64,000 bases of DNA from Candidatus Methanophagales archaeon (GTDB taxonomy: Archaea; Halobacteriota; Syntropharchaeia; Alkanophagales; Methanospirareceae). Position numbers and translations under genes: made by a program. The notes beneath the pieces were generated by a model. The model ran no database searches. It saw nothing but the letters and a program-made list of their open reading frames with translations, and was not told the origin of the DNA. How positions within the stretch are numbered: the stretch's first letter is position 1; each line of letters begins with the position of its first letter. Positions 1 through 64,000 of this stretch are shown here, piece after piece. The stretch covers positions 13,435 to 77,434 of the forward strand of contig JAPDIG010000001.1 of NCBI GenBank assembly GCA_025966525.1, in the 5' to 3' direction.

Positions 1-724
1 CTCACACGTATGTATTGCGCACCAGTCCAGAACACATCGTTATACGAAGTCTCGGCGCTCGCTGAAGAATAATACGTGAACCAGTGCGAGTTATCAAACG
101 AATACTCGACCGTGAACGTCGTGGCAGTGTCCGCTTCGCACACGACCTCCACGAGTTTGAACCCGCCAATGTCGAGGCTTATTGATTGTGCACTCGTCTC
201 GTCCGCGCCGTATAACTCCGACTTCTTCGGTAGAACGGACTGTACATCCACAGGAACCTGAATCTCCGAATCCGATATTGTTACTAATTTGTCTGTCTTG
301 TTACTTATCGGCATTTTTATGTATCACCTCCTCTACACCTTCCCGTCCGTGCGATACACATAAGGTATATCTCGCGAAGCGCCCTCCGCAACGGTTGATT
401 TCAATGTCACCTTATAATCCTTATTCTTCTGTTTGAAATATATAGTTATCGCCTTCGTGCCACTATCGAAATCGTCTGGGTAAGTTTTACATGATATTTG
501 CCGGTATGTGTCAGCAATCTTCTCATACTCGCGTATTTCTGTTGGTTGTGTCAGTGCATTCACATCGAGCGAAATGAAAATGTCCTGCGTATCGGCAGTG
601 AACTCAAGCACATCATGCTCGTTCGTATCGTTCGGATGCGTGTATGTGCCACTGCTCACGCTCGCAGTCAGTAGCGGCAGAATCTTATACACGTCCCGTC
701 TCAAGCTCTCACTCCCTACTGTCA

Positions 725-2869
725 TCAATGTGCCCTCCTCACGCCGAATGTGAAAGGAACATACGTTCGTGTAGCTATATTATTGTCAACATAGAAATAA
801 ACCACGAGCATTGTCGGCTGTATCACCTTCTCGGTATCAAACACTACGGTCTCGCCCAAGTCCGTATCAACCGGTGGTGAAGAAACGAGCGTATCACTCG
901 CCTTGTCACGTAACACCACCGGGGGCACAAGCTTCATGTCTGATGATACGCCGTCATAGTAGCGAACAAAGAGGTAAACCTTATCGGTCGCACCCATATT
1001 GTCCCACAAGCCGCTTAGCACTGAAGGCTTGATGGTAACGAAAATCTTGGAGACCTCGAACAAATCGCCATCGAAGCTCGTTATCAGGCTCTGCGCAGTC
1101 GTCAAATCCGGGTCCGCACCGCCCTGGTCTGTTGTCCACACATACTTATACACATATATCGTGCCACCAGAACAATAGATTTTCAGGATAGGATATTCCT
1201 TATTCGCCTTTATCGGGTTCACGGTCGTATCGTTATAATCACTGGCATCCTCTATTTCGTGCCATTCGATATGGTCGTGTATGAACAATAAATGCCCGCG
1301 CACGGAACCATCTTCACGTGGCGTATCATCCGCGGCATCATAGCCCGCACCTACCCGGTTACCTTCCAGAAGGAGATGCCCGCGCACGGAACTGGTCGTC
1401 TCCACGGCATCATCAAGCCCGTCATAACCTATCCCCACCTTTGACGATACCAGCGATTCGAGCACGATGAAATCGAACAGATAAGTTGAGCCCGCGGTGA
1501 GGTTACCGAACTCGATCTTGACAATATCGGTGAGGTCAGGTGGTGTTGGGAAAGAGCTACCGTCGGGCGTGGATGCTGGATTTATATTTATGTCCTCCCA
1601 CGTATCAGCCGCTGTGATTGTGCAGTCCCAGTATGAGTAATTACCATCGCTATCGTACAGGTATAGCCTGCACGTATCGCCACCCGCTTTATTACTGCGC
1701 ACATAGAAGTTTATATTTGCGATAACAGTGAAGTCACGCGATTTGATATTGCGATACACACTCCCGGTGCCCCCGGCGCCTATGGCAACCTCCATACTGT
1801 GTTCGCCGAACACAGACGTTGTGGATAGTGTAGGCGCGCCCGCTTCACCGTCATTATGCCATTCCGCCTGTAGTGCCGCATCGTTGATATACGCGAACGA
1901 GTCAAGGATCATTATATCGCCCGTGTAGCCGGCAGTGGCGACGCCGCCCTTACCGCCATGTAGCGCCTTCCAGCCATTTATCTTGGCGACCGGGAAATAA
2001 TCATAATCCGTGCCCGCAGGATTGCCCACATCGTATGGTGAATCGCCATAGCCGTCGTTATCAATATCAAGAGGTCCGTCATCGTAATAGTTCTCACGCC
2101 AGTAATTGTTTGTGGAATCTTCCAGAGCATTATCGGTGTGATTTAGCAGGTTATTGTGGTAATAAAGGTTCTTGGTATTGTTTGAGGAATCAATCCCCGT
2201 GCCGGCGCCGCCACCGTCGCAGTAGTTGTCGTGTATCAAGCACCGGCTGGTAGAATCCACATAGATATTGACGCCACCCGCACCGTTCAAAATCAAGTCA
2301 TTGTCGTGTATGTGATGCTTTATACCGCCCGCGATATTCATCTGGTTCAAGAACCCCGTCACTTTGCAGTTCCTTATCGTTTGCTCGTCGTATCCACTCC
2401 CCATCAAGAAGCCCCAGCCGTCATTACCGTCATTATGCAACCACACATTCTCGATTGTGTTCTTGAAGCTTGCGAGCCTGACAGCGGAAGTGGCACCGGT
2501 GCCGGTAGGGAACACTATCTTGAGGTTATGTAATTCGCACTGGTCATGGGTGATGTTCACCACATGCGTGGCGGACGAGGGTGCTATTATCACAGACGAC
2601 CGGGACTCGCCGATAATCTTCAGGTGCTCCTTGTTGAGTGTGATAGATTCCTCGTAAGTGCCAGCCTTCACATATATCTTCGCCCAGCTCTCCGCTTTGT
2701 TTATCGCTGCCTGTATAGTCTTGAGTGCGGACTCCCACCGCAGCCCGTTGTTCGCGTCGTTACCGTTCGCGCCGTCCACATAATAAGTAGTCCAGCCCTC
2801 TTTCGCTACGTTCTGCCGTGATATTACACTGTCTATCTCAAGCTCACTATGCTCGGGCGTACCGACCAC
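725..2869 (-). CDS. Right-handed parallel beta-helix (pectin-lyase-fold) repeat protein, probable surface or tail-spike-like protein
   Basis: 714-aa ORF with many tandem PbH1-type repeats rich in Gly/Asn/Asp, e.g. NIYVDSTSRCLIHDNYCDGGGAGTGIDSSNNTKNLYYHNNLLNHTDNA. Fold family inferred from the repeat pattern only. Confidence 0.55.
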   Translation of the reverse strand: MVGTPEHSELEIDSVISRQNVAKEGWTTYYVDGANGNDANNGLRWESALKTIQAAINKAESWAKIYVKAGTYEESITLNKEHLKIIGESRSSVIIAPSSATHVVNITHDQCELHNLKIVFPTGTGATSAVRLASFKNTIENVWLHNDGNDGWGFLMGSGYDEQTIRNCKVTGFLNQMNIAGGIKHHIHDNDLILNGAGGVNIYVDSTSRCLIHDNYCDGGGAGTGIDSSNNTKNLYYHNNLLNHTDNALEDSTNNYWRENYYDDGPLDIDNDGYGDSPYDVGNPAGTDYDYFPVAKINGWKALHGGKGGVATAGYTGDIMILDSFAYINDAALQAEWHNDGEAGAPTLSTTSVFGEHSMEVAIGAGGTGSVYRNIKSRDFTVIANINFYVRSNKAGGDTCRLYLYDSDGNYSYWDCTITAADTWEDININPASTPDGSSFPTPPDLTDIVKIEFGNLTAGSTYLFDFIVLESLVSSKVGIGYDGLDDAVETTSSVRGHLLLEGNRVGAGYDAADDTPREDGSVRGHLLFIHDHIEWHEIEDASDYNDTTVNPIKANKEYPILKIYCSGGTIYVYKYVWTTDQGGADPDLTTAQSLITSFDGDLFEVSKIFVTIKPSVLSGLWDNMGATDKVYLFVRYYDGVSSDMKLVPPVVLRDKASDTLVSSPPVDTDLGETVVFDTEKVIQPTMLVVYFYVDNNIATRTYVPFTFGVRRAH

Positions 2870-2878
2870 CTCCTTTTT

Positions 2879-3670
2879 TTACTCTCCTTTTAATTGTCTC
2901 TCTACCAGCATCTCAAACTTCTCCTTTTTCCTTTTTAAGTATATGTTTTTGCAATATCCACTATATATATACCTACATAGTGAAATCGAATCTCTCGTCC
3001 CAAACTTTAATAGCCATGTGTTTTTGTGTTTATGAATGCTTCCACCTTTAATTACTCCTTCATCACGTAATGTCTGTAATATATAATCAAGTATTTCATA
3101 ATCGTTCTGTCCAATACTTGCGTGAATCGAACCTCCTCGCGAATTATGATTTTCCTTATGCCAGTAAACGCTGCCTTCTGCTTCAAAAAAGCCTCTGAGC
3201 CAGTATTTGAAATATTGCCGTGGTACATCGCGATAATGTAGTCTTTTCAAATCTTTAACAAGTGTAATGGAATTAAACTGAATTCTTGACATTTCATGCC
3301 CATGAGACAAAAAATCATATACAGGATGTTCGGAATCTAATACATCTCTAAACTTAAACAATACTTCCTTATCAATTGCTGATAACCGAAAATGTAAATA
3401 ATCTTTACGTGTGAAATTACCATCTCCAATTGCCCATCCATACAACCAAGCACTCTCTGGTGTCCATGATTTAAAAAAGTCGTGATTGATGGAATATTGC
3501 CTTTTTACTTCACTGCTTAACCGAGGCTTGATATTATATTCTTTCATACGCTCCTGTATAGTTCTATGTGAAACTCCATAATAACTTGCTATCTCTCTCT
3601 CTGTCATCCCTTCTACATCATACATCCTACGCAAGTCATCTTCATCTATTCCTTCTATTCTTCTTCCCAT
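2879..3670 (-). CDS. LAGLIDADG-type homing-endonuclease-like protein with N-terminal HTH
   Basis: Two dodecapeptide-like motifs, LYGWAIGDGNF and LRGFFEAEGSV. The N-terminus, REIASYYGVSHRTIQERMKEY, is HTH-like. Confidence 0.5.
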   Translation of the reverse strand: MGRRIEGIDEDDLRRMYDVEGMTEREIASYYGVSHRTIQERMKEYNIKPRLSSEVKRQYSINHDFFKSWTPESAWLYGWAIGDGNFTRKDYLHFRLSAIDKEVLFKFRDVLDSEHPVYDFLSHGHEMSRIQFNSITLVKDLKRLHYRDVPRQYFKYWLRGFFEAEGSVYWHKENHNSRGGSIHASIGQNDYEILDYILQTLRDEGVIKGGSIHKHKNTWLLKFGTRDSISLCRYIYSGYCKNIYLKRKKEKFEMLVERQLKGE

Positions 3671-3683
3671 TTTTCTTATTTTT

Positions 3684-4166
3684 TCATAATCTTGGCGAAT
3701 ACGTAATATCTAACTGGACCTGCCCCGCTTCTCCCGCTGACTTACCACTACCCGAAGAGACCATCAAACCTAAATGTAATGTGTAGTATCCCTCTGCTGT
3801 AGGCGGGTCATCATCTTCGTACAGGATACACAGGTTCGAGGACTGAAGATACCACTGACCCGTACCCGCTATGCGTTTGCCTGAAGTCGCCACGTCAAGA
3901 TTGATGAAATCCCTGAACGAGTCCTCGTCGAGGTCAGAACTGGCATGCGTGGCACTCTTCCAGAGCCAGAGCGTATACAGCATTGGCTCTTTCGCCTGTA
4001 TATTCACGCCTCTTATCGTGATCTTATTGGTGACCAGCCCGGGTATATCTTCATACTCTATCTCGTTTAGTCCTATTGCTTCTGTGAAGTGGACATCCTT
4101 GTCCGTTGATATTGTCATTATCCGTTCTGCTCTATCTACACTCACTATTCCCGGGCTATAATCCAT
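3684..4166 (-). CDS. hypothetical protein
   Basis: 160-aa ORF in a co-oriented, tightly spaced run with 4168..4566 and 4570..5472. No recognisable motif. Confidence 0.4.
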   Translation of the reverse strand: MDYSPGIVSVDRAERIMTISTDKDVHFTEAIGLNEIEYEDIPGLVTNKITIRGVNIQAKEPMLYTLWLWKSATHASSDLDEDSFRDFINLDVATSGKRIAGTGQWYLQSSNLCILYEDDDPPTAEGYYTLHLGLMVSSGSGKSAGEAGQVQLDITYSPRL

Positions 4167-4167
4167 T

Positions 4168-4566
4168 TCACTCCACCTCTCCTTCCTCTTCTATTATTAT
4201 GCCCATCTCTACCAATTCCCAATCCTCAGGAATGCCTGGCACAGCAGTAACTTTGTAATGTATAGGACCATCTTCGGCTGTTATTCGCACAAGCTCGACA
4301 AACACATAATCTTCATATTTGAAGTTCACATATGCACCTTGAGCAAGCGGTATCCTTGCAGACCAGTCAACGCCATTGAAGATTTCTGCAACTAATGTGC
4401 CTGTAAACGCAGCACCCGCCTTATTCTCAATCATACATCCTCGTGCACGCTTACCAAGCCCTTGTGTATCGTCATTCATAATGTCTAATGTAATAACCTT
4501 CCCGGTATCCAGGTCGCCCTCCTTATAAAAGGGCAGGCTGCGTATAGGTAAGCGCTCCGCAAGCAT
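4168..4566 (-). CDS. hypothetical protein
   Basis: 132-aa ORF lying 2 bp from each neighbour, in an operon-like arrangement. Confidence 0.4.
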   Translation of the reverse strand: MLAERLPIRSLPFYKEGDLDTGKVITLDIMNDDTQGLGKRARGCMIENKAGAAFTGTLVAEIFNGVDWSARIPLAQGAYVNFKYEDYVFVELVRITAEDGPIHYKVTAVPGIPEDWELVEMGIIIEEEGEVE

Positions 4567-4569
4567 TTC

Positions 4570-5472
4570 TCACTCGGGTCCCAATCCGCTTCTCACACGC
4601 TTCCACAAGTCCTCATCCTCTTCGCGCGCTATCATACCGAACAGCATCTCTATATACTTAGTCACACGGAACTCGCTGTATGTGAACCGGACATTATAGC
4701 CCGAAATAGCCTTGTTCGTTGTCAGCGATAACTTTATCACATCTTTCGCAACTATCCACAATGGTATGTCATAAGTCGCGCCCGATGCCGCCCACGCGCG
4801 CATGCTGTGGAAACTGCTCTCGTCAATGTTGATGTTCAGTGCAGTAGTATATGTCCCATCACTTGGCTTCTCCAGCGCTACCGATTCGAGCACCAGCATC
4901 TTGCCTACGGGCGAGTACACACTGCCCACATCCGCTCCCGCTGTCGGTAAATCGCCACGCCAGCTCACAGTCGCTGTTCGCGTCTTCTTAAATACGCGCT
5001 TGAGCATCGTGTCCATCGGCAGTGGCAGCGAGCCCTCATCCACGAGTCGCACCAAATCAAATTCCTCAGCAATCGCTTTCTCCTCCTCTGTCAATGGCAT
5101 CCCGTGCAGTATCTTGTCCGCTACGGTCGGGTTGAACAGCCAATACCCGTAACGATACGGATAGTTCGAGATAGTGGCTGCTGAACTGTTGTATAAGTTC
5201 AAATAGAACAATGTTCGGCAATGTAAGTCGAACTGCGCAGTATGATCGAGCGACATGGCGTTGGATTCTTCAATACTTCTTTCGTCATTCCTGATCCTTA
5301 CTCTTACATTCGCATTGGGATACACCGCTATCTCCTGCACACGCAACATCTTTCCCCGCAGCTCGCGGTCGCGTATCTCACTAACAACATTACCTCCAGA
5401 ACTCAAACTTTCTACTTCTGCCTCGGTGATAAAACACGGCAGATACCGCGCGTTGTCCAATACGAAGCTCAT
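4570..5472 (-). CDS. hypothetical protein, possibly structural
   Basis: 300-aa ORF at the head of the three-gene minus-strand run. No recognisable catalytic motif. Confidence 0.4.
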   Translation of the reverse strand: MSFVLDNARYLPCFITEAEVESLSSGGNVVSEIRDRELRGKMLRVQEIAVYPNANVRVRIRNDERSIEESNAMSLDHTAQFDLHCRTLFYLNLYNSSAATISNYPYRYGYWLFNPTVADKILHGMPLTEEEKAIAEEFDLVRLVDEGSLPLPMDTMLKRVFKKTRTATVSWRGDLPTAGADVGSVYSPVGKMLVLESVALEKPSDGTYTTALNINIDESSFHSMRAWAASGATYDIPLWIVAKDVIKLSLTTNKAISGYNVRFTYSEFRVTKYIEMLFGMIAREEDEDLWKRVRSGLGPE

Positions 5473-5651
5473 TTATTTTTCACCTCCTTTATGCCCACGC
5501 CCGTGTCCCTGCCCGCCGCGATCGCCTCTGTGCTGCGCGCCTACGATACCGGTTGTGATACAACTGCTATTCCTTAGCCTCTGCCTTCCCCCTCTCCCTT
5601 GGCTACTTTCGCTCATGATTGATAGTTCAAAACATAATCATATAAATTTTT

Positions 5652-5954
5652 TCATGTTATTGTCTTCAGCAAAACCACGACCCACCCAATCATCCCAATA
5701 ATAAAGGTTATCATCAATCCAACCATCCATTTTAAGTCTCTGTTGCGTGCACGTGCACTCTCGTTCATACACTTTTCCACTTGTACACACAACCGCTCTA
5801 TCTCGCTTTTCAGGTCATTGAAGATATATTTAGATAGGTTCTCGTTCTTCTCGCGCAATACTGCAACTTCGCTCTTCAGTTCGCTTATCGCATTTATAAT
5901 CTCTTTTATCTCGCTCCCGTTCACAGTGGCATCACAAAATAATAAAAAGGACAC
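5652..5954 (-). CDS. hypothetical coiled-coil protein with C-terminal transmembrane segment
   Basis: Heptad-like, charged N-terminal region followed by the hydrophobic stretch MVGLMITFIIGMIGWVVVLL. Confidence 0.3.
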   Translation of the reverse strand: MSFLLFCDATVNGSEIKEIINAISELKSEVAVLREKNENLSKYIFNDLKSEIERLCVQVEKCMNESARARNRDLKWMVGLMITFIIGMIGWVVVLLKTIT

Positions 5955-6355
5955 AAAAAATAAAAAGGTTTTTATGTAGCATAGTAGTAATTATAAATAC
6001 TATGCAATTGCTTGGGATAAGGGAGTGGATGAGGGAAATGCGCGAGAAGAGGATTGAAGTGGTAGACATCCCGCCGCGAATAAGGAACCACAATTATACA
6101 GAAACAAATAAGAGAAGGCTTGAAGAAAAATGAAAAAACTGCTCGCAACAATAACGGATGAGGCATACGAAGCGCTAAAAGCTTTTAAAGAAGAGAACGG
6201 ATTCGCCAATATTGACACCGCGCTTGATGAACTATTAAAGAGAAGAGGGAGAGAAAAAAATGGAAGAAGATAAAGAAAAAAAGGAAGGAGACGAATTCTT
6301 GTTCTATGCGATAACCTTATTGTATGGATACAAAATCTTTGCAGCCTAAGAAGCC

Positions 6356-7918
6356 ATGACAAAAAAACTTTCTTATGTTCTGATAGGGGACCCGATGGCA
6401 GTAGCGGGCACGCGAACGAAGAAAGAGCCTTTGCTTAGTGGGCTGTGGCTCTGGAGCGTTTCTTTTGACAGGTATGGCAAGCGTGGAGATGTGCGACTGA
6501 TAAGGAGCAAAGAAGACCTTGAAGAATACGACATTGTGCATATAAACCTGACCGCGGGCGATTTAGCGCTGCCGCTGATGATACGTGACGAATTAGGCAA
6601 ATCGTCATCAACGAAACTGATAGTGAATATGGACTTTGACCCTATGCTTTGGGGGCAGGTTTGGGATTATCCTAAGTTTGTGGAGAAAGCGCTACTGGCT
6701 GCGGATATGGTCTTCCAAGTAGATTCGATAGGTGCGAGATACATCGAGCGGATGATAAACCGCAAGGTGTATTGCCTGCCGCATCCGGTGGATGTGGATG
6801 GCTTAGATAAGTACAAAAAAATAGACCGTGAGCCTACCATTGTTACAATGTGGCATCGTTATATTCCCGATTGCACTACGGCATATTATGCACAGCGTGA
6901 TGTTCCCGCATTCAAAATTTTACTCGGCTATCGAGGAAAAGTGCACAACATAGGCATGTTCGATAAAGTCTTTGGTTACATTCCCTTCCTCAATGCGATA
7001 GAGATAATGAGCAGGGCAAAATTTGGGTACGATATGTACATGGGTTATAGTTATGGGCGTACAGTAGTTGAGTTTGCAGCACTCGCAGTGCCTTGCATTT
7101 GCTCAAACACGATAGAAGCTGCACGTAAGCTTTTCCCATCCACTTCGGTGCATCCATTAGACATCAAGAAACAACACGAACTGTTCTGGAAGTTAATAAA
7201 AGACGATGAGGAATACATACGGGTCTTCAAGTTTGCATACGATGCAGCGAAGGAGTATAAACTCAAGAACTCATACGAGAAGATGGTGAGTGCGATAGAA
7301 GAAGTAGAAGAGCGGCAGTCGCGGAGTGGTAGTGTGCATTTTTCAGACGAGTGGAAGCTGATTCAAGAGAGGTATGAGCGCAGGACGAACGAACCGAAAC
7401 CTCAAAACTATCTCCAATTCGCACGGGATTTGGCATGCCAGTTTAAAGAATGGGTAGGTGTGCAAGGCTTGGTATTAGACATCGGGTGCGGTAACGGCAA
7501 GTATGCAGGTGGCACTTACGAGTCTATGGGGCATGAATATCTAAGCAGGGAGAACCGGATTATCGGCTTAGACCCACTGAAGAGCTATGAGACGCGGTTT
7601 CCTGTCGTGCGCGCTTTTGGTGAGTACATACCTTTCCAAGACGATATCTTCGATGCTGTTACAATCGTCTCAACGCTTGACCACATAGAAGAGCCGATAG
7701 AAGTTTTGAAAGAAGCGAAGCGAGTTTTGAAAAAAGGCGGCAGAATATTCATTCAGAACTCTATACGCGAAGAAGGTATAAATCCGTGGCATCTGCATAC
7801 ATGGACAAAAGAGGAGCTAATAGAACTTGTAGATGAAGTATTCACGATAATTGACACGAAAGTGATTGAGAACAAGAAGATGGGAGATAACATCTTTATA
7901 AAGGGGATCAAAAAATGA
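6356..7918 (+). CDS. Fusion of a GT-B-fold (GT4-like) glycosyltransferase and a class I SAM-dependent methyltransferase
   Basis: Central GRTVVEFAALAVPCICSN resembles the GT4 donor-binding motif. The C-terminal VLDIGCGNGKYAGG matches methyltransferase motif I (GxGxG). Confidence 0.6.
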   Translation: MTKKLSYVLIGDPMAVAGTRTKKEPLLSGLWLWSVSFDRYGKRGDVRLIRSKEDLEEYDIVHINLTAGDLALPLMIRDELGKSSSTKLIVNMDFDPMLWGQVWDYPKFVEKALLAADMVFQVDSIGARYIERMINRKVYCLPHPVDVDGLDKYKKIDREPTIVTMWHRYIPDCTTAYYAQRDVPAFKILLGYRGKVHNIGMFDKVFGYIPFLNAIEIMSRAKFGYDMYMGYSYGRTVVEFAALAVPCICSNTIEAARKLFPSTSVHPLDIKKQHELFWKLIKDDEEYIRVFKFAYDAAKEYKLKNSYEKMVSAIEEVEERQSRSGSVHFSDEWKLIQERYERRTNEPKPQNYLQFARDLACQFKEWVGVQGLVLDIGCGNGKYAGGTYESMGHEYLSRENRIIGLDPLKSYETRFPVVRAFGEYIPFQDDIFDAVTIVSTLDHIEEPIEVLKEAKRVLKKGGRIFIQNSIREEGINPWHLHTWTKEELIELVDEVFTIIDTKVIENKKMGDNIFIKGIKK

Positions 7919-8862
7919 TTTTGTGCGTTGCACCGCTTGATAATGGGGGACAGTTGTATCACCTGTGTGAAGCGCTTAACAGATACACTAAGTATGATGC
8001 GCGATGCTTAACATTTACACAGACATATCTACAATACGATACTGATTTGCTACTTAGCGATTTTGACACATTGGCGAAGCAGTATGAGCTACGAGAATTA
8101 GTGTGTAGTGCAGACTTCTTCATTTTCTCTGAATTCTTGCCCACGGATCCAAACATTAAGCATGTATTGAAAGACCTAGGTATTTTAACGCATATAACAC
8201 CAAAGAACACGATAATACGAGTTGCAGGGTCGTATTCGCGCGCTAATGCAGAACACTATCTATTAGAATGGATCAAGCATGACTGGATATATGCGGGACC
8301 TTGTAGCGACTGGACACTTTCAGGTAGTATCGGCAGGATAATACATGTGAATTATATCTGTCCAGTGGAGAAGATACCGGAGCCGAACCCAACAGAAGAT
8401 ACGATACGGGTATGCTTTGCACCAACAAAATCGGCGAAAGGTTTAGACGAATTTAACAGTGTCATGCAGGGATTAGAGAACAAATACGACAATGTGGAGT
8501 CAGTAGTGATAACAAAGAAGCCGTGGAGAGAAGCAATTTCAATAAAATCTACATGCCACATAACTTTTGACCAGTTCATGTTGTCGCACTATGCAAACAA
8601 CAGTATAGAGTCTATGTACCTCAGACATGCCGTATTATCAAAGATATCAAGTTTGTGTTATGCATATTATCCTGATCTGCCAATTCAAGCTGTGAGAAAC
8701 GAAGAAGAGCTACGAAAAGGTTTAGAAACTTTAATAGAGAATCCAGAGCTAATAAAAGAGCTGGGAGAGGCGGGGAGAAAATTCGTTATGAAGTATCATC
8801 ATCCTGAAGTAGTCGCGAAACAATGGAAGAACTTGATAGAGCATGTTCTCAGAAAAGATTAA
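7915..8862 (+). CDS. Glycosyltransferase-like protein (GT-B C-terminal-domain-like)
   Basis: Its start overlaps the stop of the upstream GT/MTase gene (ATGA). C-terminal ELGEAGRKFVMKYH resembles GT-B C-terminal helices. The assignment is weak. Confidence 0.4.
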   Translation: MILCVAPLDNGGQLYHLCEALNRYTKYDARCLTFTQTYLQYDTDLLLSDFDTLAKQYELRELVCSADFFIFSEFLPTDPNIKHVLKDLGILTHITPKNTIIRVAGSYSRANAEHYLLEWIKHDWIYAGPCSDWTLSGSIGRIIHVNYICPVEKIPEPNPTEDTIRVCFAPTKSAKGLDEFNSVMQGLENKYDNVESVVITKKPWREAISIKSTCHITFDQFMLSHYANNSIESMYLRHAVLSKISSLCYAYYPDLPIQAVRNEEELRKGLETLIENPELIKELGEAGRKFVMKYHHPEVVAKQWKNLIEHVLRKD

Positions 8863-9661
8863 AACAATAGGGATAATAGGAAAAGGAACAGTAGGAACAG
8901 CAGTAGGTGAAGGGTTAAAATCGTTCGGTTATGAAATACTCTATCACGATAAATACAAAGAGTCATACCCGCTAAAAACGGTTGTTGAAAGAAGTGATAT
9001 AATCTTTGTCTGTGTCCCTACGCCGTGTAAAGCGAATGGCGAAATTGACTTATCTATAATTGACGAAGTAGTAGAGAACATATCCAAATATGCTGAAAAT
9101 GAGCAGAAAATCATAATCAAATCAACAGTAATACCCACAACAACTGAGCACTATCAAGAGAAATATCCACATCTCGTGTTCTTCATGTGTCCAGAATTTC
9201 TCGATGAGGATACCGCAAAATACGACTTTCTTCATCCGTTTGTGATTATTATCGGCTATACAACAAAGTCAGAAGAATATGTTGAGGACTTGATCCCTGT
9301 TTTCAAAAAATTTCGTGTACCGATTCACACTATGCACGCTACTGAAGCCGAAATGGTTAAATATATGACTAATTCATTCTTCGTGCTTAAAGTTGTCTTC
9401 GCAAATCAGATTTATGACTTGTGCACTATGCTCGGTATTGACTACTACCGCGTGAAGGATAGCTTTGTATCAAATCCGCGAGTTGGTGATAGTCATTTTA
9501 TCGTTGAGCATAAAGGTGGGAGGGGAGCAGGTGGTAAATGTTTACCAAAGGATTTATCTGCATTTATACAGTTTGCGAAGCGTAAAAACTGCCAGCTTAC
9601 ACTACTTGAAACTGCCGAGAAGATCAACTCAAAATTATTAAAACAAACAGGAAAATGTTGA
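8843..9661 (+). CDS. UDP-glucose/GDP-mannose dehydrogenase-family protein (short form)
   Basis: N-terminal Rossmann motif IGIIGKGTVGTAVG and the catalytic-cysteine motif GGKCLPKD (GGxCxPKD). At 272 aa it is shorter than canonical UgdH. Confidence 0.6.
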   Translation: MFSEKIKTIGIIGKGTVGTAVGEGLKSFGYEILYHDKYKESYPLKTVVERSDIIFVCVPTPCKANGEIDLSIIDEVVENISKYAENEQKIIIKSTVIPTTTEHYQEKYPHLVFFMCPEFLDEDTAKYDFLHPFVIIIGYTTKSEEYVEDLIPVFKKFRVPIHTMHATEAEMVKYMTNSFFVLKVVFANQIYDLCTMLGIDYYRVKDSFVSNPRVGDSHFIVEHKGGRGAGGKCLPKDLSAFIQFAKRKNCQLTLLETAEKINSKLLKQTGKC

Positions 9662-11307
9662 TTTTAGGAATCCACGACGGACACAACGCAACTGCCGCGC
9701 TTCTTAAAGATGGTGAAATAATAGCAGCCATCTCAGAAGAACGTTTGACTCGCAGAAAGAACGAACCGGGCTATCCTGTAAGGGCAATCAATAAAGTCTT
9801 AGAAATAACAGGATCTACACCTGCGGATATAGACTATGTTGCTTTAGCATCTGAGTTCTTACATCCAAAGGAGTTTTACATGGATTGGAACTGGTATAAG
9901 CGCGGCTATGAAGAAGAGCTATATGAAAAAGCAGATACAGAAGTATTTGAGCAATACAAAAACAAACGATTGGAAGAACGAAAAGAGACGATAATAGACC
10001 ATCTTGGAGTAGCAAAAGATATAATCATAGTCGTTGAACACCACTTGGCACATGCTTCTGCTGCATACTTCGGGTATGGCAAAAAGGGATGTTTAGTATT
10101 AACCCTTGACGGTTCCGGTGACGGTATCTGTGCAACCGTGAACAGAGGCTTGAACCGAATAGCGGAAACGCCTAATAGCGCCTCGATTGGTAAAATTTAC
10201 TCGCGTGTGACTTATCTACTCGGCATGAAACCCTGGGAACACGAATACAAGCTGATGGGATTAGCGCCTTATGCGAGCGAAGATGGCGTTAAGAAGTCGT
10301 ATCAGGTGCTTAAAAAACTGATAAGGGTAGATAATGGCTCTTTAGTCTTCAGGAATAACGGGCTATCTACGAATTTTTGCTACCAGTATTTGCGGAAATA
10401 TCTAGAGAACCATCGTTTTGATCATATTGCTGGTGCTGTACAGAAGCTAACTGAGGATGTCGTCTTGAATTGGGTAAGAAATGCAATGAACCACACGAGT
10501 GAGCGAGAAATAGCATGCGGTGGCGGCGTATTTATGAATGTGAAACTCAATATGCTACTTTGCGATATCGTAGATAACCTTTTTATTTTTCCAAGTTGTG
10601 GCGACGAATCTTTAGCTATCGGCGCGGCTTATTATGTCTATTACAAACACGAGAACAGAATGCCAAAGCCTTTTAATAATATCTATCTAGGACCCGAGTA
10701 CACACAAGAAGAAGTTAGCTCCTTTTGTGAGCAACTCAAGGACTATAATGTCTATAAGAGTGCGAATATCAACAAAGAAATTGCGGATTTGCTTAGCGAC
10801 GGCGAGATAGTAGCAAGGTTCAATGGGCGAATGGAGTGGGGTGCGCGAGCTCTGGGGAACAGGAGCATACTTGCGAACCCCTCAGACCTGAACAAAGTTA
10901 AGGAATTGAACATCATGATCAAAGCGCGCGACTTCTGGATGCCTTTTGCACCCACAATATTGCACGAACGGCAGCATGACTATATACTTAACGAGAAAGA
11001 AATAGAATCACCGTACATGATGGTTGCATTTAGAACAACGAAGCGTGCGAGAAAAGAGCTGGCTGCCGCTGTTCATCCTTATGATTATACTGCACGACCT
11101 CAAATTTTGAAGAGAAAAAGCAACCCGGACTATTATGACTTAATAAAGGAATTCGAGAAGATTACCGGTATCGGTGCGGTGCTAAATACTTCATTTAACC
11201 TGCATGGCGAACCGATAGTGTGTAGCTTAGAGGACGCTTTTTATACTTTCATGCGTTCGGGCTTGCAGTTCTTAGCTGTTGGTGGTTATCTAATAGAAAA
11301 AAGATAA
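9655..11307 (+). CDS. Carbamoyltransferase (NodU/CmcH family)
   Basis: N-terminal MLILGIHDGHNATAALLKDGEIIAAISEERLTRRKN and EHHLAHASAAYFGYG are hallmark motifs of the family. Length 550 aa. Confidence 0.75.
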   Translation: MLILGIHDGHNATAALLKDGEIIAAISEERLTRRKNEPGYPVRAINKVLEITGSTPADIDYVALASEFLHPKEFYMDWNWYKRGYEEELYEKADTEVFEQYKNKRLEERKETIIDHLGVAKDIIIVVEHHLAHASAAYFGYGKKGCLVLTLDGSGDGICATVNRGLNRIAETPNSASIGKIYSRVTYLLGMKPWEHEYKLMGLAPYASEDGVKKSYQVLKKLIRVDNGSLVFRNNGLSTNFCYQYLRKYLENHRFDHIAGAVQKLTEDVVLNWVRNAMNHTSEREIACGGGVFMNVKLNMLLCDIVDNLFIFPSCGDESLAIGAAYYVYYKHENRMPKPFNNIYLGPEYTQEEVSSFCEQLKDYNVYKSANINKEIADLLSDGEIVARFNGRMEWGARALGNRSILANPSDLNKVKELNIMIKARDFWMPFAPTILHERQHDYILNEKEIESPYMMVAFRTTKRARKELAAAVHPYDYTARPQILKRKSNPDYYDLIKEFEKITGIGAVLNTSFNLHGEPIVCSLEDAFYTFMRSGLQFLAVGGYLIEKR

Positions 11308-11335
11308 CTAAAAGCCGGAGAGCAAGCTGGCTCGC

Positions 11336-11581
11336 TTATGGACGAGCCAGCTCACCAACGGCTTGGTAATGCAATTTCAGCACATTGTACTTCACTGCTT
11401 GCCTGTTGATTTGTACGCCATCGGGGTCGTATCTTCGTATCTTCACCTCGAGTAATCCGTCAGCACCTTGCAGGAACTGCGTCGTTGGTATCACAGCAAT
11501 GGGCGGGAAACCTGTCGGTAACGGTATTATGCTCGTGCTCGCAGCCCATGTCGTCTCTATTATGATGTCACACTGTTTCAT
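11336..11581 (-). CDS. hypothetical protein (paralogue of 11596..11907)
   Basis: C-terminal YQAVGELARP parallels YRAVGELVRT of the neighbouring gene. Confidence 0.35.
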   Translation of the reverse strand: MKQCDIIIETTWAASTSIIPLPTGFPPIAVIPTTQFLQGADGLLEVKIRRYDPDGVQINRQAVKYNVLKLHYQAVGELARP

Positions 11582-11595
11582 TTCTTATCCTCTTT

Positions 11596-11907
11596 TTATG
11601 TTCTGACTAACTCGCCAACCGCACGGTACTTAACGACCAACACTGCACCAGCTCCTATATCCTTATCAGCTTTTTTGAGGTTGAAACTACGAGCTGTGTA
11701 TGCCGATGGCACATCAGGGATATGTGGAGCAGCGCCTACTGTTGAAGCATACAGTATTGCCGGCCCCATGGATGCACTTGTCGTTGTAGGCATCCACGCT
11801 ATATCTGGATATCCAGCAGGTATCACAAACGGACCGCCAGTAGTCGGGGTTAATTTTGCAGTAGTTGCACCTACTTTCGTTGGTACCCGTATATATGCCT
11901 CTTTCAT
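11596..11907 (-). CDS. hypothetical protein (paralogue of 11336..11581)
   Basis: C-terminus shared with the downstream ORF. Gly/Ala/Thr/Pro-rich. Confidence 0.35.
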   Translation of the reverse strand: MKEAYIRVPTKVGATTAKLTPTTGGPFVIPAGYPDIAWMPTTTSASMGPAILYASTVGAAPHIPDVPSAYTARSFNLKKADKDIGAGAVLVVKYRAVGELVRT

Positions 11908-11927
11908 TTTTTATCTCACCTCCTCAC

Positions 11928-13046
11928 TCATGGCAAGTTCACTTTTATGCCCTGTAAGCACGCTATTATCCCCGCCGTCGGTATATTACCGTCATCAGCC
12001 GAGATTGCTGTCCCGTCATCGTATATAACCACTCTGCCCTTCTCGTTGTGTATCAGATACCCCATCGGTAGCAACGGCATTGGCACAAACAGCGGGAAGT
12101 TCTGCGGGAACAGTGGATAGCCGTGCCCGAAATGCAGTGGGTTGTTGTTGTAATCCACCCTGAACAGCTTCTCATCGCCCGCACTTCTCGGATACTCCCT
12201 GTCTCCTATCTTCAGTCCCATATACTTCAGGTGCGTATGCGACCTGACACCTATACCCTTTATGAACAGCGCTTCTGAAGTGCCATAGTCGAAATACAGG
12301 TTCTCCCAGTCGTTCGCTACATCGCCATCGCTATAATTGAAATCGAATGGTGTATTCGCCGTCGTTGCTACTTTGTTGTAAGCGTAGCGAATCATCGGCA
12401 TGATCTCAGGCTTTGACTGCTTCACACCGCCTACAAACATGTCCCAGTTCTTTATGCTCACATCTATCGCATCCTTTGTTACGCTCAGACTCTTACCCCT
12501 GTTGCGGTCCTCAATTGTCGCCTCTGCACCGTACACTGTATCGCCAAACACTGACCTCAGCATCGCCTCGCCCTTATACAAACGCCCCCACACACGTATC
12601 CGATAGTCTTCGGTAATGTCTGAGCTACCCGCAAAAGTCCGTATCGATATTGTCTTCTTCGCCTTCAATGTCGTGTTAAGGAACGGGTCCTCGATACCGG
12701 GCGTACCAAAGCTGAAGACTGCACGAGTCGTTTGCAATGGTGCAGGGCCACTCATCTGGCTTATCCGCGGTGGCGCCATGTTCGATGTGTATCGCCCGGA
12801 CAGGCTAACATACTCCTCGATCGCCGCGCCATCTATCACCGGTATCACCTGCTTGAGGTCTTCTCCCGGCCAGCCCGCATTCGGACTGAATATCTCTATA
12901 TACTCGATCTCTGCAACTTCATCGCTCTCAAGCCGCTTCGCTGTGAAGTCGTATCTATCGCCCGCAGACTGCGTCCCCGTATGCTCGAAATCCGCTAACA
13001 GCGTCGGCTGCAAAAGGTTCCCTACCGCTCCTATCTCTTCTGCCAT
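11928..13046 (-). CDS. hypothetical protein, possibly structural (capsid or envelope-like)
   Basis: 372-aa ORF with a strong AT-rich promoter-like region immediately upstream (13050-13150). No enzymatic motif. Confidence 0.4.
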   Translation of the reverse strand: MAEEIGAVGNLLQPTLLADFEHTGTQSAGDRYDFTAKRLESDEVAEIEYIEIFSPNAGWPGEDLKQVIPVIDGAAIEEYVSLSGRYTSNMAPPRISQMSGPAPLQTTRAVFSFGTPGIEDPFLNTTLKAKKTISIRTFAGSSDITEDYRIRVWGRLYKGEAMLRSVFGDTVYGAEATIEDRNRGKSLSVTKDAIDVSIKNWDMFVGGVKQSKPEIMPMIRYAYNKVATTANTPFDFNYSDGDVANDWENLYFDYGTSEALFIKGIGVRSHTHLKYMGLKIGDREYPRSAGDEKLFRVDYNNNPLHFGHGYPLFPQNFPLFVPMPLLPMGYLIHNEKGRVVIYDDGTAISADDGNIPTAGIIACLQGIKVNLP

Positions 13047-13189
13047 TTTCTATTTGCATCACCTCAGTTATCACTTTTAAGTCTATATATAAATACCCTA
13101 TCACCTATATACAGTATATAGAGCATATAGTAAATATGGATGTGGAGTAAATACTTTAAATAGTATATTGCTTATTATTATACGATGAG

Positions 13190-13366
13190 GGATGAGGCGC
13201 GCGAGGAGCGAGGGCGATACGAAGCATATCACTCTGGATAGAAACTCATATTACAAACTATTAGAACTAAAAGGCCGATTAAAAGCCGCTACATGGGCAG
13301 AACTCGTGGATAAACTAGTAAGTATGACTGAAGAATACGAGCGAAGGCGCTATAAACCCGTGTATT
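13190..13366 (+). CDS. Small ribbon-helix-helix-like protein (below ORF-track cutoff)
   Basis: Translation MRRARSEGDTKHITLDRNSYYKLLELKGRLKAATWAELVDKLVSMTEEYERRRYKPVY. The beta-strand then two-helix pattern is typical of CopG/Arc folds. Confidence 0.3.
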
Positions 13367-13370
13367 GACT

Positions 13371-13889
13371 TTAATACACAGGCGGGTACTTCTTCGCGCT
13401 CGACTTTGACTTACTACTATTTCCAGCCTCGTTCACTTCCAGCTCTTTCGCTTTATCTAGCACTGACTTCTTCGCTGGTCCCAAAGTCTTCATACCTACA
13501 CTGCCGTTACCCTTATTCTCGCTCGATATGGCATTACTCACTGGCTCGCCAAGCAGGTCTAACATGCCCGCCCGTGACGCCAGTAACAAGGTCTCGCCAA
13601 GCTTACCCTCCTGCTGCTCGCTCAGCCGGTCAAGTGCTAATGCCGCTATCAGCCTCGCACGCTGCGCAGGGTCCATCTTCGCTATCTTCGCCGCAAGATT
13701 GTTTAGTATACGCTGCCCCAACGGACGATAAACCATGACATCGAGCACATCGCTACTGAGCCCGCCTTCACTATCACTATCTCCGCTCTTCTTGGATAGC
13801 TGCATGAGCACTATCGGCAGTATGTTATCCGAGTTCGCGCCTACGCCTCCGCCGAGCATGCTCATGTATAATAACGATTGCGCATCCAT
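13371..13889 (-). CDS. hypothetical protein
   Basis: 172-aa ORF with a Lys/Ser-rich C-terminus. Confidence 0.35.
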   Translation of the reverse strand: MDAQSLLYMSMLGGGVGANSDNILPIVLMQLSKKSGDSDSEGGLSSDVLDVMVYRPLGQRILNNLAAKIAKMDPAQRARLIAALALDRLSEQQEGKLGETLLLASRAGMLDLLGEPVSNAISSENKGNGSVGMKTLGPAKKSVLDKAKELEVNEAGNSSKSKSSAKKYPPVY

Positions 13890-13973
13890 GTTTTGTTATT
13901 AGGTGTGTATATATAAAAAGGTTTAGATTTAAATGCATCTTGTAGAATGCTTCTCCGTTAGAGAGGGAGAACA

Positions 13974-14330
13974 TCAGACCCTTCTAAGCGTAACAGGTCT
14001 TACTACCCCGCCCGGATAGCATTCTATGATGCAGATATACTCGCCAGCTCTCGCCTTCTCGGGTATTTTTATCGCTTCGCGACGGCGTACGCATGTCCCT
14101 GCTCTAATACCCGGTACTTTTTCTGTAATTGGCGGGATGTATGTCGGTCCCTTAAAGGTCTTTCGTATCTCCGCATCTAACACTCCACCACCAACATTGC
14201 ACACATCGAAGACGATGTAAACAGTTTCCCCTGGTTTTACGGTCGCAGGCTCTGCATGTGCATTCCTGATGTCACATTTTGGTAATGCCTCTTCTACTCT
14301 AAATCTTACTTCTTCCTTTTCTTCTGCCAT
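13974..14330 (-). CDS. hypothetical protein
   Basis: 118-aa ORF preceded by an AT-rich promoter-like sequence. Confidence 0.35.
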   Translation of the reverse strand: MAEEKEEVRFRVEEALPKCDIRNAHAEPATVKPGETVYIVFDVCNVGGGVLDAEIRKTFKGPTYIPPITEKVPGIRAGTCVRRREAIKIPEKARAGEYICIIECYPGGVVRPVTLRRV

Positions 14331-14383
14331 CTTATCTTGCCTCCATATTAATTATTGCTGATGCGCATATAAAAAGATTTGCC

Positions 14384-14780
14384 TGAGGCATGACGGGGAG
14401 GTGTAGAACAGTGGAGTGGAAATTCGAGTGGTTGCCTCAACTGTTTGCCCCGCCATGCCTAATATTTTTATAGATTTATAGCAGAAGACACACCTCTTGA
14501 CGGTGTGATGAATGCGCTCCTTCACATCACATTAAACTATTTAAATAGTAAGATAATATATAATATTACCCGGCCGTGCCGGGTAGCCGAGGGAGAGGGG
14601 GAGATGCGAGCGAAGTGCAACAACCGCGTGAAACCGCTTCAGAAGGCAGGTACCTATCTGAAGGGTAAGCCCAGCGAGAAGCTGGCGGGGGCGATAGATG
14701 AACTCGCCCGAACCATCGATGATTCCGGGCTGGAACCCTGGATGAAGATGGAAACTCACCTGCTTGTAGGTGAGTAGTTC
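14384..14780 (+). mobile_element. Miniature non-autonomous IS200/IS605-type element (MITE-like) retaining the LE hairpin plus the tnpB 3' end / omega-RNA region and the RE hairpin
   Basis: LE matches the full IS at 18.5-20.16 kb (cagaagacacacctcttgacggtgtgatgaatgcgc, with an upstream long hairpin aggcatgacgggg...ccccgccatgcct). The internal 270 bp is near-identical to the 3' end of tnpB at 18512. It ends ...cacctgcttgtaggtgagtagttca at 14780. Confidence 0.7.
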
Positions 14781-14915
14781 ATTCTCCAACACAACCATCC
14801 CCCACTGTACACAATCAAATGTGGAGATAAAACGAAGAAGCGGTATAGTATAAAGCTAGCAGTTGCAGATTACGAATTTGCTAAAAGTTTCGCAAGTGCA
14901 CTAAGGAAAATAGGT

Positions 14916-15365
14916 TTGCATCCCCATACATGGAAAGAGAAAAATGTAAGGAAGGGGAGAGAAAACGAACAAAAACTGTGGCATACCGAAGCGAATAGTA
15001 AAACTTTCGTCCGTTTTTTCTTATCGTTAAAAGATGACTGGAATGAGTTTGAAAAGTTCGTTAGAAGCTGTCCGAAAGGAAAAGAAATGTTCTTGCGAGG
15101 GTTCTATGAAAGTGAGGGACACCATGGAGTGTATGTTTATCGGAATAGTAAAGGAATTCGACGCGTTAGAGAGCTGCATTTCACTAATACTAACCCTCAC
15201 TTAGTTAAAATAACAATATCGTTTCTGCGCGAATTGGCATTCCATCCCTATACTTCTATCGAAAAGCGAAGACAGCTCGGCTGGAAAGATTGCATAACTA
15301 TCCGTCTCCCACCAAGAGAGCACAGGAGATTCCTCGCTCTTATATCACCAGTTATCAAAAAATAA
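14916..15365 (+). CDS. LAGLIDADG-like protein. The frame is open back to 14778, immediately after the MITE, so the 5' region may be disrupted
   Basis: FLRGFYESEGHH is paralogous to LRGFFEAEGSV in the 2879..3670 gene. The in-frame upstream extension RYSIKLAVADYEFAKSF abuts the MITE right end. Confidence 0.35.
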   Translation: MHPHTWKEKNVRKGRENEQKLWHTEANSKTFVRFFLSLKDDWNEFEKFVRSCPKGKEMFLRGFYESEGHHGVYVYRNSKGIRRVRELHFTNTNPHLVKITISFLRELAFHPYTSIEKRRQLGWKDCITIRLPPREHRRFLALISPVIKK

Positions 15366-16196
15366 AAGAAAAGAGGGAAAAAATCCGGTTTTTAAGCCCG
15401 CTCAAGCCGCACGCCGGCTATACGCTCCGCCACGCGTTGCTAATACGCGTATAGCGCACTCTCGTGCCGCTGTTAGCCTTCTCTCCCGCTCAGCGTCGTC
15501 ACATGCTACATATTTCTTACCAGGTGCGCCCGGCACGGGCATACCTATCGCAGCTTCCGACATACCTCGCGGGAGGCACTTGTCCGGCAGTGAGCAGTTC
15601 GCCCTCATGTTCGCCGCTGTCCACTTCGTCCTCGCTATGAGACCGGGACTGGACACGATGTTCTTCGCTCGCCTCGTGTACTTACCCATAGCGACACCGC
15701 CGCCAGGCTGTAGCATGCGGCTATTCACGACCGTCTTCTGTGTGAAGTCCGCCAGAGTCAAATATGTCATCTTTTGCCACTCACCTCCTTTTGTATTCTA
15801 TATTTCAATTATAAATCGCTATTATATAAAAATAACCACTCACAAGGTGTGGATTGATAATTAATAGGCTAATAGAAGGGATAGTGGCGATACTAAAAGT
15901 TTATATAACATATTACTACAACCTTTATATAAGAGGGTGTATAGAAAATGGAAGAAAAGAGTGAAAGGGCGACTTTGAGCTCGAGTGTGAAGAAACAGAA
16001 GGTGGAGCTGGACATACACGCGGTTGGGATATTGAACGAAGTGCGTGACAGGATAAAGAGCGAAGGCAAGAGCGGGATAACATATTCAGACGCGATAAGG
16101 TGGCTTGCGGTGAAAGCGGGCGTGCGTGAGGGCACGATGTAGCGGCGCCAAACAAGAAGGTTTTTATAACATAACCACCAATGTAGAATTAATTGG

Positions 16197-16571
16197 ATGG
16201 CGACGGACATCGAGCTGACTTTAGGCGAGCATACGGTAAAGTGGTCGAAGACGGGTTATGAAGACCTGATAGCGAAAATAAATGTAACTGATACGGGCGT
16301 CTCATGTGTCAGTGTTGATGTTCCGGGTGGTGCATGTGGCAGCAGTACGCCCCCGGGTGTGGTTATTTCAGACTTCACAGTGACGGGATACTTGAAGGAG
16401 ATAATTAAGAATTTCGATAGTTGGGTAACGAGTAAGGGTGGAAAGGATAGCATTAAATATGCAGATGTTCTTGAGATAGGAGATGCGTACTTAGGGATTG
16501 TAGATATAGGATTTACGCCTACTTATGACAATGTATTGACTGCGGGAGATTATTATCTTGGGTTAGGGTAA
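16197..16571 (+). CDS. hypothetical protein
   Basis: 124-aa ORF co-oriented with 16629..17858. Confidence 0.35.
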   Translation: MATDIELTLGEHTVKWSKTGYEDLIAKINVTDTGVSCVSVDVPGGACGSSTPPGVVISDFTVTGYLKEIIKNFDSWVTSKGGKDSIKYADVLEIGDAYLGIVDIGFTPTYDNVLTAGDYYLGLG

Positions 16572-16628
16572 AATGGCAAAAATTCAAATATACAGGGGGT
16601 ATAATCAAATATAGGGAGCGGGAATAGG

Positions 16629-17858
16629 ATGACACTCACTGATGCGGGTCGAGAATACATAGCGAAGAACATAGGTGTAGGGAATTGTTGGGTTTACAGC
16701 GGTTTATCATGGACTGCGGTGAGTGTAACTGGCGATAGGGTTGATAGAACTGGCGGAACTGGTAAAGCAGTAAAAGACATTATAGATCCTACAACAGACC
16801 ATATAGAGATTGGCGGGTTAAGCATATCGAAGACAACATTAAGAGACAACAATGGCGGTAATGATGTTACAATATCCGATGTTACGGGCGAGATTTTGAA
16901 AAATGATGGTTATCCAGCGGGTGAAAACCAGTATTGTGTAGGTACGCCCACTCCTACTCCCACACCTACGCCTGTTCCCGGAAAGGTAAAACTATGCGTA
17001 TTAACTGATCCCGAGTTTGCTGATATATACCTTGATGATGAAACTGAACCCAATCCTGACCTATCGCCATCGCGTAGGGTGCCACCGTATAAGTGTACAG
17101 AGGTTACAGCGGGACCAGCTCCGGGAGGAATAAAACACAAAGTTGTAGCGAAGAAGGAGGGTTATAAAGATGCGGTAGAGTATCCTGCTTGCATCATAGG
17201 TCAAGATACATATCTAACTCTTGGTTTAGAGCCGGAATCGGGTCCGGGCGTTGGAGTGCTCGAATTACGCGCATATAAAGCGGGGACAACTGAAGAAATA
17301 AATGCGAACTTCGATATAGAGGGGATAAGTGGCGAAGAGAAATACCTGACGCCACATACAATGAATATCAAAGCGGGAACTTACGACTGGATACGGTTCT
17401 ATTGCACAGGCTTTGAGGATTATGAGGTCGAAAATGTGGTAGTAAAAGAGGGCGAAACGACGACAGTAAACGCATACATGAAGCCTAAGAAGCTGTGGAA
17501 AGAAGTTTACGTTGGACCACCAATAGCGAAAGTAGCGCTTGATGATTTTGAAATACCCAGTCGGTTATACTGGAATAACACATACGATTTCAGTGTCACT
17601 TTGAGATGCTTCGAGGCGGGCTGGTATTATGCGAACATGGATCTACGAGAGCCGGGGAAGTTCCTCGAAACAGGTGATCCAGCCGACTTGGGGGCGACAA
17701 AATGGACAATACCACTTCCTGAAAAAGAGATAGGATTCTGGGACATCGGGAAAAAAGTTATGCTAGAAACGAGGAGAATAGTACCGGGAGCGGATGTGCT
17801 ACCAGCGGGCACATATATAGTTGTTGCAGTAGCATATACGGGAAGGAGAGGAGTGTGA
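16629..17858 (+). CDS. Secreted/surface protein with a Thr-Pro linker
   Basis: The [14 protein letters not shown] linker separates an N-terminal domain from C-terminal beta-rich domains. Confidence 0.45.
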   Translation: MTLTDAGREYIAKNIGVGNCWVYSGLSWTAVSVTGDRVDRTGGTGKAVKDIIDPTTDHIEIGGLSISKTTLRDNNGGNDVTISDVTGEILKNDGYPAGENQYCVGTPTPTPTPTPVPGKVKLCVLTDPEFADIYLDDETEPNPDLSPSRRVPPYKCTEVTAGPAPGGIKHKVVAKKEGYKDAVEYPACIIGQDTYLTLGLEPESGPGVGVLELRAYKAGTTEEINANFDIEGISGEEKYLTPHTMNIKAGTYDWIRFYCTGFEDYEVENVVVKEGETTTVNAYMKPKKLWKEVYVGPPIAKVALDDFEIPSRLYWNNTYDFSVTLRCFEAGWYYANMDLREPGKFLETGDPADLGATKWTIPLPEKEIGFWDIGKKVMLETRRIVPGADVLPAGTYIVVAVAYTGRRGV

Positions 17859-17864
17859 TAAGAG

Positions 17865-18209
17865 ATGGGCGAGAAAGTGCTTGAAGTTGTGATAGGACGA
17901 GTGGATGTGGGTGGTGGTGGACCGGTAACAACACCCACGCCGGGACCTACACTCCCAATAATAGAAGCATTTATAGAGGAGCATCGCAAGCTAAAAGAGA
18001 TCATAGATCGATACGGGGCACGAGGAGTATGTGTTACTCGCAGCGCACTGGAGAAAGAAAGCGGGATATCGGGAGAGCAACTTGATCGCCATATTCGCGT
18101 CTTTACCGGCTCTGATGCTGCGACACACATAACGGAAGAAGGCGAAGAGGTTTTGTGCGGAAAACGGGCAATAGAGGAGTTAAAACGCAAGTTGGAGGTG
18201 GAGTTGTAA
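17865..18209 (+). CDS. hypothetical protein (tandem paralogue of 18155..18463)
   Basis: IEAFIEEHRKLKEIIDRYGARGVCVT...VLCGKRAIEELKRKL is parallel to IMRHEMIKSIIDSLGFKGMCAT...VLCGRESIRVLERRL. Confidence 0.4.
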   Translation: MGEKVLEVVIGRVDVGGGGPVTTPTPGPTLPIIEAFIEEHRKLKEIIDRYGARGVCVTRSALEKESGISGEQLDRHIRVFTGSDAATHITEEGEEVLCGKRAIEELKRKLEVEL

Positions 18210-18463
18210 TGGCAGGAGAGATAGATGACTTTATAATGCGACATGAGATGATCAAGTCAATAATTGATAGCTTGGGGTTTAAAGGCATGTGTGCGACTTT
18301 GGAAGCGATAAAGGAACATATAGACATTAGCGATGAAGAGATGCGACTCCACAAAGCGCTTTTTGAGATAGACGGCTATTCTGCTGAGGTAAGTCCGAAT
18401 GTTCTGTGCGGCAGAGAGAGCATACGCGTGTTGGAACGTCGACTAACACAGGCTCTGGAGTAG
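18155..18463 (+). CDS. hypothetical protein (tandem paralogue of 17865..18209)
   Basis: See the paralogue entry. Conserved LCG and charged helix. Confidence 0.4.
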   Translation: MRKTGNRGVKTQVGGGVVMAGEIDDFIMRHEMIKSIIDSLGFKGMCATLEAIKEHIDISDEEMRLHKALFEIDGYSAEVSPNVLCGRESIRVLERRLTQALE

Positions 18464-18506
18464 GGTTCATCTTTTCCTTCTCTTTTTCCTTTTCCCCGCT
18501 TGTTCC

Positions 18507-20160
18507 GTGAACTACCCACCTACAAGTAGGTGGGCTTCCATCTTCATCCAAGGTTCCAGCCCGGAATCATCGATGGTTCGGGCGAGTTCATCTATCGCCC
18601 CCGCCAGCTTCCGACTCCGCTTCAGAGCCGCTCTGGTCTTGTGCTTCAGATAGGTACTTGCCTTCTGAACCACTCTCACACAGGAGTTGAATTCCCGGTC
18701 GTATTGCATACCGCAGTTCGTGCACACCACGCGCCTGCCTTTCGCCTTTAATTTACCGCCACATTTGTGACATTCGCTTGAGGTGCCCCATTCGTTGAAC
18801 CGTATACCGATTATACCCCGCTCCTTTAACTTCTCTATTATGGTGTCCGCCAGCCTGCTGTAGCTCCAGTGCTGTAATATCTTCCTGCCTCGTTTATCGC
18901 CGTCGCCGCGATACTTGTGGTATCGTATCTGTTGCGGGTCGCCAATGACCACTATCTCATTCTCCGTCCCTGCGGCAAACTCTTTCGCGAGCTTACGGTC
19001 GTAATCTTCCGCCACATGCCTTCGCTTGTGCCTCAGCTTCTTCAATACGTTCCACTTCCTCAATCTTTGCAGGTGCGCTATGCGGTCATCCAACTCCCGG
19101 ATCCTCAACCACTTATCGTCGTATCGCAGCAGAGAGAAGTTTCGCGGGTGCTTCGGTAGCTTCACGGAAGCTATCGCACGTCTAACACCCAAGTCCACTC
19201 CTCTTACTGCGTGAACTGGTTGAGCGCGAACAAAATATTTACAGAGCAGATGCACGAAATACTTCTTACCGCGTTTGATTAGTTCAAACCCGCGCAGTTC
19301 CGCCGCACGCGCGAGCATTTCAAGATGCCATTTTGAGGGGTTGAGCAGTATTGTCAGCTTCTCACCCCTTTTTAAGGTTGAGATACGTATGACCAGTGGT
19401 GAGATTTTCAGATTTGATACCTCAATCGTGCCGGTTCGCGTGTCAAATCGCGTGGGTATCTTCTTCAAACTGCTCTTAGGTGATGTGCACGGCTCCGCCG
19501 GCTCACGCTTCAATAACTTCTTATACCACTTCGTGCCGGGTTTCGCGCGGCTCAGTTCACGCTCCCAGTCCTTATGCGCCTCACGATACTGCGCCCACAT
19601 CCATAGCGCCTTGTCTCGCGCCTGCTGTACGAACGCGGCACTCAACCCCGTGATGTGCTGTATCTCGCGCTCGTAAGGCGAGCAGTCCCGCTGAGTTTTC
19701 AGCCCCAGTTCGGATATGCGCTCGCACCACACCCGGACGGCGTAAGTCAGCCGCGCGGTGAGCCTGTCGAGATAGCTGAGCTTCTTGCCAGTGGTGGCGT
19801 AGTGCACCGGAATTTTGAGTGCGCGCAGGAGCTCGAAGAGTATCTTCTCCCCCGCTTCTTCCATCACCTGCACGGTTGGCTCGCCCACGACACCTGAGCA
19901 GCAATATTTTCCTCTCATGGCGACGTATATTTAATATATATTTTAGTATTTAAATATTTAATGTTGGGTATGGAGCACGAATTGACCTCTCATGGCGACT
20001 CCTCCATACCCAACCACGCTATTAAAGTATCATGCTCGATGACTGAGGCGCATTCATCACACCGTCAAGAGGTGTGTCTTCTGCGCTTTAAATCTATAAA
20101 TATTAAAATTGGTATGGCGGTTGCGAATTTAAGCATCTACACACACCCTGCCATACCATA
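18507..20160 (-). mobile_element. IS200/IS605-family insertion sequence, tnpB-only (IS1341-like); no tnpA present
   Basis: RE is ...gatggaagcccacctacttgtaggtgggtagttca at 18507-18540. LE has the hairpin cacaccgtcaagaggtgtg at about 20070-20100 and a long hairpin ggtatggc...gccatacc at 20111-20157. A single tnpB gene lies between them. Confidence 0.7.
18512..19918 (-). CDS. tnpB: TnpB (IS200/IS605 OrfB; RuvC-like RNA-guided nuclease family)
   Basis: RuvC-I-like GVDLGV, zinc finger CHKCGG...CTNCG, and a RuvC-III-like YDREFNS. Its 3' end lies inside the RE. Confidence 0.8.
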   Translation of the reverse strand: MRGKYCCSGVVGEPTVQVMEEAGEKILFELLRALKIPVHYATTGKKLSYLDRLTARLTYAVRVWCERISELGLKTQRDCSPYEREIQHITGLSAAFVQQARDKALWMWAQYREAHKDWERELSRAKPGTKWYKKLLKREPAEPCTSPKSSLKKIPTRFDTRTGTIEVSNLKISPLVIRISTLKRGEKLTILLNPSKWHLEMLARAAELRGFELIKRGKKYFVHLLCKYFVRAQPVHAVRGVDLGVRRAIASVKLPKHPRNFSLLRYDDKWLRIRELDDRIAHLQRLRKWNVLKKLRHKRRHVAEDYDRKLAKEFAAGTENEIVVIGDPQQIRYHKYRGDGDKRGRKILQHWSYSRLADTIIEKLKERGIIGIRFNEWGTSSECHKCGGKLKAKGRRVVCTNCGMQYDREFNSCVRVVQKASTYLKHKTRAALKRSRKLAGAIDELARTIDDSGLEPWMKMEAHLLVGG

Positions 20161-20196
20161 ATTTCATCAGGGACAAGTTGTTTTTAACGATTCTAA

Positions 20197-23100
20197 TCAG
20201 TCAAGAACCGTTATCGAAGCGCCTTTGGGTTCAGACTCGAATGTGACGGTTTTTGTTACTGCTCCTTTCTTCAGATACGCTTTTACTATGAAGTTACGGC
20301 AATATAACCCGTGTGCGGGCATTGAAGGTTCAGTGCCATAGCATGAAGCACCCGTTGATATGGCAGCCTCGCATGAGATACCCGAATCCGACACGGAGAT
20401 AACCATTTCTAATGTTTCATGCCCGCTAGCAACGGCTTTTATATAATGCCTGCCGTATGGGATGAGCTCGCCCGTCGCTATCTCCTTATATGTGGCGCCG
20501 GCAATATCATAAGGCTTGTAATAGAATGTTGCACTGATATAAGAACCGTCGGTGCCTGAATATGCCGATAAGTATATATATGCAGCCTTACACACTTTCA
20601 CAACCGTTGTTTCGTTTGCTTTCACATCCACAGAGAACGCACATGATGGTGAGAAGCAACGGTCAAGTATATCCACATAGCAATGATTGAATTCGCCTTC
20701 CTTACCTACTACCTCTACCGTATGTGGACCTGCGGGCACTGTCGCTGTTACTGCCGAGCCACCACCTTTATCAACACCGTCAATAAGGAAAGTTTCAACA
20801 TCACACGGCTTCTTAAACACGATTGACTCGAAAGTCATTATGGTTAGTTTGCCCTCAGGTGGCGGCGTTGTCACTACTTTAGCGGTGATTTTATGCGTTG
20901 CTGTCCCACAATTTGGCGGAGTTGCATTGTTACACGCTTCCAGGCGAATACCCCATACTCCAACCTTGTCAAAAGTATGAGTTATCGTCTTACCTGTCTT
21001 TTCGGTTTCAATACCGTCAGGGTCACTAATCGTCCATGTCCACGAAGTGACTTTATATGGGTCTTCGGTAGACGCCATGCCGATTAGGGTTGCCGACTCG
21101 CCGACGTTGACGGTGTTGGGAGCGATAATCCTTACATTTTTCACCGCTGGTGGCGCACCTGGACATACGGGGAAAGTATCTCTACCGGTATCCGAACCAG
21201 CATAATAAGCATAGATCATGTCAGCATCGTTACTTGTCACTTCACCATCGTCATCAACATCCGCCCGCTCCTTGAATTCCGACTCCGATAATCCTCCTAC
21301 TTTATCTTTAACGGCACCCCAGCCGAGTTCTACATAATCCATAACGAGTTTTGCATCCTCGTCTGTAACATAATTATCGGGGTCGTTGTTAACATTACCG
21401 TAGTTACCGCAGGGCGATTTTCTGTATTCGTACGCTTTTGAGACAGTAATTGTCCTGTGCACATCGATTGTTCCCGCACAGATTTTGAGATGTACCTCGT
21501 AACTGCCGGCTTCTGTGAATGTGTGTGTAACCACCCGTCCAGTCTTTTTGACATCGTGCGGGAACACCCATTCCCAATCAGTTATTTCTGAATCGTCACA
21601 GCCTTTTGCATGACCTTCAAAAGTCGCTTCTACACCTACTCGCACGCTTTCACGTGCTCCTGAATAATAATTGAACCATGCTCCCGTTGCCGGACATGGC
21701 TTTCTCCACTTGGGGTCCCATATCCTTGTCTTTTTAAGTCTTGCTGAGTTCTCAGCATTAACATATTCATCTTTTATCTTGTTATTGGTAGCATCCCAAA
21801 CATGTTTATTTTTATCATAGACGAATAGAACGGCATAACCTTCCTTCAGCTCTTCTATGCCAATATTTGTTGTACCTTTAAAAACAGCAGCTATCAAGCG
21901 AGGAGTTTTGTGTTTTAAGTCCCATTGTCTCTCGCTGTCGGACTTCAATGTAATATTTGTGCCGACAGGAAGCATATTAGCAAGCCATGCATTCGCTCGA
22001 GCATAAAACACGCTATCAACATACCAGAGTTCCTCGGATATACATTCCTCGCCGGGTGTTACTAACCGCCTGACAAGCCACGGCTCCTTCTTCTTCGTGC
22101 ATATATAAACATAGTCTGGTCCTTCTGGACTGTTTATACCTACAATGCGTACGCAATATGGCGTACCAGCATGCCGAATATGTATAGTATCGGCATCTTT
22201 GTGCTTAAGCACAGTTGCTGTTATCACTTCATTTAATTCTGGCACATAAACATCTGGTGGCCATCCTCCCGGCGGCTCTAGTGGTGCTATACAGCCTGCG
22301 CTTCGAACAGCAAAGGTATATTCATTACGATATACTGACCATGCTGTACGCACTTGATTACGCATGAATTCGTTTGGTTCACCTATCGAAACGCCATACA
22401 ATGTTGCATACAAGTTTATTGCCTCATTACGCTTGGTAGGATCAACAGCGTCAGCAATGTTCTTAAGTCTTTCTAACTCTTCAAGCATGGCTATATAATC
22501 ACGCTGAACTGTGGGGTCACAGGGGTTGTCTCGTATTTGGAATCCCAATGTCTTTAGCTTATCCTCTACAATCGCAAACTGCTCGCCAAAAGTTTTCTCG
22601 ATAACTCCTGCTTTACGCCCCACATAAACATTCATCACTAAATTGTCTAAAATATACCAAGTGCCACAGAACGCAGCAAAGCCTAATGCACCTGCAAGTA
22701 TTGGATGTTTCTTAATCTTAGCAAGGAGCCCTTTTTCTAGTTGCTTGCCAGTCTTTATTGCACCTGTAGCAAATCCTCTTGCTATGTCTATTTGAGCACT
22801 TAAAGCGGTCTTTGCTAGTTCATTCGCTATCTCCTCACTAGCTCCTGTGGCGATAGCGCGTTCGTATATATCGTCATACATAGCTTTTCCGTATAGCCAG
22901 AACAATCTATTCAATTCAGCAGTCTCTTCTATTGAGTCCAGTCCCAACGCATTGAAAACTTCTTCACCGCGTTTATCGCCAAGAACTTTTTTAAACTCCT
23001 CACGCAAGTTCTTGAACCAGTTCCTTCTTTCCGTTGCCTCCTCTGGAGTGAGTGGTTTAATATGCTTAGCAATTTCATCTGGATCATCAAAATGCTCAAA

Positions 23101-26100
23101 CTTTTTCATCAAAGCGTTAGAGTATCCCTTTTTAAAGAATTCGGGGTCTTTTAGTATCACATATCTAAATAATTCGCTTGGGTCCGCATATCTACCCTCT
23201 TTGTCTAGTTTCCTAGCAATCTTATCTATCGTGCCAGCATCTAACAGCTTTTTCAACTCATCAGTAGTTAACACATCAGAAATGTCTTTCGGTGCTTTAC
23301 GCCAAGGCATCCTGTTCTTTATACCTGCCCATATACTTCTCCAGAAGTCGTGTCCAAACCCAGAACCGGCAGCAGACTTGTTTGTTAGCTCTTTCCAAAA
23401 ACCTAGCAGGCTGTTTCTATGCTTTAAAAGTACTTCAAAAGTTTTTTTATCCGCAGGTAGTCCAGCTAGGTACTCAAAATACCCTAAAACTTCTTTATTC
23501 TTACCGGCAGCGAGTAGTTCGTTTATTTGCTTAACATCTTCAGGTTTCATGGCAGCTATTGCCATGAAAGTCTTTTTATATCCTTTTTTCGTTGTATCTA
23601 GCGTGAAACCCGCGTCGTATAACGCTTTTGTAAATTCAAACAAGTCTAATGTTTCACCATCTATTATTAGTTTTCCATCTTCTGCCAACCCTACTATCTG
23701 GTTTAGCTTGCACCAATGGCCTGGGCTACAAACGGCATCTGCCGCCTTTATGAACACTGTTATATTTTTTGTTCTATCACCATACCGCAATGTGTAGATA
23801 TACGCGGGATATGCCTCGTCTAATAGTCTTGCGTACGCATCAGGCCAATCGTGAAGCCTCTCTAAAGCATTACGATATGCTGAATACGCCCCTGTCCCCT
23901 CATACATAGCTTCGAGTCGTTCAAGATCAAAATACGCTAGTGCATCGTCGATCTCTTCTGCGAAATCTTCAACATTTCGTGCTGTTACCGTGCCTATATT
24001 CCATACATCATCAAGCATACCAGCGGCAACATCTAAATCACCATTTCTTAAATAAGATATATACTCGTCTTTCAAATCGTCAGATGCCACGCGCCAAAAA
24101 TACCAGAATTTTTCTTCACTGAACGCATCACGAACGATTTGCTTGATCTCCTCGTCAGCATAAGCGGCAATTTCACTAAACATCAGCCCAGTCTCCGAAA
24201 AGTCACCAACACGGTGTGCTCTATTAAAAGCCGTTATTATTAATCCATATTCGTCTACGGTAGGCTCAGCTATATTGCCAGCTATATCCTTACCATATTT
24301 AACCTTTTGGTATGCATCGAAAAAAGTACCATACGCTTCTGCTCTCTTCGCAAGCTCGAATGCGCCATCCCAATTGTTATACAACACATTTGCTAATCTT
24401 TTTGCGTTTCCATACCGTATATCGGCATAACCAATTTCAGCAAGCACTGACCTTGCAGTATCCTTTATGGCTTTTTCCAGATCAGCAATCTCTTTCGCCT
24501 GCTTAGGATCAATATTCTTAATCTGCTTCTCAAGCTCATCCAGCCACCGATTGAACTTATTTATCGCTTCCCAATCTTCAATTGCAGGATTTCTAAGGAT
24601 GGCTTCTCCCAATTCTTTAGCTCTTTCTATGTCACCATCAGCAATCGCTTTCGCCCATAAATCCAATTTCGCTTCGTCGCCATACACCAGTATTCTATAA
24701 GCCTCTGTTGGATTTGCCTCTATGAATTCTCTAACCGCAGCAACATCATCACCGTGCTTAACGCCCTTCCTTATGATTTTGCCCAGATATTTCGTTATCT
24801 TACCGCCCGGTACCATCGGTAATACTGAACACACCACAACTATCGGGAACATAGCGAGCTCGAACGCATCGGGATGGTACTCTGCACCGTATATGTCCTT
24901 ACCCCTGATAACCCCAGAAATCACATCTGCACAATATATCGGGTCCAGCATCTCTGCCCAGAATCGGCGGCACTCGTCTGAATCCTTTGGTATGCCCATG
25001 AGCTCACAAGCTTCACCAAAGACTCCATAACGAGAGTAAAGATATATGTCTTTCGTACCCTCAAACTTGCCGCACCAGACAGGACCGGTAGGTAAAAATC
25101 CTTTTGCTATATTCGGTCCTATACCATAGGTTTCTCCTTCTACTAGCCCATCATCTTTTGTAAATACTACCTCACCATCCGGGTATTTATCCGGCTTTTT
25201 TTCGTGTATATCCGTCCCCGGCGCTGGTATAAAACATCGTGACCACGCATATGCACGCCTGCATAGCACTGTATCCCCTTCTTTAAACCCTTTCGTGTGT
25301 ACAATAAACTTATCCTCCTCCGTGATTGGTCTAAGCGTGAACTCGAACTCATAAGTGCCTTCTCCTTCGCCATTCCCGCCCTGACGCCGCGTTGTCTTGA
25401 CTTCTGTCCAATCCTCATGCATATCACTATTCAAATACCCCGGCTTGCCCGCTATGAATCCGTATCTACAAGCCGCTCCGGGCAGTGATGGCAACCCTAT
25501 GCTAAGGACGCCTTCATCATCGGTCTTGAGAAGGTTACCATAGCCTTTCCAGCTCTCGGTAGTGCATACCCCTTTATGTACCGTTATGTCAGAGCAGGGT
25601 ACTTCCTGCCATGTGCCTTCAAAAATCTCTTTCGTAACGCTTACATACGCATGTTCTATACCATTCCCTTCCTCGTCCTTTACTGTTGTCCTTATTTCGT
25701 ATGGCGATTGCGCTTGCGTTTCAAAATCAAACTCATCATCAGACGGGCAGCCCTGTATAATCTGTCCGTCTTTGATATGGAAGCTATAATCTTTACCATA
25801 ATCCATATCAACATTGCAATCCAAAAGGAACTGTTCGGATTCATCTGTACCCAATGTTATAGAACTAGTTTCGATACCTATTGTATTCTCGGTACTGCAG
25901 CCTTTACCCTCGCGCAGCCACAGACAGCGCTTATCCGAAGCACCACCCATGTTCTTTATTATTATCTTGAACAGTGGGCGTTTGCAATCGCCTAAGTCTA
26001 TTGTACCACCTTCCGTAACGCCCCAAAAGGTTATACCATTGTCCGTGCTATAATACACTTCTTTAATCTCAAGCTTGGGTGGGGGTGTTGTCACAGTTAT

Positions 26101-27111
26101 CGTAAAAGTGCATTCAGACTCTTTATAATCAGCATCACCCTTAAACTTCGCCTTAATCGTTGCCGTCTCCTCTACACTGCATGTATATGTGATAGAACAC
26201 TTACCTTCGGGATTCGTAGCACACGAACCTATGCTGACTTCTGTGCTATCCACTAACTTATAGAACTCTATCCACCTGCCATCAAGCGGTCTTTTCGGTG
26301 ATATTGCATCTGTCAAAAGCACTTCTAAATCTACCGTATCGCCAACAGTGGCAGTCTTATGTGGATCTATGCATGTCAGTTCTGTATACGCCTTTGGTAG
26401 CTGAACCCTAAGATGAATAGCATCCGTCGTGTCGTGAGTATAACATGTCCCACCCTCGTATGAACCACAATGTAATACTGCATCTTTGTCTGATGAGGGC
26501 ATACTGAAAGTGCAATCCGGCATACGCACCCACGATTTACCTGCATCTATATCTTTCGTCTTCGGACCACAACGATAATAGTTGCCCCATACAACACCGT
26601 AGCAGGCTGTGCCTGATACATTATTTGTGTTCCTCACCCACGCTCTTGCGGTCAGCGTAGCACCAGCTGGCGCTCTAAGTGTAGAGCCAGGCTTATACAC
26701 ATGGCCGTTGTACCATATATACGCATAATTAAATTTGTATTCTGGTAGTGGCTTACCTATTTCGATAGTCCACGAATATTTCGTTTCCTTGAGCTCGCCT
26801 TGTCTATCAGGATCACCTAACCACAGCTCCACTTTTGCCGTGCCTGATTTGCTCGGTGTGCATCCGATTGCTGGTAATTTCTTTGTCTGGTCTTTGCACG
26901 GTACTGTATCGAACCGTCTGCAAACTTCTGTCGAGTCTATCAGTAGCCGGACTGTTACACTTATTTGGCTAACCTTTGTGTATGTGCACCGGACTTTTGC
27001 ATGTAGCCAAAAAGTTTCGCCAGCGGTAACTGTGATCGTACTTCCTAAGTTATATCGCTTGCCCCCGTAATAGATATATGGGTCCTCATCGAATTTTACC
27101 GTTCCAGGCAT
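20197..27111 (-). CDS. Giant (2304 aa) multi-domain cell-surface protein with Ig-like/PKD domains, a dockerin-type Ca-binding repeat and an embedded staphylococcal-nuclease-like (SNase) domain
   Basis: SNase motifs HKDADTIHIRHAGTPYCVRIVGINSPE and DLKHKTPRLIAAVFKGTTNIGIEELKEGYAVLF. PKD-like WEWVFPHD...THTFTEAGSYEVHLKI. Dockerin-like DVDDDGEVTSNDADMIYAYYAG. Two hydrophobic segments, and a long Lys/Glu/Ala-rich helical middle region. Confidence 0.65.
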   Translation of the reverse strand: MPGTVKFDEDPYIYYGGKRYNLGSTITVTAGETFWLHAKVRCTYTKVSQISVTVRLLIDSTEVCRRFDTVPCKDQTKKLPAIGCTPSKSGTAKVELWLGDPDRQGELKETKYSWTIEIGKPLPEYKFNYAYIWYNGHVYKPGSTLRAPAGATLTARAWVRNTNNVSGTACYGVVWGNYYRCGPKTKDIDAGKSWVRMPDCTFSMPSSDKDAVLHCGSYEGGTCYTHDTTDAIHLRVQLPKAYTELTCIDPHKTATVGDTVDLEVLLTDAISPKRPLDGRWIEFYKLVDSTEVSIGSCATNPEGKCSITYTCSVEETATIKAKFKGDADYKESECTFTITVTTPPPKLEIKEVYYSTDNGITFWGVTEGGTIDLGDCKRPLFKIIIKNMGGASDKRCLWLREGKGCSTENTIGIETSSITLGTDESEQFLLDCNVDMDYGKDYSFHIKDGQIIQGCPSDDEFDFETQAQSPYEIRTTVKDEEGNGIEHAYVSVTKEIFEGTWQEVPCSDITVHKGVCTTESWKGYGNLLKTDDEGVLSIGLPSLPGAACRYGFIAGKPGYLNSDMHEDWTEVKTTRRQGGNGEGEGTYEFEFTLRPITEEDKFIVHTKGFKEGDTVLCRRAYAWSRCFIPAPGTDIHEKKPDKYPDGEVVFTKDDGLVEGETYGIGPNIAKGFLPTGPVWCGKFEGTKDIYLYSRYGVFGEACELMGIPKDSDECRRFWAEMLDPIYCADVISGVIRGKDIYGAEYHPDAFELAMFPIVVVCSVLPMVPGGKITKYLGKIIRKGVKHGDDVAAVREFIEANPTEAYRILVYGDEAKLDLWAKAIADGDIERAKELGEAILRNPAIEDWEAINKFNRWLDELEKQIKNIDPKQAKEIADLEKAIKDTARSVLAEIGYADIRYGNAKRLANVLYNNWDGAFELAKRAEAYGTFFDAYQKVKYGKDIAGNIAEPTVDEYGLIITAFNRAHRVGDFSETGLMFSEIAAYADEEIKQIVRDAFSEEKFWYFWRVASDDLKDEYISYLRNGDLDVAAGMLDDVWNIGTVTARNVEDFAEEIDDALAYFDLERLEAMYEGTGAYSAYRNALERLHDWPDAYARLLDEAYPAYIYTLRYGDRTKNITVFIKAADAVCSPGHWCKLNQIVGLAEDGKLIIDGETLDLFEFTKALYDAGFTLDTTKKGYKKTFMAIAAMKPEDVKQINELLAAGKNKEVLGYFEYLAGLPADKKTFEVLLKHRNSLLGFWKELTNKSAAGSGFGHDFWRSIWAGIKNRMPWRKAPKDISDVLTTDELKKLLDAGTIDKIARKLDKEGRYADPSELFRYVILKDPEFFKKGYSNALMKKFEHFDDPDEIAKHIKPLTPEEATERRNWFKNLREEFKKVLGDKRGEEVFNALGLDSIEETAELNRLFWLYGKAMYDDIYERAIATGASEEIANELAKTALSAQIDIARGFATGAIKTGKQLEKGLLAKIKKHPILAGALGFAAFCGTWYILDNLVMNVYVGRKAGVIEKTFGEQFAIVEDKLKTLGFQIRDNPCDPTVQRDYIAMLEELERLKNIADAVDPTKRNEAINLYATLYGVSIGEPNEFMRNQVRTAWSVYRNEYTFAVRSAGCIAPLEPPGGWPPDVYVPELNEVITATVLKHKDADTIHIRHAGTPYCVRIVGINSPEGPDYVYICTKKKEPWLVRRLVTPGEECISEELWYVDSVFYARANAWLANMLPVGTNITLKSDSERQWDLKHKTPRLIAAVFKGTTNIGIEELKEGYAVLFVYDKNKHVWDATNNKIKDEYVNAENSARLKKTRIWDPKWRKPCPATGAWFNYYSGARESVRVGVEATFEGHAKGCDDSEITDWEWVFPHDVKKTGRVVTHTFTEAGSYEVHLKICAGTIDVHRTITVSKAYEYRKSPCGNYGNVNNDPDNYVTDEDAKLVMDYVELGWGAVKDKVGGLSESEFKERADVDDDGEVTSNDADMIYAYYAGSDTGRDTFPVCPGAPPAVKNVRIIAPNTVNVGESATLIGMASTEDPYKVTSWTWTISDPDGIETEKTGKTITHTFDKVGVWGIRLEACNNATPPNCGTATHKITAKVVTTPPPEGKLTIMTFESIVFKKPCDVETFLIDGVDKGGGSAVTATVPAGPHTVEVVGKEGEFNHCYVDILDRCFSPSCAFSVDVKANETTVVKVCKAAYIYLSAYSGTDGSYISATFYYKPYDIAGATYKEIATGELIPYGRHYIKAVASGHETLEMVISVSDSGISCEAAISTGASCYGTEPSMPAHGLYCRNFIVKAYLKKGAVTKTVTFESEPKGASITVLD

Positions 27112-27114
27112 CTC

Positions 27115-28050
27115 TCACCATCCATGAAGTTTTGGCGTGTTCTCAAATTTATATTCACCTTCCCTCATTATAAAGAATTCAGTCTCATCAATCTTATCCT
27201 TCAGTGGCTCAAGCTTCTTCCGTAGCCAGTAATACCGCTTCTCCGCATTCCTTAACTTGCTTTTCCATTCCCACGGCCACTCCTTTTCTATTAATCCTAT
27301 CACATGGTTCCACACCTCTGAATTGAAGACATTGAGATAAATGCCCTCCATCCTTGAATCGACATACCCGCGTGTGCTCTCAGCTGGCCATCCCTGCTTG
27401 AAATAGTGCCCCACAACCGCGTCTTTATCAATCAGGCAGGGATGTCCCAAACGCCACAGCCGTATCCCATATTCCTCCTCCCAACCCAGTCCACGATGAG
27501 TCCACAAAAAACCACCATAACTGTCCAAGTGTTTAAAAGTCGCTGGAGTCATTGCGAATGCGCACCCGCAGGTTGTGGGCACGGGAAAGATAGTTTCGTC
27601 TTTCGGTGAGGGCAGCCATACCCACTCGAACGGGTGTTTAACGAACTTGAACGCTACTCCGTGCCCAAAACCGCCACTCGGCTCGCACGAAGGGAATTGC
27701 ACCACCTGTATAGCGGGTCCCACTGCCGCTTCGGGATGGCTCCACAGCGTGTCCATCCATCTCTCTATCGCTTCTGGTGTGAAACATGTATGACAGTCGA
27801 GAAAAATCAATGCTTTCGAGTAATGTGCCGCGTTACGCGCTCCCACATTACGCGCTTGACCGCAGCTTTCTATGCTGCCTATCACTTTCACCGGGAAGTT
27901 CGCCAGTTCCCTAACCCACATCATGTCAACTCCCGGCTCACCAACGACAAATATGAGCTCTTTTTCAGCTGGCACTTGTGAAATCTGCTGCAACATCTTC
28001 TCGATAAACTCCCTATCCTCTTTGTATTCTTGCACAATGAAGGAGATCAT
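27115..28050 (-). CDS. GT2-family (GT-A fold) glycosyltransferase
   Basis: N-terminal Rossmann-like ELIFVVGEPG and the DxD-like FLDCH. The gene ends 3 bp before the giant gene, in an operon-like arrangement. Confidence 0.55.
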   Translation of the reverse strand: MISFIVQEYKEDREFIEKMLQQISQVPAEKELIFVVGEPGVDMMWVRELANFPVKVIGSIESCGQARNVGARNAAHYSKALIFLDCHTCFTPEAIERWMDTLWSHPEAAVGPAIQVVQFPSCEPSGGFGHGVAFKFVKHPFEWVWLPSPKDETIFPVPTTCGCAFAMTPATFKHLDSYGGFLWTHRGLGWEEEYGIRLWRLGHPCLIDKDAVVGHYFKQGWPAESTRGYVDSRMEGIYLNVFNSEVWNHVIGLIEKEWPWEWKSKLRNAEKRYYWLRKKLEPLKDKIDETEFFIMREGEYKFENTPKLHGW

Positions 28051-28068
28051 AAGCGTGCACTATTTATT

Positions 28069-28893
28069 TTAATGCATGTGGTAAAAATAAATATTGTTCC
28101 ATTCGAAATCAGGTGTCCACCCATCAAATGTAAAATGCCTGCTAATGACTCGTGCACCACGCTTGAGATTCTCCTCCAGTAAAGGTTTTATTATCTGATT
28201 CACACTTTGGAGAAGATAGAGATAGACGCAATCTGCTTTGGCTATATCCTGAGCCACATTCATAAAACTCTCTTCTTTAATTGTTACAGGTAACCCCTTC
28301 GTGTTCTCTCTCGCCTGTTCTGCACGCTCATGGTTGAGTTCATAGCCTATGCATTTCGCACCGAACTCAGTTGCTGCTATTTTTAAATTCCTGCCATCAC
28401 CGCAACCCAGCTCTACGAAAATCTCGCCCGGCTTCAGGTTTACCTTTTGCAATGCTGTTCTTATTTCATCTTCAGGTGTTGGAACATATACAACACACTC
28501 GTTATCTTGGCACTCACCAGACCATGTGACATGGTAATGGCAGTGAGTGATGCCCGCCGGGAATTTCAATGTGATTGTTATTGGTACACCGTTCAAATCG
28601 CCTCTATACACAAGTTTTGTTGGATATTTTTCAAACGCAAACAGATCAAAAGGTGCATGTAGCTTATCTCGTAATAGCCACTCGAACTCAGCGGTATAGT
28701 TATTATCAGTCTTCGTGATGTGGTCTGTGATAATCTCCTCGCTGCGGGTTGCGCTGTCGTAATATCTAAGTGTTGTGCCTTCAGCAGTCACTGTGATAGT
28801 GCGTGCTGTGCCAGTTCTCGCAGATTCTCCTTTTCGCTCTTCCACTCCCTCGCGCATCTCGCGTAAGATGCGCGAAATGAGATTCTCCTCCAT
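28069..28893 (-). CDS. Class I SAM-dependent methyltransferase with an N-terminal unknown domain
   Basis: Motif I VELGCGDGRNL, and ADCVYLYL as a post-I acidic/hydrophobic motif. Confidence 0.5.
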   Translation of the reverse strand: MEENLISRILREMREGVEERKGESARTGTARTITVTAEGTTLRYYDSATRSEEIITDHITKTDNNYTAEFEWLLRDKLHAPFDLFAFEKYPTKLVYRGDLNGVPITITLKFPAGITHCHYHVTWSGECQDNECVVYVPTPEDEIRTALQKVNLKPGEIFVELGCGDGRNLKIAATEFGAKCIGYELNHERAEQARENTKGLPVTIKEESFMNVAQDIAKADCVYLYLLQSVNQIIKPLLEENLKRGARVISRHFTFDGWTPDFEWNNIYFYHMH

Positions 28894-28904
28894 CTTTCTG
28901 CGGA

Positions 28905-29552
28905 CTAATAACGGGATTTAATCACAAAAGCTTCCTCACCAAGAGTAGCGTTCGGCGTTCCTTGGTAGGTGGCTGAGTTCGCATTATGACGCATCCATGC
29001 AGCCATAACCTCAGCGAAGTTATCGTATCTTCTATTTTCATATTCCGTTGCATATTCACGGCACAGTGCTTGGAACGCTTCCCATGCCTGGTGGATTGTA
29101 TAGCCCTCTAATAGCGAAAGTAAAGGCACTGATAGTGTCCTGACAAAATCAGATAGATATGCATGTTTTTCTGATGACTGTGGAAGGAATACGAGATTGC
29201 GGAACCCGAAATACGCCTTTGCACCACGCGATGCCGCGGTTAATGCTAACCAGTTACCACTCTCACACGCTATCGCTATGAATATCGAACCACTAACATA
29301 GTCTATGTTATCATCATCGAATATCGCCCTACCGTCGCTGCCTATTAATGCCCGCTCTTTGCCGTGTCCACTAAACAGTATCAGCTCATACTTCTTGTCC
29401 TTCGGAAGGTTTTTCCGCCTCGCATCCCCACCCTCTAAAGAATCTACCTCAAAAGCTTCCGCCTCTAATGCTTCTATACAGACATGGGCGAGTATGGACG
29501 CCGCTTCCAATACTTTACTGCCTTCGTATGGCGTTATCACCAATGCACGCAT
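28905..29552 (-). CDS. Caspase-like (His/Cys dyad) protein, a putative C14/CHAT-type peptidase
   Basis: ILFSGHG (His-Gly) followed about 34 residues later by IAIACESG (Cys), resembling the caspase/metacaspase catalytic dyad. Assigned by motif only. Confidence 0.3.
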   Translation of the reverse strand: MRALVITPYEGSKVLEAASILAHVCIEALEAEAFEVDSLEGGDARRKNLPKDKKYELILFSGHGKERALIGSDGRAIFDDDNIDYVSGSIFIAIACESGNWLALTAASRGAKAYFGFRNLVFLPQSSEKHAYLSDFVRTLSVPLLSLLEGYTIHQAWEAFQALCREYATEYENRRYDNFAEVMAAWMRHNANSATYQGTPNATLGEEAFVIKSRY

Positions 29553-29560
29553 TTTTGTTT

Positions 29561-29974
29561 CTACGCTTCAATCCCCACTTCTGCAAGTTTTACTTTCACG
29601 CTCTCTATCCTTATCCTCCTACCCTCCTCCGTCACCGGCGTGAATCTGCCTTCATCATCAAGTATCTTCGCCTGCACGGGCTGGTAAATCTGTCCAAACA
29701 TCAGTAACTGGTAGCGTCTGCCGGCAGGCACAACAACCCTAAACTCACCGTTCATGTCCGTGCTCGTCTCCGCTACCACATTATTGCCCGCCTCATCCAT
29801 TATCTTTATCGGCGCCGCAAAAATCGGCTCGCCAGTCTCAGAATCTATTGCTATTCCTTCTATTACCGCCTTCTTCTCTTCCCCCATTTTTCCTACAATA
29901 AGCATTATGTAAAAAATAAAATAAAAACTTTTCTCGTCAATACCGTTTCCACTTAGTTTTATACTTGCGCGCAT
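29561..29974 (-). CDS. Carboxypeptidase-regulatory-domain-like / Ig-like beta-sandwich protein
   Basis: GIAIDSETGEPIFAAPIKIMDEAGNNVVAETSTDMNGEFRVVVPAG matches the CarboxypepD_reg-like pattern. Confidence 0.4.
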   Translation of the reverse strand: MRASIKLSGNGIDEKSFYFIFYIMLIVGKMGEEKKAVIEGIAIDSETGEPIFAAPIKIMDEAGNNVVAETSTDMNGEFRVVVPAGRRYQLLMFGQIYQPVQAKILDDEGRFTPVTEEGRRIRIESVKVKLAEVGIEA

Positions 29975-30245
29975 CCAAGCGTACCATTAAAAGCCACTCC
30001 ACTTTTTTCACCTTGTGTTTTTCACGCCACTCTCTCAGTTTTTTCAAGAATCCCCGTGTGCTATTCGTTTTCACTTGCACAAAATCTATCTCACTACCGT
30101 CCGGCGAAATCGCAAGAAAATCGAACATATTAAAAATATCTTGTGTGCCGTATTTCGACACTTTCTGTGGCTTGTATACTAACCAGCCCCGGTGCTCATA
30201 TTCCTGCACTGCTTCTCGTTCGTGCAGGCTACCTTTCCTGCTCAT
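29937..30245 (-). CDS. Holliday-junction-resolvase (Hjc)-like PD-(D/E)xK nuclease
   Basis: KGSLHEREAVQEYEHRGW...DFLAIS...IDFVQVKT follows the Hjc arrangement of G-S-x-x-E-R-E, D and E-V-K motifs. Confidence 0.45.
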   Translation of the reverse strand: MSRKGSLHEREAVQEYEHRGWLVYKPQKVSKYGTQDIFNMFDFLAISPDGSEIDFVQVKTNSTRGFLKKLREWREKHKVKKVEWLLMVRLDARKYKTKWKRY

Positions 30246-30483
30246 TGTATTTTTTCACGATAAAATTCAAAACCGCTCCCGCAATCTTGTCCATTATTGA
30301 ATCGGGCTGATTATCGCTCTCTACAATAGCAACAAAAAGTTTTCCGTCGTGCTTTTTTAGGATGAGCTCCCGTATCGTGGTGTTACCTCTAACTTTGAAG
30401 ATTAGGCTGAATGGGAAGTTGACTTTTGTGCTTTTTTCTTCCCTTACCATTTTTCCTTTCCCACCTCCATTTCGCAGCCTCAC
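30229..30483 (-). CDS. hypothetical protein
   Basis: 84-aa ORF whose start/stop overlaps its neighbours. Confidence 0.3.
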   Translation of the reverse strand: MRLRNGGGKGKMVREEKSTKVNFPFSLIFKVRGNTTIRELILKKHDGKLFVAIVESDNQPDSIMDKIAGAVLNFIVKKYNEQER

Positions 30484-30623
30484 TCAGCACAGGTAAAAGA
30501 ACACTTCCCGGGATTATGATGCTCGAACCTTTACGCTTGCCTCGCGCTTCGAGCACTGATCGCAACACATTTTCACCGCAAATGCGCGCGAGTGCTTTGA
30601 ATGACGCTGTGATAGTCGCTTTC

Positions 30624-30830
30624 TCACGCTTTGTTTTCATCTCCTTCTCCTCCTATGAACGCAAAAGGGTGATGATATGGATATAACAGCTCATCACCCT
30701 CTCCGCATTTCCCTTTCGTTACGGCAAGCCCCGTATTACAGGACCCGCACTTTGGACAGTCTTTGCACATCTTCTCTATCTCTTCTTTTTTATATCGCTT
30801 TTTCTTTAACGGACAATAAAATTTTACCAT
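30624..30830 (-). CDS. Zinc-ribbon protein
   Basis: CPLKKK...CKDCPKCGSC forms a four-Cys cluster. Confidence 0.35.
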   Translation of the reverse strand: MVKFYCPLKKKRYKKEEIEKMCKDCPKCGSCNTGLAVTKGKCGEGDELLYPYHHPFAFIGGEGDENKA

Positions 30831-31415
30831 TTTCTAACACTCTCCCGAATTCTCCTCCTTCTCATAAAAGTGAACGGGCTTGTGCATTCTCGATGCCTGC
30901 CCATGAATGTGAATTTACCGTTACATCCCCGGCGCCTACCCAAGAACTGGAATTTATGTGCTTTCCCTTCGGTCATTTTCCTTTACCGCTTCCTTTACAC
31001 CCACAACTATCTTATCCCATTCGTCCCAATACAGAAACATTGTATCAATCTTGTTCCCTCTATTTGTCATTATCTCTACACCATCGTTTGATATGGTTAC
31101 TGATATGGTTGCATCTTTGGCACTCTCAAATGCTATCTGCTTCATCGCCTCTTTCTCCTTCATCTAATATTGCTCTCAAATCACGCTCCCTTATCGCCCT
31201 CAAGAGAGCGGGCAGTTGCTTCCACTTCAAGCTCAGTAGCATAGCCAGAATTATTAGTCCCAAGCCATACCATTCATGTCCGGCGAGTTCGATGTCGAAT
31301 CCGCCAAACCGCACGAAGTGCTCGACTATCAAAAAGAAACCGGAAACGAGCAGCACGCCACTGGTAAGCCACCGGTAATACTTCAAACACCCCTTTGAAA
31401 GGTCACTTCTTCCAG

Positions 31416-31790
31416 TCATTCTTCCACCTCCAGATACAATATATTTTTTTTTATCTCCCATGATTTTATTTCGGGATGATTTTTAACGAGCTCGAACAGA
31501 GCCTCAATCTCTTCGCGCGAAAGGACTCGATCCGCTCCACCCGCTGGAGGCTCACGACGATAAGCCTCTTCAACTTCATCAGCATCGAGAGCTCTGTCAA
31601 ACATAATAACCTCACCGTCGAATGGATGGTCACTAACTCCGATTGCATCACTTGAAAATACGATGTGATGCCACTCTCCATCCGTTGGAACTTCGATATA
31701 TGTATCTTCTCCATCAAAGGAAAGACCTCGGATCTGGATACAGAGATTATCCTCCGTTCCCCTATTTAGCCTCTGATCTTCTTCGCTCAT
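31416..31790 (-). CDS. hypothetical acidic protein
   Basis: 124-aa ORF in the unidirectional small-gene array. Confidence 0.3.
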   Translation of the reverse strand: MSEEDQRLNRGTEDNLCIQIRGLSFDGEDTYIEVPTDGEWHHIVFSSDAIGVSDHPFDGEVIMFDRALDADEVEEAYRREPPAGGADRVLSREEIEALFELVKNHPEIKSWEIKKNILYLEVEE

Positions 31791-33072
31791 TTTTTTCTTT
31801 TTCTCTCACCTCCTTGTTTTTTAAGTTGTTTCAATAGCTCTTTGTATTCCTCTTCAGTTATTATCTCGTTCTGATAGAAAAACTCAACCATTTCCTTGAA
31901 TTTTTCCTCGAATGGCTCTATCTCTTCCCTTTCAACAGTTTCAGCAATCCCTATCAATGTTATCACCTCCTCATGCACGAATACGCTCCTCTATATCATC
32001 ACACAACCCTCTAAACGGACACCTCTCGCACGAACACTGAAGTTTGCATGTTCTACTTACGAACATAACTTTACCGTCAGCATTGAGTTTTACACTGAAA
32101 CGCACGGTCACACTCGGTTCTCTCAGTTGCTCCTCACGCAGAAAATAGAACCGCTTTTCTTCCTGTATTCCATTCATCGCCACATTCTCTAATAGCTCAG
32201 CAAGCTGTTCTTTTCTCACTTTTCATCACCCTATTGCTCGAAAGAATAGCACTTGAAAGTTTTACCATCAAACTCCCCATAGTGCTCTTTTCTCGCACAT
32301 CTCCCTGAACAAAGCATGAACTTGGTTTTGAATTTGTCGCTCACTACTACATCGTTTCCATCTTCTCTTTCCTCCATAACCACTAAGTCGCCATCGTCAT
32401 CGACTGAAACATAAAAAATTTTGTTTCCTCTCGTATTTACCTCTTTACTCATCCCTCTCCATCTCCTCAATAATTCTTCTCTCAAGTTTTCGCGCTACTT
32501 GCGAGTCCATCTCCCGCGCCAGCTTTTCACCAAACGCTACACCTTTCAAAAATACCTCGAAATCATCTACCCACCTCCTGAATTTTAAAATTCGGAATGG
32601 GTGTGGCATTTCCCCGAACTCATTTTCAAAAAAAGTAAGTATTGCTGCGGTTCTGAGAACATCGTATACTACTTCTGTCGGTATATCCTCTTTTTTCTCT
32701 TCCTCACTCATTTCTTTTTCACCTCCTCTTCTGCATCATGGAGCATTAACCTTAAATCATGAATATGATCTCGCACCCATCTTCTATATTCTTCCTCGCT
32801 TGTTACTTTACTTCCTTGTATCTGTGCACGTGCACAGAAATTACTAACGTGCCACTTCCCACACGCGAAACAAAAACACCACTCACTCATTTCTCTTCTC
32901 CTCATCTAATTTATACTCATTTTTCTGCACCTTCTCTAAACCAATCAAGATGAGATTTTGTTGCCCTTTATACATTCTACCTTTGTATCTACCGACTCCT
33001 TTAACATCCATATCAAATTCTACTCTCTGTATCACTCTCTCTTCCAAGAGTTTTAGAGCTTCCTTTAGCCCA

Positions 33073-33510
33073 CTAATTTTTATAATTTCTTCTTCCTTCA
33101 TTTTCCTTTTCCTCACCCCAAACACTCTTAAAAGCTTCTAATTTCTCAAGCTCTTTTCTAATGGCTCTCATCCTCGATCCTTCTTTTGCCTTCAACTCTT
33201 TCAACTCATCAACGCTCATGAAAAAGACTGCAAGAGGCAGGTCATAGTAATCTGCGATTATCTTTAGCTTCTCAAGTTCGATTTCTATTTTATTCCTTCT
33301 TTTGCCACTGGTCGAAATTTCATTCTTGATATGTTCCCTTGCATACTCTACTCCTGCCTTGAATCCCAAAAAGCACAAATTCTTTATCATAACACCGTGC
33401 GGGACGAATTCTCTTGAATGATACCACTGCTCAAATGCTTCCCTCATCTTCTTCTCTTCCATTGTTTTCTCCTTATTCATTTTACCCTCACCTCCCTTTT
33501 CTTCCACCAA
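33073..33510 (-). CDS. hypothetical protein
   Basis: 145-aa ORF with overlapping start/stop codons (operonic). Confidence 0.3.
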   Translation of the reverse strand: MVEEKGGEGKMNKEKTMEEKKMREAFEQWYHSREFVPHGVMIKNLCFLGFKAGVEYAREHIKNEISTSGKRRNKIEIELEKLKIIADYYDLPLAVFFMSVDELKELKAKEGSRMRAIRKELEKLEAFKSVWGEEKENEGRRNYKN

Positions 33511-33890
33511 ATCAACGCTTGAGCAAGCGCATCGGCAAGTTTCCCGTTCCCAAATTCACATAGAGTTTCAATTTCATCAAAGAACATACACTCATAATCC
33601 ACTTTGTAGCTATTGCTAAGTTTATATACAACGAGATAAAAGCTTCGGTCTTTACCCACTCTTATGCAATCAGGCAACTTCTCCATTAGCTCCACGGCTG
33701 TATAGGCTGGTATTTTCTCTTTTACTTCTCTACCGGTACCGCTGTAATCAAAATCATCTTCATGCTCCATTGCAAGATCAACTGACCCATCATCCCATAC
33801 TCGCCAGTAAAAGAGACTGGGAGAGTTCACACCAACCTCTGTTAGCCTCTTCGCAAGCTCCAAAGAAACGACAATGTCTTCTTTTCTCAT
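33477..33890 (-). CDS. hypothetical protein
   Basis: 137-aa ORF in the array. Confidence 0.3.
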   Translation of the reverse strand: MRKEDIVVSLELAKRLTEVGVNSPSLFYWRVWDDGSVDLAMEHEDDFDYSGTGREVKEKIPAYTAVELMEKLPDCIRVGKDRSFYLVVYKLSNSYKVDYECMFFDEIETLCEFGNGKLADALAQALIWWKKREVRVK

Positions 33891-33915
33891 GTTTCTTCCT
33901 CGACTTTGATCTCCT

Positions 33916-34206
33916 TTAAGAAAGATTCTCCATCATCTTGCACTCTTCGCATATGTCTCCTTGCTCTACTTCTTTCCCGCATAATGTGCAGATATTTGCC
34001 TCTTCGCATTCCAGAATTCTGTAATAGTGCATATACGAACCTTCAGTTGCGCTATCAGGCATTGAGTAGGGAACGAAAATTACACTACGCTGCCACATGT
34101 TCACATTTACAACTTTGCACCTAAGATTCGACCAAAGTATCTCATCGCCTTCTCGCAAGTCATCTATTGTTACTACCTCAATCTTGGCTCGCTTCACTAT
34201 CTTCAT
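33916..34206 (-). CDS. Cys-rich zinc-binding protein
   Basis: C-terminal CTLCGKEVEQGDICEECK forms a CxxC...CxxC pair. Confidence 0.35.
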   Translation of the reverse strand: MKIVKRAKIEVVTIDDLREGDEILWSNLRCKVVNVNMWQRSVIFVPYSMPDSATEGSYMHYYRILECEEANICTLCGKEVEQGDICEECKMMENLS

Positions 34207-34736
34207 TTCGATCCATCGCTTTTTTTAATCCTATTCAAATTCTTTTTGATCTTCACTTCTGTGAATTTTTCCAGCTCAGAGATTAGTTCTTTGAGTTTCG
34301 CCGGAGAAGGTTCCGGTAGATTATGACCTTTGCTATCAGCTCCTATGCTAACGAACTCTGGACCTATAGCCTTCAAAAGATACACAAAGTCTCCTAAATC
34401 GAAATCCATTATTGGCTCTATACTGACCATTTTTCTGAAACCATAGCCTACCGCTAATGTGAAATCCGCCCATCTCTTAGTAGGCTCAGGCGCTTTTGTT
34501 ACTTTATAATCTCTGTTTGTTTCTATAGTCACGCCGAGTACAGAGTTCAGACCAAAGTAATCAACGAATTCAAGGAATCTTATGGGGTTTTTCGTCTGAA
34601 ACAAGTATGTGTTGTCAGGGAACTTTCTAGTATATTCGAGAACTTCCGTTATCCAAATATCTGGCACTTCTTTCGACCACATATCAGTTGAACTTCCCAC
34701 GAAAATGAAATTACCACTACCGAGTTTTGTCCGCAA
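34203..34736 (-). CDS. hypothetical protein (possibly Gp37/Gp68-like)
   Basis: 177-aa ORF. SIEPIMDFDLGDF is reminiscent of the phage Gp37/Gp68 family. The assignment is weak. Confidence 0.25.
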   Translation of the reverse strand: MRTKLGSGNFIFVGSSTDMWSKEVPDIWITEVLEYTRKFPDNTYLFQTKNPIRFLEFVDYFGLNSVLGVTIETNRDYKVTKAPEPTKRWADFTLAVGYGFRKMVSIEPIMDFDLGDFVYLLKAIGPEFVSIGADSKGHNLPEPSPAKLKELISELEKFTEVKIKKNLNRIKKSDGSK

Positions 34737-34867
34737 CTCTTTCTCTTCAAGTCTCAGTTTTTCCCACTTTAAATCGCTTCATGTAGCAATATACACACTG
34801 ATGTGGGCATTCCCCTCTTATAGGGTTCCATGTATGGGTTACAAACGGATACATATTGCCCGATTGT

Positions 34868-35296
34868 TTATTCAAACCCATCTTCTCTCACCTTCTGCTC
34901 ATTTCCTTCTCCACCATCCGCCAATATCTCCTCGTATTGCTTACGCAACCTCTCCTTCTCTTCGTCCAATTCCTTTATCTTTGCCTCGATTCTTTTTATA
35001 TCCCAGTATAACTTTCCTTTGCGCAGTTCTTTGGAATGCTCTCGCAAAAAATTTATCATATCCTTGACTTTCTCGCCGCCTGGCAGATATAACATACCCT
35101 TGCGCCAAATCTCTAATGTCTTAGCAATATCCTCTGGTTTATCCGTCTCAAAGAATAGTTCCGTATCAGCAATCGCCGATACCTCTCTGATAAATCTACC
35201 ATTGTCGTGGTAGATTCTTATCCGGTTAATCACTACTGGTTCATCTGAATTTACAAAATCAAAACTTTTTTTCTCTATTGAAATTGTATAATACAT
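34868..35296 (-). CDS. hypothetical protein
   Basis: 142-aa ORF with a charged C-terminus. Confidence 0.3.
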   Translation of the reverse strand: MYYTISIEKKSFDFVNSDEPVVINRIRIYHDNGRFIREVSAIADTELFFETDKPEDIAKTLEIWRKGMLYLPGGEKVKDMINFLREHSKELRKGKLYWDIKRIEAKIKELDEEKERLRKQYEEILADGGEGNEQKVREDGFE

Positions 35297-35297
35297 T

Positions 35298-35744
35298 TCA
35301 TCTCACCTCCTCAATCCTCCACCCAGATGCGCCTATCACATTGACATCCTTCAACGCTTCTACCGCATCCCTAAACTCACTGATCCGCCTTACATCTCCA
35401 CATACAACCGCCACACGCATTATTTTACCAGCATGTGCAACCGCTGAAACTGACTGAACAACATCTCTGAACTCCGCTTCGCACTTAATTATATCACTGA
35501 TCAGCATCTGTTTCCGTTCGTCCTTCGATGCGGGTAATACATATGCCACCACACCGAGTTCTCGTCCCTCCTTGTTCTCACGAGTGAGCGAACGCTCAAC
35601 ATACAGACGAATCAGGTCCCGTATAGCCTCCGAAATTGTTGCATACCCCTGTTCTTTTCGTATTGAATCAAATAGCTGGTGCAGCCTTGTAGGCAGCGAA
35701 AATGTTAGTCGAGATAGTTCAACCGTGCTTTTCCTTCGGCTCAT
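35298..35744 (-). CDS. Ribbon-helix-helix transcription regulator with a C-terminal ACT-like domain (NikR-like architecture)
   Basis: N-terminal RLTFSLPTRLHQLFDSIRKEQGYATISEAIRDLIR is RHH-like. The C-terminal part is about 90 aa of beta-alpha-beta. Confidence 0.4.
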   Translation of the reverse strand: MSRRKSTVELSRLTFSLPTRLHQLFDSIRKEQGYATISEAIRDLIRLYVERSLTRENKEGRELGVVAYVLPASKDERKQMLISDIIKCEAEFRDVVQSVSAVAHAGKIMRVAVVCGDVRRISEFRDAVEALKDVNVIGASGWRIEEVR

Positions 35745-36129
35745 TTCTCTTCCCTCCTTCTATCCAAAAACTCCCGAATTTTCTTATCGAGAACTTTCGC
35801 AAAATCATCCACTTCCCTCATCGCTTCTTCCGACTTACCTTCACACATCACCGTCACCACGATAGTAGCTGGTTTTGGCGTGTTCACTACATACCGCATT
35901 TTTACATTATACTCACTATTGTTCTCCATTTCCCCTCCTCTTCTTCTCCCATGCCTCTATCAAAGATAGCAGCGCTTTCAAATCCGCTATCTTTTCTTCT
36001 ATTTCCTCAATCTTTCCCTTCACTAACAGCAGATGCTCGTGCTTCATTCCTCCACCACCCCGGACGCAATGGTTTATTATGCACCACCTTTATCCTGTGC
36101 CTACAGTGCGGACACCGATATTCAGTCGT

Positions 36130-37500
36130 GAACTACCCATCAATGAATTGATGGGCATCTGATTCATGAAGGGACGACATCCTTCGCCCTCCATGTCAGC
36201 GGTGCGTCCACAACACCAATACTCCTCGAGATATTCCTCTCTTGGAGATACTTCTTCAGTATGTTCAGCGCCGCATTCACATCCGCATTCAGCTCCGCTC
36301 CACAGCTTTTGCATACATACAGACCTCTATACTTGCGGTTCGCTCTCCTCACGGCGCCGCAAACCGAACAGGTCTTACTCGTGTCTCGCTCACTGACTTT
36401 TTCAAATCGTATGCCAGATAGTTTCGCTTTGTATTCTATCTGCGTCAGGAGCTTAGCAAAAGCCCACGCGTGGAGCTTCTGGTTGCCTCGCCTCCCACAG
36501 TTCTTACCTCGCCTTATGTTCTTCACATCACCACATACTATTGTCCCCACATTATTCCTCTTTGCTTCTTCTACCACTTCCTTTGATACCATGTGGATAA
36601 TCTGGTTAATTTGTCTTCTTTTTCTTTTATGCATGTTCGTAATTGCTTTGCTTCCTCTTTTATTATATTGCTTCATCGTTTTTGATTGCACCTTCGCTAT
36701 CTCTTTATTGAAATAATGCTGAACCGCGAGAGCCAACCTGCCGGAATATATGGTTGAATTCCCTTTTGTATCCACTGTAACGGCAAGATTTATTATCCCT
36801 ATATCCACAGCCATTATCTCAGGACTATCTTTCAGCGGCACTTCCGGTATCTCATACACCACATGTGCCATCCATTTCCCACTCTCATAAAGGATATTGC
36901 ACATCTTCGGGATACCTTCTATCTCACGCCAGTTATTGATCTTCAGATGGAGTTTATCCACCCCCTCTTCCGCTCTGAATTTCCTCGACATTACGAGCGT
37001 GATTGTATCTCCCTCTATTGAGAACTGTTGATAAAATGTGAGAGGACTTAGCTTATTCTTCTTTCGGAAACCGGGTGGTTTCGCATTCGGGTCTTCTTTC
37101 CGCAAGTGGAACCATGAATTATAATTATCTTGCAAGTTCTTGATAATCGCCTGCGCCGTCTGAGAAGGTAAGAGTTTATACCAGTGGTTGTCCTTCAGTT
37201 TCTTCTTTTGCTCGTACCAGTCGGGTATTTTACCGGTCTGTGCCCATATCTCTCGCCTTTGCCAGTTATCGGTATTATACAATTTCGTCGCATAATAACC
37301 AAGCTTCCTCAGTAACTTCTCTTGCTCATCTGTTACTTCAATCCGATACTTTACTGTTAGTTTCATCTCTGCGCCACACTATTTATTTATATGTTTTTAT
37401 TATATAAAAAGTTTTAAGGTATAGGTGGGGAGAGATTTAATCATCTCTGCGCCACCCCCACCTATACCCGCACCCCGCCCTAAAGGGCGGTGGGGATGTC
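36130..37500 (-). mobile_element. Second IS200/IS605-family tnpB-only element (diverged from the first)
   Basis: RE gtgaactacccatcaatgaattgatgggcatc at 36126-36160 has the same tgaactaccca-plus-palindrome organisation. LE-side hairpins ggtataggtgggg...ccccacctatacc and ccgccctaaagggcgg lie at 37420-37500. Confidence 0.55.
36164..37366 (-). CDS. tnpB: TnpB (IS200/IS605 OrfB family)
   Basis: VDIGIINLAV (RuvC-I), zinc finger CSVCG...CKSCG, and DVNAALNI (RuvC-III). Confidence 0.75.
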   Translation of the reverse strand: MKLTVKYRIEVTDEQEKLLRKLGYYATKLYNTDNWQRREIWAQTGKIPDWYEQKKKLKDNHWYKLLPSQTAQAIIKNLQDNYNSWFHLRKEDPNAKPPGFRKKNKLSPLTFYQQFSIEGDTITLVMSRKFRAEEGVDKLHLKINNWREIEGIPKMCNILYESGKWMAHVVYEIPEVPLKDSPEIMAVDIGIINLAVTVDTKGNSTIYSGRLALAVQHYFNKEIAKVQSKTMKQYNKRGSKAITNMHKRKRRQINQIIHMVSKEVVEEAKRNNVGTIVCGDVKNIRRGKNCGRRGNQKLHAWAFAKLLTQIEYKAKLSGIRFEKVSERDTSKTCSVCGAVRRANRKYRGLYVCKSCGAELNADVNAALNILKKYLQERNISRSIGVVDAPLTWRAKDVVPS

Positions 37501-37533
37501 AGTGTTATCACCGTTATCACCGTTATCACCATC

Positions 37534-38520
37534 TTACCACTTATGAACCATTTCCGCTTCCTGCTCTTCTGCCTCGATCTCCTCCGGCTCCCGCCATTCA
37601 CGATTCAATAACTTGAGTATTGCTCGCCTACCTGCTTTCGTTATCGCATCCCTAATGGCAAAATCTCTGAACTTGATAAATCTCTTGTAAGCCCGATACT
37701 TTGCTTCCGGCGTTAAAATCGGCCGCCCCTCTTCGTCGAAGCCCTCAATAGGCTTCTTTTTTTGTTTCTGCATCTTTTCTATTATTTCAAATAGGATGCG
37801 CTCCTTCGAGACATCGAAATAGTGAATTACACACTCTTCTATGAACTGCCCGTCAGGAAGCGTTGCTCGCACCACTGCCTTTGCATACTCGCTCGTCTGC
37901 TCTGTTGGTTCCATAATTTGAAGTGAAATTTTTGCCTGATTTCCCCATTGTTGCGCCAGTCCACTATCTGGCTCTTCGTGATCCTCCACCCGATACATTC
38001 TACCTCTCTTTACCTTGAACTCCATCTCTTGCGCCTCTCGTATGCCCTGTTGTGAAGGTGTTGCTGGAAGTTTTGGCTCTGGCATCTCTATCTCTCCACG
38101 CCTGAATGCGTAAAACTGCTTAACCTCTTCTTTTTCTTTTAGCTCGTTGGTATCCATAGGCTTATCACCGTTGAAACCCCAGAAGCGCCCATTTGGACTG
38201 TTACTATTGTATGTCCTGCCGATAACTACATCGTCTCCCAACCTTTTTATGAACTGTATCTTGTCGTCTTTTCGTTGCTCTTTGAAGCCTATACGCCTCA
38301 GAAACTCTTGCTCGTCCTCTCGCTTACTCCCCTCCGTCTCGTCTTCAATCGTCTTTTTAGGTTCGGTATTGCCCCCTGTATCTCTTGCCGTTACGCCTTT
38401 CGGCGCTTCCTCCTTCTCTTTATCCTTAGCCTGTGCTTTTTCTATTATTGGTAGCTGCTGTTCCGCCGGTTTTGCTTTCTCTTCCTTAACCATTTTCTTT
38501 TCTTCTTTCATTTTTCCCAA
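37534..38520 (-). CDS. hypothetical Lys/Glu-rich protein
   Basis: 328-aa ORF with low-complexity charged N- and C-termini. Confidence 0.35.
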   Translation of the reverse strand: MGKMKEEKKMVKEEKAKPAEQQLPIIEKAQAKDKEKEEAPKGVTARDTGGNTEPKKTIEDETEGSKREDEQEFLRRIGFKEQRKDDKIQFIKRLGDDVVIGRTYNSNSPNGRFWGFNGDKPMDTNELKEKEEVKQFYAFRRGEIEMPEPKLPATPSQQGIREAQEMEFKVKRGRMYRVEDHEEPDSGLAQQWGNQAKISLQIMEPTEQTSEYAKAVVRATLPDGQFIEECVIHYFDVSKERILFEIIEKMQKQKKKPIEGFDEEGRPILTPEAKYRAYKRFIKFRDFAIRDAITKAGRRAILKLLNREWREPEEIEAEEQEAEMVHKW

Positions 38521-38922
38521 ACCGTGATATTATAATCCGTTCAGGACCGATGCTTTCACCGGTGTGTATGTCCCTTAGTACTATTGTGATGTCTAACATC
38601 TCATTTGAATGTAGCCGGTCGAACCAATAATCATCCAGTTTATCTTTGATATAGCGCAGTCTTCTTTTACTTATCCTTCTATCTTTCATTTTTTTGTTTG
38701 GTTCGTTTTTTTTACTCTTTACTGATGCGCACCTCAACAATATCCCCCACAGTGAAATCCGTCAGCACCCACGGTTTACCTTTTATCGTCACGGATATAT
38801 CTTCCGAATCAAATGTTATAGTCCGTGTCTGCGCTTCTTTCTCCTCGCGCTTCGTTGTCGTGTCTGTTATCTTTTTCACTTTCATCTTCTCTATTGCTAA
38901 CAACTCCATTTCACATCACCCC

Positions 38923-39156
38923 CTATAATATTCCTTTCCGCATCTTTTTTATTACATTCAGCTCCCACTCCGCTTTTCTAACCCGCTCCACTGCTTTATC
39001 CCGCTTGATCCGCTTCTGTTCCTCCAAATAGCGCAGGTAATCGTCCGTCTTTTTTATGTTTTTCCGCGTCATAAGCTCTCGTATCTCCTGTGCATATCCC
39101 TCTTCTGTTCTCAGCCCTATCATCTCTTCGCTCTTCTCTTCCATCTTCACATACAC
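38923..39156 (-). CDS. hypothetical protein
   Basis: 77-aa charged helical ORF. Confidence 0.3.
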   Translation of the reverse strand: MYVKMEEKSEEMIGLRTEEGYAQEIRELMTRKNIKKTDDYLRYLEEQKRIKRDKAVERVRKAEWELNVIKKMRKGIL

Positions 39157-39296
39157 CTCACTAATATCTAAGTGGTAGGTATATATAAAACTTTTGATAA
39201 ACTAAAAAAATATTTTCATATACCGAAAGGTTTATATAGTCCCAGAATCTATGCCAGTGTGGTTCTATCACGATGTTTTTCTGTAGAAAAATGCAG

Positions 39297-48831: not shown

Positions 48832-49962
48832 TTACGGGCTGGAAGCCTCACCCTTCAGGGCGAGGAGGGAAGCCCGCATCGCAATATTCCTCGCAGCATT
48901 TAAGTCCCTATCCAGCTGAAATCCACATTTCGGGCATTTAAACCATCTACCATTAACCCTGCTCCTAGTGTAACCACATCTTGAGCAAGTCCTTGATGTG
49001 CTCCTCGGATTCACAAACTTAACAGGAACTCCGTTTAGTTTTGCTTTATATTCAATCTTCGAGATTAAGTCACGGTAAGCCCATTTATGGAGTCTTTTCC
49101 GGTGTCTCCTACCAACCTTTCTCCTTCTTAGCCCTTTTAAGCTTTCTATTGCTATCCCTGACCTCCTATGCTTCGCTAGTTTAACAAGCTCCTTCGCAAT
49201 ACTATGATTGATATAACTCATCTTGCTTCGATTCTTGTGCGAAAGCCTTTTAAGAACCCGCCACGCACCCTTATTGGTTTCTGTATCTTTCGCTTGCTGC
49301 ATATCCGCTCTTTTTAACTCTACTCTTTTTTTCCAGCTTATCGCATTATCATAGAACTTATTGATCTTACCCTCCATATCTGAGATAACTATGATATGAT
49401 TAATACCTATATCTACGCCTATCCACCCCTTCGGCTCGTAAGGTTCAGGCTCCTCAACCTCAGCACTTATAAACACATAATAGTCTTTCTTGATATGCGA
49501 AATCTGAACTCTCCTATGGGTGAGTTTAAGAAAGTGCTTTAGTTTAGGTGGAACATGCATTGGCAACCACACTCTTCGCCCGTTTAGTAATGGCACATTA
49601 ATGAAATGCCCCTCGATCTTGACATTTACCGCTTTGAAACTGACTATTTCCGCTTTAAAGATAGGTTTCTCGCCTTTTTTAGGATTTCTGAGCCAAGCCC
49701 TATAGGTTTCAATAGCCCTATTCATCGCTTCTTGTACAACATCTGAATTTAAGTCCTTGAATTTCTCTCTAACCCTTTTGTAAGCAAAAGCATGGATGTT
49801 CCCTCTTGTCGGATATTCTCCCAAATCTTCTATCGCTCTAAGCCAATCATTAGCACATTTTTTGAACCTGTTGATGGTTGCATCTAAGGACTCCCTCTTC
49901 GCCCTGTTCAACCTCATCAATTTGAACTTTTGTGTGAGTTTCATATTATACACTATGACCAT
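48832..49962 (-). CDS. tnpB: TnpB (IS200/IS605 OrfB family), third and diverged copy
   Basis: WIGVDIGINH (RuvC-I), CSRCG...CPKCG zinc finger, and DRDLNAARNI (RuvC-III). Confidence 0.7.
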   Translation of the reverse strand: MVIVYNMKLTQKFKLMRLNRAKRESLDATINRFKKCANDWLRAIEDLGEYPTRGNIHAFAYKRVREKFKDLNSDVVQEAMNRAIETYRAWLRNPKKGEKPIFKAEIVSFKAVNVKIEGHFINVPLLNGRRVWLPMHVPPKLKHFLKLTHRRVQISHIKKDYYVFISAEVEEPEPYEPKGWIGVDIGINHIIVISDMEGKINKFYDNAISWKKRVELKRADMQQAKDTETNKGAWRVLKRLSHKNRSKMSYINHSIAKELVKLAKHRRSGIAIESLKGLRRRKVGRRHRKRLHKWAYRDLISKIEYKAKLNGVPVKFVNPRSTSRTCSRCGYTRSRVNGRWFKCPKCGFQLDRDLNAARNIAMRASLLALKGEASSP

Positions 49963-50201
49963 AATGGTATATAAATATTTATATAGACATGAAGCATATC
50001 ATTAAGTGATGATGCTTTGGGGCATGCCCCGGGGCGGATGGGCGCCTGACCCGCCCAGATGCGGTCTACCGCAACCGAAGTTCCCATGTTGGGAACCTCC
50101 CTGCTTTAGCGGGGAGAGGAGGTCAGCGTTTATTATCTGCCGATGTAACTCCAGTTCGTTTTTCGCACCCACATAACCCATTGAATTTATAAAATAGTCG
50201 C

Positions 50202-52664
50202 TCATTGATGCACCTCCTGATTATTCTCACTATGCTCTCGCGCTATCTCTTCCGCACATGCCGAGCAAACAAGATGCTTCTTACCCTCATGCAACCACTC
50301 ATGATCCAACCATGTCTTCTTACCACAGCGTTCGCATGTACCCTCTGTTACCTCTGAATGGAAGCCTATTACATCTTGCTCACTCGGCTGCTCGTTACTG
50401 CCACTTGACTTTTCCTTCTTTATATTGCCTTCCTCATCTAAATCCTTTATATTCACATATCTTGTCTTCTTCTCCTTCATGTCCTCTTCTTGCTCCTCCT
50501 TTTTGTCGCCAATCTCTTTTCCAAATTCAAGTATGTTTTGTTCTTCTTCTTTCTTCTTAATGAGCATTCCCTCCCAGCACCATACTCTCTTTCCTCCTAT
50601 TGTCTTTCGTCCAGTCTTCACCGGAGCATATCCTTGCAATAACGATCCAAACCTTCCTTTTGAGACAACAGGAAGTCTATTATCCTTGCAGTAAGTAACG
50701 AATGCACTGTAAGTCTCGTCTTTCGTTACATAGCCCTTAGGATCCACCACTACCATATCATGCACAAACGCAAGCACCGGATTTGACTTCCTAATATAGT
50801 CCTCCATTATCTCTTCCGCTACTTTCGAATTTGAAAAATCACGCTTTGTAAGTAAATTCTTAAGATGCTCTAAGACAAGATTGAAGAACCCCGAAAGCTC
50901 TTGTGATGTGGTCAGCTTTTCTAAGATGTTCGGGTCACGCTTCTCGCCTTCAAACCGATTCGGAAAGTTCACAAGTATCCACCGTCTAAAGAAAGCAATG
51001 GTAGTATCAGACGCCATCGGAAGCTGGTTCGCACTGAAAATTAACTTCGCTGTTGGAAGAAACTCGAAATGGTCTTTAAACTTTTTCTCCGCTGAAATTG
51101 TATCCCCCCCTGTTAGCATCTTGAAAAATCCTGTCTTCCTAATAGCTGAAGCTGGTAAATCTGATGACAAATTTGCTAACTTACCATACAAAGATGCTGA
51201 AGCGAATCTGTTTTCCGTAAGTTCCTGTAACGGAATCGCTGCAGTATTCTCTCGCCCTAAAAAAGCTCTTATAAGCTCTATCATCGTGCTCTTACCATTA
51301 CTGCCTTCTCCAAGAAGCATTACTGCCTTCTGCATCTTCTGCTCCGGTATCATGCAATAGCCTACAAACTCTAACACTGGAGGAATATCGTCCGGGTGTA
51401 AGACTTCACTCAAAAACTTCTCTATCTTTTCGCATTTCGCTGATTTGTTATATTCCACAGGCAGGCAGTAGGTAAAGTAGTACTCAGGCGCTAATGGTAA
51501 TAATTGGCCTGTCTCAAGGTCATATACCCCATTCAATAGAGGTATCTTCCGTTTCTCTCGATTTAGAAGTGAACGCTCAACATATGTGCTACGCTGGATA
51601 TATGCTATCACTTCATTCACAAGATGAACGCTTATTCTCTCCTTCTCTAAGTCTTGTAGAGTGCGCTGTAACAGCTCCTTGATCCGTACTTCGCCACCAA
51701 ACTTCCATTTGCGACCGTCCCACCATAAGACCTCCTCAGTATCCCGCAGTGTAATAAAACGATTCCCTTCCATTATCAGCTCCGCAAGCGCGGAATGCGA
51801 AATCCTCTTCTTCTCTTCGTCTCTTTTCAAAAAGCTCACTCCCGTGAGCTCCTCAATCTTCCTTACCGCCTCCGTGAAATCCAGACCTTCCTTTTCCTCT
51901 ATGAACGATATGATGTCACCACTTCTGTTGCACCCGAAGCAATACCACGAATTCGTCTGCTCATACACCGTAAATGACGGCTCATGGTCGTTATGGAACG
52001 GGCAAAGCCCCTGCCAGTAATCCCCATATGCCCTCTTCGGCTCTACATACTTCTTTATAATTTCCATTCCCACTCGCTCTTTAAACTCCTCTATCGGCTT
52101 TGATCGCTTTGATTTCAACGCTACTATTCGCCCCTTCTCTTCAATTTTGTCCAATCCGTGATAGCTCTTCCACCGCTTTTCTATCTCTTCAAATAAACCG
52201 GGCTTCACATGGCGTATCTCCAACGGCGATGTAGCAAAATGCTCGTATTCACGCCCGGTTGGATGCACTGAACCACACATTACCACATACGAACCCTCAC
52301 CTTGAAACCTTAGCTCTTCGCTCCCTTCCCACATTAATGATTTGCGCTTCATTGGCTTGTCCGTGCGCACATAGAGATGATACCCCTTCCCTGTCTTCAC
52401 TGTGAATGTTGCACCTGCAAGTTCGCCCAAGTTCAACTTCGTAAATAATTCTTCTTTGTCTACATCTATCACTACTAAGTTGCCTGATATTGACCCGCAA
52501 ACCGCCCCGTAGTTTCTCGTTCCGTTGTTCTTCCAATACTCTATCTCCTCCTCGGTCGGGTGCCTCTTCATGTATTCTTCCCACTTTATCGCTGGCTTCT
52601 TATCGCGCTCCTTTAGGGGAAAAAAACTTATATTCCAGCTTCTATATATTTTTATCCAGTCCAT
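50202..52664 (-). CDS. Replication protein: fusion of a primase-polymerase (Prim-Pol) domain, a CHC2 zinc finger and an SF3 (D5/P4-alpha-like) helicase
   Basis: LVVIDVDKE plus TGKGYHLY are Prim-Pol motifs. CPFHNDHEPSF...CFGC is a CHC2 finger. Walker A MLLGEGSNGKST. Length 820 aa. Confidence 0.75.
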   Translation of the reverse strand: MDWIKIYRSWNISFFPLKERDKKPAIKWEEYMKRHPTEEEIEYWKNNGTRNYGAVCGSISGNLVVIDVDKEELFTKLNLGELAGATFTVKTGKGYHLYVRTDKPMKRKSLMWEGSEELRFQGEGSYVVMCGSVHPTGREYEHFATSPLEIRHVKPGLFEEIEKRWKSYHGLDKIEEKGRIVALKSKRSKPIEEFKERVGMEIIKKYVEPKRAYGDYWQGLCPFHNDHEPSFTVYEQTNSWYCFGCNRSGDIISFIEEKEGLDFTEAVRKIEELTGVSFLKRDEEKKRISHSALAELIMEGNRFITLRDTEEVLWWDGRKWKFGGEVRIKELLQRTLQDLEKERISVHLVNEVIAYIQRSTYVERSLLNREKRKIPLLNGVYDLETGQLLPLAPEYYFTYCLPVEYNKSAKCEKIEKFLSEVLHPDDIPPVLEFVGYCMIPEQKMQKAVMLLGEGSNGKSTMIELIRAFLGRENTAAIPLQELTENRFASASLYGKLANLSSDLPASAIRKTGFFKMLTGGDTISAEKKFKDHFEFLPTAKLIFSANQLPMASDTTIAFFRRWILVNFPNRFEGEKRDPNILEKLTTSQELSGFFNLVLEHLKNLLTKRDFSNSKVAEEIMEDYIRKSNPVLAFVHDMVVVDPKGYVTKDETYSAFVTYCKDNRLPVVSKGRFGSLLQGYAPVKTGRKTIGGKRVWCWEGMLIKKKEEEQNILEFGKEIGDKKEEQEEDMKEKKTRYVNIKDLDEEGNIKKEKSSGSNEQPSEQDVIGFHSEVTEGTCERCGKKTWLDHEWLHEGKKHLVCSACAEEIAREHSENNQEVHQ

Positions 52665-53107
52665 CTCTCTCCCCTCCCTCTCTTCTTCAAAGTGTCCAGG
52701 ATGTCCAAGAAGTCTACCCCCTATATTTTTACCTATATACTATTCTACTACTTACTTATATTTTTATGCATAAATATAGTGAGTGGACACTCTGGACTTC
52801 CTGGACACTTTAGTCATTCTCCCCCGAGAGCCGTCCTTTCCTCCTCTGAGAGAGCTTATTTTTTCTCCCCTCTCCGGCGTTATTTTTTCCTCCTCTCTCA
52901 AGGCTTCCTCCAGTGGAAATATAGATATACATTTCCACTGCATTTCCACTGCAACTCAGAGAGGTATATAGAAACAATAGTTTCTAAAAAATCTATATAG
53001 TTTAAACTATCAGTGCGCGTTTAACACATTATACTTTTTAAACGCTTTTTCTTTTTTCATGTAAAACGTAGTAATATCATTGTTCCTATCTGTTTATAGT
53101 AATAGGT
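52665..53107. promoter_or_regulatory. Divergent intergenic region with iteron-like direct and inverted repeats; a putative replication origin plus promoters
   Basis: TGGACACT appears twice and TCCTGGACA / TGTCCAGGA appear as inverted copies. catttccactg occurs twice, ttattttttc(t/c)cc twice, and there is the palindrome tagtttaaacta. The region sits between the replication gene and the plus-strand gene array. Confidence 0.45.
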
Positions 53108-53793
53108 GTGGGTAGGATGCCGATAGAGCTTGAAGAAAAGGAGAAAGAAATAACGGTAAGAGCGAGAAGAGGAAGCGCCATAATTGGAGATGGTGGCAGG
53201 AAAATCACGGTAATAGGGGTATGGAGCGGGAAGGAGTTGAAAGAGCTTGTGGATGTGGTAGAGCGAGTCAGGAAGCGGCATCTCGTGGTGGAGCGAGAGG
53301 ATTAGCGGCAGGAGCGGTCAAAAAACGAAAGAATAAAAATGAAACAAATAAGGATTTCAGAACTGGATAGGATAGCGGAGCGTAAGGAGACAATCCCGAT
53401 TGCGGCAGTATTCGTGCTGCGGAACGAATACGATAGTGATTGGAAGTGCGTTACGGATAGCGAGGAGATACATGAATGGATAGAGTTTGCGAAGGGGTGC
53501 AAGAGTTGCGGGGTCAAGCTCCATTACGAGCCCGTGGATGATGCATTTGTGATGGAAATCATTATGGATCCTGTTCCAAAAGAAGAGGTGTATGAAACAG
53601 CGAAGGTAGAAGCGAGGAAAGAGATTTTGTGTGTGTCTAACCGTATAGGGAGGAGGTATGAGGATGAGGATGGGTGGGTGTGGTATGGGTGGTGATATGT
53701 TCGGTTAGTGGATATGTACAGAAAATCGAGGAAGTGTATAGTTATCGCAAGTTTTATATACTCACACCAAAATATATTATTGAGGTGATACAC

Positions 53794-53970
53794 ATGAGCG
53801 AAGTAAGTGAGAGAGGTGTAGTAGCGGCGTGGGGGTTGCGGTTGCAGGTGCCCGCTTCCATCCTGCGTGCGCTGGATTTGCGAGTTGGGGACCAAGTGGA
53901 GTGGTTGATAGAGGAAAGAAAGGGTGAGAGGGTAGCTATTTTGAAGAAGAGCGAGAAGAGTGAAGTATAG
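53794..53970 (+). CDS. AbrB/MazE/SpoVT-type swapped-hairpin DNA-binding protein
   Basis: LRLQVPASILRALDLRVGDQVEW matches the looped-hinge-helix pattern. Start taken at the internal ATG with the RBS gaggtga. Confidence 0.45.
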   Translation: MSEVSERGVVAAWGLRLQVPASILRALDLRVGDQVEWLIEERKGERVAILKKSEKSEV

Positions 53971-54531
53971 GGAGTGATGTGGAATGGAGTGGGACGAAGT
54001 TTTGGAGAAATATGGCGATGTGAAGGTGAAGTTCAGTAGTTATTACAAATACACATTCACATTTGAGGGCGAGACTGAGAATAACGAAGAAGTGATATGC
54101 CGCGTAGGCTGGACTGCGGATGATATATACGAAGTCAGCGTAGATACGAAGGAGATAACAATAAGAGAGTTAGAGCCTGACGAGATAGAGATAAACGGTA
54201 AGGTAGTGTGGACAGACCGGTGGTGAGATACGAGCGAGCGGGAAAAAACGGAAGATAGAAATGTTTGAGGAGATAGCGAGAAGGAAAAGTGGAGAGGGAG
54301 AGGCATGAAAGAGGAGTATAGAAGACCTGTGTATATAGACGAAATAAAAGAGGAATGCTTGAAGGAGGGAGTATTGGAAGGATATCTAAGAGAAATAGAG
54401 GCAGGAGAGCATCCGCAGCGGAAATGCGAGTTGTGTAAATATGCTTTATCAACTCTTGTGATAGTGGACTGGGGTGTTGTCTGCGCTATTGCGCTCTGGG
54501 GTAAGGTGTTTACTCTGGTGCCTGCATTAGT

Positions 54532-54963
54532 GTGTGGATGGATAGGTGTAGTGTTCTTTGTTATGTATATATTCAGTCGCGAATAGAGCGAGAAGAAAAA
54601 AAAGATAGGGGGCGGAAAATGGAACAAGAAACATTTTGCTCGAGTATTTCTTACAGTATTCTTCTCACGGCATTGTTCTCTCTATTAGGCTACTTTGTGT
54701 ATGGTAGCATCAACGGCGCATTGGGTATTTTATTGCTTTGTATAGCCTGCGATTTTGTACTTTTAATAAGCATAATTCCATTTGTGGGTTGGCTGATTCA
54801 AACTTTTGTAATGAAGATGATTGTTATTCCGGGTATTGTAGCTCTAACAGGCATTTATTTGACTTGGCTAACAACCACTATCTTTTTTGTGTATCTTGCG
54901 TATGGGATTATTGTAACCGCTACGGTTTCAATAGCGATTCTCAGAGCACTACAATATTCATGA
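54532..54963 (+). CDS. Polytopic membrane protein
   Basis: Four hydrophobic helices, e.g. ILLTALFSLLGYFVYG and IVALTGIYLTWLTTTIFFVYLAYG. Confidence 0.35.
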   Translation: MWMDRCSVLCYVYIQSRIEREEKKDRGRKMEQETFCSSISYSILLTALFSLLGYFVYGSINGALGILLLCIACDFVLLISIIPFVGWLIQTFVMKMIVIPGIVALTGIYLTWLTTTIFFVYLAYGIIVTATVSIAILRALQYS

Positions 54964-55094
54964 CAAATGAGGAGATAAAAAACGAGTGGTTAAAGGCTTT
55001 GCGAGAATCTTTACGGAAAAAAACGAAAAAATGAAAAAATAAAATACCACACAAAGCTCTTGTGCTTCCACACAAGAGCGTGGAGGTATGAAAA

Positions 55095-55751
55095 ATGGAA
55101 GAAAGAAAAGAAGCGGCGGAAGCCGCAGATTTGAGGAGAGTCTTGGAGTACATCCAAGAACGCGAGGGGAACCTCGCAAGAGCTACCGAAAAACTCCGCA
55201 GGAATGTGGAAAGGATAGCGAATGTTTTTGGGTCGAAAGATTGCTGCCAGATATGCGGAAAGTACAAGTCCAACTGCAATCATTTCAAGTATTTTGACAG
55301 AAAGTATCATCTCGGGTATAACGAAGTGCCTGAGAAAATAGGAGGGTATAAGACGGAACTGGTCTCATCAGATTATAATAGCTCTTCCTGGGGCGATCCA
55401 GAGAAAGGAACCGTCTATGTTGAGGAACACGAGTATCACGAGTTTGTGCCAAAGATATATGTGAGCATAGAAGTGAAAGACAGCGAGCCGTTCTATGTTG
55501 ATGACGCCGATCCGTACGATGTAGAAGAATATTATCTGATAATGGGGCGGTTTGGTATGCGAGTTGAAATTGGTAGTGGTGAAAGATTCGTTGAGATTAA
55601 GGATTTACCACGGCGTGCAGTGAAAGCGCTTGTAAAAAGCGGGCGAATCACGAAGTTTTTCCAGAAAGTAGCGCAAGAGCTCGAAGACACCGGGAATGAG
55701 TATCAAGAGGTGGCGGAAGTGGCGGAGCGGCTGGCAGCCGCTCTACCTTAA
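55095..55751 (+). CDS. hypothetical Cys-containing protein
   Basis: CCQICGKYKSNCNH cluster. 218 aa. Confidence 0.35.
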   Translation: MEERKEAAEAADLRRVLEYIQEREGNLARATEKLRRNVERIANVFGSKDCCQICGKYKSNCNHFKYFDRKYHLGYNEVPEKIGGYKTELVSSDYNSSSWGDPEKGTVYVEEHEYHEFVPKIYVSIEVKDSEPFYVDDADPYDVEEYYLIMGRFGMRVEIGSGERFVEIKDLPRRAVKALVKSGRITKFFQKVAQELEDTGNEYQEVAEVAERLAAALP

Positions 55752-55805
55752 TTTTTAAGATGAATGTCGAAGTTGTCAGGGTGAAAGGGGAGGAGGTATG
55801 CTGAA

Positions 55806-56018
55806 ATGAACAACAATGAACGTGTAGCAAGGTTGAAACAACTCTTGGAGGTGTTCAATGACGAGAGGCTGGAGTATCATAAGAGAGCCAGTACAGCAGA
55901 GAGTGATATTCGGAGAGAGTTCTCCAGAGGATGCTATGAAACCTTGACGAGTGTTCTCAAGCGAATTTACAACACTCTTGAGCTTGAGGAGGTGTGCGGA
56001 GATGAGAATATGGATTGA
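55806..56018 (+). CDS. hypothetical protein (paralogue of 56713..56910)
   Basis: RLKQLLEVFNDERLEYHKRA...RGCYETLTSVLKRI is parallel to KLKELQAVLKEEIIEHARIE...RGWYEALASVTKRI. Confidence 0.35.
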   Translation: MNNNERVARLKQLLEVFNDERLEYHKRASTAESDIRREFSRGCYETLTSVLKRIYNTLELEEVCGDENMD

Positions 56019-56712
56019 TCAACTCATGGAAGAATTTGAGGATCTTCCGGGGTGTAGTATACTCGATGAGCTCATTCAAGCGGAAGAAGAGACCGGAGAA
56101 AACTGTTTTGAAGTTCTGCCGGCTGAGAGAGATTTAAATGGATACTATGCATCGTCTGACGGCGATGTTTGGGATGAAGAAGTCGAGGCGGCGCTGAGTA
56201 GAGGGGAATCGGTGTATAGTATTGGCGACATTGAGCATCATTATGTGTATGGCTTTATCAGGAGGAAGTGAAAGAGGAATGAACGAAATAGAATGGCGTT
56301 TACATGGAAACTATGGAGTATATCTAAAACTGAAGAAGAGAAAAGGAAAATTTAATTGGAAGAGCAGGGAAGAAATAGAACGATTTGTAGCAAATGGTGC
56401 AATTTTATCACCACCTGTATGGGACAGAGGTGTCCAATTAGCAATAGACAAAATCTGGGAAGAAATACAAAAAGAAAGGGGATGAAGAGATGATAAGAAG
56501 CGAAGGGGAGGTAATATTTCCAGCATTGATAGATAAAGGCATGAACGGGCATTTAGAGATAGCATTAAAAGGCAGTAGGGGAGTAATTATAGAGGAATAC
56601 TACGAACATCAAATACGTATAGGCAACATACAGATATACAAAGAAGAATTGGAGGATGTAATATCGGTGCTGAAAGAAGCGAAGAAGATACTGGAAGAAA
56701 AGGAGAAGCGAA

Positions 56713-56910
56713 ATGAAAGATAGAATGATTGCGAAATTGAAAGAGTTGCAAGCGGTGTTAAAAGAAGAAATAATAGAGCATGCGAGGATAGAACACGATC
56801 CAGATACAGCGTTTACAACAGCGGAGTATCATAGGGGGTGGTACGAGGCATTAGCGAGTGTAACAAAACGGATAGATAATTATTTAGAGGAGGTGAGTAA
56901 AGAAGAATGA
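56713..56910 (+). CDS. hypothetical protein (paralogue of 55806..56018)
   Basis: See the paralogue entry. Confidence 0.35.
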   Translation: MKDRMIAKLKELQAVLKEEIIEHARIEHDPDTAFTTAEYHRGWYEALASVTKRIDNYLEEVSKEE

Positions 56911-58108
56911 CAACGGAAGTAAGAATCAAAACCGAGACCGAGAGATACAACTTTCCTGGAGTCCGTTCAGGAGACAGCGGTATACTTATGCGAACAGCGT
57001 ATTTCGGGCATCCTGTCTTCATAGTCCGTGCAGCGGACGCTATATTGGTTCTTTCGAAAGATGAAGTAGAGTTAGGAGGAGGTGAAAAATGAAACACTAC
57101 TATAAGGAAGTAAAAGAAGTAATGAAAGGCTTAAAAACGCCAGAAGATTTCGTTATAGCGATTTACGGCGAAGACTATGACTGGGCGAAGCTAATAGCAG
57201 CTAGGAGAATTTTTATTGAGGATGGCGGCGACCCGGTAGTATTCGATAACTACGATTGGAAAGTCAAGTTCCCAGAAGGGGTGAGAATAGACACAAACTT
57301 CTTTTGAAGGGGTGAACAAGCATGTGGGAAAGAAAAACATTTGAAGTGAATGAGAATCCAGCAGAGGGAGAAGATGTCCAGTATGCGGTATTCCGTGTTT
57401 CAGAATTTCGTCGGCACGATGCTTATATAGAGGCAGTGGTTATTACAAAAGAAGTGGAATTTTTCATGCGTGAACCAAAAGAAGAATGAAAGAGAAGAGA
57501 GTGATAGAGTGCGAACATTGTGGGAGAGTGTATAGTGAGGAAGAGTATGAGAAGCTGGAAATGACAGGACATAACATTATCTGGAACTTTGATTATAGGA
57601 GATGCAAAGAGTGTGGAGAGGAGATAACACCGTTAGAATTGATATTGGGATGATAAAAATGAGGAAAGAAGAGGATTTGGAACGGCTTTTAGCATTTCTT
57701 GAGGAGTGCGTACAAGGGGAAGAAGATAAAATCAAGTATCCTTATGAGGTGTGCGTTGACTGCAGAGAAGCAGCGAGATTGGGAGATATACGCCCGAACC
57801 ACGAGGGACACAGGGTTATCGTCCAAACTGTATGCCACAGCGGTGTAGATGAGTGGATTAGATGCCTAAGGTGGGTATTAGAAAAATGAAGTGTGAAGAA
57901 TGCGAATACGGGGATGTTTGCGTGCTCACGGATAGCATAGGCAACCGAGATATAGTTTCGGAACTGGAGTATCACAAAAGCGCTGCGGTCCAGTGCATCG
58001 ACGAAGCGATTGAGCACCTGCTGAACCTTTCTTCAAGGGCTGATTCGAAGACTCAAACGAGTTTGGTGCGTGCCATCCAAGATTTGATGCATGTAAACGG
58101 ATGGCTTA

Positions 58109-58648
58109 GTGGTGTCAATGTTACAAAAAACGAAACAACCAAATAAAATAGGAGATAGAAAAATGTCCCAATATTTTGTATTTGTGAATCTGAACAAGAT
58201 GGAGTACATAGAGCCACGCGGGGGTTTCACACTGCGAGACTTGTGCACAGACACTGCTAACGGGATATTGCCTTATCTTCTCGCGGATGGCGAAAAGGAT
58301 GGCACGCCGCTGATGATCAGTACAAGCAACGAGGAAGTGAAAAACGAGAAGTTGAAAAGCGGTTGGAAAGTCGTAAAAGAGGGAGAGATGCTTGATGGAA
58401 AGTATTGGATATTGGAGAAAATAACGAGATTTTTTGGACGCTGGAGCGGCGACAGGATAGTGGTTGCGGGTGACTACGGACACACGAAATTATTCGGTCT
58501 CCTAATGGGAGAAAGTCTCCCAGCTGATACCGACTGGAGAGACATAAGTGAGGAAGCGTATAAAGAGTTCTACGAATTTCTCGGGTTCGAGCCAAAGGAC
58601 TACCACGATATTATAGCCAAGGTGGCAAATGCAGTAAATAAGAGGTGA
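58109..58648 (+). CDS. hypothetical protein
   Basis: 179-aa ORF preceded by the AAAAACGAAAC motif and the RBS aggag. Confidence 0.35.
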   Translation: MVSMLQKTKQPNKIGDRKMSQYFVFVNLNKMEYIEPRGGFTLRDLCTDTANGILPYLLADGEKDGTPLMISTSNEEVKNEKLKSGWKVVKEGEMLDGKYWILEKITRFFGRWSGDRIVVAGDYGHTKLFGLLMGESLPADTDWRDISEEAYKEFYEFLGFEPKDYHDIIAKVANAVNKR

Positions 58649-58655
58649 GAAAGAG

Positions 58656-59114
58656 ATGGATTTAAGGGAAAGAGCTATAAAAGCGGCAAAAGAGCAGCAG
58701 GAGTGGATGGAAAAGAACAAAAAAGAAGCAGCCGAAAAGTTCGCAGCGGAAGCGAAGAAAAAATTTGAGAAGACCTTTAACGAAGTAGTACTCGATGTGG
58801 AACCAATAAGCGAGAACAAAGCGAAGATTATCGCTGATGGTCTAAGTTTTATCGCTATAAAGGGATACACAGATTTTGTAAGTTACATAAAATTCTATCC
58901 GCAAATCGAGTGCACTCAGTGTGGCAATATATTCACATACTATGATGAACCTTGCGAGAGACTTGCAGATGTAGGATTCATTCTCATGAAGTCGACGATA
59001 TGCGATACCTGCCGATGCGAGAATATGGGATCGGGTACGAAATCGCCAGCGGGACGAGTATTAGAGCTACTGGGTGAAATATTAGATATTTTGGAAGCGG
59101 AGCGAGGTGAATAA
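58656..59114 (+). CDS. hypothetical protein with a C-terminal zinc-binding cluster
   Basis: CTQCGN...CDTCRC. Confidence 0.35.
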   Translation: MDLRERAIKAAKEQQEWMEKNKKEAAEKFAAEAKKKFEKTFNEVVLDVEPISENKAKIIADGLSFIAIKGYTDFVSYIKFYPQIECTQCGNIFTYYDEPCERLADVGFILMKSTICDTCRCENMGSGTKSPAGRVLELLGEILDILEAERGE

Positions 59115-59421
59115 CGCTAAAACATAAAAAATGGACACAATAGTGATAGATAAGTGCATGTTTTATCTTTTTAACAAAGCAGACCTGCAGTATGCAAAAG
59201 AAGTTCGTGAGGAAAAGCTTGAAGAATGCATGTTCCACGCGCATAACTCTGCACTACCACTCGACCAGCAACTGGAATTCAAAGAAAAAGCGGAAGTGCT
59301 CAAGAGGGAGATACAGGGCATTGAACAGTTACTCACACTACCGCTCAATAATATATTTATCTTCATTGATAAAACGCTTTTTAATCGCTATTACTGAGAT
59401 AAAAACGAACCGACCGAAAAA

Positions 59422-59856
59422 ATGAACTACATAATAAAGAAAGGATTGAGATTTATGATGGTGAAAGAAGCGACCGAGGAGAAGTTAAACAGTCCAGAGA
59501 AAGTCTATCGGTTTATGCTGGGCGAAGCCAAGATAGACCGAGAATGCGTCTGGGTGCTACATATGAACACCAAACTCAAACTGATAGAAAAGGAGTTAGT
59601 GAGCATGGGCACGCTCGACGCAGCTCCTGTGCATCCTCGTGAAGTCTTCAAGAAGGCGATACTGAACAGCAGCTCCAGTATAATCGTTGTTCATAACCAT
59701 CCGAGCGGGGATCCAACGCCGACCGAAGAAGACAAGAAGATTGCGAAAGTGCTGAAACAATCAGGTGAGATATTGGATATTCCACTTAAAGATTTTATTG
59801 AGATAAGCAGTGAGGGTTATACGAGCTTCGCAAAAGAGATGATAGGGGAATGGTAA
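59422..59856 (+). CDS. RadC-like JAB/MPN-domain protein
   Basis: HNHPSGDPTPTEEDKKIAKVL matches the JAMM motif HxHPSG...PSxxD. Confidence 0.6.
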   Translation: MNYIIKKGLRFMMVKEATEEKLNSPEKVYRFMLGEAKIDRECVWVLHMNTKLKLIEKELVSMGTLDAAPVHPREVFKKAILNSSSSIIVVHNHPSGDPTPTEEDKKIAKVLKQSGEILDIPLKDFIEISSEGYTSFAKEMIGEW

Positions 59857-59900
59857 AAAACGAACTAAATGAAAACAAATATAAGGAGGGGGATTGGGAA

Positions 59901-60161
59901 ATGGATATAACAAAGCAGAAAAACCAAAACGATGAAAAGAGCAAAAAGGAAACGGAAGAAATAATGACAATCAATGAAGCTATTAGAGTGTTGGCAATAA
60001 TTGCGTATTTTGAAAAGGAGGTTGGTGGTGAGATACCTCATCCGCTGAGAATTTTCAAGCGCCGAAGATGGATGCGCGAGTTTGAAGCGTTCCAAAAAGG
60101 TTTTGAGCTTGGACAGAAGTATGCGCAGAGGATAATAGAAAGCCAAGAAGAAAACGACTAA
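59901..60161 (+). CDS. hypothetical protein
   Basis: Start reassigned to the ATG after the RBS aaggaggg. Shares the upstream motif with the next two genes. Confidence 0.35.
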   Translation: MDITKQKNQNDEKSKKETEEIMTINEAIRVLAIIAYFEKEVGGEIPHPLRIFKRRRWMREFEAFQKGFELGQKYAQRIIESQEEND

Positions 60162-60189
60162 AAATAAATATAAGGAGGTGAATTGAGAG

Positions 60190-60399
60190 ATGAACGAATT
60201 TGATATAACCGAAGGTGGAACTATCGAATTTTATTATCTGACGAGGAAATCAGACGGTAGAAGGTTCACTTGCATGCTGTATTACGATCCGACATTAGAC
60301 TATGAAGGCGAAATCATTGAAGCGCATGATGAAAAAACAGTCACTAAAGAGGAAAAAGAGGCGGTGAAGAAAGCGATCCAAAAGTTCTTAGGAAATTAA
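60190..60399 (+). CDS. hypothetical protein
   Basis: 69-aa ORF after the RBS aaggaggtg. Confidence 0.35.
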   Translation: MNEFDITEGGTIEFYYLTRKSDGRRFTCMLYYDPTLDYEGEIIEAHDEKTVTKEEKEAVKKAIQKFLGN

Positions 60400-60459
60400 T
60401 CACTTGCGAAAATAAAAAACGAACCAAACAAAAATAAATATAAGGAGGTGGATTTGGAA

Positions 60460-60939
60460 ATGGTGAATTGTGTAGAAGAATCGGCAGAAAATAAAGAGAA
60501 AGAATTAGAAATGTGCCACTTGTGGGTAGAGAGGGATTTCTCAAGCATACCTGTTGCTTTAATAGAGAAAGCATACAAAGATGACTATTACGATGAGATA
60601 GAGATTCTCGCGCCTACATTCGAGGATTACAAGAAGGAATATCGAGAAGAACATCAATGCGAAGTGGAATGTGATGAATGCCCTAATGAGTCATGTTTGG
60701 AAGCGTATGAAGAGTGGTATCCAAAGATTCCTATGTGGGGATGGGTATTCGCACCCAAGGATCCGTGTGATAGAGAATGGATAAGAATGCACGCCGATAA
60801 GGTTGCCGATTGCGGTTTTATCGTATACGAAACCGATGAGATTGGTGTGTACCTTGGTGTCAACGGTGCAGGCTACGACTTTTACGAAGCGCACTGGCTA
60901 CCGCTGTACAGAGCACGAGGATTGAAATGGCATATATAA
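60460..60939 (+). CDS. hypothetical Cys-rich protein
   Basis: Start reassigned to the ATG after aaggaggtg. Contains CEVECDECPNESC. Confidence 0.35.
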   Translation: MVNCVEESAENKEKELEMCHLWVERDFSSIPVALIEKAYKDDYYDEIEILAPTFEDYKKEYREEHQCEVECDECPNESCLEAYEEWYPKIPMWGWVFAPKDPCDREWIRMHADKVADCGFIVYETDEIGVYLGVNGAGYDFYEAHWLPLYRARGLKWHI

Positions 60940-60958
60940 CGGAAGGAGGTGAGAGAAT

Positions 60959-61408
60959 ATGCACGCATTGATATACATTATAGTTGCGGCTGAGGAAGAG
61001 GGTGAAGCGCTTGCAACGGCAGAAGACTGCGTCATGGAATGGACAAAGAAGTATGGTGTGGACTATTATTCCATGCCGAACGAGATTTACTTCAAGGAGA
61101 GATGGGGCGAGCGGAAAGTGATTCCGATAGACTCCGAAGAAGGCAAAAAGCTGGTAGAAGAATTGATGATAGACAATGTAAATGTAATGCACGAAGAGTT
61201 CAAAAAGGCAGAGGAGGCAATTAGCAAAAAAGATTTTGACGATGCGCTCTATCATCTCAAGATGGCAGGTGGACACCCGTTTAGCATGAACGGTTTCATT
61301 GATACTGGTGAGCCATTATTTTCTGAAGAGCAAATCGATATATTGCGTAAAAACGCTTGTGCGAACGAGGAGAAAGTCTGGCTTGTGCCTGTTGATATTC
61401 ATTACTGA
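60959..61408 (+). CDS. hypothetical protein
   Basis: 149-aa ORF after the RBS ggaggtg. Confidence 0.35.
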   Translation: MHALIYIIVAAEEEGEALATAEDCVMEWTKKYGVDYYSMPNEIYFKERWGERKVIPIDSEEGKKLVEELMIDNVNVMHEEFKKAEEAISKKDFDDALYHLKMAGGHPFSMNGFIDTGEPLFSEEQIDILRKNACANEEKVWLVPVDIHY

Positions 61409-61720
61409 GAAGAAATGCAAGCGATGAATTCACTAATTGATAAAATCAAATCTTTCGAGTGGTGTTGGCATATCAATAGCTCAATAGGAGGACACGATTG
61501 CTGGGATGAGAAACTCCAAGCGATAGGTAAGGTAATCAACGCCGAAAAGATAATTAGACAACTCTTTTACACTATGTTCATCGGAGAGGATGCTGATTTG
61601 GTAAGAATACCGTGCTTTGCCGAGTTCGATAACGAAGGGACAGGGTTTGAACTGTTCTATAAAGACTCACACACGGACGCGAAGTGGTATATGAAGAAAA
61701 AATGTTAGGAGGTAGTTAAC

Positions 61721-61954
61721 ATGCCAAAATGCCCGAAATGTGGGAAAGAGATAGACTATCTAAGGGATCTCATGTTGGAAGAATTCAAATTGACAGTTGA
61801 CGAGAACGGCTATGTTCATTACGAGCTTGTTGACGCTTCGGTTCTTAATCGTGGCGATGAATATAAATGCCCCAAATGCTCTGCGCTTCTATTCAGAGAT
61901 GAGAAAGAAGCGGTAAAGTTCCTCAGGGGCGAAACATCACAAAAACGAGAGTAG
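61721..61954 (+). CDS. Zinc-ribbon protein
   Basis: MPKCPKCGKEIDY...KCPKCSALLF. Confidence 0.4.
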   Translation: MPKCPKCGKEIDYLRDLMLEEFKLTVDENGYVHYELVDASVLNRGDEYKCPKCSALLFRDEKEAVKFLRGETSQKRE

Positions 61955-62920
61955 CGTGCGCTGGTTGGGATCCCAAGTGCTACTCGTAAGCGGCTTTTCC
62001 ACGCTATCATCACCAACTCCTCGCCTGTTCAGTCTCCTCATCTCCAGATAGTATTCATAAGCTTTGTTTTTTATCCACTGTGAGCGAGTGTGGTTGGTAA
62101 TGCACTTGCGATAGAATTCCATCCCTAAATCCGCCTGTTTCTGTTTGACAATAAGAAATGGCCGCACTTGCTTGAGTATTTTATATGTCTTTTCACCACC
62201 CACGCTCCAAACTTTGAGATCTTTCCAATTTTTTGTTTTATATCTCCTCCATGATGTCCAACCACCATAGTTCGCTTCGAGCCAGTCAATTAGCCGAGTG
62301 TCGGTGTTCGCTATTACCAGTCCGAGAAGATAGGCATAATAATTCTTTGAAGGTTGGCTGGCGTGGTAAATAAAAATCATCCCTTCTGCATCAATGACTG
62401 AAGCGAGATAAATCAATTTTTCCCTCTCGGTTAACTCCAGTATCTCTCGTTTTGTGTGTGATTCACATGCTATGCAACCACTTTTTCCACGAGCATTCAA
62501 TTCATGCATTTTGGCATGGTACGTTTCCTCTCTTGATATTAACCATCTCGGTCTTAATACCCCTTTCTGTTTCAACCTGATACAATTCCGGTAGAAGTCT
62601 ATTGCTAATTCTGCTTGTCGGTCTTTTAATAAAAGATATGGTTGAACATCGCAGATTAACTTATATGCATCTTTGTCATGCAAACGCCACTGCTTTAACG
62701 GCTTGCATGTCGTAGGAGGGTTGCATCCGTTTTTTACTTTACCGCGAAAGTTCCTAATTAGCCACCGTATTATATCAAGATTTGTACTTGATATATCAAG
62801 GTTAAGCTGGTATGCTTTTCGTCCCGCTGATAGATACTGCCGTATGCTAATACAACCGTCACAATCGATATAACCCGCTAAATAGATTAGCTTCTCCCGC
62901 TTATTCATCTCTCCTGTCAT
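61937..62920 (-). CDS. Double-motif LAGLIDADG homing endonuclease (free-standing)
   Basis: Two dodecapeptides, LIYLAGYIDCDGCI and LIYLASVIDAEGMI. Confidence 0.65.
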   Translation of the reverse strand: MTGEMNKREKLIYLAGYIDCDGCISIRQYLSAGRKAYQLNLDISSTNLDIIRWLIRNFRGKVKNGCNPPTTCKPLKQWRLHDKDAYKLICDVQPYLLLKDRQAELAIDFYRNCIRLKQKGVLRPRWLISREETYHAKMHELNARGKSGCIACESHTKREILELTEREKLIYLASVIDAEGMIFIYHASQPSKNYYAYLLGLVIANTDTRLIDWLEANYGGWTSWRRYKTKNWKDLKVWSVGGEKTYKILKQVRPFLIVKQKQADLGMEFYRKCITNHTRSQWIKNKAYEYYLEMRRLNRRGVGDDSVEKPLTSSTWDPNQRTLLSFL

Positions 62921-63073
62921 CTTTGGCCAATAATAATATTAACTTCCACTATATAAATAGTTTATAGGGTGCAGCGTATGACATTGTTTTTTCTCTGTCA
63001 TCTTTGGCCAGCGCTGCACCCACTCCTCTGATCTTCATAAAAAGCTCTAAAAAAACATTAAAACCGAATTAAA

Positions 63074-63673
63074 ATGGTAAACATAAGTAGCTTAGTGGAA
63101 GCTTTCGGTAGCGATAGCAAGAAAGACGGGAAATATGAGCGAAGACGCAAAATAAAAGCGATACTTATAACAGTTCTCTTCGTAATGTCCACAGCGTCGT
63201 TTCAAGATTTCGTTTTGGAAGAAGCTGTACAAATGTACAATTTCGGTATTATGAGCATAGTGATGAACAAGGACTGGGACATGCTTAGAGAAGAGCTACC
63301 AAAGTATCAAGCATTCCACGACACATGTCTGAAATTGCACTATGTCTGTACTGTTCTTAATCCTTTCACAGGCATTTTCTTTCAAAACTTCTACGAAGCG
63401 GATCAATACAAAATAGATGTATGGACGCGCTTAGTAAACCGTCACGACAGCAGATTCCGAATAGTGGTTGCGGGCGAGGTAGTGGATGCGCATGTAAACG
63501 GTGATGGTACGGGTGTGATAATAGTTGATACAGGGAGTGTAAGGGAATATATTGTGGTACCGTTCCCGGAGGTGACACCGATGCCGAAGAAGGGCGAGTT
63601 AGTGCAGTTGGAATGTGCCGAAAAGTACATTAGGGGCACGAAAAGGCTGGAGTTAGTGGAGTTTGCGGCATGA
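63074..63673 (+). CDS. hypothetical protein
   Basis: 199-aa ORF preceded by an AT-rich region. Confidence 0.3.
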   Translation: MVNISSLVEAFGSDSKKDGKYERRRKIKAILITVLFVMSTASFQDFVLEEAVQMYNFGIMSIVMNKDWDMLREELPKYQAFHDTCLKLHYVCTVLNPFTGIFFQNFYEADQYKIDVWTRLVNRHDSRFRIVVAGEVVDAHVNGDGTGVIIVDTGSVREYIVVPFPEVTPMPKKGELVQLECAEKYIRGTKRLELVEFAA

Positions 63674-64000
63674 GGTGAAGGAAATGAAACCGAAAATAAG
63701 TGAAATAGATAGCGGGTACTATCGTGTAACACTTGGTGATGGCAAGCCTGGCACGGAGGATTGGCGTGCTAACGGCACGGTGCTAGTAGAGGCAACGATT
63801 GCGAATTACGTGATGAAGCGGTTGGGTAAGCGTGAGATAGACCGAGAAGTGCTTGTTGAAGCTGCAGCGTTCCAGCAGGAAATGGATGCAGAGATTGAAA
63901 AGCGAGAAAACAACGACGGGAAATTGCAAACACTGTTCCAAAACTTCCAGAAGCAATCAAAAAACGAAACTGGCGAAATAAATGAATAATAGGAAGTGAG

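Follow-up and report, generated by a model that had tools for sequence, protein, structure and literature searches.

A putative variable glycan island, encoding a short-form UGDH-family enzyme, in a virus-like element from anoxic sediment

The gene cassette described here is probably a glycan island of variable content, carried by an uncultivated, virus-like element of anoxic seep and hydrothermal sediment (here from a deep-sea vent) and making a short methylated, carbamoylated, uronic-acid glycan. As a first-pass annotation had described, it comprises four co-oriented, overlapping genes, and we reproduced their coordinates and strands exactly within the window (the whole 64-kb stretch of DNA that was analysed): ORF1 at 6356-7918 (520 aa), ORF2 at 7915-8862 (315 aa), ORF3 at 8843-9661 (272 aa) and ORF4 at 9655-11307 (550 aa), all on the + strand in an operon-like layout with successive overlaps of 4, 20 and 7 nt. 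These encode, respectively, a glycosyltransferase (GT1) fused to a methyltransferase, a second glycosyltransferase (GT2), a short UDP-glucose dehydrogenase (UGDH)-family enzyme (sUGDH), and an O-carbamoyltransferase. The + strand block is headed by a small 47-aa ORF (6130..6273, + strand) that is ribbon-helix-helix-like in sequence appearance and may be a regulator; a 48-51 aa ORF occupies the equivalent position in relatives.

In 22 related loci, which come from sediments of seeps and vents, GT1 and GT2 form a constant core and the tailoring genes a variable periphery. Both glycosyltransferases are present in 19 loci and the other three carry GT2, and in at least one of these (L033) the position of GT1 runs off the contig end; the minimal form of the island is simply GT1 with GT2. 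Around this pair we found at least nine accessory configurations, drawn from a repertoire of sUGDH, carbamoyltransferase, SDR, GFO/Idh/MocA, DegT, hexapeptide acetyltransferase, NTP-transferase, PIG-L, ATP-grasp, FemAB-like and free methyltransferase genes.

The island lies at a fixed site between p300 (4570..5472, - strand), a conserved gene that marks its left boundary in relatives (homologs occupy the same position in L001, L011, L012, L017, L018, L019 and L040), and a right-flank block of putative virion-module genes (11336..13046, - strand) consisting of p81 (11336-11581), p100 (11596-11907) and p372 (11928-13046), which is conserved and adjoins the island in at least 15 loci. Composition differs between island and flanks, with higher AT content in the island and a GC3 of 0.35-0.50 within it versus ~0.62 in p372, the one right-block gene measured. 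Searches of Pfam, PHROG and PDB gave no match to p300, and those same databases together with phage databases gave none to the right-flank block. The earlier description placed the cassette 'among putative structural genes'; the flank genes look structural solely from their conservation and position and have no detectable homology to solved proteins, and one neighbouring gene (725-2869) matches PHROG tail-fibre families. The same annotation placed Thr-Pro-linker proteins close by; the (TP)n-linker proteins are instead encoded at 43546-45938 on the minus strand, and at a distance of ~32 kb their link to the cassette is weak.

None of the four cassette enzymes has a membrane segment, and no initiating transferase, flippase or polymerase is present, a combination that fits direct glycosylation in the cytoplasm. 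We infer substrates, reaction order, acceptor and host along the following lines. GT1 and GT2, both soluble, would most likely transfer two sugars from nucleotide-sugar donors onto a cytoplasm-accessible acceptor, after which lineage-specific tailoring enzymes would set the chemistry of the glycan. The methyltransferase fused to GT1 would O-methylate the sugar that GT1 installs; sUGDH is predicted to carry out a two-fold, NAD+-dependent oxidation of a host NDP-hexose at C6, giving an NDP-hexuronic acid by the Cys-thioester mechanism of the UGDH family; and ORF4 would convert carbamoyl phosphate and ATP to carbamoyl-AMP and then O-carbamoylate a sugar hydroxyl. Since C6 oxidation and 6-O-carbamoylation exclude one another on a single carbon, the carbamoyl group would have to be placed on another hydroxyl, or on another residue. 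A methylated, carbamoylated, uronic-acid chemistry is a reasonable expectation from this gene content, in which case a target exposed at a surface would carry a short glycan of this kind. We favour the virion proteins encoded beside the island, to which the element's own enzymes would attach it, given that the island lies between conserved structural-like genes in 22 loci.

The same enzymes might serve another target, in that glycans of the host surface, whether on the S-layer or as lipid-linked N-/O-glycans, could be remodelled during infection or carriage. Much as with serotype-converting phages, superinfection or adsorption by competitors would then be blocked. We consider this target the less likely one. 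Hypervariable content around a constant core is what one would expect of a receptor or antigen in an arms race, soluble enzymes could use lipid-linked precursors at the cytoplasmic face, and transcription of the cassette diverges from that of the structural blocks, with the small regulator-like ORF ahead of it. Against this, conserved structural-like genes flank the island in every relative, and no membrane-embedded component resembling GtrA/GtrB/Gtr(type), nor any flippase, is present.

The gene content of the window fits a mobile element or virus, as it encodes a primase-polymerase/D5 helicase, a beta-helix protein of tail-fibre-like type and a PKD/Big protein of 2304 aa, together with TnpB and LAGLIDADG genes. 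Because no capsid, portal or terminase was recognised in the window, and the flank genes show no detectable homology to any solved protein, 'virus' and 'virion glycosylation' are terms that we infer. A non-viral reading, in which some archaeon or bacterium of the sediment carries the element as a plasmid or as an integrated genomic island and the cassette is an ordinary cell-envelope polysaccharide or S-layer glycosylation cluster, is conceivable but improbable. Such an origin would suit the failure to recognise a capsid gene (HK97 or DJR), a portal or a terminase, as well as the copies on MAG-binned contigs, the multiple TnpB and homing-endonuclease genes, and the mostly cellular distribution of the sUGDH family, which is widespread in Patescibacteria, for example, as well as occurring in these elements. 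On the other hand, the 64-kb window is devoid of housekeeping genes and of Wzx/Wzy/AglB-type genes, it contains PHROG tail-fibre matches and a giant adhesin-like protein, it encodes a primase-polymerase/D5 helicase, as viruses and plasmids typically do, and related contigs of 54-91 kb share its architecture and consist mostly of ORFan genes. The host is probably archaeal and possibly ANME-1: the element matches a Pescadero Basin MAG contig at 99%, one relative is binned in the ANME-1a MAG B64_G16, and the archaeal RNA family HgcC is matched in the window. To our knowledge, nothing is known of virion or host-surface glycosylation in uncultivated viruses of sediment archaea such as ANME-1. Glycosylation is not mentioned in the main text of the ANME-1 virome paper.

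The two glycosyltransferases are GT-B enzymes of a divergent kind. The N-terminal module of ORF1 (GT1; 6356..7330, + strand), which relatives also encode separately, as a protein of some 317-349 aa, and ORF2 (GT2; 7915..8862, + strand) both have the two-Rossmann GT-B fold of the CAZy GT4/Glycos_transf_1 class, so the original 'GT4' label holds at the level of fold, but not in sequence. ORF1 residues 1-340 have no Pfam match at E<=0.1, the only Pfam match of ORF2 is to PF13524 (20.4 bits, under the cutoff of 25), neither protein significantly matches PF00534 or PF13692, and NCBIfam matches to either appear only at E>=0.0085. Both differ from GT4-type retaining enzymes (BshA, PimA, WlaC/PglH-like) in giving no significant Glycos_transf_1 match and in lacking a canonical EX7E motif. 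Of that motif only the second acidic residue is kept (E239 in ORF1, E/D in 48/48 sequences; E232 in ORF2, invariant); eight positions upstream of ORF1 E239, in place of the first Glu, stands Tyr or Arg, and a D-x12-E spacing is common to both families. These families are small (69 clusters for GT1, 55 for GT2), and their identity to any solved glycosyltransferase is 8-17%. Given the lack of a canonical EX7E, their transferase activity is best called putative, and so is any assignment of donor and stereochemistry. Viral relatives include glycosyltransferases of archaeal viruses, and the alignment with CroV protein E3T531 spans the glycosyltransferase and methyltransferase modules of ORF1 alike; identities to viral glycosyltransferase matches in BFVD are 9-17%, except for 26% at the top match. 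The T4 alpha- and beta-glucosyltransferases glycosylate modified DNA bases, and a cassette with glycosyltransferases might in principle hypermodify the element's DNA in that way instead of proteins or glycans. We regard this as very improbable: the T4 enzymes are not the best matches, the window ORFs that were scanned include no dCMP/dUMP hydroxymethylase, thymidylate-synthase-like or base-kinase gene, and the DegT, acetyltransferase, PIG-L deacetylase, ATP-grasp and SDR genes of relatives are typical of O-antigen-like glycans.

The C-terminal module of ORF1 (7376..7918, + strand) is a class I SAM-dependent methyltransferase, having the Rossmann-like fold of that class with a glycine-rich motif I (VLDIGCGNG). 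Its fusion to GT1, noted in the first-pass annotation, is real but modular. More than 20 protein clusters share the fused architecture, at identities of 36-95% (mostly 52-57%), and structure prediction yields two well-folded domains joined by helices; recurrence and predicted fold together rule out a frameshift artefact. In an 88%-identical relative (L024), exactly the methyltransferase domain is missing: a blastn comparison shows ~544 nt of the window (7325..7869, + strand) corresponding in frame to 31 nt of L024 between flanks 88% identical, with the C-terminal residues NIFI..KK kept. In another relative (L021), the GT1 module differs from ours by many substitutions and the methyltransferase domain by very few, as judged from the alignment by eye rather than from computed identities. 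Taken together, the indel and this contrast point to mosaicism at the level of domains.

ORF3 (8843..9661, + strand) is a short-form member of the nucleotide-sugar 6-dehydrogenase family with NAD-binding and central domains. It matches UDPG_MGDP_dh_N (PF03721) at 2.8e-23, with profile positions 1-66 partly covered, the central domain PF00984 at 2.7e-22, and TIGR03026 at 3.5e-53 (score 180.9, just under the cutoff of 189.8). Its protein stops at residue 272, straight after the central domain, and neither it nor the neighbouring ORFs match PF03720, the C-terminal UDP-binding domain. Similarly to UDP-glucose, GDP-mannose and UDP-ManNAc 6-dehydrogenases (PF03721, PF00984, PF03720; 3vtf, 1mfz, 1dli), it has the catalytic Thr/Glu/Lys/Asn/Cys/Asp set, but it lacks the whole UDP-binding domain and ~30 residues of the N-domain (by comparison with 3vtf). 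A GIIGKGTVG motif is present, catalytic C233 and D237 fall within GGKCLPKD, and the predicted key residues are G11-x-G13-x-x-G16, D36, T95, E118, K173, N177, C233 and D237; G.G.VG, VPTP, IKST, PEFL, AE..KY..N and G.CLPKD are at least 90% conserved across 120 homologs. Reassignment of the 272-aa protein to an unrelated Rossmann family was rejected, UGDH profiles being matched and the best PDB relatives all being UDP-glucose or GDP-mannose dehydrogenases. What does not survive is the description 'truncated', since short length is the family norm: the best 120 homologs have a median length of 273 aa, and nearly all of 493 representative clusters (E<=1e-30) fall at 245-300 aa. The 30 solved UGDH relatives are all at least 393 aa, with none in short form, and every one has the UDP-binding domain absent from sUGDH.

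By sequence, sUGDH is a separate, conserved short family and not a truncation, and it looks functional and sugar-linked. Members are naturally fused to NTP_transferase, SDR epimerase/dehydratase, GT2 and APS kinase domains; sUGDH adjoins an SDR in L001 and in Parcubacteria (in the latter with GT4/PMT genes also nearby), and in L011 its neighbours are an NTP-transferase and a WbpB/E/D-like trio. Some members are found in non-glycan contexts, for example adjoining NAD kinase. That the dehydrogenase is a decayed, inactive remnant and the fusion of ORF1 an assembly or frameshift artefact is hardly credible, for the missing UDP-binding domain and the subthreshold TIGR03026 score are countered by a large family of normally short proteins with conserved catalytic motifs, by inteins inserted in two members exactly at the catalytic Cys, by identical architecture in relatives of 99%, 88% and 67%, and by a fusion found in many clusters whose methyltransferase domain is a clean in-frame module.

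We found no paper describing this short family, a large uncharacterised form of a textbook enzyme that is missing the domain considered to be required for binding the substrate. The absence of that domain means that the substrate could be something other than a nucleotide sugar. It is tempting to speculate, though we think it unlikely, that sUGDH oxidises C6 of a hexose not bound to a nucleotide (for example, a sugar already transferred to glycan, protein or lipid), or that a partner (SDR, nucleotidyltransferase or glycosyltransferase) holds the nucleotide, and that the island with its glycosyltransferase pair is a diversity-generating virion-glycan system in archaeal viruses. Either alternative for sUGDH, if true, would be a new mode of uronic-acid formation.

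ORF4 (9655..11307, + strand) is solidly identified, as first proposed, as an ATP- and carbamoyl-phosphate-dependent O-carbamoyltransferase of the TobZ/NovN/GdmN/NodU-CmcH family. Both domains are full length and above cutoff (Carbam_trans_N, PF02543, Kae1-like, 1.2e-33, 117.4 bits; Carbam_trans_C, PF16861, YrdC-like, 1.1e-61, 207.8 bits), PDB matches are NovN (1.4e-69), GdmN (2.7e-61) and TobZ (2.2e-59), and conservation extends to the motifs for metal and nucleotide, with HHLAHA and DGSGD(G) aligning with NovN over residues 10-550. A score of 111.5 bits against the NodU equivalog NF041651 (cutoff 1000) marks it as a family member and not a NodU ortholog. Characterised members tailor antibiotics or Nod factors, whereas ORF4 sits in a viral-type glycan island.

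Glycans are one of the main interfaces of virus-host recognition. Chlorovirus PBCV-1 encodes the multidomain A064R, with two glycosyltransferase domains and a methyltransferase domain, and Megavirinae have clade-specific glycan gene clusters. The present island resembles these giant-virus systems in having its own soluble glycosyltransferases, a glycosyltransferase-methyltransferase fusion, unusual nucleotide-sugar genes, and gene content that differs between related lineages. It differs in host realm and virus type, being on a ~55-90 kb, probably archaeal element of anoxic sediment, and in its sequence-unrelated glycosyltransferases, single fixed site, constant glycosyltransferase pair, short UGDH and carbamoyltransferase. 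The locus shows that elements of this family maintain, at a single site, an island dedicated to sugar chemistry whose genes are rapidly reshuffled. This would be what O-antigen diversification is in bacteria, transposed to viruses, and the two glycosyltransferases, the tailoring enzymes, p81, p100 and p372 are concrete candidates for heterologous reconstitution.

Bacterial O-antigen and capsule loci and archaeal agl clusters share with the island a modular mix of glycosyltransferase, SDR, DegT, acetyltransferase, UGDH-family and methyl- or carbamoyl-tailoring genes, as well as strain-level replacement of tailoring genes between conserved flanks. Unlike them, the island has no initiating phosphoglycosyltransferase, flippase, polymerase or oligosaccharyltransferase, its enzymes are all soluble, and it lies on a mobile element among structural-like genes. 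The likeness extends to the WbpB/E/D-like trio beside the dehydrogenase in L011, and the tailoring swaps themselves resemble gene exchange for surface sugars in bacteria.

The overlapping genes at 6356-11307 have an operon layout, and their products belong to identifiable enzyme classes with conserved catalytic motifs. Their order is ORF1 (6356-7918, 520 aa), ORF2 (7915-8862, 315 aa), ORF3 (8843-9661, 272 aa) and ORF4 (9655-11307, 550 aa), all on the plus strand at precisely the coordinates of the first-pass annotation. The overlaps from gene to gene are 4, 20 and 7 nt, an arrangement typical of co-translated operons. Minus-strand gene blocks flank the cassette on both sides, with divergent transcription, and upstream lies a small ribbon-helix-helix-like ORF (6130-6273, 47 aa), matched at the equivalent position in relatives by an ORF of 48-51 aa. 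A scan for sigma-70 promoters and terminators gave counts not above shuffled sequence, and an Rfam scan of the cassette interior gave no match. Membrane segments are absent from all four enzymes, and no gene for a flippase, a polymerase, an initiating phosphoglycosyltransferase or an oligosaccharyltransferase was found with the cassette or related island loci. The island has a higher AT content than the sequence around it, with GC3 of 0.35-0.50 against ~0.60-0.62 for the flanking genes p300 and p372, and its lowest GC (0.374) is in ORF3.

Residues 374-466 of ORF1 match class-I SAM methyltransferase (MT) models above cutoffs (Methyltransf_11, 2.6e-13); its first 340 residues have no Pfam match, and its AlphaFold2 model, built with 48 homologs, has a mean pLDDT of 85, exceeding 90 in the N-terminal module (GT1). 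The only Pfam match of ORF2 (GT2) is a sub-threshold one to Glyco_trans_1_2; its predicted structure (pLDDT 95.8; BshA 22.5, PimA 22.1) is a GT-B fold, as for GT1. BLASTP finds no similarity between the two glycosyltransferases, and hhalign relates them at only 68% probability, over the donor-binding region; given this null and the weak profile-profile link, we reject recent paralogy. Neither carries the canonical EX7E motif, of which the second acidic residue alone is conserved (E239 in ORF1, E232 in ORF2), and the initial label 'GT4' therefore survives as a description of fold and not as demonstrated family membership. The two families comprise 69 and 55 clusters, without sequence-level family assignment.

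The GT-MT fusion had been proposed with the reservation that a frameshift might have joined two genes, a reading we reject: more than 20 clusters (36-95% identity) share the architecture, and the MT domain behaves as a clean in-frame module. The GT module can also stand alone (~317 aa) or be joined to two MT domains (720-776 aa). Compared with the related locus L024, at 88% DNA identity on either side, the window has ~544 nt extra (~7325-7869) that correspond exactly to the MT domain, in frame, with the last residues shared. L021 shows the converse, with many substitutions against the window in the GT module and very few in the MT domain, as judged by eye from the alignment and not from computed identities. 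The recurrence and both of these comparisons indicate a fusion that is real, modular and recombining.

ORF3 matches the NAD-binding (2.8e-23) and central (2.7e-22) domains of the UDP-glucose/GDP-mannose dehydrogenase family, and TIGR03026 just below cutoff (3.5e-53); domain searches do not detect the C-terminal UDP-binding domain. All 30 of its solved relatives have at least 393 aa, and relative to one of them, 3vtf, ~30 N-domain residues are also missing. The family and the missing domain were thus correctly recognized at first reading, but 'truncated' was not apt, short length being the norm: the best 120 database homologs span 256-301 aa (median 273), and HMMER, run exhaustively over 1.84 billion representatives, returned 493 clusters at E<=1e-30, nearly all of 245-300 aa. 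Conserved at 90% or more are IKST (catalytic Thr), PEFL (Glu), AE..KY..N (Lys, Asn) and G.CLPKD (Cys, Asp). In two homologs, P0302 and P0340, an intein with LAGLIDADG domains interrupts the motif precisely before the catalytic Cys (GGK|intein|C[FL]PKD); strongly constrained sites are where inteins tend to insert. The size of the short family, the conservation of its catalytic motifs and the inteins at Cys lead us to reject a decayed pseudogene.

This short dehydrogenase (sUGDH) occurs naturally fused to sugar-1-phosphate nucleotidyltransferase, SDR epimerase/dehydratase, family-GT2 glycosyltransferase or APS kinase domains. In a Parcubacteria genome its gene adjoins an SDR amid GT4 and PMT genes, and in the related locus L011 its neighbours are an NTP-transferase and an SDR together with a WbpB/WbpE/WbpD-like trio, namely a GFO-Idh-MocA oxidoreductase, a DegT aminotransferase and a hexapeptide acetyltransferase. 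These fusions and neighbourhoods, read from sequence, link the family to nucleotide-sugar metabolism. Literature searches for a shortened or truncated UGDH turned up no relevant paper, and an exact-sequence look-up of ORF3 found no record. On another virus-like contig, rich in small ORFan genes (L004; JGI 3300021580, 46 kb), positions 10001-11508 hold a short-form UGDH gene and, after it, a Methyltransf_21 gene; more than one mobile-element lineage has therefore acquired the short dehydrogenase.

ORF4 contains both carbamoyltransferase domains (Carbam_trans_N, 1.2e-33; Carbam_trans_C, 1.1e-61), matches NovN (1.4e-69) and keeps the HHLAHA and DGSGD motifs, upholding the original O-carbamoyltransferase call; by these matches it is a full-length enzyme of the TobZ/NovN/GdmN type (CarbT) and not a NodU equivalog.

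Classing the ORFs of 22 loci by profiles built for this analysis reveals an island of fixed position, constant GT core and variable periphery, always bounded by p300 to its left and by p81/p100/p372 to its right. Both GT1 and GT2 are present in 19 of the 22, and the remaining three have GT2; in at least one of these (L033) the GT1 position lies beyond the contig end. The window, L010 and L014 share the order GT1-MT, GT2, sUGDH, CarbT, which is seen in L021 as far as sUGDH, where the contig stops, in L022-L024 without MT, and in L001 with an SDR between sUGDH and CarbT. Elsewhere the periphery differs: GT1, GFO, GT2, SDR, CarbT (L017); GT1-MT, GT2, PIG-L, ATP-grasp, SDR (L012); GT1-MT-MT, sUGDH, NTP-transferase, SDR, GT2, GT2, then acetyltransferase, GFO and DegT (L011); SDR, GT1, GT2, FemAB-like, MT, DegT (L019); and GT1, SDR, GT2, hexapeptide acetyltransferase, DegT (L027-L029). 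The island is larger in L034 and L040, where it includes GFO and NTP-transferase (both seen in L040 only), and L038 has a minimal form of GT1 and GT2. Directly beside the island, p81 (11336-11581, minus) and p100 (11596-11907, minus) are paralogs (cross-match 6e-06) that both end in ..Y(Q/R)AVGEL(A/V)R, and each varies from 0 to 2 copies across related loci.

The gene content of the window points to a mobile element, probably a virus. Its ORFs are mostly ORFans, no housekeeping genes or tRNAs were found in its 64 kb, and it encodes a primase-polymerase/D5-type helicase (50202-52664, minus) and a beta-helix protein with PHROG tail-fibre matches (725-2869). 'Virus' stays probable and unproven because none of the genes was recognized as encoding a capsid, portal or terminase protein. 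The window is 99% identical to a MAG contig from the Pescadero Basin (Auka), the Guaymas ANME-1a MAG B64_G16 includes a relative at 54%, and seep, vent and subseafloor metagenomes yield related contigs; the element is from anoxic sediment and its host probably archaeal, as judged by binning and environment. Searches of the cassette and p372 against 50,697 phage records (blastn, tblastn) gave no match, and the primase-helicase gave distant, taxonomically uninformative ones. In IMG/VR, ORF1 found none and the ORF2 profile a single locus (25% identical); p372 and p300 profiles had no match among PDB sequences. Three TnpB/Cas12f-like genes (OrfB_IS605 plus TNB; 18512-19918, 36164-37366 and 48832-49962, all minus) and two LAGLIDADG-type homing-endonuclease-like genes (2879-3670 and 61937-62920, minus) are a large selfish-element burden for 64 kb. 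The sole Rfam match at gathering threshold within the window is HgcC RNA (RF00062), an archaeal hyperthermophile family, at 50037-50139 on the plus strand (60.9 bits, gathering score 50; E 2.3e-11), in the gap between the third TnpB gene and the primase-helicase gene and antisense to both.

We propose that GT1 and then GT2 would glycosylate a cytoplasm-accessible acceptor from nucleotide sugars, with sUGDH converting host NDP-hexose to NDP-hexuronic acid. The fused MT would O-methylate the sugar installed by GT1, and CarbT, by analogy with TobZ, would O-carbamoylate a hydroxyl, distinct from the oxidised C6, using carbamoyl phosphate and ATP. The most likely target is the virion proteins encoded beside the island; the main rival is remodelling of a host-surface glycan in the style of serotype conversion. 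Glycosylation or hypermodification of DNA by the cassette is unlikely, and we reject it, as no base-hydroxymethylase-type gene was found among the window ORFs scanned and the accessory repertoire of relatives is O-antigen-like.

Functionally the locus resembles giant-virus glycosylation systems and O-antigen/agl loci. Giant viruses carry clade-specific glycan clusters, and PBCV-1 A064R is reportedly a GT-GT-MT protein; the alignment of a CroV protein to ORF1 spans its GT module as well as its MT module, and the structural matches include archaeal-virus glycosyltransferases. Unlike those systems, the carrier here is an uncharacterised, probably archaeal virus-like element of anoxic sediment, its GT-B families have no sequence-level assignment, its short UGDH form has no characterised member, and its island occupies a single site with domain-level mosaicism around a constant core. 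By title and abstract, no hit of a literature search on archaeal-virus glycosylation deals with such a cassette. The enzyme classes are themselves ordinary; a short dehydrogenase working unlike canonical UGDH, or demonstrated diversification of a virion glycan, would be more significant.

A second glycosylation-related pair may lie at 20197-28893 (minus), where a giant, 2304-aa adhesin-like protein (PKD/Big/dockerin-like/SNase-like) directly adjoins a weak GT2-like gene (27115-28050) and a class-I methyltransferase (28069-28893). The Thr-Pro linker proteins that had been implied to lie beside the cassette do exist, but ~32 kb away: long (TP)n linkers occur only in the ORFs at 43546-44394 and 44397-45938 (minus). 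Immediately 5' of a Ro60/TROVE plus vWA gene (39297-41012, minus) is a tRNA-like element (41054-41109, minus; Rfam tRNA 26 bits, E 0.032, slightly short of the gathering score, 29). YrlA-type Y RNAs, the bacterial partners of Ro60, include a tRNA-like module, and so the two may represent a Y-RNA/Ro60 pair carried by a virus-like element.

Follow-up and report, generated by a model that had tools for sequence, protein, structure and literature searches.

Two PATE-like mini-elements in an ANME-1-associated replicon, with a retained tnpB promoter and an omega-RNA-like scaffold

MITEs of classical (DDE) insertion sequences carry terminal inverted repeats, usually with target duplications, and encode no guide RNA. 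TldR-like regulators are nuclease-dead TnpB proteins that have lost their transposon ends, and whose guide is aimed at a host promoter. A third group of short elements, the PATEs (palindrome-associated transposable elements), derives from IS605/IS1341-type elements and was first defined in Haloquadratum walsbyi (PMC3119063), where deletion between short repeats is described as a route of their formation. PATEs often encode omega-RNAs (PMC10055086), and it is from the latter source that the IS200/IS605 homing mechanism and the omega-RNA layout referred to below are taken.

The window (the whole 64-kb stretch of DNA analysed here) contains two mini-elements of about 310 bp each, located 33 kb apart in opposite orientation, and a full-length tnpB-only insertion sequence. 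Both mini-elements are probably PATEs, that is, non-autonomous internal-deletion derivatives of the IS at 18507–20098 that have kept a promoter and an omega-RNA scaffold for use in trans; I put the probability of this reading at about 0.77. The features are as follows, with the internal features given for the first copy:

14469–14782, plus strand: mini-element copy 1 (probable PATE), from the TATAG motif to the RE end GTAGTTCA(T); boundaries from 13 LE-aligned and 16 RE-aligned copies
14467–14473, plus strand: left-boundary motif TTTATAG, which contains the candidate target/TAM; TATAG invariant in 13 of 13 copies
14489–14507, plus strand: LE subterminal hairpin CACACC-TCTTGAC-GGTGTG, followed by a conserved GATGAAT; three exact copies in the window
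14540–14547, plus strand: TATA box TTTAAATA from the tnpB promoter, in an AT-rich stretch about 21 nt 5' of the GC hairpin
14569–14583, plus strand: perfect GC hairpin CCCGGC-CGU-GCCGGG, from tnpB codons ~5–11; stem invariant in 10 of 10 mini-elements
14604–14606, plus strand: ATG at the deletion junction (5' ...GGAGATG + 3' ATGC...), common to all 10 mini-elements
14604–14778, plus strand: relic 57-codon ORF starting at the junction ATG, without protein-level constraint
14632–14781, plus strand: five-helix omega-RNA-like scaffold that closes with the RE hairpin (14754–14775) and AGUUCA; 186 bits with covariance model R1
14783–14802, plus strand: putative guide in the flank immediately adjoining the RE on its 3' side, assigned by position
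47503–47818, minus strand: mini-element copy 2 (probable PATE), with LE hairpin 47778–47796, TATA box 47738–47745, 5' hairpin 47702–47716 and scaffold 47504–47653
18507–20098, minus strand: full tnpB-only IS (IS1341-type), with LE hairpin 20058–20076, tnpB coding sequence 18512–19918 (468 aa) and scaffold 18508–18675

A preliminary description of this DNA had reported two mini-element copies in opposite orientations, and these are real: repeat finding pairs 14481–14781 on the plus strand with 47504–47804 on the minus strand, as arms of 301 nt that are 98% complementary (98.3% by blastn). The window has exactly three instances of a 37-nt LE block with the hairpin inside, GCAGAAGACACACCTCTTGACGGTGTGATGAATGCGC (at 14481, 20048 and 47768), and likewise three of the RE hairpin followed by GTAGTTCA (at 14757, 18508 and 47504); the expectation is zero in both cases. 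All three copies have the LE hairpin CACACC/GGTGTG and the RE hairpin C[CT]CACCT/AGGTG[GA]G, and the ends of the mini-elements match those of the IS at 18507–20098 and of its relatives L002 and L004 (L numbers denote loci on other contigs). The identity of 98–99% proposed for all three copies holds between the two mini-elements (98%), but not against the full IS, to which they are 95–98% identical over the last ~105 nt only (95.2% for the 14-kb copy, 98.1% for the 47-kb copy). Over the next ~57 nt the identity to the IS is 77%, with an 18-nt deletion in addition, and over the LE block it is 86–94%.

The left boundary was placed by comparing copies. In 13 of the 13 LE-bearing copies similarity starts at (T)(T)TATAG, with TATAG itself invariant and mostly preceded by TT; further upstream, the flanks of the different copies are unrelated. 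Since sequence is shared only inward of this motif, the true elements are 14469–14782, 47503–47818 and 18507–20098, and the earlier coordinates (14384–14780, 47504–47880 and 18507–20160) overshot the left end by 85, 62 and 62 nt respectively. The LE hairpin follows TATAG after 15–17 nt (15 in the 14-kb copy, 17 in the 47-kb copy); its stem is kept with differing loops in L009, L036 and L037, and an LE-type hairpin with GATGAAT is present in distant relatives too. On the right, the claim that all copies end at GTAGTTCA was borne out in 16 close copies, with C as the next base in 14 and T in the 14-kb copy and L038, and AGTTCAC is still kept at this end in relatives of 46–68% amino acid identity. 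On inspection of the window mini-elements and their relatives, the left flank is not repeated at the right flank, i.e. there is no target-site duplication. The subterminal hairpins are conserved or covarying in the relatives, and LE and RE are not inverted repeats of each other.

Two compensatory changes had been proposed for the hairpins. That in the RE hairpin is a true double change, the C-G pair of the IS being replaced by U-A at 14.4 kb, and the loop-proximal pair also differs between these two copies (A-U against G-U). The covariation attributed to a "long LE hairpin", on the other hand, lies in flanking DNA (~14391–14460 and 20105–20150), outside the (T)(T)TATAG boundary. I rejected this hairpin as a part of the element, as eleven other copies have unrelated flanks at this position, several of them without a stable structure. 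The two long flanking hairpins do look related to each other, sharing CCGCCAT[A/G]CC at an equal distance from TATAG and similar 5' arms; a blastn comparison between them gave no significant similarity beyond the TATAG-proximal bases.

The internal organization of the mini-elements also differs from the one first described, in which the LE hairpin was joined directly to ~270 bp of tnpB. Alignment with the full copies instead places ~60 nt of LE and promoter sequence and a ~36-nt piece of the 5' ORF ahead of the tnpB 3' end, which itself amounts to ~177 nt; the retained tnpB promoter and the 5'-ORF piece had both been overlooked. The same TATA box is found ahead of the tnpB start codon in the full copies, and mini-element transcription is predicted to start near 14568; the GC hairpin is likely the 5' end of the transcript. 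This hairpin and the purine-rich linker after it descend from tnpB codons ~5–22, as seen on alignment with the 5' ends of the full copies; examples are ATTGCTGCTCGGCCGTGCCGGG in the L037 mini-element against ATATTGCTGCTCAGGTGTCGTGGGCGAGCC in the window IS, and GAGGGAGAGGGAGATGAT in the full copy L001 against GAGGGAGAGGGGGAGATGCG in a mini-element. The junction ATG is followed by a variable stretch of 21–33 nt, and then by a nearly invariant module, the last 150 nt, which ends at the RE.

The TnpB of the full IS matches the Pfam family Cas12f1-like_TNB (E 3.6e-12) and, above the cut-off, the NCBIfam family TIGR01766; its match to the NCBIfam family guided_TnpB (E 4.8e-22, 78.8 bits) is under the 100-bit cut-off, and there are distant matches to Cas12f/TnpB structures in the PDB (~E 4e-6). 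Its relatives are metagenomic, with 71–92% amino acid identity and on short contigs, and more distant ones are found in many archaeal MAGs. D242 of RuvC-I and the cysteines of the CxxC..CxxC zinc finger are conserved. Typical TnpBs have an aspartate at the RuvC-III position. In the window TnpB this position is a glutamate (E409), and an aspartate in some relatives, and nuclease competence of the window protein is therefore uncertain. In RuvC-II the canonical glutamate is a glycine (G326), with a conserved alternative in E376, an arrangement that corresponds to the catalytic-site rearrangement of large TnpB clades (Altae-Tran et al., PMC10691335). The carboxylate triad is plausibly retained.

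No Y1 TnpA was found in the 64-kb window, either with Pfam on 59 ORFs of 85–300 amino acids or with phmmer and approximate Y1 queries in six frames; as a positive control, the same phmmer queries find Y1 genes in related loci. In the relatives L047, L050, L051 and L055, Pfam Y1_Tnp lies directly beside tnpB (E 1e-12 to 1e-41), which suggests that the clade belongs to the Y1-mobilised IS200/IS605 family. To move, the copies in the window would have to rely on a TnpA encoded outside it.

On the IS200/IS605 model, the retained promoter would drive an omega-RNA of ~210 nt that reads into the right flank, which would supply the guide, and the TnpB of the full copies would bind this RNA in trans. 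A Y1 TnpA encoded elsewhere would excise the mini-element and leave a TAM-adjacent empty site; TnpB guided by the mini-element RNA would cut this site, and recombination with an occupied copy would restore the mini-element, which would thus parasitise both TnpA and TnpB. The putative guides, taken as the 20 nt that adjoin the right end of all three copies, have no second match in the window with up to 3 mismatches. Guides that match their own flank only fit the homing model, where each is aimed at its own empty site, and give no sign of other targets. The mini-elements may supply guides in trans. Recognition of their RNA by the resident TnpB is not guaranteed, since their scaffold and the one in the resident IS are not alike at the base of helix 1, and helix 3 is truncated in the mini-elements. 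In a search for an empty site, blastn of 11900–16600 against phage records gave no match, and the neighbouring 372-aa protein had no relative in viral contigs. The surroundings of the mini-element are mobile-element-like and ANME-1-associated, with a primase-helicase and endonucleases nearby.

Eight further mini-element DNA copies (L008, L009 and L035–L040) were identified on metagenome contigs, in unrelated gene contexts, as well as the full copies L001, L002 and L004 and 15 short metagenomic homologues of the relic ORF (41–93 aa). The mini-elements range from 294 to 331 nt in length. All the extra copies were obtained via protein matches, hence 8 of the 10 mini-elements were found through the ORF and the sample is biased toward open frames. 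Exact-pattern DNA scans of metagenome, genome and viral collections gave no copy, and a shorter viral pattern gave chance matches only. The deletion junction falls on an ATG that the 5' part (..GGAGATGAT..) and the 3' part (..GGTATGCAA..) have in common, and is identical in all 10 mini-elements, which elsewhere differ by up to ~20%. As they share this junction, diverge otherwise and sit in different contexts, the deletion happened once and its product then spread. One ancestral deletion between short ATG-containing repeats would have removed ~1.2 kb of tnpB. It would have spared the LE with its hairpin, the TATA promoter, ~36 nt of 5' ORF sequence, the final ~177 nt of the gene, and the RE; the 5'-ORF remnant would since have been remodelled into the perfect GC hairpin.

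Within this lineage the LE hairpin is deleted in L039 and degraded in L038 and L040, while the scaffold is intact in 10 of 10 mini-elements. This loss and decay next to intact scaffolds is the basis for a different view of the lineage, namely that it is a self-expressing, guide-RNA-only selfish lineage of ANME-1 mobile elements or viruses, whose RNA module is selected beyond transposition competence. I consider this unlikely; if true, some mini-elements would be orphan guide genes that program a resident TnpB, with homing into related replicons or inter-element conflict as possible uses.

The same three defective left ends, together with the lack of a TnpA in the window, would also fit inert wreckage, i.e. 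immobile and functionless tnpB pseudogenes whose conservation merely reflects a recent origin, and core deletions of IS605-type elements are indeed common and described as a route to inactivation (PMC3119063). However, ten copies of ~80–98% identity in unrelated contexts, all with one junction, the same precise ends and TATAG, require spread after the deletion. Their divergence is moreover uneven, with an identity among mini-elements of 87% in the scaffold, 81% in the promoter, 64% in the LE and 53% in the variable linker, and changes in the stems are compensated, making wreckage a decidedly improbable explanation.

I next consider the fold of the 3' part. RNAalifold predicts the same five helices from the mini-elements alone (n = 10) and from mini-elements plus full copies, and the minimum-energy fold of the single scaffold sequence of copy 1 agrees with it. 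Over the 15 sequences of the joint alignment 99.1% of cells are paired, a share that does not exceed 45.5% in slid controls, and five pairs have double changes. A covariance model, R1, was built from 14 sequences (150 positions, 42 pairs) and run against the loci of 14 distant TnpB relatives, which come from archaeal MAGs and have 42–68% amino acid identity. All 14 of the distant relatives that carry the tnpB 3' end gave a match there, on the sense strand and along the entire model (53–151 bits). In the resulting 31-sequence alignment (A8), compensatory changes are seen at 32 of the 42 pairs. The share of paired cells is 96.4%, compared with 77% in shuffles and no more than 46% in slid controls, and is somewhat inflated because the alignment was fitted to the model. 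None of 500 shuffles reached the observed values, and the number of distinct pair types, a measure harder to inflate, is 82 against 58 in shuffles.

The covariance check suggested in the preliminary description thus came out in its favor with this custom model, which covers the whole fold in the mini-elements, so that the scaffold is retained entire. Scores are 171–187 bits for the mini-elements (187 for the 47-kb copy) and 163–170 bits for the full copies (169.5 for the window IS). The 18-nt deletion, present in 8 of 10 mini-elements, coincides exactly with the distal hairpin of helix 3, and the 5-bp stem that remains is closed. Rfam 15 gave no match at gathering thresholds on the window and the element, and only chance-level ones at E<=10, so the label "omega-RNA" rests on position and covariation and not on a curated model. 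Taken together, these results support a five-helix RNA scaffold encoded by the 3' part of the mini-elements and ending 6–7 nt before the element boundary. The core of the preliminary description, non-autonomous IS200/IS605 derivatives that retain both ends plus the tnpB 3' region encoding the omega-RNA, is therefore upheld by the shared junction and the fold, with several of the arguments first given for it having fallen away.

Could this structure act at the DNA level only, as a longer RE that TnpA would recognise in single-stranded DNA, with no guide RNA? In favor of this, TnpA must recognise the RE hairpin, which forms the last helix, and the LE and RE hairpins are alike (in L037, LE CACACCTACTTGTAGGTGTG against RE CTCACCTAC..AGGTGAG). 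The covariation, however, spans five helices and 150 nt, far past a subterminal hairpin. G-U pairs on the sense strand are invariant (15 of 15 sequences at one position) or frequent; on the other strand these would be C-A, which are poor pairs in DNA, and this fixes the strand and favors RNA over DNA. Synonymous change is also suppressed over the last ~60 tnpB codons: in the full copies third-codon divergence is 25–37% in the gene body and 9–16% in the last 60 codons, a drop expected where a functional RNA overlaps coding sequence. With a layout that moreover matches the one established for TnpB omega-RNAs (PMC10055086), a role confined to DNA is very improbable.

An equally remote proposal is that the mini-element is a small protein gene, encoding a ~57-aa peptide equivalent to the TnpB C-terminus (ATG 14604 to TAG 14778), for instance a TnpB modulator. 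The junction ATG is invariant in 10 of 10 mini-elements and preceded by a purine-rich, Shine-Dalgarno-like stretch, but both come from the tnpB sequence. Indels between the ATG and the scaffold are all multiples of three, and gene callers annotated the relic ORF in 15 metagenome clusters. The ORF is open in all ten mini-elements, but eight of them came from a protein search, and the sample is hence biased toward intact frames. Variable columns are spread 8:10:12 over the codon positions of the mini-elements, and non-synonymous to synonymous codon differences number 348:143, against 25:24 in the full copies. The radical replacement of I-D-E-L by A-V-E-P (AIDEL to AAVEP) falls on two compensated pairs of helix 4, and in L037 and L038 the stop codon TAG has become CAG, where the partner is a G and a G-C pair results. 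Constraint thus acts on structure and not on protein, and I rejected the small-protein reading on the codon-position and non-synonymous/synonymous patterns and on the loss of the stop in L037 and L038. Exaptation of the TldR type is not supported either, as the ends are intact, the element is multi-copy and the guides match only their own flank within the window.

The reading as PATEs can now be set against the described systems. [quoted passage not shown] At the sequence level, each of the PATE criteria (PMC3119063) is found in them, and like PATEs they presumably depend on TnpA and TnpB in trans. Because of this, and because omega-RNA-encoding PATEs have already been described, the concept is not new. 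The mini-elements differ in their location in an ANME-1 (Methanophagales)-associated replicon, in the tnpB promoter, which is fused ~36 nt ahead of the tnpB 3' sequence they keep and ~65 nt ahead of the scaffold, and in the evolution of a perfect 5' GC hairpin, which gives a compact promoter-plus-guide-RNA cassette. This promoter-plus-scaffold layout is absent from the published PATE descriptions compared.

As for the omega-RNAs of ISDra2 and ISGst (PMC10055086), the window scaffold shares with these a structured sense-strand RNA over the 3' end of tnpB, an end at the RE boundary that would make the adjacent flank the guide, the RE hairpin as the last stem, and suppressed synonymous change in the overlapping codons. 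It differs in having no Rfam or sequence match to any described omega-RNA, and its TnpB is a divergent 468-aa archaeal form, known from sequence, with a rearranged RuvC-II and a glutamate in RuvC-III. With MITEs, the mini-elements have in common that they are short, non-coding, multi-copy and non-autonomous, with the transposase in trans, but they lack inverted repeats and duplications and are inserted beside a fixed motif. A literature search for HgcC gave nothing relevant.

The current picture of how IS200/IS605-type elements work is unchanged by these mini-elements. They do provide a well-defined natural example of the modularity of TnpA, TnpB and omega-RNA, with the ends, a promoter and a guide scaffold contained in ~310 bp, and of a lineage that spread on its own alongside its parent IS in an uncultured community of methane-oxidising archaea. 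Specific to this case are the ANME-1 context, the promoter-scaffold fusion with its 5' hairpin, the independent propagation, and the fold of the clade. The latter is a covariation-supported omega-RNA fold, in a TnpB clade that is archaeal and divergent and has its active site rearranged. It comes with a natural minimal scaffold, as the 18-nt deletion shows that the mini-element lineage can do without the tip of helix 3, and with a candidate TAM, TATAG or the overlapping TTTAT. Fold, minimal scaffold and candidate TAM may direct experiments on this TnpB clade.

Between the two minis (~310-bp PATEs), all five differences are confined to the last ~30 nt, in the hairpin of the right element end (RE; 14754-14775 in the 14-kb copy versus 47510-47531 in the 47-kb copy), and the remaining ~270 nt show none. 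In the RE hairpin, the 47-kb mini and the full IS, the tnpB-only IS200/IS605-family element, have the same stem and differ at a single loop base. Such a mosaic suggests that the differences arose through gene conversion or recombination among family members, rather than by point mutation.

The following features concern the left element ends (LE) and their surroundings.

14391-14460, plus strand: long hairpin just beyond the LE of the 14-kb mini
20105-20150, minus strand: long hairpin just beyond the LE of the full IS
L039:416-712: mini on a metagenome contig, with the entire LE hairpin deleted

The two long hairpins have similar 5' arms, and share the motif CCGCCAT[A/G]CC, located 11-13 nt before the invariant left-boundary motif TATAG. 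From these sequences they look mutually related, and could originate from insertion into another small repeat, or from LE-side recombination; no further copy was found within the window. The LE-tip subtype TATAGATTTA[A/T]AGC is present in the 14-kb mini and the full IS and absent from the 47-kb mini, which differs in this subtype though it is otherwise near-identical to the 14-kb mini.

The L039 mini retains its promoter, 5' hairpin and complete omega-RNA-like scaffold (173.7 bits, long helix 3 present), and in the L038 and L040 minis the LE hairpins are degraded and the scaffolds intact. Two mini-bearing contigs end within a second copy of the same RE (L008:1-127; L040:1003-1035, minus strand); those genomes therefore carry the family in several copies, and their assemblies break up at it.

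I also identified the following features in the window.

2879-3670 and 61937-62920: HNH-type endonuclease genes
14916-15362, plus strand: ORF adjoining the 14-kb mini on its downstream side, with a weak, below-cut-off LAGLIDADG_3 match (E 0.0045)
36164-37366, minus strand: tnpB (400 aa) of another, more typical TnpB family
39297-41012, minus strand: protein of 571 aa in which TROVE and Ro60-type vWA domains are recognised (E about 1e-12)
48832-49962, minus strand: third tnpB (376 aa), also of another, more typical TnpB family
50037-50139, plus strand: full-length Rfam match to HgcC family RNA (60.9 bits, E 2e-11; Rfam gathering score 50)

The two further TnpBs differ at RuvC-II, with the canonical glutamate in one and the rearranged G-D form in the other, and the scaffold covariance model (R1) has no match at either gene. 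The neighbours of the HgcC match are two genes on the opposite strand: the third tnpB, which faces it with its 5' end, and a primase-polymerase/D5-helicase gene (50202-52664, minus strand), which faces it with its 3' end. By its domains, the 571-aa product is an RNA-binding protein of Ro60-like type, encoded in an archaeal region that resembles a mobile element; no partner resembling a Y RNA was reported by Rfam. With the weakly LAGLIDADG_3-matching ORF and the HNH-type endonuclease genes, the region is rich in selfish or homing-type genes.

Follow-up and report, generated by a model that had tools for sequence, protein, structure and literature searches.

A giant, predicted membrane-held adhesin-nuclease encoded on a virus-like mobile element of ANME-1 archaea

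The window, that is, the whole 64-kb stretch of Methanophagales DNA analysed here, contains a giant open reading frame (ORF) whose deduced product is identical to the NCBI entry [quoted passage not shown], located on an 82,114-bp contig (Table 1). The frame is uninterrupted, as had been claimed, and it is not an assembly fusion because full-length relatives of 2073–2621 amino acids (aa) are present on independent contigs. The order of parts given in the initial annotation (N-terminal beta modules, a hydrophobic segment, a helical region, another hydrophobic segment, an SNase domain, PKD/dockerin/PKD, and C-terminal beta domains) was also borne out; beta-sandwich domains account for two thirds of the protein. 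As SNase and Dockerin_1 in the giant protein, and GT2 in its neighbour, score just under the curated Pfam cut-offs, these assignments needed further tests.

Table 1. Features of the giant ORF and its surroundings (positions within the window)
Feature	Residues (aa)	Position (nt)	Strand	Basis or remark
Giant ORF	2304 + stop	20197..27111	-	ATG at 27111, stop at 20197
N-terminal beta-sandwich module array (N1, N2, Ig-like, B, C, D)	1-745	24877..27111	-	28 Cys, no signal peptide
Hydrophobic helix 1 (ELAMFPIVVVCSVLPMVPGG)	747-773	24793..24873	-	Kyte-Doolittle peak 2.16
Ala/Lys/Glu-rich, presumably helical region	774-1469	22705..24792	-	696 aa, 2 Cys
Hydrophobic helix 2 (PILAGALGFAAFCGTWYILD)	1470-1489	22645..22704	-	Hydropathy
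Juxtamembrane region	1490-1624	22240..22644	-	Conserved, travels with nuclease domain
SNase (thermonuclease) domain	1625-1812	21676..22239	-	Pfam, NCBIfam, AF2, Foldseek, alignments
PKD domain 1	1813-1895	21427..21675	-	PKD_4 E 1.7e-16, PKD E 3.1e-15, two stretches each
Dockerin-type module	1896-1985	21157..21426	-	Two F-hand Ca loops
PKD domain 2	1986-2085	20857..21156	-	Pfam
C-terminal beta domains Ct1 + Ct2	2086-2304	20200..20856	-	Ending ...TFESEPKGASITVLD
GT-A (GT2-like) glycosyltransferase	311 aa	27115..28050	-	3 bp upstream of giant gene
SAM-dependent methyltransferase	274 aa	28069..28893	-	Pfam CMAS, Methyltransf_25, DOT1
His/Cys (CHAT-like) protein	215 aa	28905..29552	-	Invariant GHG (His63), IAC-x-SG (Cys96), alignment
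Small CarboxypepD_reg-like protein	about 108-137 aa	29561..29974	-	Pfam CarboxypepD_reg E 8.1e-6, below cut-off
Companion genes, other side of giant gene	124, 409, 114, 102 aa	16197..18463	+	124-aa and 409-aa proteins PEGA-like

Arg35, Glu43 and Arg87 are the catalytic residues of staphylococcal nuclease (S. aureus numbering). In the giant protein, the motifs DADT (aa 1639–1642) and VRIVGINSPE (aa 1654–1663) are found, and D1639, D1641, T1642, R1655, N1660, E1663, and R1738 correspond to D19, D21, T22, R35, D40, E43, and R87; after E1663, adjoining the active site, there is a family-specific insertion of ~45 aa. The Pfam SNase profile (PF00565) yields 19.9 bits against a gathering cut-off of 21, and exceeds it in the relatives P0013 (27.5 bits), P0014 (28.6), and P0019 (26.7); the NCBIfam profile for the Ca-activated nuclease EcnA matches end to end (E 4.6e-7, profile positions 3–149 of 151) with 29.9 bits, the equivalog cut-off being 180. 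An AF2 model of the domain (pLDDT 89.8, from a 12-sequence family alignment) predicts an OB-fold beta-barrel with three helices which is superposable on staphylococcal nuclease, and the best 50 Foldseek matches in the PDB are all that enzyme (E 1.2e-8, probability 1.00, target-normalised TM 0.79–0.87). With the predicted fold solid and the Arg/Glu/Arg set (R1655, E1663, R1738) in place and conserved family-wide, the proposal of an SNase domain is upheld. The equivalents of Arg35 and Arg87 are invariant, that of D21 is nearly so, and the E43 position holds Glu or Asp (12 to 16 family members compared); the three positions and the DGDT motif are retained even across members that are just 22–40% identical. 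The domain itself is basic (pI 8.8) and persists in all three types of central cassette, even where it is relocated behind PKD. As for the Ca-site motifs noted initially, they are indeed present, including the Ca2+ ligand Asp21 (D1641), but of the two other ligands, Thr41 is replaced by Ser, and the Asp40 position differs from the textbook enzyme: it is Asn1660 here, Asn in most members, Gln in two, and Asp in five or more (P0013, P0017, P0020, P0022, and L021). The nuclease thus appears catalytically equipped, and activity is predicted but, owing to this substitution, unproven.

The two PKD domains claimed for the region behind the nuclease score above the gathering cut-off (PF00801/PF18911; 60.5 and 56.4 bits). 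They flank the sequence DVDDDGEVTSNDADM (aa 1951–1965), part of a module with two 12-residue Ca loops, NVNNDPDNYVTD at aa 1906–1917 and DVDDDGEVTSND at aa 1951–1962. Each loop is followed by a helix (NVNNDPDNYVTD-EDAKLVMDYV and DVDDDGEVTSND-ADMIYAYYAG), an arrangement conserved in five relatives and corresponding to the two tandem segments of ~22 residues, Ca loop and then helix, that define type I dockerins. The first loop has Pro at loop position 6, where Gly is usual, and may contain a one-residue insertion compared to canonical dockerins. Pfam Dockerin_1 (PF00404) reaches 20.4 bits (21.8 in P0014) with a cut-off of 22.9, but a family profile searched against the PDB finds cellulosomal dockerins first (4fl4_A with E 8.6e-5, then 1daq, 2mte, 1ohz_B, and 4uyp_B), and nearly all of the best matches are dockerins ranking before EF-hand proteins, one EF-hand calcium-sensor construct (4i2y_A) tying with dockerins at E 0.031; the designation dockerin-type is supported as a probable one. 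The module shares the duplicated F-hand Ca-binding architecture of cellulosomal and ANME dockerins (PMC9012536), but is embedded in a giant polypeptide, flanked by a PKD domain on either side, and encoded by a mobile element. Its docking to cohesins is putative; no cohesin gene was found among the window ORFs scanned, and ANME-1 genomes encode many cohesin and dockerin proteins (PMC9012536). Regions homologous to Ct1 and Ct2 score as PEGA in relatives.

At the other end of the protein, matches to Big_1/Big_3_5 (Pfam) at aa 251–341 lie below threshold; in relatives, whose N-terminal modules are reshuffled, Big_1, Big_3_5, CarboxypepD_reg, and BACON matches are present. The N-terminus (MPGTVKFDEDPYIYYGGKRY...) is devoid of a hydrophobic stretch, the first one being at aa 747, and neither a signal peptide for Sec or Tat export nor a lipobox or twin-arginine motif is found in the giant protein; inspection by hydropathy and by eye gave the same picture for all relatives with intact N-termini, and none of ~25 family members has a signal peptide. 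The 745-aa N-terminal part is consequently without an ordinary export route, and "surface protein", as the initial annotation had it, is unproven. Helix 1 is flanked by charges of 0 on its N side and +4 on its central side, helix 2 by +4 on its central and +1 on its C side, and 50 of the 52 Cys of the protein lie outside the central region. From these flank charges, a hydropathy window, and the Cys distribution only, a hairpin which obeys the positive-inside rule with both termini outside is predicted. The helical region between the helices varies from about 220 to 930 aa across the family and has no match in Pfam, PHROG, or NCBIfam; the juxtamembrane segment ("TM2post") is present in 15 of the family members compared, in most of them directly before the SNase region.

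The glycosyltransferase ORF stops with TGA, followed by "gag" and the ATG of the giant ORF, so the 3-bp gap reported at the outset is real. Its Pfam GT2 score (PF00535) is 19.6 bits against a cut-off of 23.3, it is 30% identical (E 1.7e-35) to a protein of locus L005 with a recorded PF00535 match, and D85-x-H87, the candidate metal-binding Asp motif, is invariant in four sequences, so that a GT-A (GT2-like) enzyme is probable. It is not a conserved neighbour, however: it occurs only in the window, in L001, and, with three copies, in L005, and is absent from that position in L002, L003, L004, L010–L015, L021, and L022, which makes the adjacency weak evidence for glycosylation of the giant protein. 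The methyltransferase, which resembles PADLOC mad2 (E 2.7e-13), is retained on the upstream side of the giant gene in most relatives, and a variable slot holds a methyltransferase, glycosyltransferases, or a radical-SAM enzyme. Upstream of the giant gene, only the 215-aa His/Cys protein recurs in every context, a constant partner that had gone unmentioned in the earlier reading of the locus. It has 32 homologues, one of which is named "CHAT domain-containing protein" in UniRef, and no sequence match in Pfam, NCBIfam, PHROG, PADLOC, or the PDB; its two invariant motifs make it a candidate clan CD cysteine peptidase (CHAT- or caspase-like). Just upstream of its gene the small CarboxypepD_reg-like gene is conserved. 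The companion genes on the other side adjoin the giant gene also in L001, L004, L005, L006, L010, and L014; among them, the 409-aa PEGA-like protein has a hydrophobic anchor at its C-terminus, preceded in the chain by a Pro/Thr linker, but again no signal peptide.

The giant gene resides on a virus-like mobile element of ~80 kb of methane-oxidising ANME-1 (Methanophagales). A location in the host chromosome, as a host surface-protein locus, was rejected on account of the gene content: the window encodes a PrimPol-D5 helicase (bearing the sole Walker A motif in the 64 kb), three TnpB proteins, two LAGLIDADG endonucleases, and Ro60, its PHROG matches comprise tail-fibre-like and phage-family proteins, and tRNA and housekeeping genes are absent from it. 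Sugar-modifying genes and glycosyltransferases are also carried by the element. Homologues of the 215-aa partner are found on contigs of 80.4, 82.1, and 84.1 kb, and HNH endonucleases as well as a phiC31 Gp3-like protein are encoded in relatives. Genes for capsid, portal, terminase, or packaging ATPase were not recognised in the window, nor did any window ORF scanned match a major capsid protein of the types by which known ANME-1 virus families are recognised (HK97, single or double jelly-roll, rod, or spindle). Neither IMG/VR nor the GenBank phage records contain relatives of the element, and the giant protein has no PHROG match. In their work on ANME-1 viruses, Laso-Perez et al. (2023; PMC9894754) retain "unclassified MGEs" as a category.

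The giant proteins form a small, unnamed family of such ~80-kb elements, with 22 representatives among 1.84 billion, which agrees with the initial view that the domain combination is unusual. Its invariant core consists of four parts, namely two beta-sandwich modules, the hairpin of two hydrophobic helices around the helical region of variable length, the conserved juxtamembrane segment, and the catalytically equipped SNase domain. Exchangeable modules of adhesion type (Ig-like, carboxypeptidase-regulatory-like, PKD, PEGA-like) are attached at both ends, and the dockerin is one of them in the lineage of the window protein. The family is strongly mosaic, and whole modules are exchanged between near-identical elements: the cassette of helical region, second helix, and nuclease has been swapped, with flanks being 93–98% identical and the SNase domains 28%. 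In this the family resembles host-range proteins.

In tape-measure proteins, T5 Pb2 being an example, long helices and hydrophobic segments are joined to a C-terminal enzyme. The giant protein is similar in that hydrophobic segments and an extended helical part, whose size varies, precede an enzymatic domain, but differs from tape-measure and ejection proteins of this type by 745 aa of beta-sandwich before and 500 aa behind, and by having neither a profile match nor a tail-gene neighbourhood. Its identity as a phage tape-measure protein was rejected for the missing PHROG and Pfam matches, the two-thirds share of beta-sandwich, and the methyltransferase, glycosyltransferase, and His/Cys neighbours. 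For the nuclease, the surface thermonucleases are comparable, that is, S. aureus Nuc, the lipoproteins YokF and YncB of B. subtilis, and Hvo_1477 of Haloferax volcanii (PMC3929857), which share the SNase fold, the Ca-type, and the catalytic Arg/Glu/Arg, are held at the membrane or surface, and act on extracellular DNA. These enzymes measure 150–330 aa, consist of one or two domains, and bear a signal peptide or a lipobox. The giant protein, encoded by an element, is 2304 aa long and lacks a signal peptide; it has two hydrophobic helices in its interior and around a dozen further modules, and its nuclease domain carries Asn in place of Asp40 as well as the 45-aa insertion. Large size and several domains are shared with YhcR of B. 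subtilis, a wall-anchored sugar-non-specific nuclease and sortase substrate (PMC3929857, Table 2). In both, the nuclease is tethered at the cell surface, which for the giant protein is a prediction. YhcR is chromosomally encoded with a signal peptide and has no two-helix hairpin, long helical region, or dockerin. SNase-like OB folds also occur in predicted viral proteins of about 1,000–1,340 aa in BFVD, some annotated as caudoviral, for instance A0A6J5NQ80 (1342 aa, uncultured Caudovirales phage; E 2.6e-6), the comparison covering the nuclease domain alone at 15% identity. Lastly, Borg elements of Methanoperedens (PMC9605863) are likewise extrachromosomal elements of a methane-oxidising archaeon with PEGA-type proteins and glycosyltransferases; they belong to another host lineage, are far larger, and are alike by gene types alone, and they are not known to carry a tethered nuclease.

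We tentatively propose, giving it somewhat less than an even chance, that the giant protein is an element-encoded, membrane-held adhesin-nuclease, probably a particle-borne attachment protein, which attaches to cohesins of the host and cleaves extracellular DNA. Its synthesis, lacking a signal peptide, would take place in the cytoplasm, and its two helices would keep it in the lipid layer of a particle, the helical region facing inwards; beta-sandwich modules and dockerin would bind the ANME-1 envelope, cohesins being plentiful in host genomes, and the Ca-type nuclease, exposed on the outside as they are, would cleave extracellular DNA where attachment takes place or in the surroundings of the cell. 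A particle rather than a secreted protein is suggested by the lack of signal peptides in the family and in the PEGA-like neighbour, by the host-range-like swaps of whole modules, and by the SNase-like domains of large predicted viral proteins. Against it, the positive-inside hairpin looks like co-translational insertion into a cell membrane, and particle genes recognised in the window, IMG/VR or GenBank phage relatives, and a PHROG match are all absent. The initial view, set into the context of a mobile element, becomes one of surface conversion, possible though somewhat unlikely: the element would place the protein in the membrane of its host cell, infected or lysogenic, so that both ends face outwards, with the dockerin joining the host's cohesin network and the nuclease either destroying incoming or ambient DNA (competitor exclusion) or freeing phosphate and nucleotides from DNA outside the cell for replication of the element. 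The predicted topology, domain types typical of extracellular proteins, the missing particle genes, known surface-bound thermonucleases using extracellular DNA (including the archaeal Hvo_1477; PMC3929857), and the sugar-modifying genes and glycosyltransferases, which Borg elements also carry together with PEGA proteins (PMC9605863), all speak for it; yet, as no family member has a signal peptide, an N-terminal tail of folded beta domains, at least 745 residues long, would need to be moved through the membrane, the C-terminally anchored PEGA-like neighbour lacks a signal peptide as well, and wholesale module swaps are less fitting for a housekeeping nuclease than for a host-range protein.

A further reading takes the product of the giant ORF for an ejection protein or a polyprotein that is processed, for instance by the universally conserved 215-aa protein with its invariant His63 and Cys96. 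It would fit the position of the hydrophobic segments, exactly at the borders of three parts, and the behaviour of the middle part, which is exchanged with the nuclease as one cassette and whose length, as in a ruler, differs about four-fold. Cleavage would release a fibre from the N-terminus, a nuclease-adhesin from the C-terminus, and between them a helical piece that resembles a tape measure or inserts into membranes; not until infection would the hydrophobic segments enter the host membrane. However, neither PHROG nor Pfam gives a tape-measure match, tail-chaperone and tail-tube genes are missing from the gene order, the protease call goes back to a motif of two residues and the name given to a single database entry, neither profiles nor the PDB yielding a match, and no cleavage sites are known, so we regard this as decidedly unlikely. 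It is also quite improbable that the SNase-like domain is a non-enzymatic OB-fold binding nucleic acid or a ligand (Tudor-SN-type) in what would purely be an adhesin or scaffold. Asn or Gln at the Asp40 position in most members, the sub-threshold Pfam score, and the insertion adjoining the active site fit such a role, but the catalytic positions and DGDT are kept despite low identity, relatives with the canonical Asp exist, and the side-chain oxygen of Asn or Gln can still ligate Ca. An anti-virus defence module of membrane nuclease effector, CHAT-like protease, and methyltransferase is scarcely credible: besides the likeness of the methyltransferase to mad2 of the MADS system, the SNase motif touches the PADLOC model "SNc+LTD" (E 0.005), but both matches reflect a general resemblance of folds, PADLOC contains no model that matches the 215-aa protein, the glycosyltransferase, or the rest of the giant protein, and known defence effectors come with neither a dockerin nor arrays of adhesion modules.

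If the particle-borne adhesin-nuclease is extended to the whole family, the latter would represent the attachment and entry device of unclassified ~80-kb ANME-1 viruses, a notion we consider doubtful in its entirety, with the cohesin-dockerin system of the host serving as receptor, a nuclease on the particle, a host range swapped by cassettes, and maturation by a dedicated CHAT-like protein and modifying enzymes. In that case, the particle nuclease would cut through the DNA-containing matrix of the methane-oxidising consortia, exchange of the N-terminal modules or of the unit of helical region, second helix, and nuclease would change the host range, and the CHAT-like protease together with the interchangeable methyltransferase, glycosyltransferase, or radical-SAM enzyme would mature the giant protein.

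The 2304-aa protein is the product of a virus-like element and diversifies through the exchange of cassettes. Its gene runs uninterrupted on the minus strand from an ATG at 27111 to a stop at 20197; an identical NCBI entry ([quoted passage not shown], 82,114-bp contig) exists and independent contigs carry full-length relatives of 2073–2621 aa, so the ORF is neither a frameshift artefact nor a product of chance, and the long reading frame of the initial annotation, which had warned of frameshifts, is sound. The 3-bp gap to the glycosyltransferase gene reported there is likewise real (the junction of ORF 27115..28050 with the giant gene reads TGA-gag-ATG); the genes further upstream are separated by 18, 11, and 8 bp, and this tight packing is compatible with one transcription unit from about 30245 to 20197. 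Assignment of a 102-aa ORF (29937..30245) as a Hjc-type resolvase, made by eye, found no support in Pfam or NCBIfam.

Neither housekeeping genes nor tRNAs are present in the 64-kb window (other features are compiled in the table), and the lengths of homologous contigs (80.4, 82.1, and 84.1 kb) point to an element genome of about 80.4–84.1 kb; the samples originate from the Pescadero Basin and similar sites. PHROG 1362 is a family common in mycobacteriophages, a pectinesterase-like protein matches phage tail-fibre families, and further phage-family matches occur in the window. HgcC RNA is the only Rfam match; in particular, the gathering-threshold scan detected no Y-RNA in the 475-bp gap between the Ro60 and PHROG 1362 genes. 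The sugar-modification block is 97–98% identical to that of the closest related element, L001, where a LAGLIDADG gene (14794..15786) occupies the place of a mere 149-aa ORF (14916..15365) of the window; the presence of such genes thus varies between near-identical elements. Directly beyond the stop codon of the giant gene lies a TnpB-like ORF with a Cas12f1-like TNB domain, which is missing from the syntenic position in three related loci (L001, L006, L014) and is therefore a recent IS insertion. Relatives additionally encode HNH endonucleases and a phiC31 Gp3-like protein; in the latter (620–670 aa; L004 2870..4735, L005 1..610, L021 5167..7083) a SWIM zinc finger is combined with the Gp3-like domain (E 2.8e-39), which resembles recombination directionality factors, and the window yielded no counterpart of the protein.

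Features of the window, with positions and strands
Feature	Position	Strand	Remarks
Two free-standing LAGLIDADG homing endonuclease genes	2879..3670; 61937..62920	-	
Sugar-modification block	6356..11307	+	520-aa methyltransferase, GT1-like protein, UDP-glucose/GDP-mannose dehydrogenase, carbamoyltransferase
372-aa ORF, then two small paralogous ORFs	11336..13046	-	paralogues 103 and 81 aa long, each with AVGEL-x-R at its end
TnpB-like gene (468 aa)	18512..19918	-	one of three TnpB genes
215-aa protein	28905..29552	-	invariant GHG (His63) and IAC-x-SG (Cys96); precedes the giant gene in the window, L001–L005, L010–L015, L021, L022
TnpB gene	36164..37366		
Ro60/TROVE and vWA protein (-) facing 357-aa PHROG 1362 protein (+)	39297..42560	-/+	
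TnpB gene	48832..49962		
HgcC family RNA	50037..50139	+	flanked by a TnpB gene and the PrimPol-helicase gene; Rfam 60.9 bits (cut-off 50)
PrimPol-D5 helicase			

No capsid, portal, or terminase/packaging gene was recognised in the window by Pfam, PHROG, or PDB sequence searches. The 372-aa ORF and its two paralogous companions, kept as a set in L001 and L005 and beta-rich by eye, are candidate capsid-type proteins; none of the three has a significant match in any search, that of the 372-aa protein to a distal tail protein being non-significant (E 0.5). For a spindle-virus capsid, only a small two-helix ORF (6000..6362) came into question, and it resembles a spurious antisense ORF. No relatives came up in IMG/VR scans, for which the queries were the PrimPol helicase, the PHROG 1362 protein, the 215-aa protein, and the giant protein. 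In GenBank phage records, neither the giant protein nor 25 kb of the DNA nor ORFs of 513 and 714 aa had a match, and neither the supplement to the ANME-1 virome paper nor the 2026 hotspot paper names any PKD, SNase, or dockerin protein.

An exhaustive HMMER search with residues 741–1640 retrieved only 22 representatives among 1.84 billion sequences, every one large. Placing 15 segments of the window protein on all relatives revealed an invariant core, which consists of two N-terminal modules (C and D), helix 1 with the beginning of the helical region, helix 2 together with about 145 juxtamembrane residues, and the SNase domain; the ends of the protein vary, as does the helical region (about 220 to about 930 aa). 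In L001, flanking genes are 93–98% identical to those of the window and, within the giant protein, modules N2 (97%) and D (92%) and the PKD-dockerin-PKD part (96–99%) are near-identical, whereas the early helical part is just 64% identical, the remaining helical region with the helix 2 segment has no match, and the SNase domain shares 28%; the helical-helix 2-nuclease unit was therefore swapped as one cassette. L014, P0004, and P0005 share a third type of cassette, which also has two hydrophobic segments, and in its full-length representative, L014, the nuclease domain is present behind a PKD domain; its retention despite relocation marks the nuclease as the feature kept by selection. In the distant relative L005 (8620..15325) the giant gene appears divided into two overlapping ORFs of 468 and 1862 aa, owing either to a frameshift or to an error in sequencing.

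In a hydropathy scan, the giant protein shows exactly two segments of strong hydrophobicity, aa 747–773 and 1470–1489. The 696 residues between them are rich in Ala, Leu, Lys, and Glu, contain little Pro or Gly, and include 2 Cys, as compared with 28 in the N-terminal 745 and 20 in the C-terminal 815 residues. Beside both segments the net charge is +4 on the central side versus 0 and +1 on the opposite sides, which by the positive-inside rule assigns the helical region to the "inside" and the two beta-rich ends to the "outside". The giant protein is thus predicted to be a membrane-type hairpin with adhesion modules, dockerin, and an intact SNase domain on one side. A signal peptide was found neither at its N-terminus (MPGTVKFDEDPY...) nor in any other family member. 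The two PKD domains already annotated score well above the Pfam threshold, Big_1/Big_3_5 matches at aa 251–341 stay below it, and a PHROG search with the whole protein gave no match.

Pfam places the SNase domain slightly below its cut-off (19.9 versus 21 bits), which is exceeded in three of the 22 family representatives; sequence-only PDB matches to SNase are marginal (E 0.5–1.5), armadillo-repeat matches were spurious, due to a single short stretch, and a word-indexed homologue search with a two-sequence alignment found nothing. The SNase fold and its catalytic residues, as initially proposed, are nevertheless present. The NCBIfam model of the Ca-activated nuclease EcnA aligns with the region from end to end (E 4.6e-7), and AF2, which reached a pLDDT of 38 with two sequences, gave 89.8 with a 12-sequence family alignment; each of the best 50 Foldseek matches of this model in the PDB is a staphylococcal nuclease, with E about 1e-8 and a target TM of 0.79–0.87. 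When 12 to 16 members were aligned with S. aureus nuclease, the DGDT motif (D19, D21, T22), R35, and R87 proved conserved and position E43 is Glu or Asp without exception; the Ca ligand D40 is replaced by Asn in most members including the window protein (N1660) and by Gln in two, and is Asp in several. The roles of these residues follow the established SNase literature. E43 is followed by a roughly 45-aa insertion that is specific to the family and contains an invariant Arg. This basic domain (pI 8.8) is probably an active nuclease.

The dockerin-type repeat was recovered in part: Pfam Dockerin_1 stays under its threshold (20.4 versus 22.9 bits), but the segment between the PKD domains, kept in five relatives, contains a pair of 12-residue Ca loops (NVNNDPDNYVTD and DVDDDGEVTSND) with a short helix-type stretch behind each, and a PDB search with its profile ranks cellulosomal dockerins first (4fl4_A, E 8.6e-5, then 1daq, 2mte, 1ohz_B, and 4uyp_B), with EF-hand proteins behind. 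Many cohesin and dockerin proteins, scaffoldin-like ones among them, are encoded in ANME-1 genomes (PMC9012536).

Two upstream neighbours are constant in 13 loci, a small CarboxypepD_reg-like protein and the 215-aa protein. The latter has 32 homologues, one of which UniRef calls a CHAT domain protein, and none of which matches a profile in any library searched; as a lead, its invariant His and Cys may form the caspase/CHAT-like dyad of a clan-CD protease. A variable slot separates its gene from the giant one and is filled in most loci by a SAM methyltransferase, in L005 by three GT2 genes, in L021 and L022 by a radical-SAM/SPASM enzyme, and in L003 and L004 by nothing recognisable, which suggests interchangeable modifying enzymes; the methyltransferase (PADLOC mad2-like) could equally act on DNA. 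The GT-A glycosyltransferase is probably active because its D-x-H is invariant. Glycosylation of the giant protein had been proposed from the adjacency of this gene; the adjacency is real, but GT-A enzyme and methyltransferase occur together solely in the window and L001, and the link is weak. On the other side of the giant gene, PEGA-like proteins are conserved, one of which combines a Pro/Thr linker with a C-terminal anchor and again lacks a signal peptide.

We rank first, tentatively and at less than even odds, that the giant protein would serve attachment while borne on a particle: no member has a signal peptide, modules are swapped as in host-range proteins, and large viral proteins with SNase-like domains exist. 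Against it stand mainly the absence of recognised particle genes and a hairpin that follows the positive-inside rule in textbook fashion. Taken at face value, such a hairpin would rather display the protein on the infected cell, in line with the surface location first proposed; given the lacking signal peptides we consider this somewhat unlikely. The putative protease dyad of the 215-aa neighbour would fit a polyprotein or ejection protein cut by it, an improbable reading in view of a protease assignment that is itself a lead.

We give still less credence to the SNase-like domain being a non-catalytic OB fold; the replacement of D40 in most members would suit it, conserved R35 and R87 and an acidic residue 43 would not. 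A defence module, to which only generic matches point, is very improbable. Known systems share one aspect each with the giant protein and not its architecture, be it the surface-bound thermonucleases Nuc, YokF, YhcR, and Hvo_1477 (PMC3929857), dockerin-bearing proteins, tape-measure proteins, or Borg elements with their PEGA and glycosyltransferase sets (PMC9605863).

The family is unnamed and very small, belongs to an important uncultured lineage, has testable parts, and provides a clear example of an archaeal element that swaps cassettes. A large share of the methane ascending from marine sediments is consumed by ANME-1 archaea, which cannot be grown in pure culture; to our knowledge, almost nothing is known about how viruses or mobile elements reach them. 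The isolated nuclease domain offers an assayable handle, and the dockerin can be screened against ANME-1 cohesins; if it binds them, the puzzling abundance of cohesin-dockerin pairs in these archaea would gain a possible role as a virus-host interface. If the protein is displayed on the infected cell, a mobile element would give its host a surface that degrades extracellular DNA, which would matter for the scavenging of phosphorus, the structure of biofilms, and the flow of genes in seep and vent sediments.

Follow-up and report, generated by a model that had tools for sequence, protein, structure and literature searches.

As a small gene with a caspase-like His/Cys motif lies close to a nuclease-like gene in this stretch of archaeal DNA, the locus raises the question of whether it encodes a defence system or a protein-processing function. 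The four ORFs named in the preliminary description were recovered at the same coordinates on the minus strand, in the coding-strand order Hjc-like protein, Ig-like protein, protease and methyltransferase. They lie in a window of 64 kb (the whole stretch of DNA that was analysed) from a Methanophagales MAG (ANME-1, methane-oxidising archaea), and the window is a virus-like mobile element. The window encodes a D5-like primase-helicase, three TnpB genes, homing endonucleases, a tail-fibre-like beta-helix protein and a protein of the phage family phrog_1362, and holds no tRNA or housekeeping genes. At least 30 proteins of this window and of related loci were screened with Pfam and PHROGs; none matched a capsid, portal or terminase, and the only matches were of tail-fibre-like and tape-measure-like coiled-coil type. 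As none of these hallmarks was found, the status of the element as a virus is unproven, and it could be plasmid-like or integrative in nature.

The caspase-like protein and its family

The 215-aa protein (28905..29552, minus strand) is a putative minimal, stand-alone cysteine peptidase of clan CD (gingipain/C25-like). The motifs SGHG and IACESG read exactly as first reported, namely as S61-G62-H63-G64 and I94-A95-C96-E97-S98-G99, with the codons of the putative catalytic residues His63 and Cys96 at 29364-29366 and 29265-29267, respectively. As G62, H63 and C96 were the only invariant columns in an alignment of 42 homologues (25% mean column identity, with identity down to 21%), the His/Cys motif exceeds chance at the level of sequence. 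The protein reads LILFSG-H63-G and IFIAIA-C96, where His-Gly and then Ala-Cys each end a hydrophobic beta strand, and this is the clan CD signature of His-Gly and Ala-Cys placed behind hydrophobic strands. In the predicted structure, strand 57-61 precedes His63 and strand 90-94 precedes Cys96. The GHG of the family profile aligned to His211 of RgpB, and the ungapped register from His211 puts C96 on RgpB Cys244, the His-Cys spacing being 33 residues in both proteins as counted on the aligned RgpB fragment.

When PDB was searched from sequence alone, neither the protein itself nor profiles A1 and A2 yielded more than marginal matches, and the fold was therefore established through structure prediction. 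The caspase fold suspected for 28905-29552 was borne out by the model, which is an alpha/beta/alpha sandwich of the clan CD type whose central sheet has five strands in parallel and one antiparallel. According to the same model the 215 residues form one caspase-like domain followed by a helical C-terminal region. The protease carries no signal peptide and is thus cytoplasmic, and sensor domains such as SAVED and TPR are absent from it. From its sequence features the protein is predicted to be a catalytically active clan CD cysteine protease.

The His-then-Cys order had initially been likened to caspases, metacaspases and CHAT peptidases alike. The family proved C25-like, whereas none of the 42 family members matched Pfam CHAT (PF12770) at E≤0.1 or Pfam C14, and the p20/p10 architecture and Peptidase_C14 match that mark the caspase/metacaspase family C14 were lacking. 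Against Pfam Peptidase_C25 the window protease scored 13.2 bits (E 0.051), below the gathering threshold of 23 bits, and matches at E<0.1 were obtained in 16 of its 42 relatives, the best at 2.3e-6. By sequence it is hence a remote relative of C25 that stands outside the family by the curated threshold.

The family around it comprises no fewer than 722 clusters (50% identity), counted as cluster representatives at E≤1e-3, which are mostly stand-alone proteins of 200-250 aa; a second homology search (A2) added few further distant members. No relative of the protease was recovered from IMG/VR by scans with A1 and the distant-clade alignment A5, and neither the protease nor the giant protein of its operon had a tblastn match in deposited phage and archaeal-virus genomes. 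The family is missing from Pfam at threshold, from PHROGs and from PADLOC, and a full-text literature search returned no description of a minimal family of ~215 aa. This ~215-aa protease family is new and uncurated within a known clan.

Conserved and exchangeable neighbours

The protease belongs to a run of five co-directional genes separated by 8 nt (beta-sandwich stop to protease start), 11, 18 and 3 nt (GT2 stop to giant-gene start). The first gene of this operon encodes a single-domain CarboxypepD_reg/transthyretin-like beta-sandwich protein. The mechanical ORF 29561-29974 (137 aa) contains the CarboxypepD_reg domain (Pfam E 8e-6), in agreement with the carboxypeptidase-regulatory-like label given earlier. 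As the homologues begin at an internal Met, the true gene is most likely shorter, 29561..29887 on the minus strand, and would encode 108 aa. Its orthologues of ~80-108 aa are mutually homologous by BLAST, and they start and finish with beta strands, with no N- or C-terminal extension.

The preliminary description had made conservation of the neighbourhood a test of its proposal, and the outcome differed between the beta-sandwich gene and the Hjc-like gene. The beta-sandwich gene lies directly upstream of the protease in 25 of the 26 distinct loci with upstream sequence, including all ANME-group loci and five distant ones (L013, L015, L016, L018 and L021) in which the protease is only 23-33% identical. 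The Hjc-like gene, however, adjoins the pair only within a shallow clade in which the protease is at least 79% identical, and it is missing from the flanks of all deeper relatives (protease ≤67% identical).

The Hjc-like gene (29937..30245, minus strand) encodes a small, putatively PD-(D/E)xK-type protein of 102 aa and is an upstream neighbour outside the conserved module. It has no direct Pfam match and matches YraN weakly (E 0.09). However, ORF12 of the Halorubrum spindle-shaped virus BLv25, with which it shares 42% identity (pairwise E 4e-16), passes Pfam Hjc (PF01870) with 24.3 bits against a cut-off of 21.1, and the Hjc-like label proposed before is thus supported transitively only. The motif reads E9...D36...Q57-V-K59, with Q in place of the E of Hjc, and QVK is common to BLv25 ORF12. 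The Hjc-like gene was the only one found to be shared between the window and BLv25, as the automatically called window proteins, a set that does not include this ORF, gave no tblastn match to the virus. Between the Hjc-like and Ig-like genes lies an AT-rich spacer of 49 nt (29888..29936, minus strand; …AAAAGTTTTTATTTTATTTTTTACATAATGC…) with oligo-T tracts and a TATA-like box, which may act as a terminator/promoter boundary. A divergent gene (L004) or a gap of 210-260 nt (L009, L010 and L012) lies ahead of the Ig-like gene in the deeper relatives, an arrangement consistent with this gene heading a transcription unit.

Downstream of the protease, the 274-aa ORF (28069-28893), first taken for a two-domain SAM methyltransferase, consists of two separate parts of which only one is a methyltransferase. 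Residues 1-125 form a conserved domain of another kind, here called domain X (28519..28893, minus strand; ~125 aa, the N-terminal half of the ORF). In alignment A3 it has an invariant H58 and an invariant H117-C118-H119-Y120-H121, and these residues are possibly a metal site. Only five close homologues of the domain were retrieved. Its AF2 model was unusable (pLDDT 49.6). In most relatives domain X is a stand-alone protein of 122-136 aa; it follows the protease in this form in L009, L010 and L012, and as a 200-aa version in L004.

The remainder of the ORF, residues 137-274, holds a class I SAM methyltransferase domain of aKMT/DOT1-like type (28069..28485, minus strand), closest to archaeal protein-lysine N-methyltransferase. 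Residues 151-261 matched NCBIfam NF041081 with E 1.2e-21 and 77.3 bits, which is below the 200-bit equivalog cut-off, and by sequence NF041081 is thus its nearest family at the domain level but the protein is no equivalog. Pfam matches were to DOT1 (2.9e-7), Methyltransf_25 (7e-8) and CMAS. Fusion of domain X to the methyltransferase is confined to a close clade (L008, L023 and L026-L029) and does not occur in L004, L009, L010 and L012. The fourth gene encodes a GT2-like glycosyltransferase of 311 aa (27115..28050, minus strand; Pfam Glycos_transf_2 E 9.5e-4, below cut-off), which is 29% identical (E 2e-35) to a GT2 of L001. As an accessory gene it varies between loci: the window, L023, L024 and L031 have it, and it is missing from L008, L026, L027, L028 and L029. 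Elsewhere, radical SAM enzymes or different GT2s take the place of the methyltransferase domain and GT2.

The last gene (20197..27111, minus strand), which lies just beyond the region covered by the preliminary description, encodes a giant protein of 2,304 aa, a candidate substrate or cargo. It has N-terminal Ig-like (Big_1) repeats, one strongly hydrophobic segment at aa 748-770 in a hydropathy scan and a long helical middle. Pfam further places in it an SNase-like domain (aa 1699-1799), a pair of PKD domains and a type I dockerin (aa 1912-1967), and its C-terminal region is rich in beta structure. Wherever an ANME-group locus extends far enough (L001, L004, L008, L009, L010, L012 and L026-L030), a homologous giant protein is encoded downstream of the protease, and the length of this conserved protein spans 1,660-2,304 aa. 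In the ANME-group loci domain X and the giant protein are kept downstream while the enzymes between them change. The evolutionarily stable partners of the protease are the small beta-sandwich protein, domain X and the giant protein. In distant loci small unknown proteins and helicases come after the protease pair and the giant protein is absent, so that it cannot be a universal substrate. One distant family member stands alone in a bacterial chromosome.

Proposed role and alternative explanations

The protease probably serves in protein processing rather than in immunity, and its most likely role would be that of a two-component processing protease for surface or virion proteins of the element. 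The 215-aa protein would act as a catalytically competent minimal clan CD endopeptidase, and the beta-sandwich protein would probably bind and serve it as a partner encoded in trans, comparable to the in-cis Ig-like domain or the inhibitory pro-domain of gingipains. Domain X is a putative adaptor or metal-binding domain within the operon, which also holds interchangeable protein-modifying enzymes (lysine-methyltransferase-like, GT2 and radical SAM/SPASM). Site-specific processing or maturation would be directed at surface or virion proteins, and the giant Ig/PKD/SNase/dockerin protein would be the first candidate. That the C25-like mini protease and its beta-sandwich partner mature such element-encoded proteins, with the giant protein as prime candidate, is a reading that we hold with moderate confidence. 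The fold, the invariance of the dyad, the gene order and the setting on a mobile element are established by the analysis, whereas peptidase activity, a complex with the beta-sandwich protein and the choice of substrate are inferred.

The peptidase, aimed by its beta-sandwich partner, may instead cut immune effectors or surface/S-layer components of the host, in the manner of a host-takeover or counter-defence factor, and not proteins of the element. Some viruses are known to cleave host factors with their own proteases. The retention of the protease pair without the giant protein in many unrelated-looking mobile-element backbones fits a generic portable function, and the cytoplasmic location that follows from the missing signal peptide also speaks for this explanation. 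We nevertheless regard it as unlikely, since the ANME-1 gene shares a very tightly spaced operon with genes for protein-modifying enzymes and for a giant adhesin-like protein and does not lie among small genes of early or anti-defence type, and the searches showed no resemblance to known anti-defence proteins.

A more ambitious version of the maturation role appears to us rather doubtful. It supposes that the beta-sandwich protein and the mini clan CD enzyme make up an unrecognised two-component maturation machine of archaeal viruses and mobile elements, either a new class of spike/virion maturation protease or a sortase-like transpeptidase. With domain X and the exchangeable modifying enzymes, it would process and decorate giant dockerin adhesins, which would plug into the ANME-1 cohesin/dockerin surface network for attachment. 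Slightly more doubtful again is a transpeptidase or ligase like PorU, GPI8 or legumain-type enzymes, which would cut a target and join it covalently to another molecule, for example by linking the beta-sandwich protein or a GT2 glycan to the host surface or the giant protein; no terminal extension suited to sorting or ligation is present in the beta-sandwich proteins.

A role in defence or abortive infection, originally suggested by a caspase-like protein lying near a nuclease, is not supported and is very unlikely. It would have the caspase-like effector and the Hjc-like nuclease, perhaps with the methyltransferase, kill or arrest the infected cell. PADLOC matched neither the protease nor the beta-sandwich protein nor the nuclease, no family member matched CHAT or C14, no sensor or signalling domain was detected, and no CRISPR, CBASS or cyclase genes lie near the protease. 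At a protease identity of ≤67% no locus keeps the nuclease adjacent, and the terminator/promoter-like spacer splits it from the Ig-like and protease genes. The methyltransferase is nearer to protein-lysine methyltransferases (1.2e-21) and is replaced elsewhere by radical SAM enzymes or GT2, while the stable partners look structural and the locus lies in a virus-like element rather than a host defence island. A caspase-like gene next to a nuclease does not by itself make a defence system. Least probable of all is a pseudo-protease acting as a caspase-fold scaffold or assembly chaperone, as in c-FLIP or the caspase-like domain of Raptor, since the dyad and the adjacent Gly are the sole universally invariant residues, a pattern expected for catalysis rather than for a scaffold.

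Comparison with known systems

Clan CD proteases are well known, but we did not find the minimal ~215-aa family, its near-obligate pairing with a CarboxypepD_reg protein or its setting on archaeal mobile elements described or curated. If the pair does mature the giant dockerin surface protein, it would offer a first handle on the attachment apparatus of elements of uncultured methane-oxidising archaea, and archaeal virology would gain a protease class.

The CHAT proteases of defence systems, SAVED-CHAT of CBASS and TPR-CHAT/Csx29 of type III-E CRISPR, differ from the window locus, which has no SAVED or TPR domain, cyclase or Cas7-11 and in which the conserved neighbours of the protease are structural or modifying proteins. 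Metacaspases and orthocaspases (C14) and the caspase-like proteins of giant viruses have a p20/p10 organisation that is lacking here; the giant viruses infect eukaryotes, and a counterpart in archaeal viruses was not found. PorU (the C25-like T9SS sortase), GPI8 and legumain-type enzymes are clan CD members that act on large surface proteins, which they process and are able to join to other molecules. The window has no secretion-system genes and no recognised sorting signals, and the likeness to these enzymes is conceptual, in that genes for a giant adhesin and for glycosyltransferases accompany the protease gene, as the sequence comparison was limited to C25.

The gingipains RgpB and Kgp of Porphyromonas gingivalis (MEROPS C25, clan CD) have a catalytic domain of ~350 aa with two subdomains, compared with 215 aa for the whole window protein. 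The window protease is without the two-subdomain catalytic domain, and also without the signal peptide, pro-domain, in-cis IgSF domain and T9SS C-terminal domain, by which C25 is recognised. Gingipains carry their Ig-like domain in cis, whereas on this archaeal mobile element the beta-sandwich is encoded by a separate gene.

Protease fold and operon context

An ORF scan of 28069-30245 gave four ORFs, all on the minus strand, which in coding order encode a 102-aa Hjc-like protein (29937-30245), a CarboxypepD_reg-domain protein (ORF 29561-29974), a putative protease of 215 aa (28905-29552) and a 274-aa protein (28069-28893). Outside the coordinates of the preliminary description the same block continues on this strand with a GT2-like gene (27115-28050) and the gene for a giant protein of 2,304 aa (20197-27111), and the five genes from the CarboxypepD_reg gene to the giant gene are separated by gaps of 8, 11, 18 and 3 nt. 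As CarboxypepD_reg homologues start at 'MAIIEG…' and the ORF has an ATG at 29887 with a purine-rich stretch upstream, the predicted gene is most likely 29561-29887 (108 aa). The 49-nt AT-rich spacer between it and the Hjc-like gene contains oligo-T runs and a TATA-like box, and probably represents a terminator/promoter boundary.

The protease carries the motifs F-S-G-H63-G and I-A-C96-E-S-G, exactly as first quoted (SGHG, IACESG). A word-indexed search retrieved 30 homologues, none with a Pfam domain, and an exhaustive HMMER search yielded 722 cluster representatives at E<=1e-3, mostly stand-alone proteins of 200-250 aa. An identical protein comes from a Methanophagales (ANME-1) MAG, where it is encoded on a contig of 82 kb, and one relative carries the automatic name 'CHAT domain-containing protein'. 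Among known structures the listed values were 17.0 for RgpB, 16.6 for Kgp, 16.1 for SAVED-CHAT, 14.3 and 14.0 for metacaspase-9 and metacaspase-4, 12.9 for separase, 12.8 for legumain-type enzymes, 12.5 for MALT1 and 11-12 for caspases, whereas flavodoxin-like folds reached about 8. Foldseek gave the same picture, with RgpB (1cvr) as the top match of the model (E 8.8e-6, TMq 0.62) and flavodoxins lower (TMq 0.3-0.4), so that the proposed caspase-like fold was upheld against a flavodoxin-like one. In a viral structure library the only neighbours were caspase, metacaspase and clostripain-like proteins of giant viruses, together with a single uncharacterised protein from a myovirus.

In the predicted structure His63 lies directly after strand 57-61 and Cys96 directly after strand 90-94, and G62, H63 and C96 are the only invariant columns of a 42-sequence alignment reaching down to 21% identity (25% mean column identity). 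Pfam Peptidase_C25 was matched by 16 of these members (best 2.3e-6), C50 by one and CHAT or C14 by none. The family profile aligned GHG onto RgpB His211, and the ungapped register, counted on the printed fragment, puts Cys96 on RgpB Cys244 with a His-to-Cys spacing of 33 residues in both. The 215-aa protein thus very probably has the fold and dyad of a clan CD peptidase, and is predicted to work like one, nearest to the C25 gingipains. Several distant members of 240-280 aa (P0042, P0047, P0050, P0057, P0063, P0070 and P0083 in alignment A2) have a C-terminal hydrophobic tail, absent from the window protease, which suggests that some versions are membrane-anchored.

Neighbouring proteins and their conservation

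The protein beside the protease, earlier labelled Ig-like, is by Pfam a single CarboxypepD_reg/transthyretin-like beta-sandwich domain. The 274-aa protein, described as a two-domain SAM methyltransferase, does have two domains, of which only residues 137-274 form a class I SAM methyltransferase; their best match was NF041081, the model for archaeal protein-lysine N-methyltransferase (E 1.2e-21, under the equivalog cut-off), and they also matched Pfam DOT1. Residues 1-125 (domain X; 28519-28893, minus strand) matched no family and gave an unusable AF2 model (pLDDT 49.6). Domain X is a separate protein of 122-136 aa in relatives and is kept between the protease and giant genes; in its alignment (A3), H58 and a C-terminal H-C-H-Y-H are invariant, which suggests a putative metal site. 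The 102-aa protein has no direct Pfam match. Its sole match among deposited viruses is ORF12 of Halorubrum spindle-shaped virus BLv25 (42% identity, E 4e-16), and that ORF passes the Pfam Hjc threshold. The Hjc-like label therefore has transitive support. Both proteins carry Q-V-K where E-x-K is canonical, so that the motif here reads E…D…QVK. The same observation covers L017 (5565-5957).

We collected 38 loci, compared them by tblastn and grouped them by protease identity to the window. The 12 distinct loci at 79% or more, the window among them, have the order Hjc-like, Ig-like, protease, fusion of domain X with the methyltransferase, GT2 at some of the loci, and giant protein. At 43-67% (L001, L004, L009, L010, L012, L030, L036 and L039), the Ig-like, protease and domain X genes are followed by radical SAM/SPASM, GT2, DUF483 or nothing, and then the giant protein; in the L001/L039 clade GT2 genes take the place of domain X, and the sequenced flanks of this group hold no Hjc-like gene. 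At 23-33% (L013, L015, L016, L018 and L021) the pair alone persists, with a homologous CarboxypepD_reg protein of 79-90 aa directly upstream of the protease (one small ORF intervening in L015) and small unknown proteins and helicases after it. At about 22-24% (L019/L020, 6001-6642) the protease stands alone, with no recognisable CarboxypepD_reg neighbour, on contigs of 34-107 kb (up to 178 kb on record) with FtsH, DivIC, trehalose synthesis and other housekeeping genes nearby. These contigs look bacterial and chromosomal, which places family members outside archaeal mobile elements as well.

Across all groups, 25 of the 26 distinct loci with upstream sequence have the beta-sandwich gene before the protease, and each of the 12 ANME-group loci sequenced far enough downstream has the giant protein after it. 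The beta-sandwich/protease pair is the ancient unit, with domain X and the giant protein as later additions in the ANME-1 lineage and the modifying enzymes interchangeable. The nuclease, found beside the protease only at 79% identity and above, became its neighbour recently and lies outside the predicted transcription unit.

The mobile element

The window is a virus-like mobile element, not host chromosome. It has no tRNA genes and dozens of small ORFans, and its likely replication protein is an 820-aa primase-helicase (PrimPol, CHC2 zinc finger, D5_N and DUF5906; 50202-52664, minus). Three TnpB/Cas12f-like genes (OrfB_IS605 and TNB) are scattered on the minus strand (18512-19918, immediately downstream of the giant gene, 36164-37366 and 48832-49962). 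The window also encodes LAGLIDADG/HNH homing endonucleases, with LAGLIDADG-type genes at 2879-3670 and 61937-62920 (both minus); in related loci NUMOD3, LAGLIDADG and HNH genes are inserted within the protease-to-giant operon (e.g. L012, 12306-13181). A Ro60/TROVE and vWA protein (39297-41012, minus) had no Y-RNA-like partner from Rfam at gathering thresholds. The region between a TnpB gene and the primase-helicase gene contains an Rfam HgcC family RNA (50037-50139, plus; 60.9 bits against a gathering score of 50, E 2e-11), which runs antisense to a 67-aa ORF. A 357-aa protein (41487-42560, plus) belongs to phrog_1362 (E 1e-44), a family of unknown function from 244 deposited phage genomes, mostly mycobacteriophages, and is 63-92% identical in related elements L004, L008 and L009. 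A cluster with a 520-aa methyltransferase-domain protein and a NodU/CmcH-type carbamoyltransferase (6356-11307, plus) and a 714-aa pectinesterase-like beta-helix protein with tail-fibre PHROG matches (725-2869, minus) suggest glycan modification and receptor binding. Related contigs encode recombination-directionality-factor-like (Gp3-like) proteins, NUMOD3 and LAGLIDADG nucleases, helicases, GINS and ParB. Genes for a capsid, portal or terminase were looked for and not found, and the protease family has no relative in IMG/VR or in deposited phage or archaeal-virus genomes.

Proposed function and known systems

The invariance of the dyad argues for catalysis, predicted here as peptide cleavage, and the beta-sandwich protein, in view of its close and ancient pairing with the protease, would be a functional partner; supplied in trans, it may be analogous to the IgSF domain or the inhibitory pro-domain of gingipains. 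In the ANME-1 group the protease shares one operon with enzymes of protein-modifying types (lysine-methyltransferase-like, GT2 and radical SAM/SPASM) and the giant protein, which argues that the operon would build and mature the latter. Besides Big_1-like Ig repeats and two PKD domains, this giant protein has an SNase-like domain at aa 1699-1799, a type I dockerin at aa 1912-1967 and a single strongly hydrophobic segment at aa 748-770, and it lacks a signal peptide. As ANME-1 hosts are reported to encode many cohesin/dockerin proteins (PMC9012536), its dockerin could dock the element protein onto host surface scaffolds. On the basis of the dyad, the partner and the operon, we favour processing or maturation of surface or virion proteins encoded by the element as the role of the protease. 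Taken whole, this reading has about an even chance of being correct; the assignment of the substrate is more tentative.

A protease directed at the host or its defences is the strongest of the rival readings but unlikely, and a transpeptidase or ligase resembling PorU, GPI8 or the legumain ligases is less probable still. The defence or abortive-infection module proposed initially now appears very doubtful, as the protease, nuclease and beta-sandwich partner have no PADLOC match, the 42 family members have no CHAT match, sensor or signalling genes are not present and the nuclease link is evolutionarily shallow. Least credible is a pseudo-protease scaffold, against which the invariant dyad argues.

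The clan CD fold is familiar and the function inferred; the cassette is widespread, and is tied to a striking giant protein with a dockerin, within a host lineage known for extensive cohesin/dockerin proteins (PMC9012536). A full-text literature search found no account of a protease of this kind in archaeal viruses or in elements of ANME-1, and the ANME-1 publications consulted make no mention of caspase-like proteins. Its nearest relatives are the C25 gingipains, although it scores too low for the curated C25 threshold and does not have the C25 architecture, and by sequence it is not a member of the CHAT or C14 families. It represents a new, uncurated clan CD family of minimal size whose two-gene architecture is conserved in archaeal mobile elements.

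Follow-up and report, generated by a model that had tools for sequence, protein, structure and literature searches.

The stretch of DNA analysed here, referred to as the window, is 64,000 nt long and carries a gene encoding a primase-helicase of 820 aa on its minus strand. Upstream of the gene lies an intergenic region of 452 bp (52665-53116), extending up to the ATG at 53117 of a divergent operon on the plus strand, whose first gene (53117-53305, 62 aa) has no informative Pfam match. The primase-helicase gene and its parts, identified by ORF and profile searches, are as follows.

50202..52664, minus strand: primase-helicase gene, 820 aa
52230-52634, minus strand: PrimPol domain, aa 11-145 (Pfam Prim-Pol, 9.8e-19)
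51831-52094, minus strand: CHC2 zinc ribbon, aa 191-278 (Pfam Zn_ribbon_DnaG, 2.3e-23)
51399-51776, minus strand: D5_N, aa 297-422 (Pfam)
about 50835-51317, minus strand: SF3 ATPase, aa 450-610 (Pfam DUF5906, the SF3 helicase core, at aa 450-561)
50559-50822, minus strand: RFX-like winged helix, aa 615-702 (weak Pfam RFX/Pox_D5 match, aa 625-702)
aa 706-764 of the primase-helicase, minus strand: disordered linker
50265-50369, minus strand: C-terminal CxxC...CxxC zinc ribbon, aa 766-800

The combination of a Prim-Pol core, a CHC2 zinc finger and a D5/P4-type helicase, which had been proposed in the initial annotation, is borne out by Pfam, TIGR01613 and the PriRep5 profile. The protein scores 217.5 bits against TIGR01613, the model of the P4-family primase C-terminal region (cut-off 108.7), and 68.8 bits against PF09250 of the PrimPol clade (cut-off 22.8), while D5_N (70 bits) and DUF5906 (77 bits) both exceed the Pfam cut-offs and PF01807 (DnaG-type CHC2) reaches 82 bits. 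The PrimPol motifs VIDVD (aa 65-69, D67-x-D69) and GYHLY (aa 94-98, H96) are kept across 15 homologues, among which the zinc ligands C221/H224/C242/C245 of the CHC2 ribbon are invariant. All the motifs required of an SF3 ATPase (Walker A GxxxxGK[ST], Walker B Asp, motif C Asn and the Arg finger) were found, at G452...G457-K458-S459-T460, D502, N546 and R561; in the same 15 homologues these residues are either invariant or conserved at 90% or more, and they align with those of PriRep5. In profile comparisons, the best-matching region (aa 288-688) was aligned to SaPI5 PriRep5 (7OLA) with E 4e-40, and the alignment extends into the C-terminal domain of PriRep5, chain residue 747. The prim-pol domain of pRN1 ORF904 was matched at E 2e-14, and the DnaG zinc-binding domain 1D0Q at E 2e-21 by the CHC2 ribbon. 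For the AF2 model of the protein (pLDDT 76), the Foldseek matches were 7OLA (top), ASFV C962R and MPXV E5. Its aa 608-706 (pLDDT 84) superpose on the RFX DNA-binding domain with TM 0.81 and rmsd 2.3-2.5 A, and the fold predicted by the model is a winged helix, putatively DNA-binding. Since the amino-acid identity to relatives (0.86-0.94) is far above the identity at 4-fold sites (0.53-0.73), the gene is under purifying selection. Rather than a degraded fragment, it is an intact ORF whose catalytic residues are kept and whose product has a predicted PrimPol activity.

The features upstream of the gene are as follows.

52690..52719, minus strand: proximal iteron arm, three 9-bp units TAGACTTCT / TGGACATCC / TGGACACTT
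52720..52783: AT-rich spacer between the arms, 64 bp, 78% AT
52784..52819, plus strand: distal iteron arm, four 9-bp units TGGACACTC / TGGACTTCC / TGGACACTT / TAGTCATTC
52853..52900: two direct repeats of ~24 nt with a T6/A6 tract, GCTTATTTTTTCTCCCCTCTCC / GCGTTATTTTTTCCTCCTCTCTC
52908..52953: ORB / mini-ORB-like cluster, CTCCAGTGGAAAT on the plus strand (52908-52920) and two tandem TGCAGTGGAAAT on the minus strand
52952..52999: most conserved non-coding block, GAAACTATTGTTTCTATATAcCTCTCTGAGTTG on the gene strand
53000..53116, plus strand: probable leader of the divergent operon, outside the conserved region, with the palindrome TAGTTTAAACTA and a TTTTTAAA box

The proximal arm, which reads TGTCCAGGA TGTCCAAGA AGTCT... 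on the plus strand, is located 26-55 nt 5' of the primase-helicase ATG and probably overlaps the primase transcription start. The distal arm is inverted with respect to it, the units of both being TGTCCAGGA-like. The layout that was looked for is a rep gene adjoined by an AT-rich centre with two or more iterons on either side, the two sets facing opposite ways; 3-4 units per arm were found. Within the spacer, 52721-52780 is the second least stable 60-mer of the 64-kb window (dG -60.6; mean -80.8, sd 5.5); the spacer is a candidate DNA-unwinding element and probably also contains the TATA box of the primase promoter. In relatives, the spacers are 76-85 nt long with an AT fraction of 0.71-0.87.

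Several other repeats occur in the same 452 bp: TGGACACT three times (52691 on the minus strand, 52784 and 52802 on the plus strand), CCTGGACA twice, CATTTCCACTG as a tandem pair at 52930 and 52941 and once more, inverted, at 52911, two TTATTTTTTC units spaced by 24 nt (52856 and 52880), and palindromes, for example TAGTTTAAACTA near 52996. Every motif quoted in the initial annotation (the repeats, catttccactg and the palindrome) was located in 52665-53116. The copy number of the ~24-nt repeats differs between relatives, with ~2.5 copies in L005 (L numbers denote the relatives), and these repeats could form a DNA bend or serve as an accessory binding site. Are the repeats, then, more frequent than in shuffled sequence? 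None of 1000 dinucleotide-preserving shuffles reaches the observed count of repeated k-mers (k=7-10, both orientations). Moreover, 9-bp-phased TGGAC pairs occur three times in the intergenic region and not once in the other 63.5 kb, and the inverted phased-arm architecture was seen in 0/418 background windows. When single 8-mers are counted across the whole 64 kb, the enrichment is weak, and the strict 9-mer alone shows none over the whole window; it is the clustering and phasing of the repeats that is significant. The Rfam scan for structured RNA returned nothing in the intergenic region, its sole match being HgcC downstream of the gene.

The catttccactg repeats, judged by their sequence, correspond to the core of the archaeal origin recognition box (ORB), which had been overlooked before. 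Based on the ORB motifs of PMC4164010 (Table 1), PMC4153887 (Table 2) and PMC1904270, the 12-nt core (TCCAGTGGAAAT / TCCASTKGAAAY) has its sole exact match in the 64 kb at 52909-52920, and two of the four one-mismatch matches adjoin it within 45 nt. A 10-nt AT stretch separates the tandem TGCAGTGGAAAT copies (52931-52942 and 52942-52953, minus strand) from CTCCAGTGGAAAT. The 20-nt Thermococcaceae ORB motif is matched here at 17/20 positions, the sole match in the window with no more than three mismatches, and at 18/20 in L024 and L025, relatives at 40-41% identity, always 150-290 nt upstream of the primase-helicase gene; 1.18 Mb of unrelated viral DNA contain one match. ORB-like sites are present in many relatives and absent in several (L009, L021, L011). 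It should be noted that the copies in the window have neither the G-string nor the GAAACTC / GGGGT extension.

Homology to the relatives stops sharply at ~50.13 kb and at 52999, although the neighbouring genes differ; at 52999 it ends for at least eight relatives, and in some of them the upstream genes are co-directional, yet the break is the same. The adjoining 53000..53116, common only to L013 and up to 53046 also shared with L006/L007, is probably the promoter and leader of the divergent plus-strand operon. Up to the break, the non-coding blocks are 0.85-1.00 identical among relatives, compared with 0.53-0.73 at 4-fold sites. For the proximal arm, the identity to L005 and L006 is 0.87-0.94 against a neutral 0.65-0.73. 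The block 52952..52999 (0.85-1.00), which has TATA-like boxes and ends at the boundary itself, forms with the first ORB-like site an invariant run of ~55 nt in the alignment with relatives. Consistent with these breakpoints, the gene and the 335 bp upstream form a cassette of about 2.9 kb (~50.13 to ~53.00 kb) that appears to be exchanged horizontally, the gene and its upstream region being shared together between hydrothermal-vent archaeal viruses and plasmids.

Phased inverted TGTC/GACA arms were also found in relatives at 54-61% identity (L009, L021-23, L031) and even at 40% identity (L024-L029). In the L001 clade the arms are degenerate, and in L012, L018 and L011 (55-62% identity) they are unclear or present as unit variants. 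A contrast between variable iterons and an invariant ORB was considered but abandoned, since relatives with as little as 40% protein identity still have the TGTCMRGGA unit. In L009 the arms are located 214-320 nt from the ATG, which makes them more than a promoter-proximal operator. L029 is a circular, plasmid-like element of 4,112 bp, whose sole large gene encodes the primase-helicase and which has both arms and ORB; these dominate its non-coding DNA, and the arms are about 600 nt from the gene. All parts of the cassette recur in this 4.1-kb circle. The plasmid and phage collections contained no close relative (no more than 41% identity over about half of the protein), and the matches in IMG/VR did not exceed 32%.

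The nearest solved homologue is PriRep5 of SaPI5 (7OLA/7OM0), in which a primase is fused to a self-loading SF3 helicase and a C-terminal winged helix binds iterons. These iterons, 5-6 nt long, flank an AT-rich centre, those on one side pointing the opposite way to those on the other (PMC9371898). The SaPI origin and 52690-52819 share the same layout, in which iterons flank an AT-rich centre in opposite orientation beside the gene. However, the identity is ~20%, SaPI is bacterial while the present element is archaeal, and the SaPI origin is downstream of rep, whereas here it is upstream and overlaps the promoter. Unlike SaPI, the present system also has an AEP PrimPol with a DnaG-type CHC2 ribbon, an extra C-terminal zinc ribbon, 9-bp-phased units and extra ORB-like sites. 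The P4 alpha protein shares a family model with the primase-helicase (TIGR01613, "phage/plasmid primase, P4 family"). In P4, one polypeptide carries the primase, the SF3 helicase and a C-terminal origin-binding domain, and the octamer iterons that it recognises occur in ori and crr. Its primase domain is not an AEP PrimPol, unlike that described here, and the window yielded no further repeat cluster of the crr kind. As for pRN1, the prim-pol domain of ORF904 (1RNI, 3M1M) is matched as given above, and the helicase part is 35% identical to pRN1 NC_001771 in tblastn. Small circular relatives of the L029 type resemble the pRN-type cryptic plasmids. ORF904 has no CHC2 zinc ribbon, unlike the protein here, and in pRN1 the origin has been mapped to a downstream stem-loop region rather than to a pair of inverted iteron arms.

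Archaeal oriCs offer a further comparison, as the ORB core is exact, is found in both orientations, and lies near an AT-rich unwinding element beside an initiator gene (PMC1904270, PMC4164010, PMC4153887). The differences are that no orc1/cdc6 is adjacent, that the copies are mini-ORB-like and that the initiator is a primase-helicase. The plasmid and virus modules of Thermococcales (pTN2 and pT26-2, PMC2926602; viruses, PMC12934983) come from the same environment, the Guaymas and Pescadero vents. There, replication modules, primase-helicase fusions among them, are exchanged between otherwise related elements (PMC2926602, PMC12934983), and the plasmid origins are predicted in an AT-rich, repeat-rich intergenic region beside rep (PMC2926602). 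Classical ORB sequences are reported to be lacking in the Thermococcales viruses (PMC12934983), whereas ORB-core sites are conserved beside the module here.

Taken together, we consider it likely that ~50.13-53.00 kb is a self-contained, exchangeable replication cassette, in which a self-loading initiator-helicase-primase is combined with its own origin immediately upstream, probably within an archaeal mobile element of Thermococcales. The C-terminal RFX-like winged helix would read the 9-bp-phased TGTCCAGGA-type units, 3-4 on each side of the spacer and in opposite orientation. SF3 helicase hexamers would then build on both arms, melt the 64-bp, 78% AT spacer and unwind outward, while the N-terminal PrimPol and the CHC2 ribbon would make primers to be extended by the host polymerases. 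As the proximal arm covers the likely transcription start, autoregulation is expected, that is, the bound arm should also repress the gene. The three ORB-like sites, 120-260 bp further upstream, are a second conserved cis element, which may bind host Orc1/Cdc6 or the same protein. We infer the firing as an origin, the melting of the spacer, the autoregulation and the pairing of domain with repeat. That the upstream region comprises an origin and divergent promoters beside a replication gene, as originally suggested, is supported by the finding that the non-coding region travels with the gene; this reading is strengthened by its conservation above synonymous sites and by the same parts in the 4.1-kb circular relative.

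To our knowledge, hardly any origin of an archaeal virus or plasmid has been mapped. A rep gene with an iteron-rich, AT-rich origin next to it belongs to an ordinary class, and the unusual detail is the ORB-like sequences, which raise the question of whether such sites beside a non-Orc initiator engage host Orc1/Cdc6. It is possible, though we regard it as doubtful, that the origin is a hybrid, in which the TGTC iterons of the element are joined by genuine ORB sites recruiting or titrating host Orc1/Cdc6. If so, vent viruses and plasmids without Orc1 would plug into or interfere with the host initiator, which would run counter to the report that Thermococcales viruses lack ORB sequences, and would suggest a role of Cdc6/oriC in a lineage where it is dispensable for chromosome replication. 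The cassette itself combines, in ~2.9 kb with sharp recombination boundaries, a clear candidate for the unwinding element with binding sites of two conserved classes, and is found in elements ranging from a circular plasmid of 4.1 kb to one of more than 64 kb. Being compact and well bounded by comparative data, it is directly testable and may provide a replicon for thermophile vectors.

Could the repeats instead serve transcription control only, as an autoregulatory operator between divergent promoters, with the true origin elsewhere in the element? Inverted repeats around promoters are common operators, TATA-like boxes are found in the spacer and in 52952-52999, and a proximal arm lying over the start, 26-55 nt from the ATG, could be purely regulatory. 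This is nevertheless unlikely, given the distant arms of L009 (214-320 nt) and those of L029, ~600 nt from the gene and filling most of the non-coding DNA, where the origin must be. Furthermore, the spacer is an extreme low of duplex stability, the ORB-like sites are elements of origins and not of promoters, and the SaPI precedent gives such a layout to origins. We hold it to be quite improbable that the ORB cluster is the operative origin, at which Orc1/Cdc6 would load MCM, the primase-helicase being accessory and the TGTC arms regulating its expression. The exact core, the 17/20 match, the 18/20 matches in relatives at 40-41% identity and the rarity of the motif in unrelated viral DNA (one match in 1.18 Mb) do speak for this reading. 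But none of the scanned ORFs of the window has an orc1/cdc6 domain, the ORB is missing in L009, L021 and L011, and no domain of a self-loading initiator is lacking from the protein. In addition, single mini-ORBs are bound weakly by Pyrococcus Cdc6 (PMC1904270), and the copies here are without the G-string and the GAAACTC extension. Hardly credible is a coding reading of the plus-strand frame 52701-53000 (100 aa) as a small hydrophobic protein with its stop codon at the cassette boundary. The frame is open for at least 100 codons in five of the six close relatives, but its few stop codons are due to the pyrimidine-rich strand. The reading was rejected, as substitutions are even over the codon positions (13/15/14), the frame is broken in L006 and close relatives differ by 1-nt indels that put them out of frame with one another.

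Nor was the proposal borne out that 41-64 kb is a replicon integrated in or co-resident with a host chromosome, the remaining window being host DNA, which we judge very improbable. Replication genes of this sort are typical of integrative elements, and the strand bias and GC skew shift near 41 kb and 53 kb. The GC skew has its minimum at ~53 kb, but its sign flips at the plus-strand genes of 41.5-43.4 kb and at the minus-strand gene of 61.9-62.9 kb; since it follows the coding strand, it is not independent evidence of an origin. On the other hand, no tRNA was found in the window, no integrase or host housekeeping gene among the ~70 ORFs scanned over 0-64 kb (mostly those of ~90 aa or more), and no att-like direct repeats flanking 41-64 kb. 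Synteny with L015, a related contig of 39.9 kb, crosses 41 kb (39.3-41.4 and 34.9-35.9 kb), relative to which the window has insertions at 41.4-46.1 and 47.5-50.13 kb, and virus-like genes are carried by 0-41 kb. The window as a whole has the appearance of a single virus- or plasmid-like element, and may end inside it.

Within 0-41 kb, the genes include a tail-fibre family match over ~70-80 residues, a 2304-aa PKD protein, Ro60, LAGLIDADG and TnpB. PHROGs assigned 725-2869 weakly to tail-fibre families and 41487-42560 to a family of unknown function, and tblastn with 11 concatenated proteins against phages gave Ro60-like matches only. The bacterial sigma-70 promoter and terminator scan was set aside because the element is archaeal. 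Both the host and the type of the element (virus or plasmid) are what we infer here. The matches of the carbamoyltransferase at 9655-11307 bear no informative names; the TnpB, at 69% identity to that of T. nautili, points moderately to Thermococcales.

The replication gene recognised in the initial annotation proved to be real and intact. The ORF at 50202..52664(-) encodes a primase-helicase of 820 aa, with the following Pfam domains.

aa 11-145, Prim-Pol domain, above cut-off
aa 191-278, CHC2 zinc ribbon of DnaG type, above cut-off
aa 297-422, D5_N, above cut-off
aa 450-561, DUF5906, the SF3 helicase core, above cut-off
aa 625-702, RFX/Pox_D5 winged helix, sub-threshold

The protein also matches NCBIfam TIGR01613 ('phage/plasmid primase, P4 family') at 217 bits, with a cut-off of 109. 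In an alignment of 15 homologues (40-94% identity), the DxD residues (D67, D69) and H96, the zinc ligands C221, H224, C242 and C245, and the Walker A (G452...GKST460), Walker B (D502), motif C (N546) and Arg finger (R561) residues are either invariant or conserved to 90% or more. The domain order in the AlphaFold model (mean pLDDT 76) agrees with that of Pfam, and the model adds a winged helix (aa 615-702), a disordered acidic/basic linker (aa 706-764) and a small CxxC...CxxC zinc ribbon at the C-terminus. The winged-helix model (aa 608-706, pLDDT 84) can be superposed, with a TM of 0.81, on the DNA-binding domain of RFX, which is sequence-specific. Among solved structures, the nearest is SaPI5 PriRep5, a primase-helicase of a Staphylococcus aureus pathogenicity island, with a profile E of 4e-40 over aa 288-688, and it is also the top match in Foldseek.

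All the motifs quoted in the initial annotation are present in the intergenic region 52665-53116, and the suspected enrichment of repeats is confirmed, with repeated k-mers (k=7-10, both orientations) above all 1000 dinucleotide-preserving shuffles. The region is dominated by an imperfect inverted repeat (52689-52735 versus 52765-52811), both arms of which are composed of 9-bp units with the core TGGAC (reverse complement GTCCA). The elements of the region are as follows.

52716-52690, minus strand, left arm, units TAGACTTCT TGGACATCC TGGACACTT
52784-52819, plus strand, right arm, units TGGACACTC TGGACTTCC TGGACACTT TAGTCATTC
52853-52900, two ~24-nt direct repeats with T6/A6 tracts, gene-distal of the arms
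52908-52953, cluster of three CAGTGGAAAT sites, a single plus-strand copy and a tandem pair on the minus strand
52952-52999, TATA-rich block
gene-distal part of the region, palindrome TAGTTTAAACTA

Three TGGAC pairs spaced by exactly 9 bp occur here, and none in the other 63.5 kb. The spacer between the arms is 64 bp long and 78% AT, and 52721-52780 is the second least stable 60-mer in the window (nearest-neighbour energy -60.6 kcal/mol; mean -80.8, sd 5.5). An open frame at 52701-53000(+) was rejected as coding, since substitutions relative to close relatives are even across codon positions (e.g. 13/15/14) and 1-nt indels shift the frame.

The archaeal origin recognition box (ORB) has the consensus CTTCCAGTGGAAACGAAAGGGGT (PMC4153887), the Thermococcaceae ORB reads [TC]TCCAGTGGAAA[TC][GA]AA[AG]CTC (PMC4164010), and ATTTCCACTGGA is contained in the ORB and mini-ORB oligonucleotides of P. 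furiosus (PMC1904270). The 'catttccactg' repeats of the initial annotation match the ORB core. The 64 kb contain this core, TCCASTKGAAAY, in exact form just once, at 52909-52920, and two of the four one-mismatch matches fall within the following 35 nt. With no more than three mismatches, the 20-nt Thermococcaceae motif matches the window once, at the same site, and matches 1.18 Mb of unrelated viral loci once. The window copies are mini-ORB-like, because they are without the 3' extension and the G-string. Among the metagenomic loci with relatives of the gene (L001-L031), those of the window clade and of the L001 clade, as well as L018 and L024-L028 (L025 included), have ORB cores 150-290 nt upstream of it, and L009, L021 and L011 lack them. 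No orc1 gene is present among the ORFs scanned in the window, which makes the host Orc1/Cdc6 a candidate binder; the ORB cluster may bind this protein, or else the primase-helicase itself.

Close relatives of the primase-helicase were found neither in plasmid or phage collections (at most 41% identity, over partial length) nor in IMG/VR (at most 32%). Many relatives occur in hydrothermal metagenomes of the Guaymas and Pescadero basins, in identity tiers of 85-94% (proteins P0001-P0004, loci L013-L017), 54-62% (P0005-P0013) and about 40%. In these comparisons, the gene and its upstream region act as a single cassette. Between the window and at least eight close relatives, the shared blastn homology begins at ~50.13 kb, or at 50.57 kb for the 714-aa forms without the C-terminal tail, and ends at 52999 (53046 in L006/L007), and the genes flanking the cassette differ. 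The upstream genes are co-directional with the primase-helicase in L001 and L006; L001 has genes for DpdA, PAPS reductase and DUF6610, presumably a DNA-modification gene set. L001, the locus of the relative P0003, also carries five ACTGATGATAKGAGGT copies (9366-9615) just upstream of the conserved cassette boundary, a repeat that has no counterpart in the window.

Selection is visible on both the gene and the non-coding region. Between the window and its relatives, identity is 0.53-0.73 at 4-fold synonymous sites, 0.86-0.94 for the protein and 0.85-1.00 for the non-coding block 52952-52999, and the proximal (left) arm is 0.87-0.94 identical to those of L005 and L006. A strictly defined architecture, that is, at least two exact phased 5-mers per side, inverted, with the same period and 30-130 nt apart, was found in the window, L013, L014, L005, L006, L009 (61% identity) and L021/22 (57%, core GACAT), and in 0 of 418 background windows. 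The same arms are carried by L023 and L031. In L009 they are 214-320 nt from the start codon, with a third cluster at -100; therefore, the arms are not tied to the promoter.

The comparative evidence is strongest at 40% identity. The ends of L029 overlap by 127 nt at 100% identity, so that it is a circular element of 4,112 bp, whose sole large gene encodes an 806-aa primase-helicase related at that level. Its non-coding DNA contains, at 3441-3570, ATGTCAGGG ATGTCAGGG, a T-rich spacer and then GACATCCTT GACATCCTT GACATC, as well as several further TGTCAAGGA copies and an ORB, TTCCAGTGGAAATGG, ~160 nt upstream of the gene. Since L029 carries matching units, the unit consensus TGTCMRGGA is common to the window (TGTCCAGGA, both arms) and the 40%-identity relatives. 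In addition, a replicon unit of ~4.7 kb occurs three times in tandem on the 12.6-kb contig L025, in diverged copies (84-95% identity). Every copy has a primase-helicase ORF (860-966 aa), with the ORB at a matching relative position. L027 has a terminal duplication that is 91% identical. L025, L027 and L029 may stem from a small-plasmid population, from multimers or from chimeric assemblies.

The SaPI Reps are self-loading SF3 helicases that bind iterons of five or six nucleotides through a C-terminal winged helix; the SaPI origin lies directly beside the gene, its AT-rich centre flanked on either side by two or more iterons, with opposite directions on the two sides, and two hexamers are thought to load, one per side (PMC9371898). 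The window has the same layout, with iterons in opposite directions around an AT-rich centre. From this observed architecture and the RFX match of the winged-helix model, we infer binding, melting and origin firing by the cassette. The winged helix would read the TGTC units, hexamers would form on each arm and melt the spacer between them, and PrimPol and the zinc ribbon would then prime synthesis for extension by host polymerases. Binding at the proximal arm should also repress the primase-helicase gene, as this arm spans -55 to -26 from the ATG and the spacer has TATA-like boxes upstream of it; such autoregulation is likewise predicted.

The pairing of a rep gene with an adjacent AT-rich, repeat-rich origin is of a known kind, found in SaPIs, P4 and pRN1. 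The origins of pTN2 and pT26-2 are predicted beside rep, and are AT-rich and repeat-rich (PMC2926602), and primase-helicase modules are reported to be exchanged among vent viruses (PMC12934983). What is new is this primase-helicase clade, without any characterised member, its sharply bounded cassette, and conserved 9-bp TGTC-type arms traceable from a 4.1-kb plasmid to a >64-kb element. Also new are conserved ORB-core sites adjoining a non-Orc initiator, whereas according to a recent survey Thermococcales viruses lack classical ORBs (PMC12934983).

The initial annotation had set 41-64 kb apart as a probable integrated or co-resident replicon, and this division is not borne out. Nothing marks a border at 41 kb: there is no tRNA in the window, no integrase or housekeeping gene among the ~70 ORFs scanned across 0-64 kb, and no att-like direct repeats flanking 41-64 kb. 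Synteny also crosses 41 kb: the 39.9-kb contig of L015 corresponds in gene order to 46.2-47.5, 39.3-41.4 and 34.9-35.9 kb of the window, so that 41.4-46.1 and 47.5-50.13 kb are insertions in the window. Mobile-element genes are also present elsewhere in the window, namely three TnpB, several LAGLIDADG, a Ro60/vWA protein, a 2304-aa PKD protein, one protein with a match of ~70-80 residues to tail-fibre families, glycosyltransferases, methyltransferases and RadC. Therefore, the whole window looks like one virus- or plasmid-like element. A Thermococcales host is pointed to, though not decisively, by the Thermococcaceae-type ORB, the match to HgcC RNA, a TnpB 69% identical to that of Thermococcus nautili, and the fit of environment and modular replication-gene exchange with Thermococcales viruses (PMC12934983).

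The HgcC family RNA (RF00062) at 50037-50139(+) is the sole Rfam match in the 64 kb (60.9 bits, gathering threshold 50, E ~2e-11). It sits between the start of a TnpB gene (48832-49962, -) and the stop codon of the primase gene, and overlaps a 67-aa ORF that is probably spurious. Its 3' end falls at the edge of the 2.6-kb TnpB-bearing insertion, which L015 lacks, and it could represent a transposon-end RNA. The left edge of this insertion (47.5-50.13 kb) is one copy of a 301-nt element, present as an inverted pair (14481-14781 / 47504-47804, 98% identity). Partial copies (18508-18689, 20048-20105) accompany the TnpB gene 18512-19918, at its 3' end and downstream of it, and the element looks like a miniature IS200/IS605 derivative (MITE/PATE-like).

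The Ro60/TROVE and vWA protein (39297-41012(-), 571 aa) is conserved in the L015 contig at 82% nt identity and shows distant similarity to the Ro-like proteins encoded by large phages and by Halogranum tailed virus 1; Rfam gave no Y-RNA-like match near its gene. The 2304-aa ORF (20197-27111(-)) matches PKD above cut-off, and Big, SNase-like and dockerin-like domains sub-threshold. After it come glycosyltransferase-like and methyltransferase genes, and its product may serve the element as an adhesin or in receptor binding. The block 41400-46150 has no counterpart in the compared part of L015. Within it, 41487-42560(+) strongly matches the unknown-function phage family phrog_1362 (E 1e-44), and 43546-44394(-) and 44397-45938(-) have long GGTGTA-type hexanucleotide repeats at 45.1 kb, which would give low-complexity linkers; similar repeats occur at 16944 and 43652. 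LAGLIDADG homing-endonuclease-like genes are found above the Pfam cut-off at 2879-3670(-) and 61937-62920(-), with a weaker, sub-threshold match at 14916-15365(+), and L006 has a LAGLIDADG gene upstream of its primase cassette. Finally, a 55-nt intergenic unit ending AAATATAAGGAGGTG...ATG occurs in three copies (59849-59903, 60138-60192, 60408-60462), each preceding one of the consecutive small plus-strand genes, and is a putative repeated leader and ribosome-binding unit in an operon diverging from the candidate origin.
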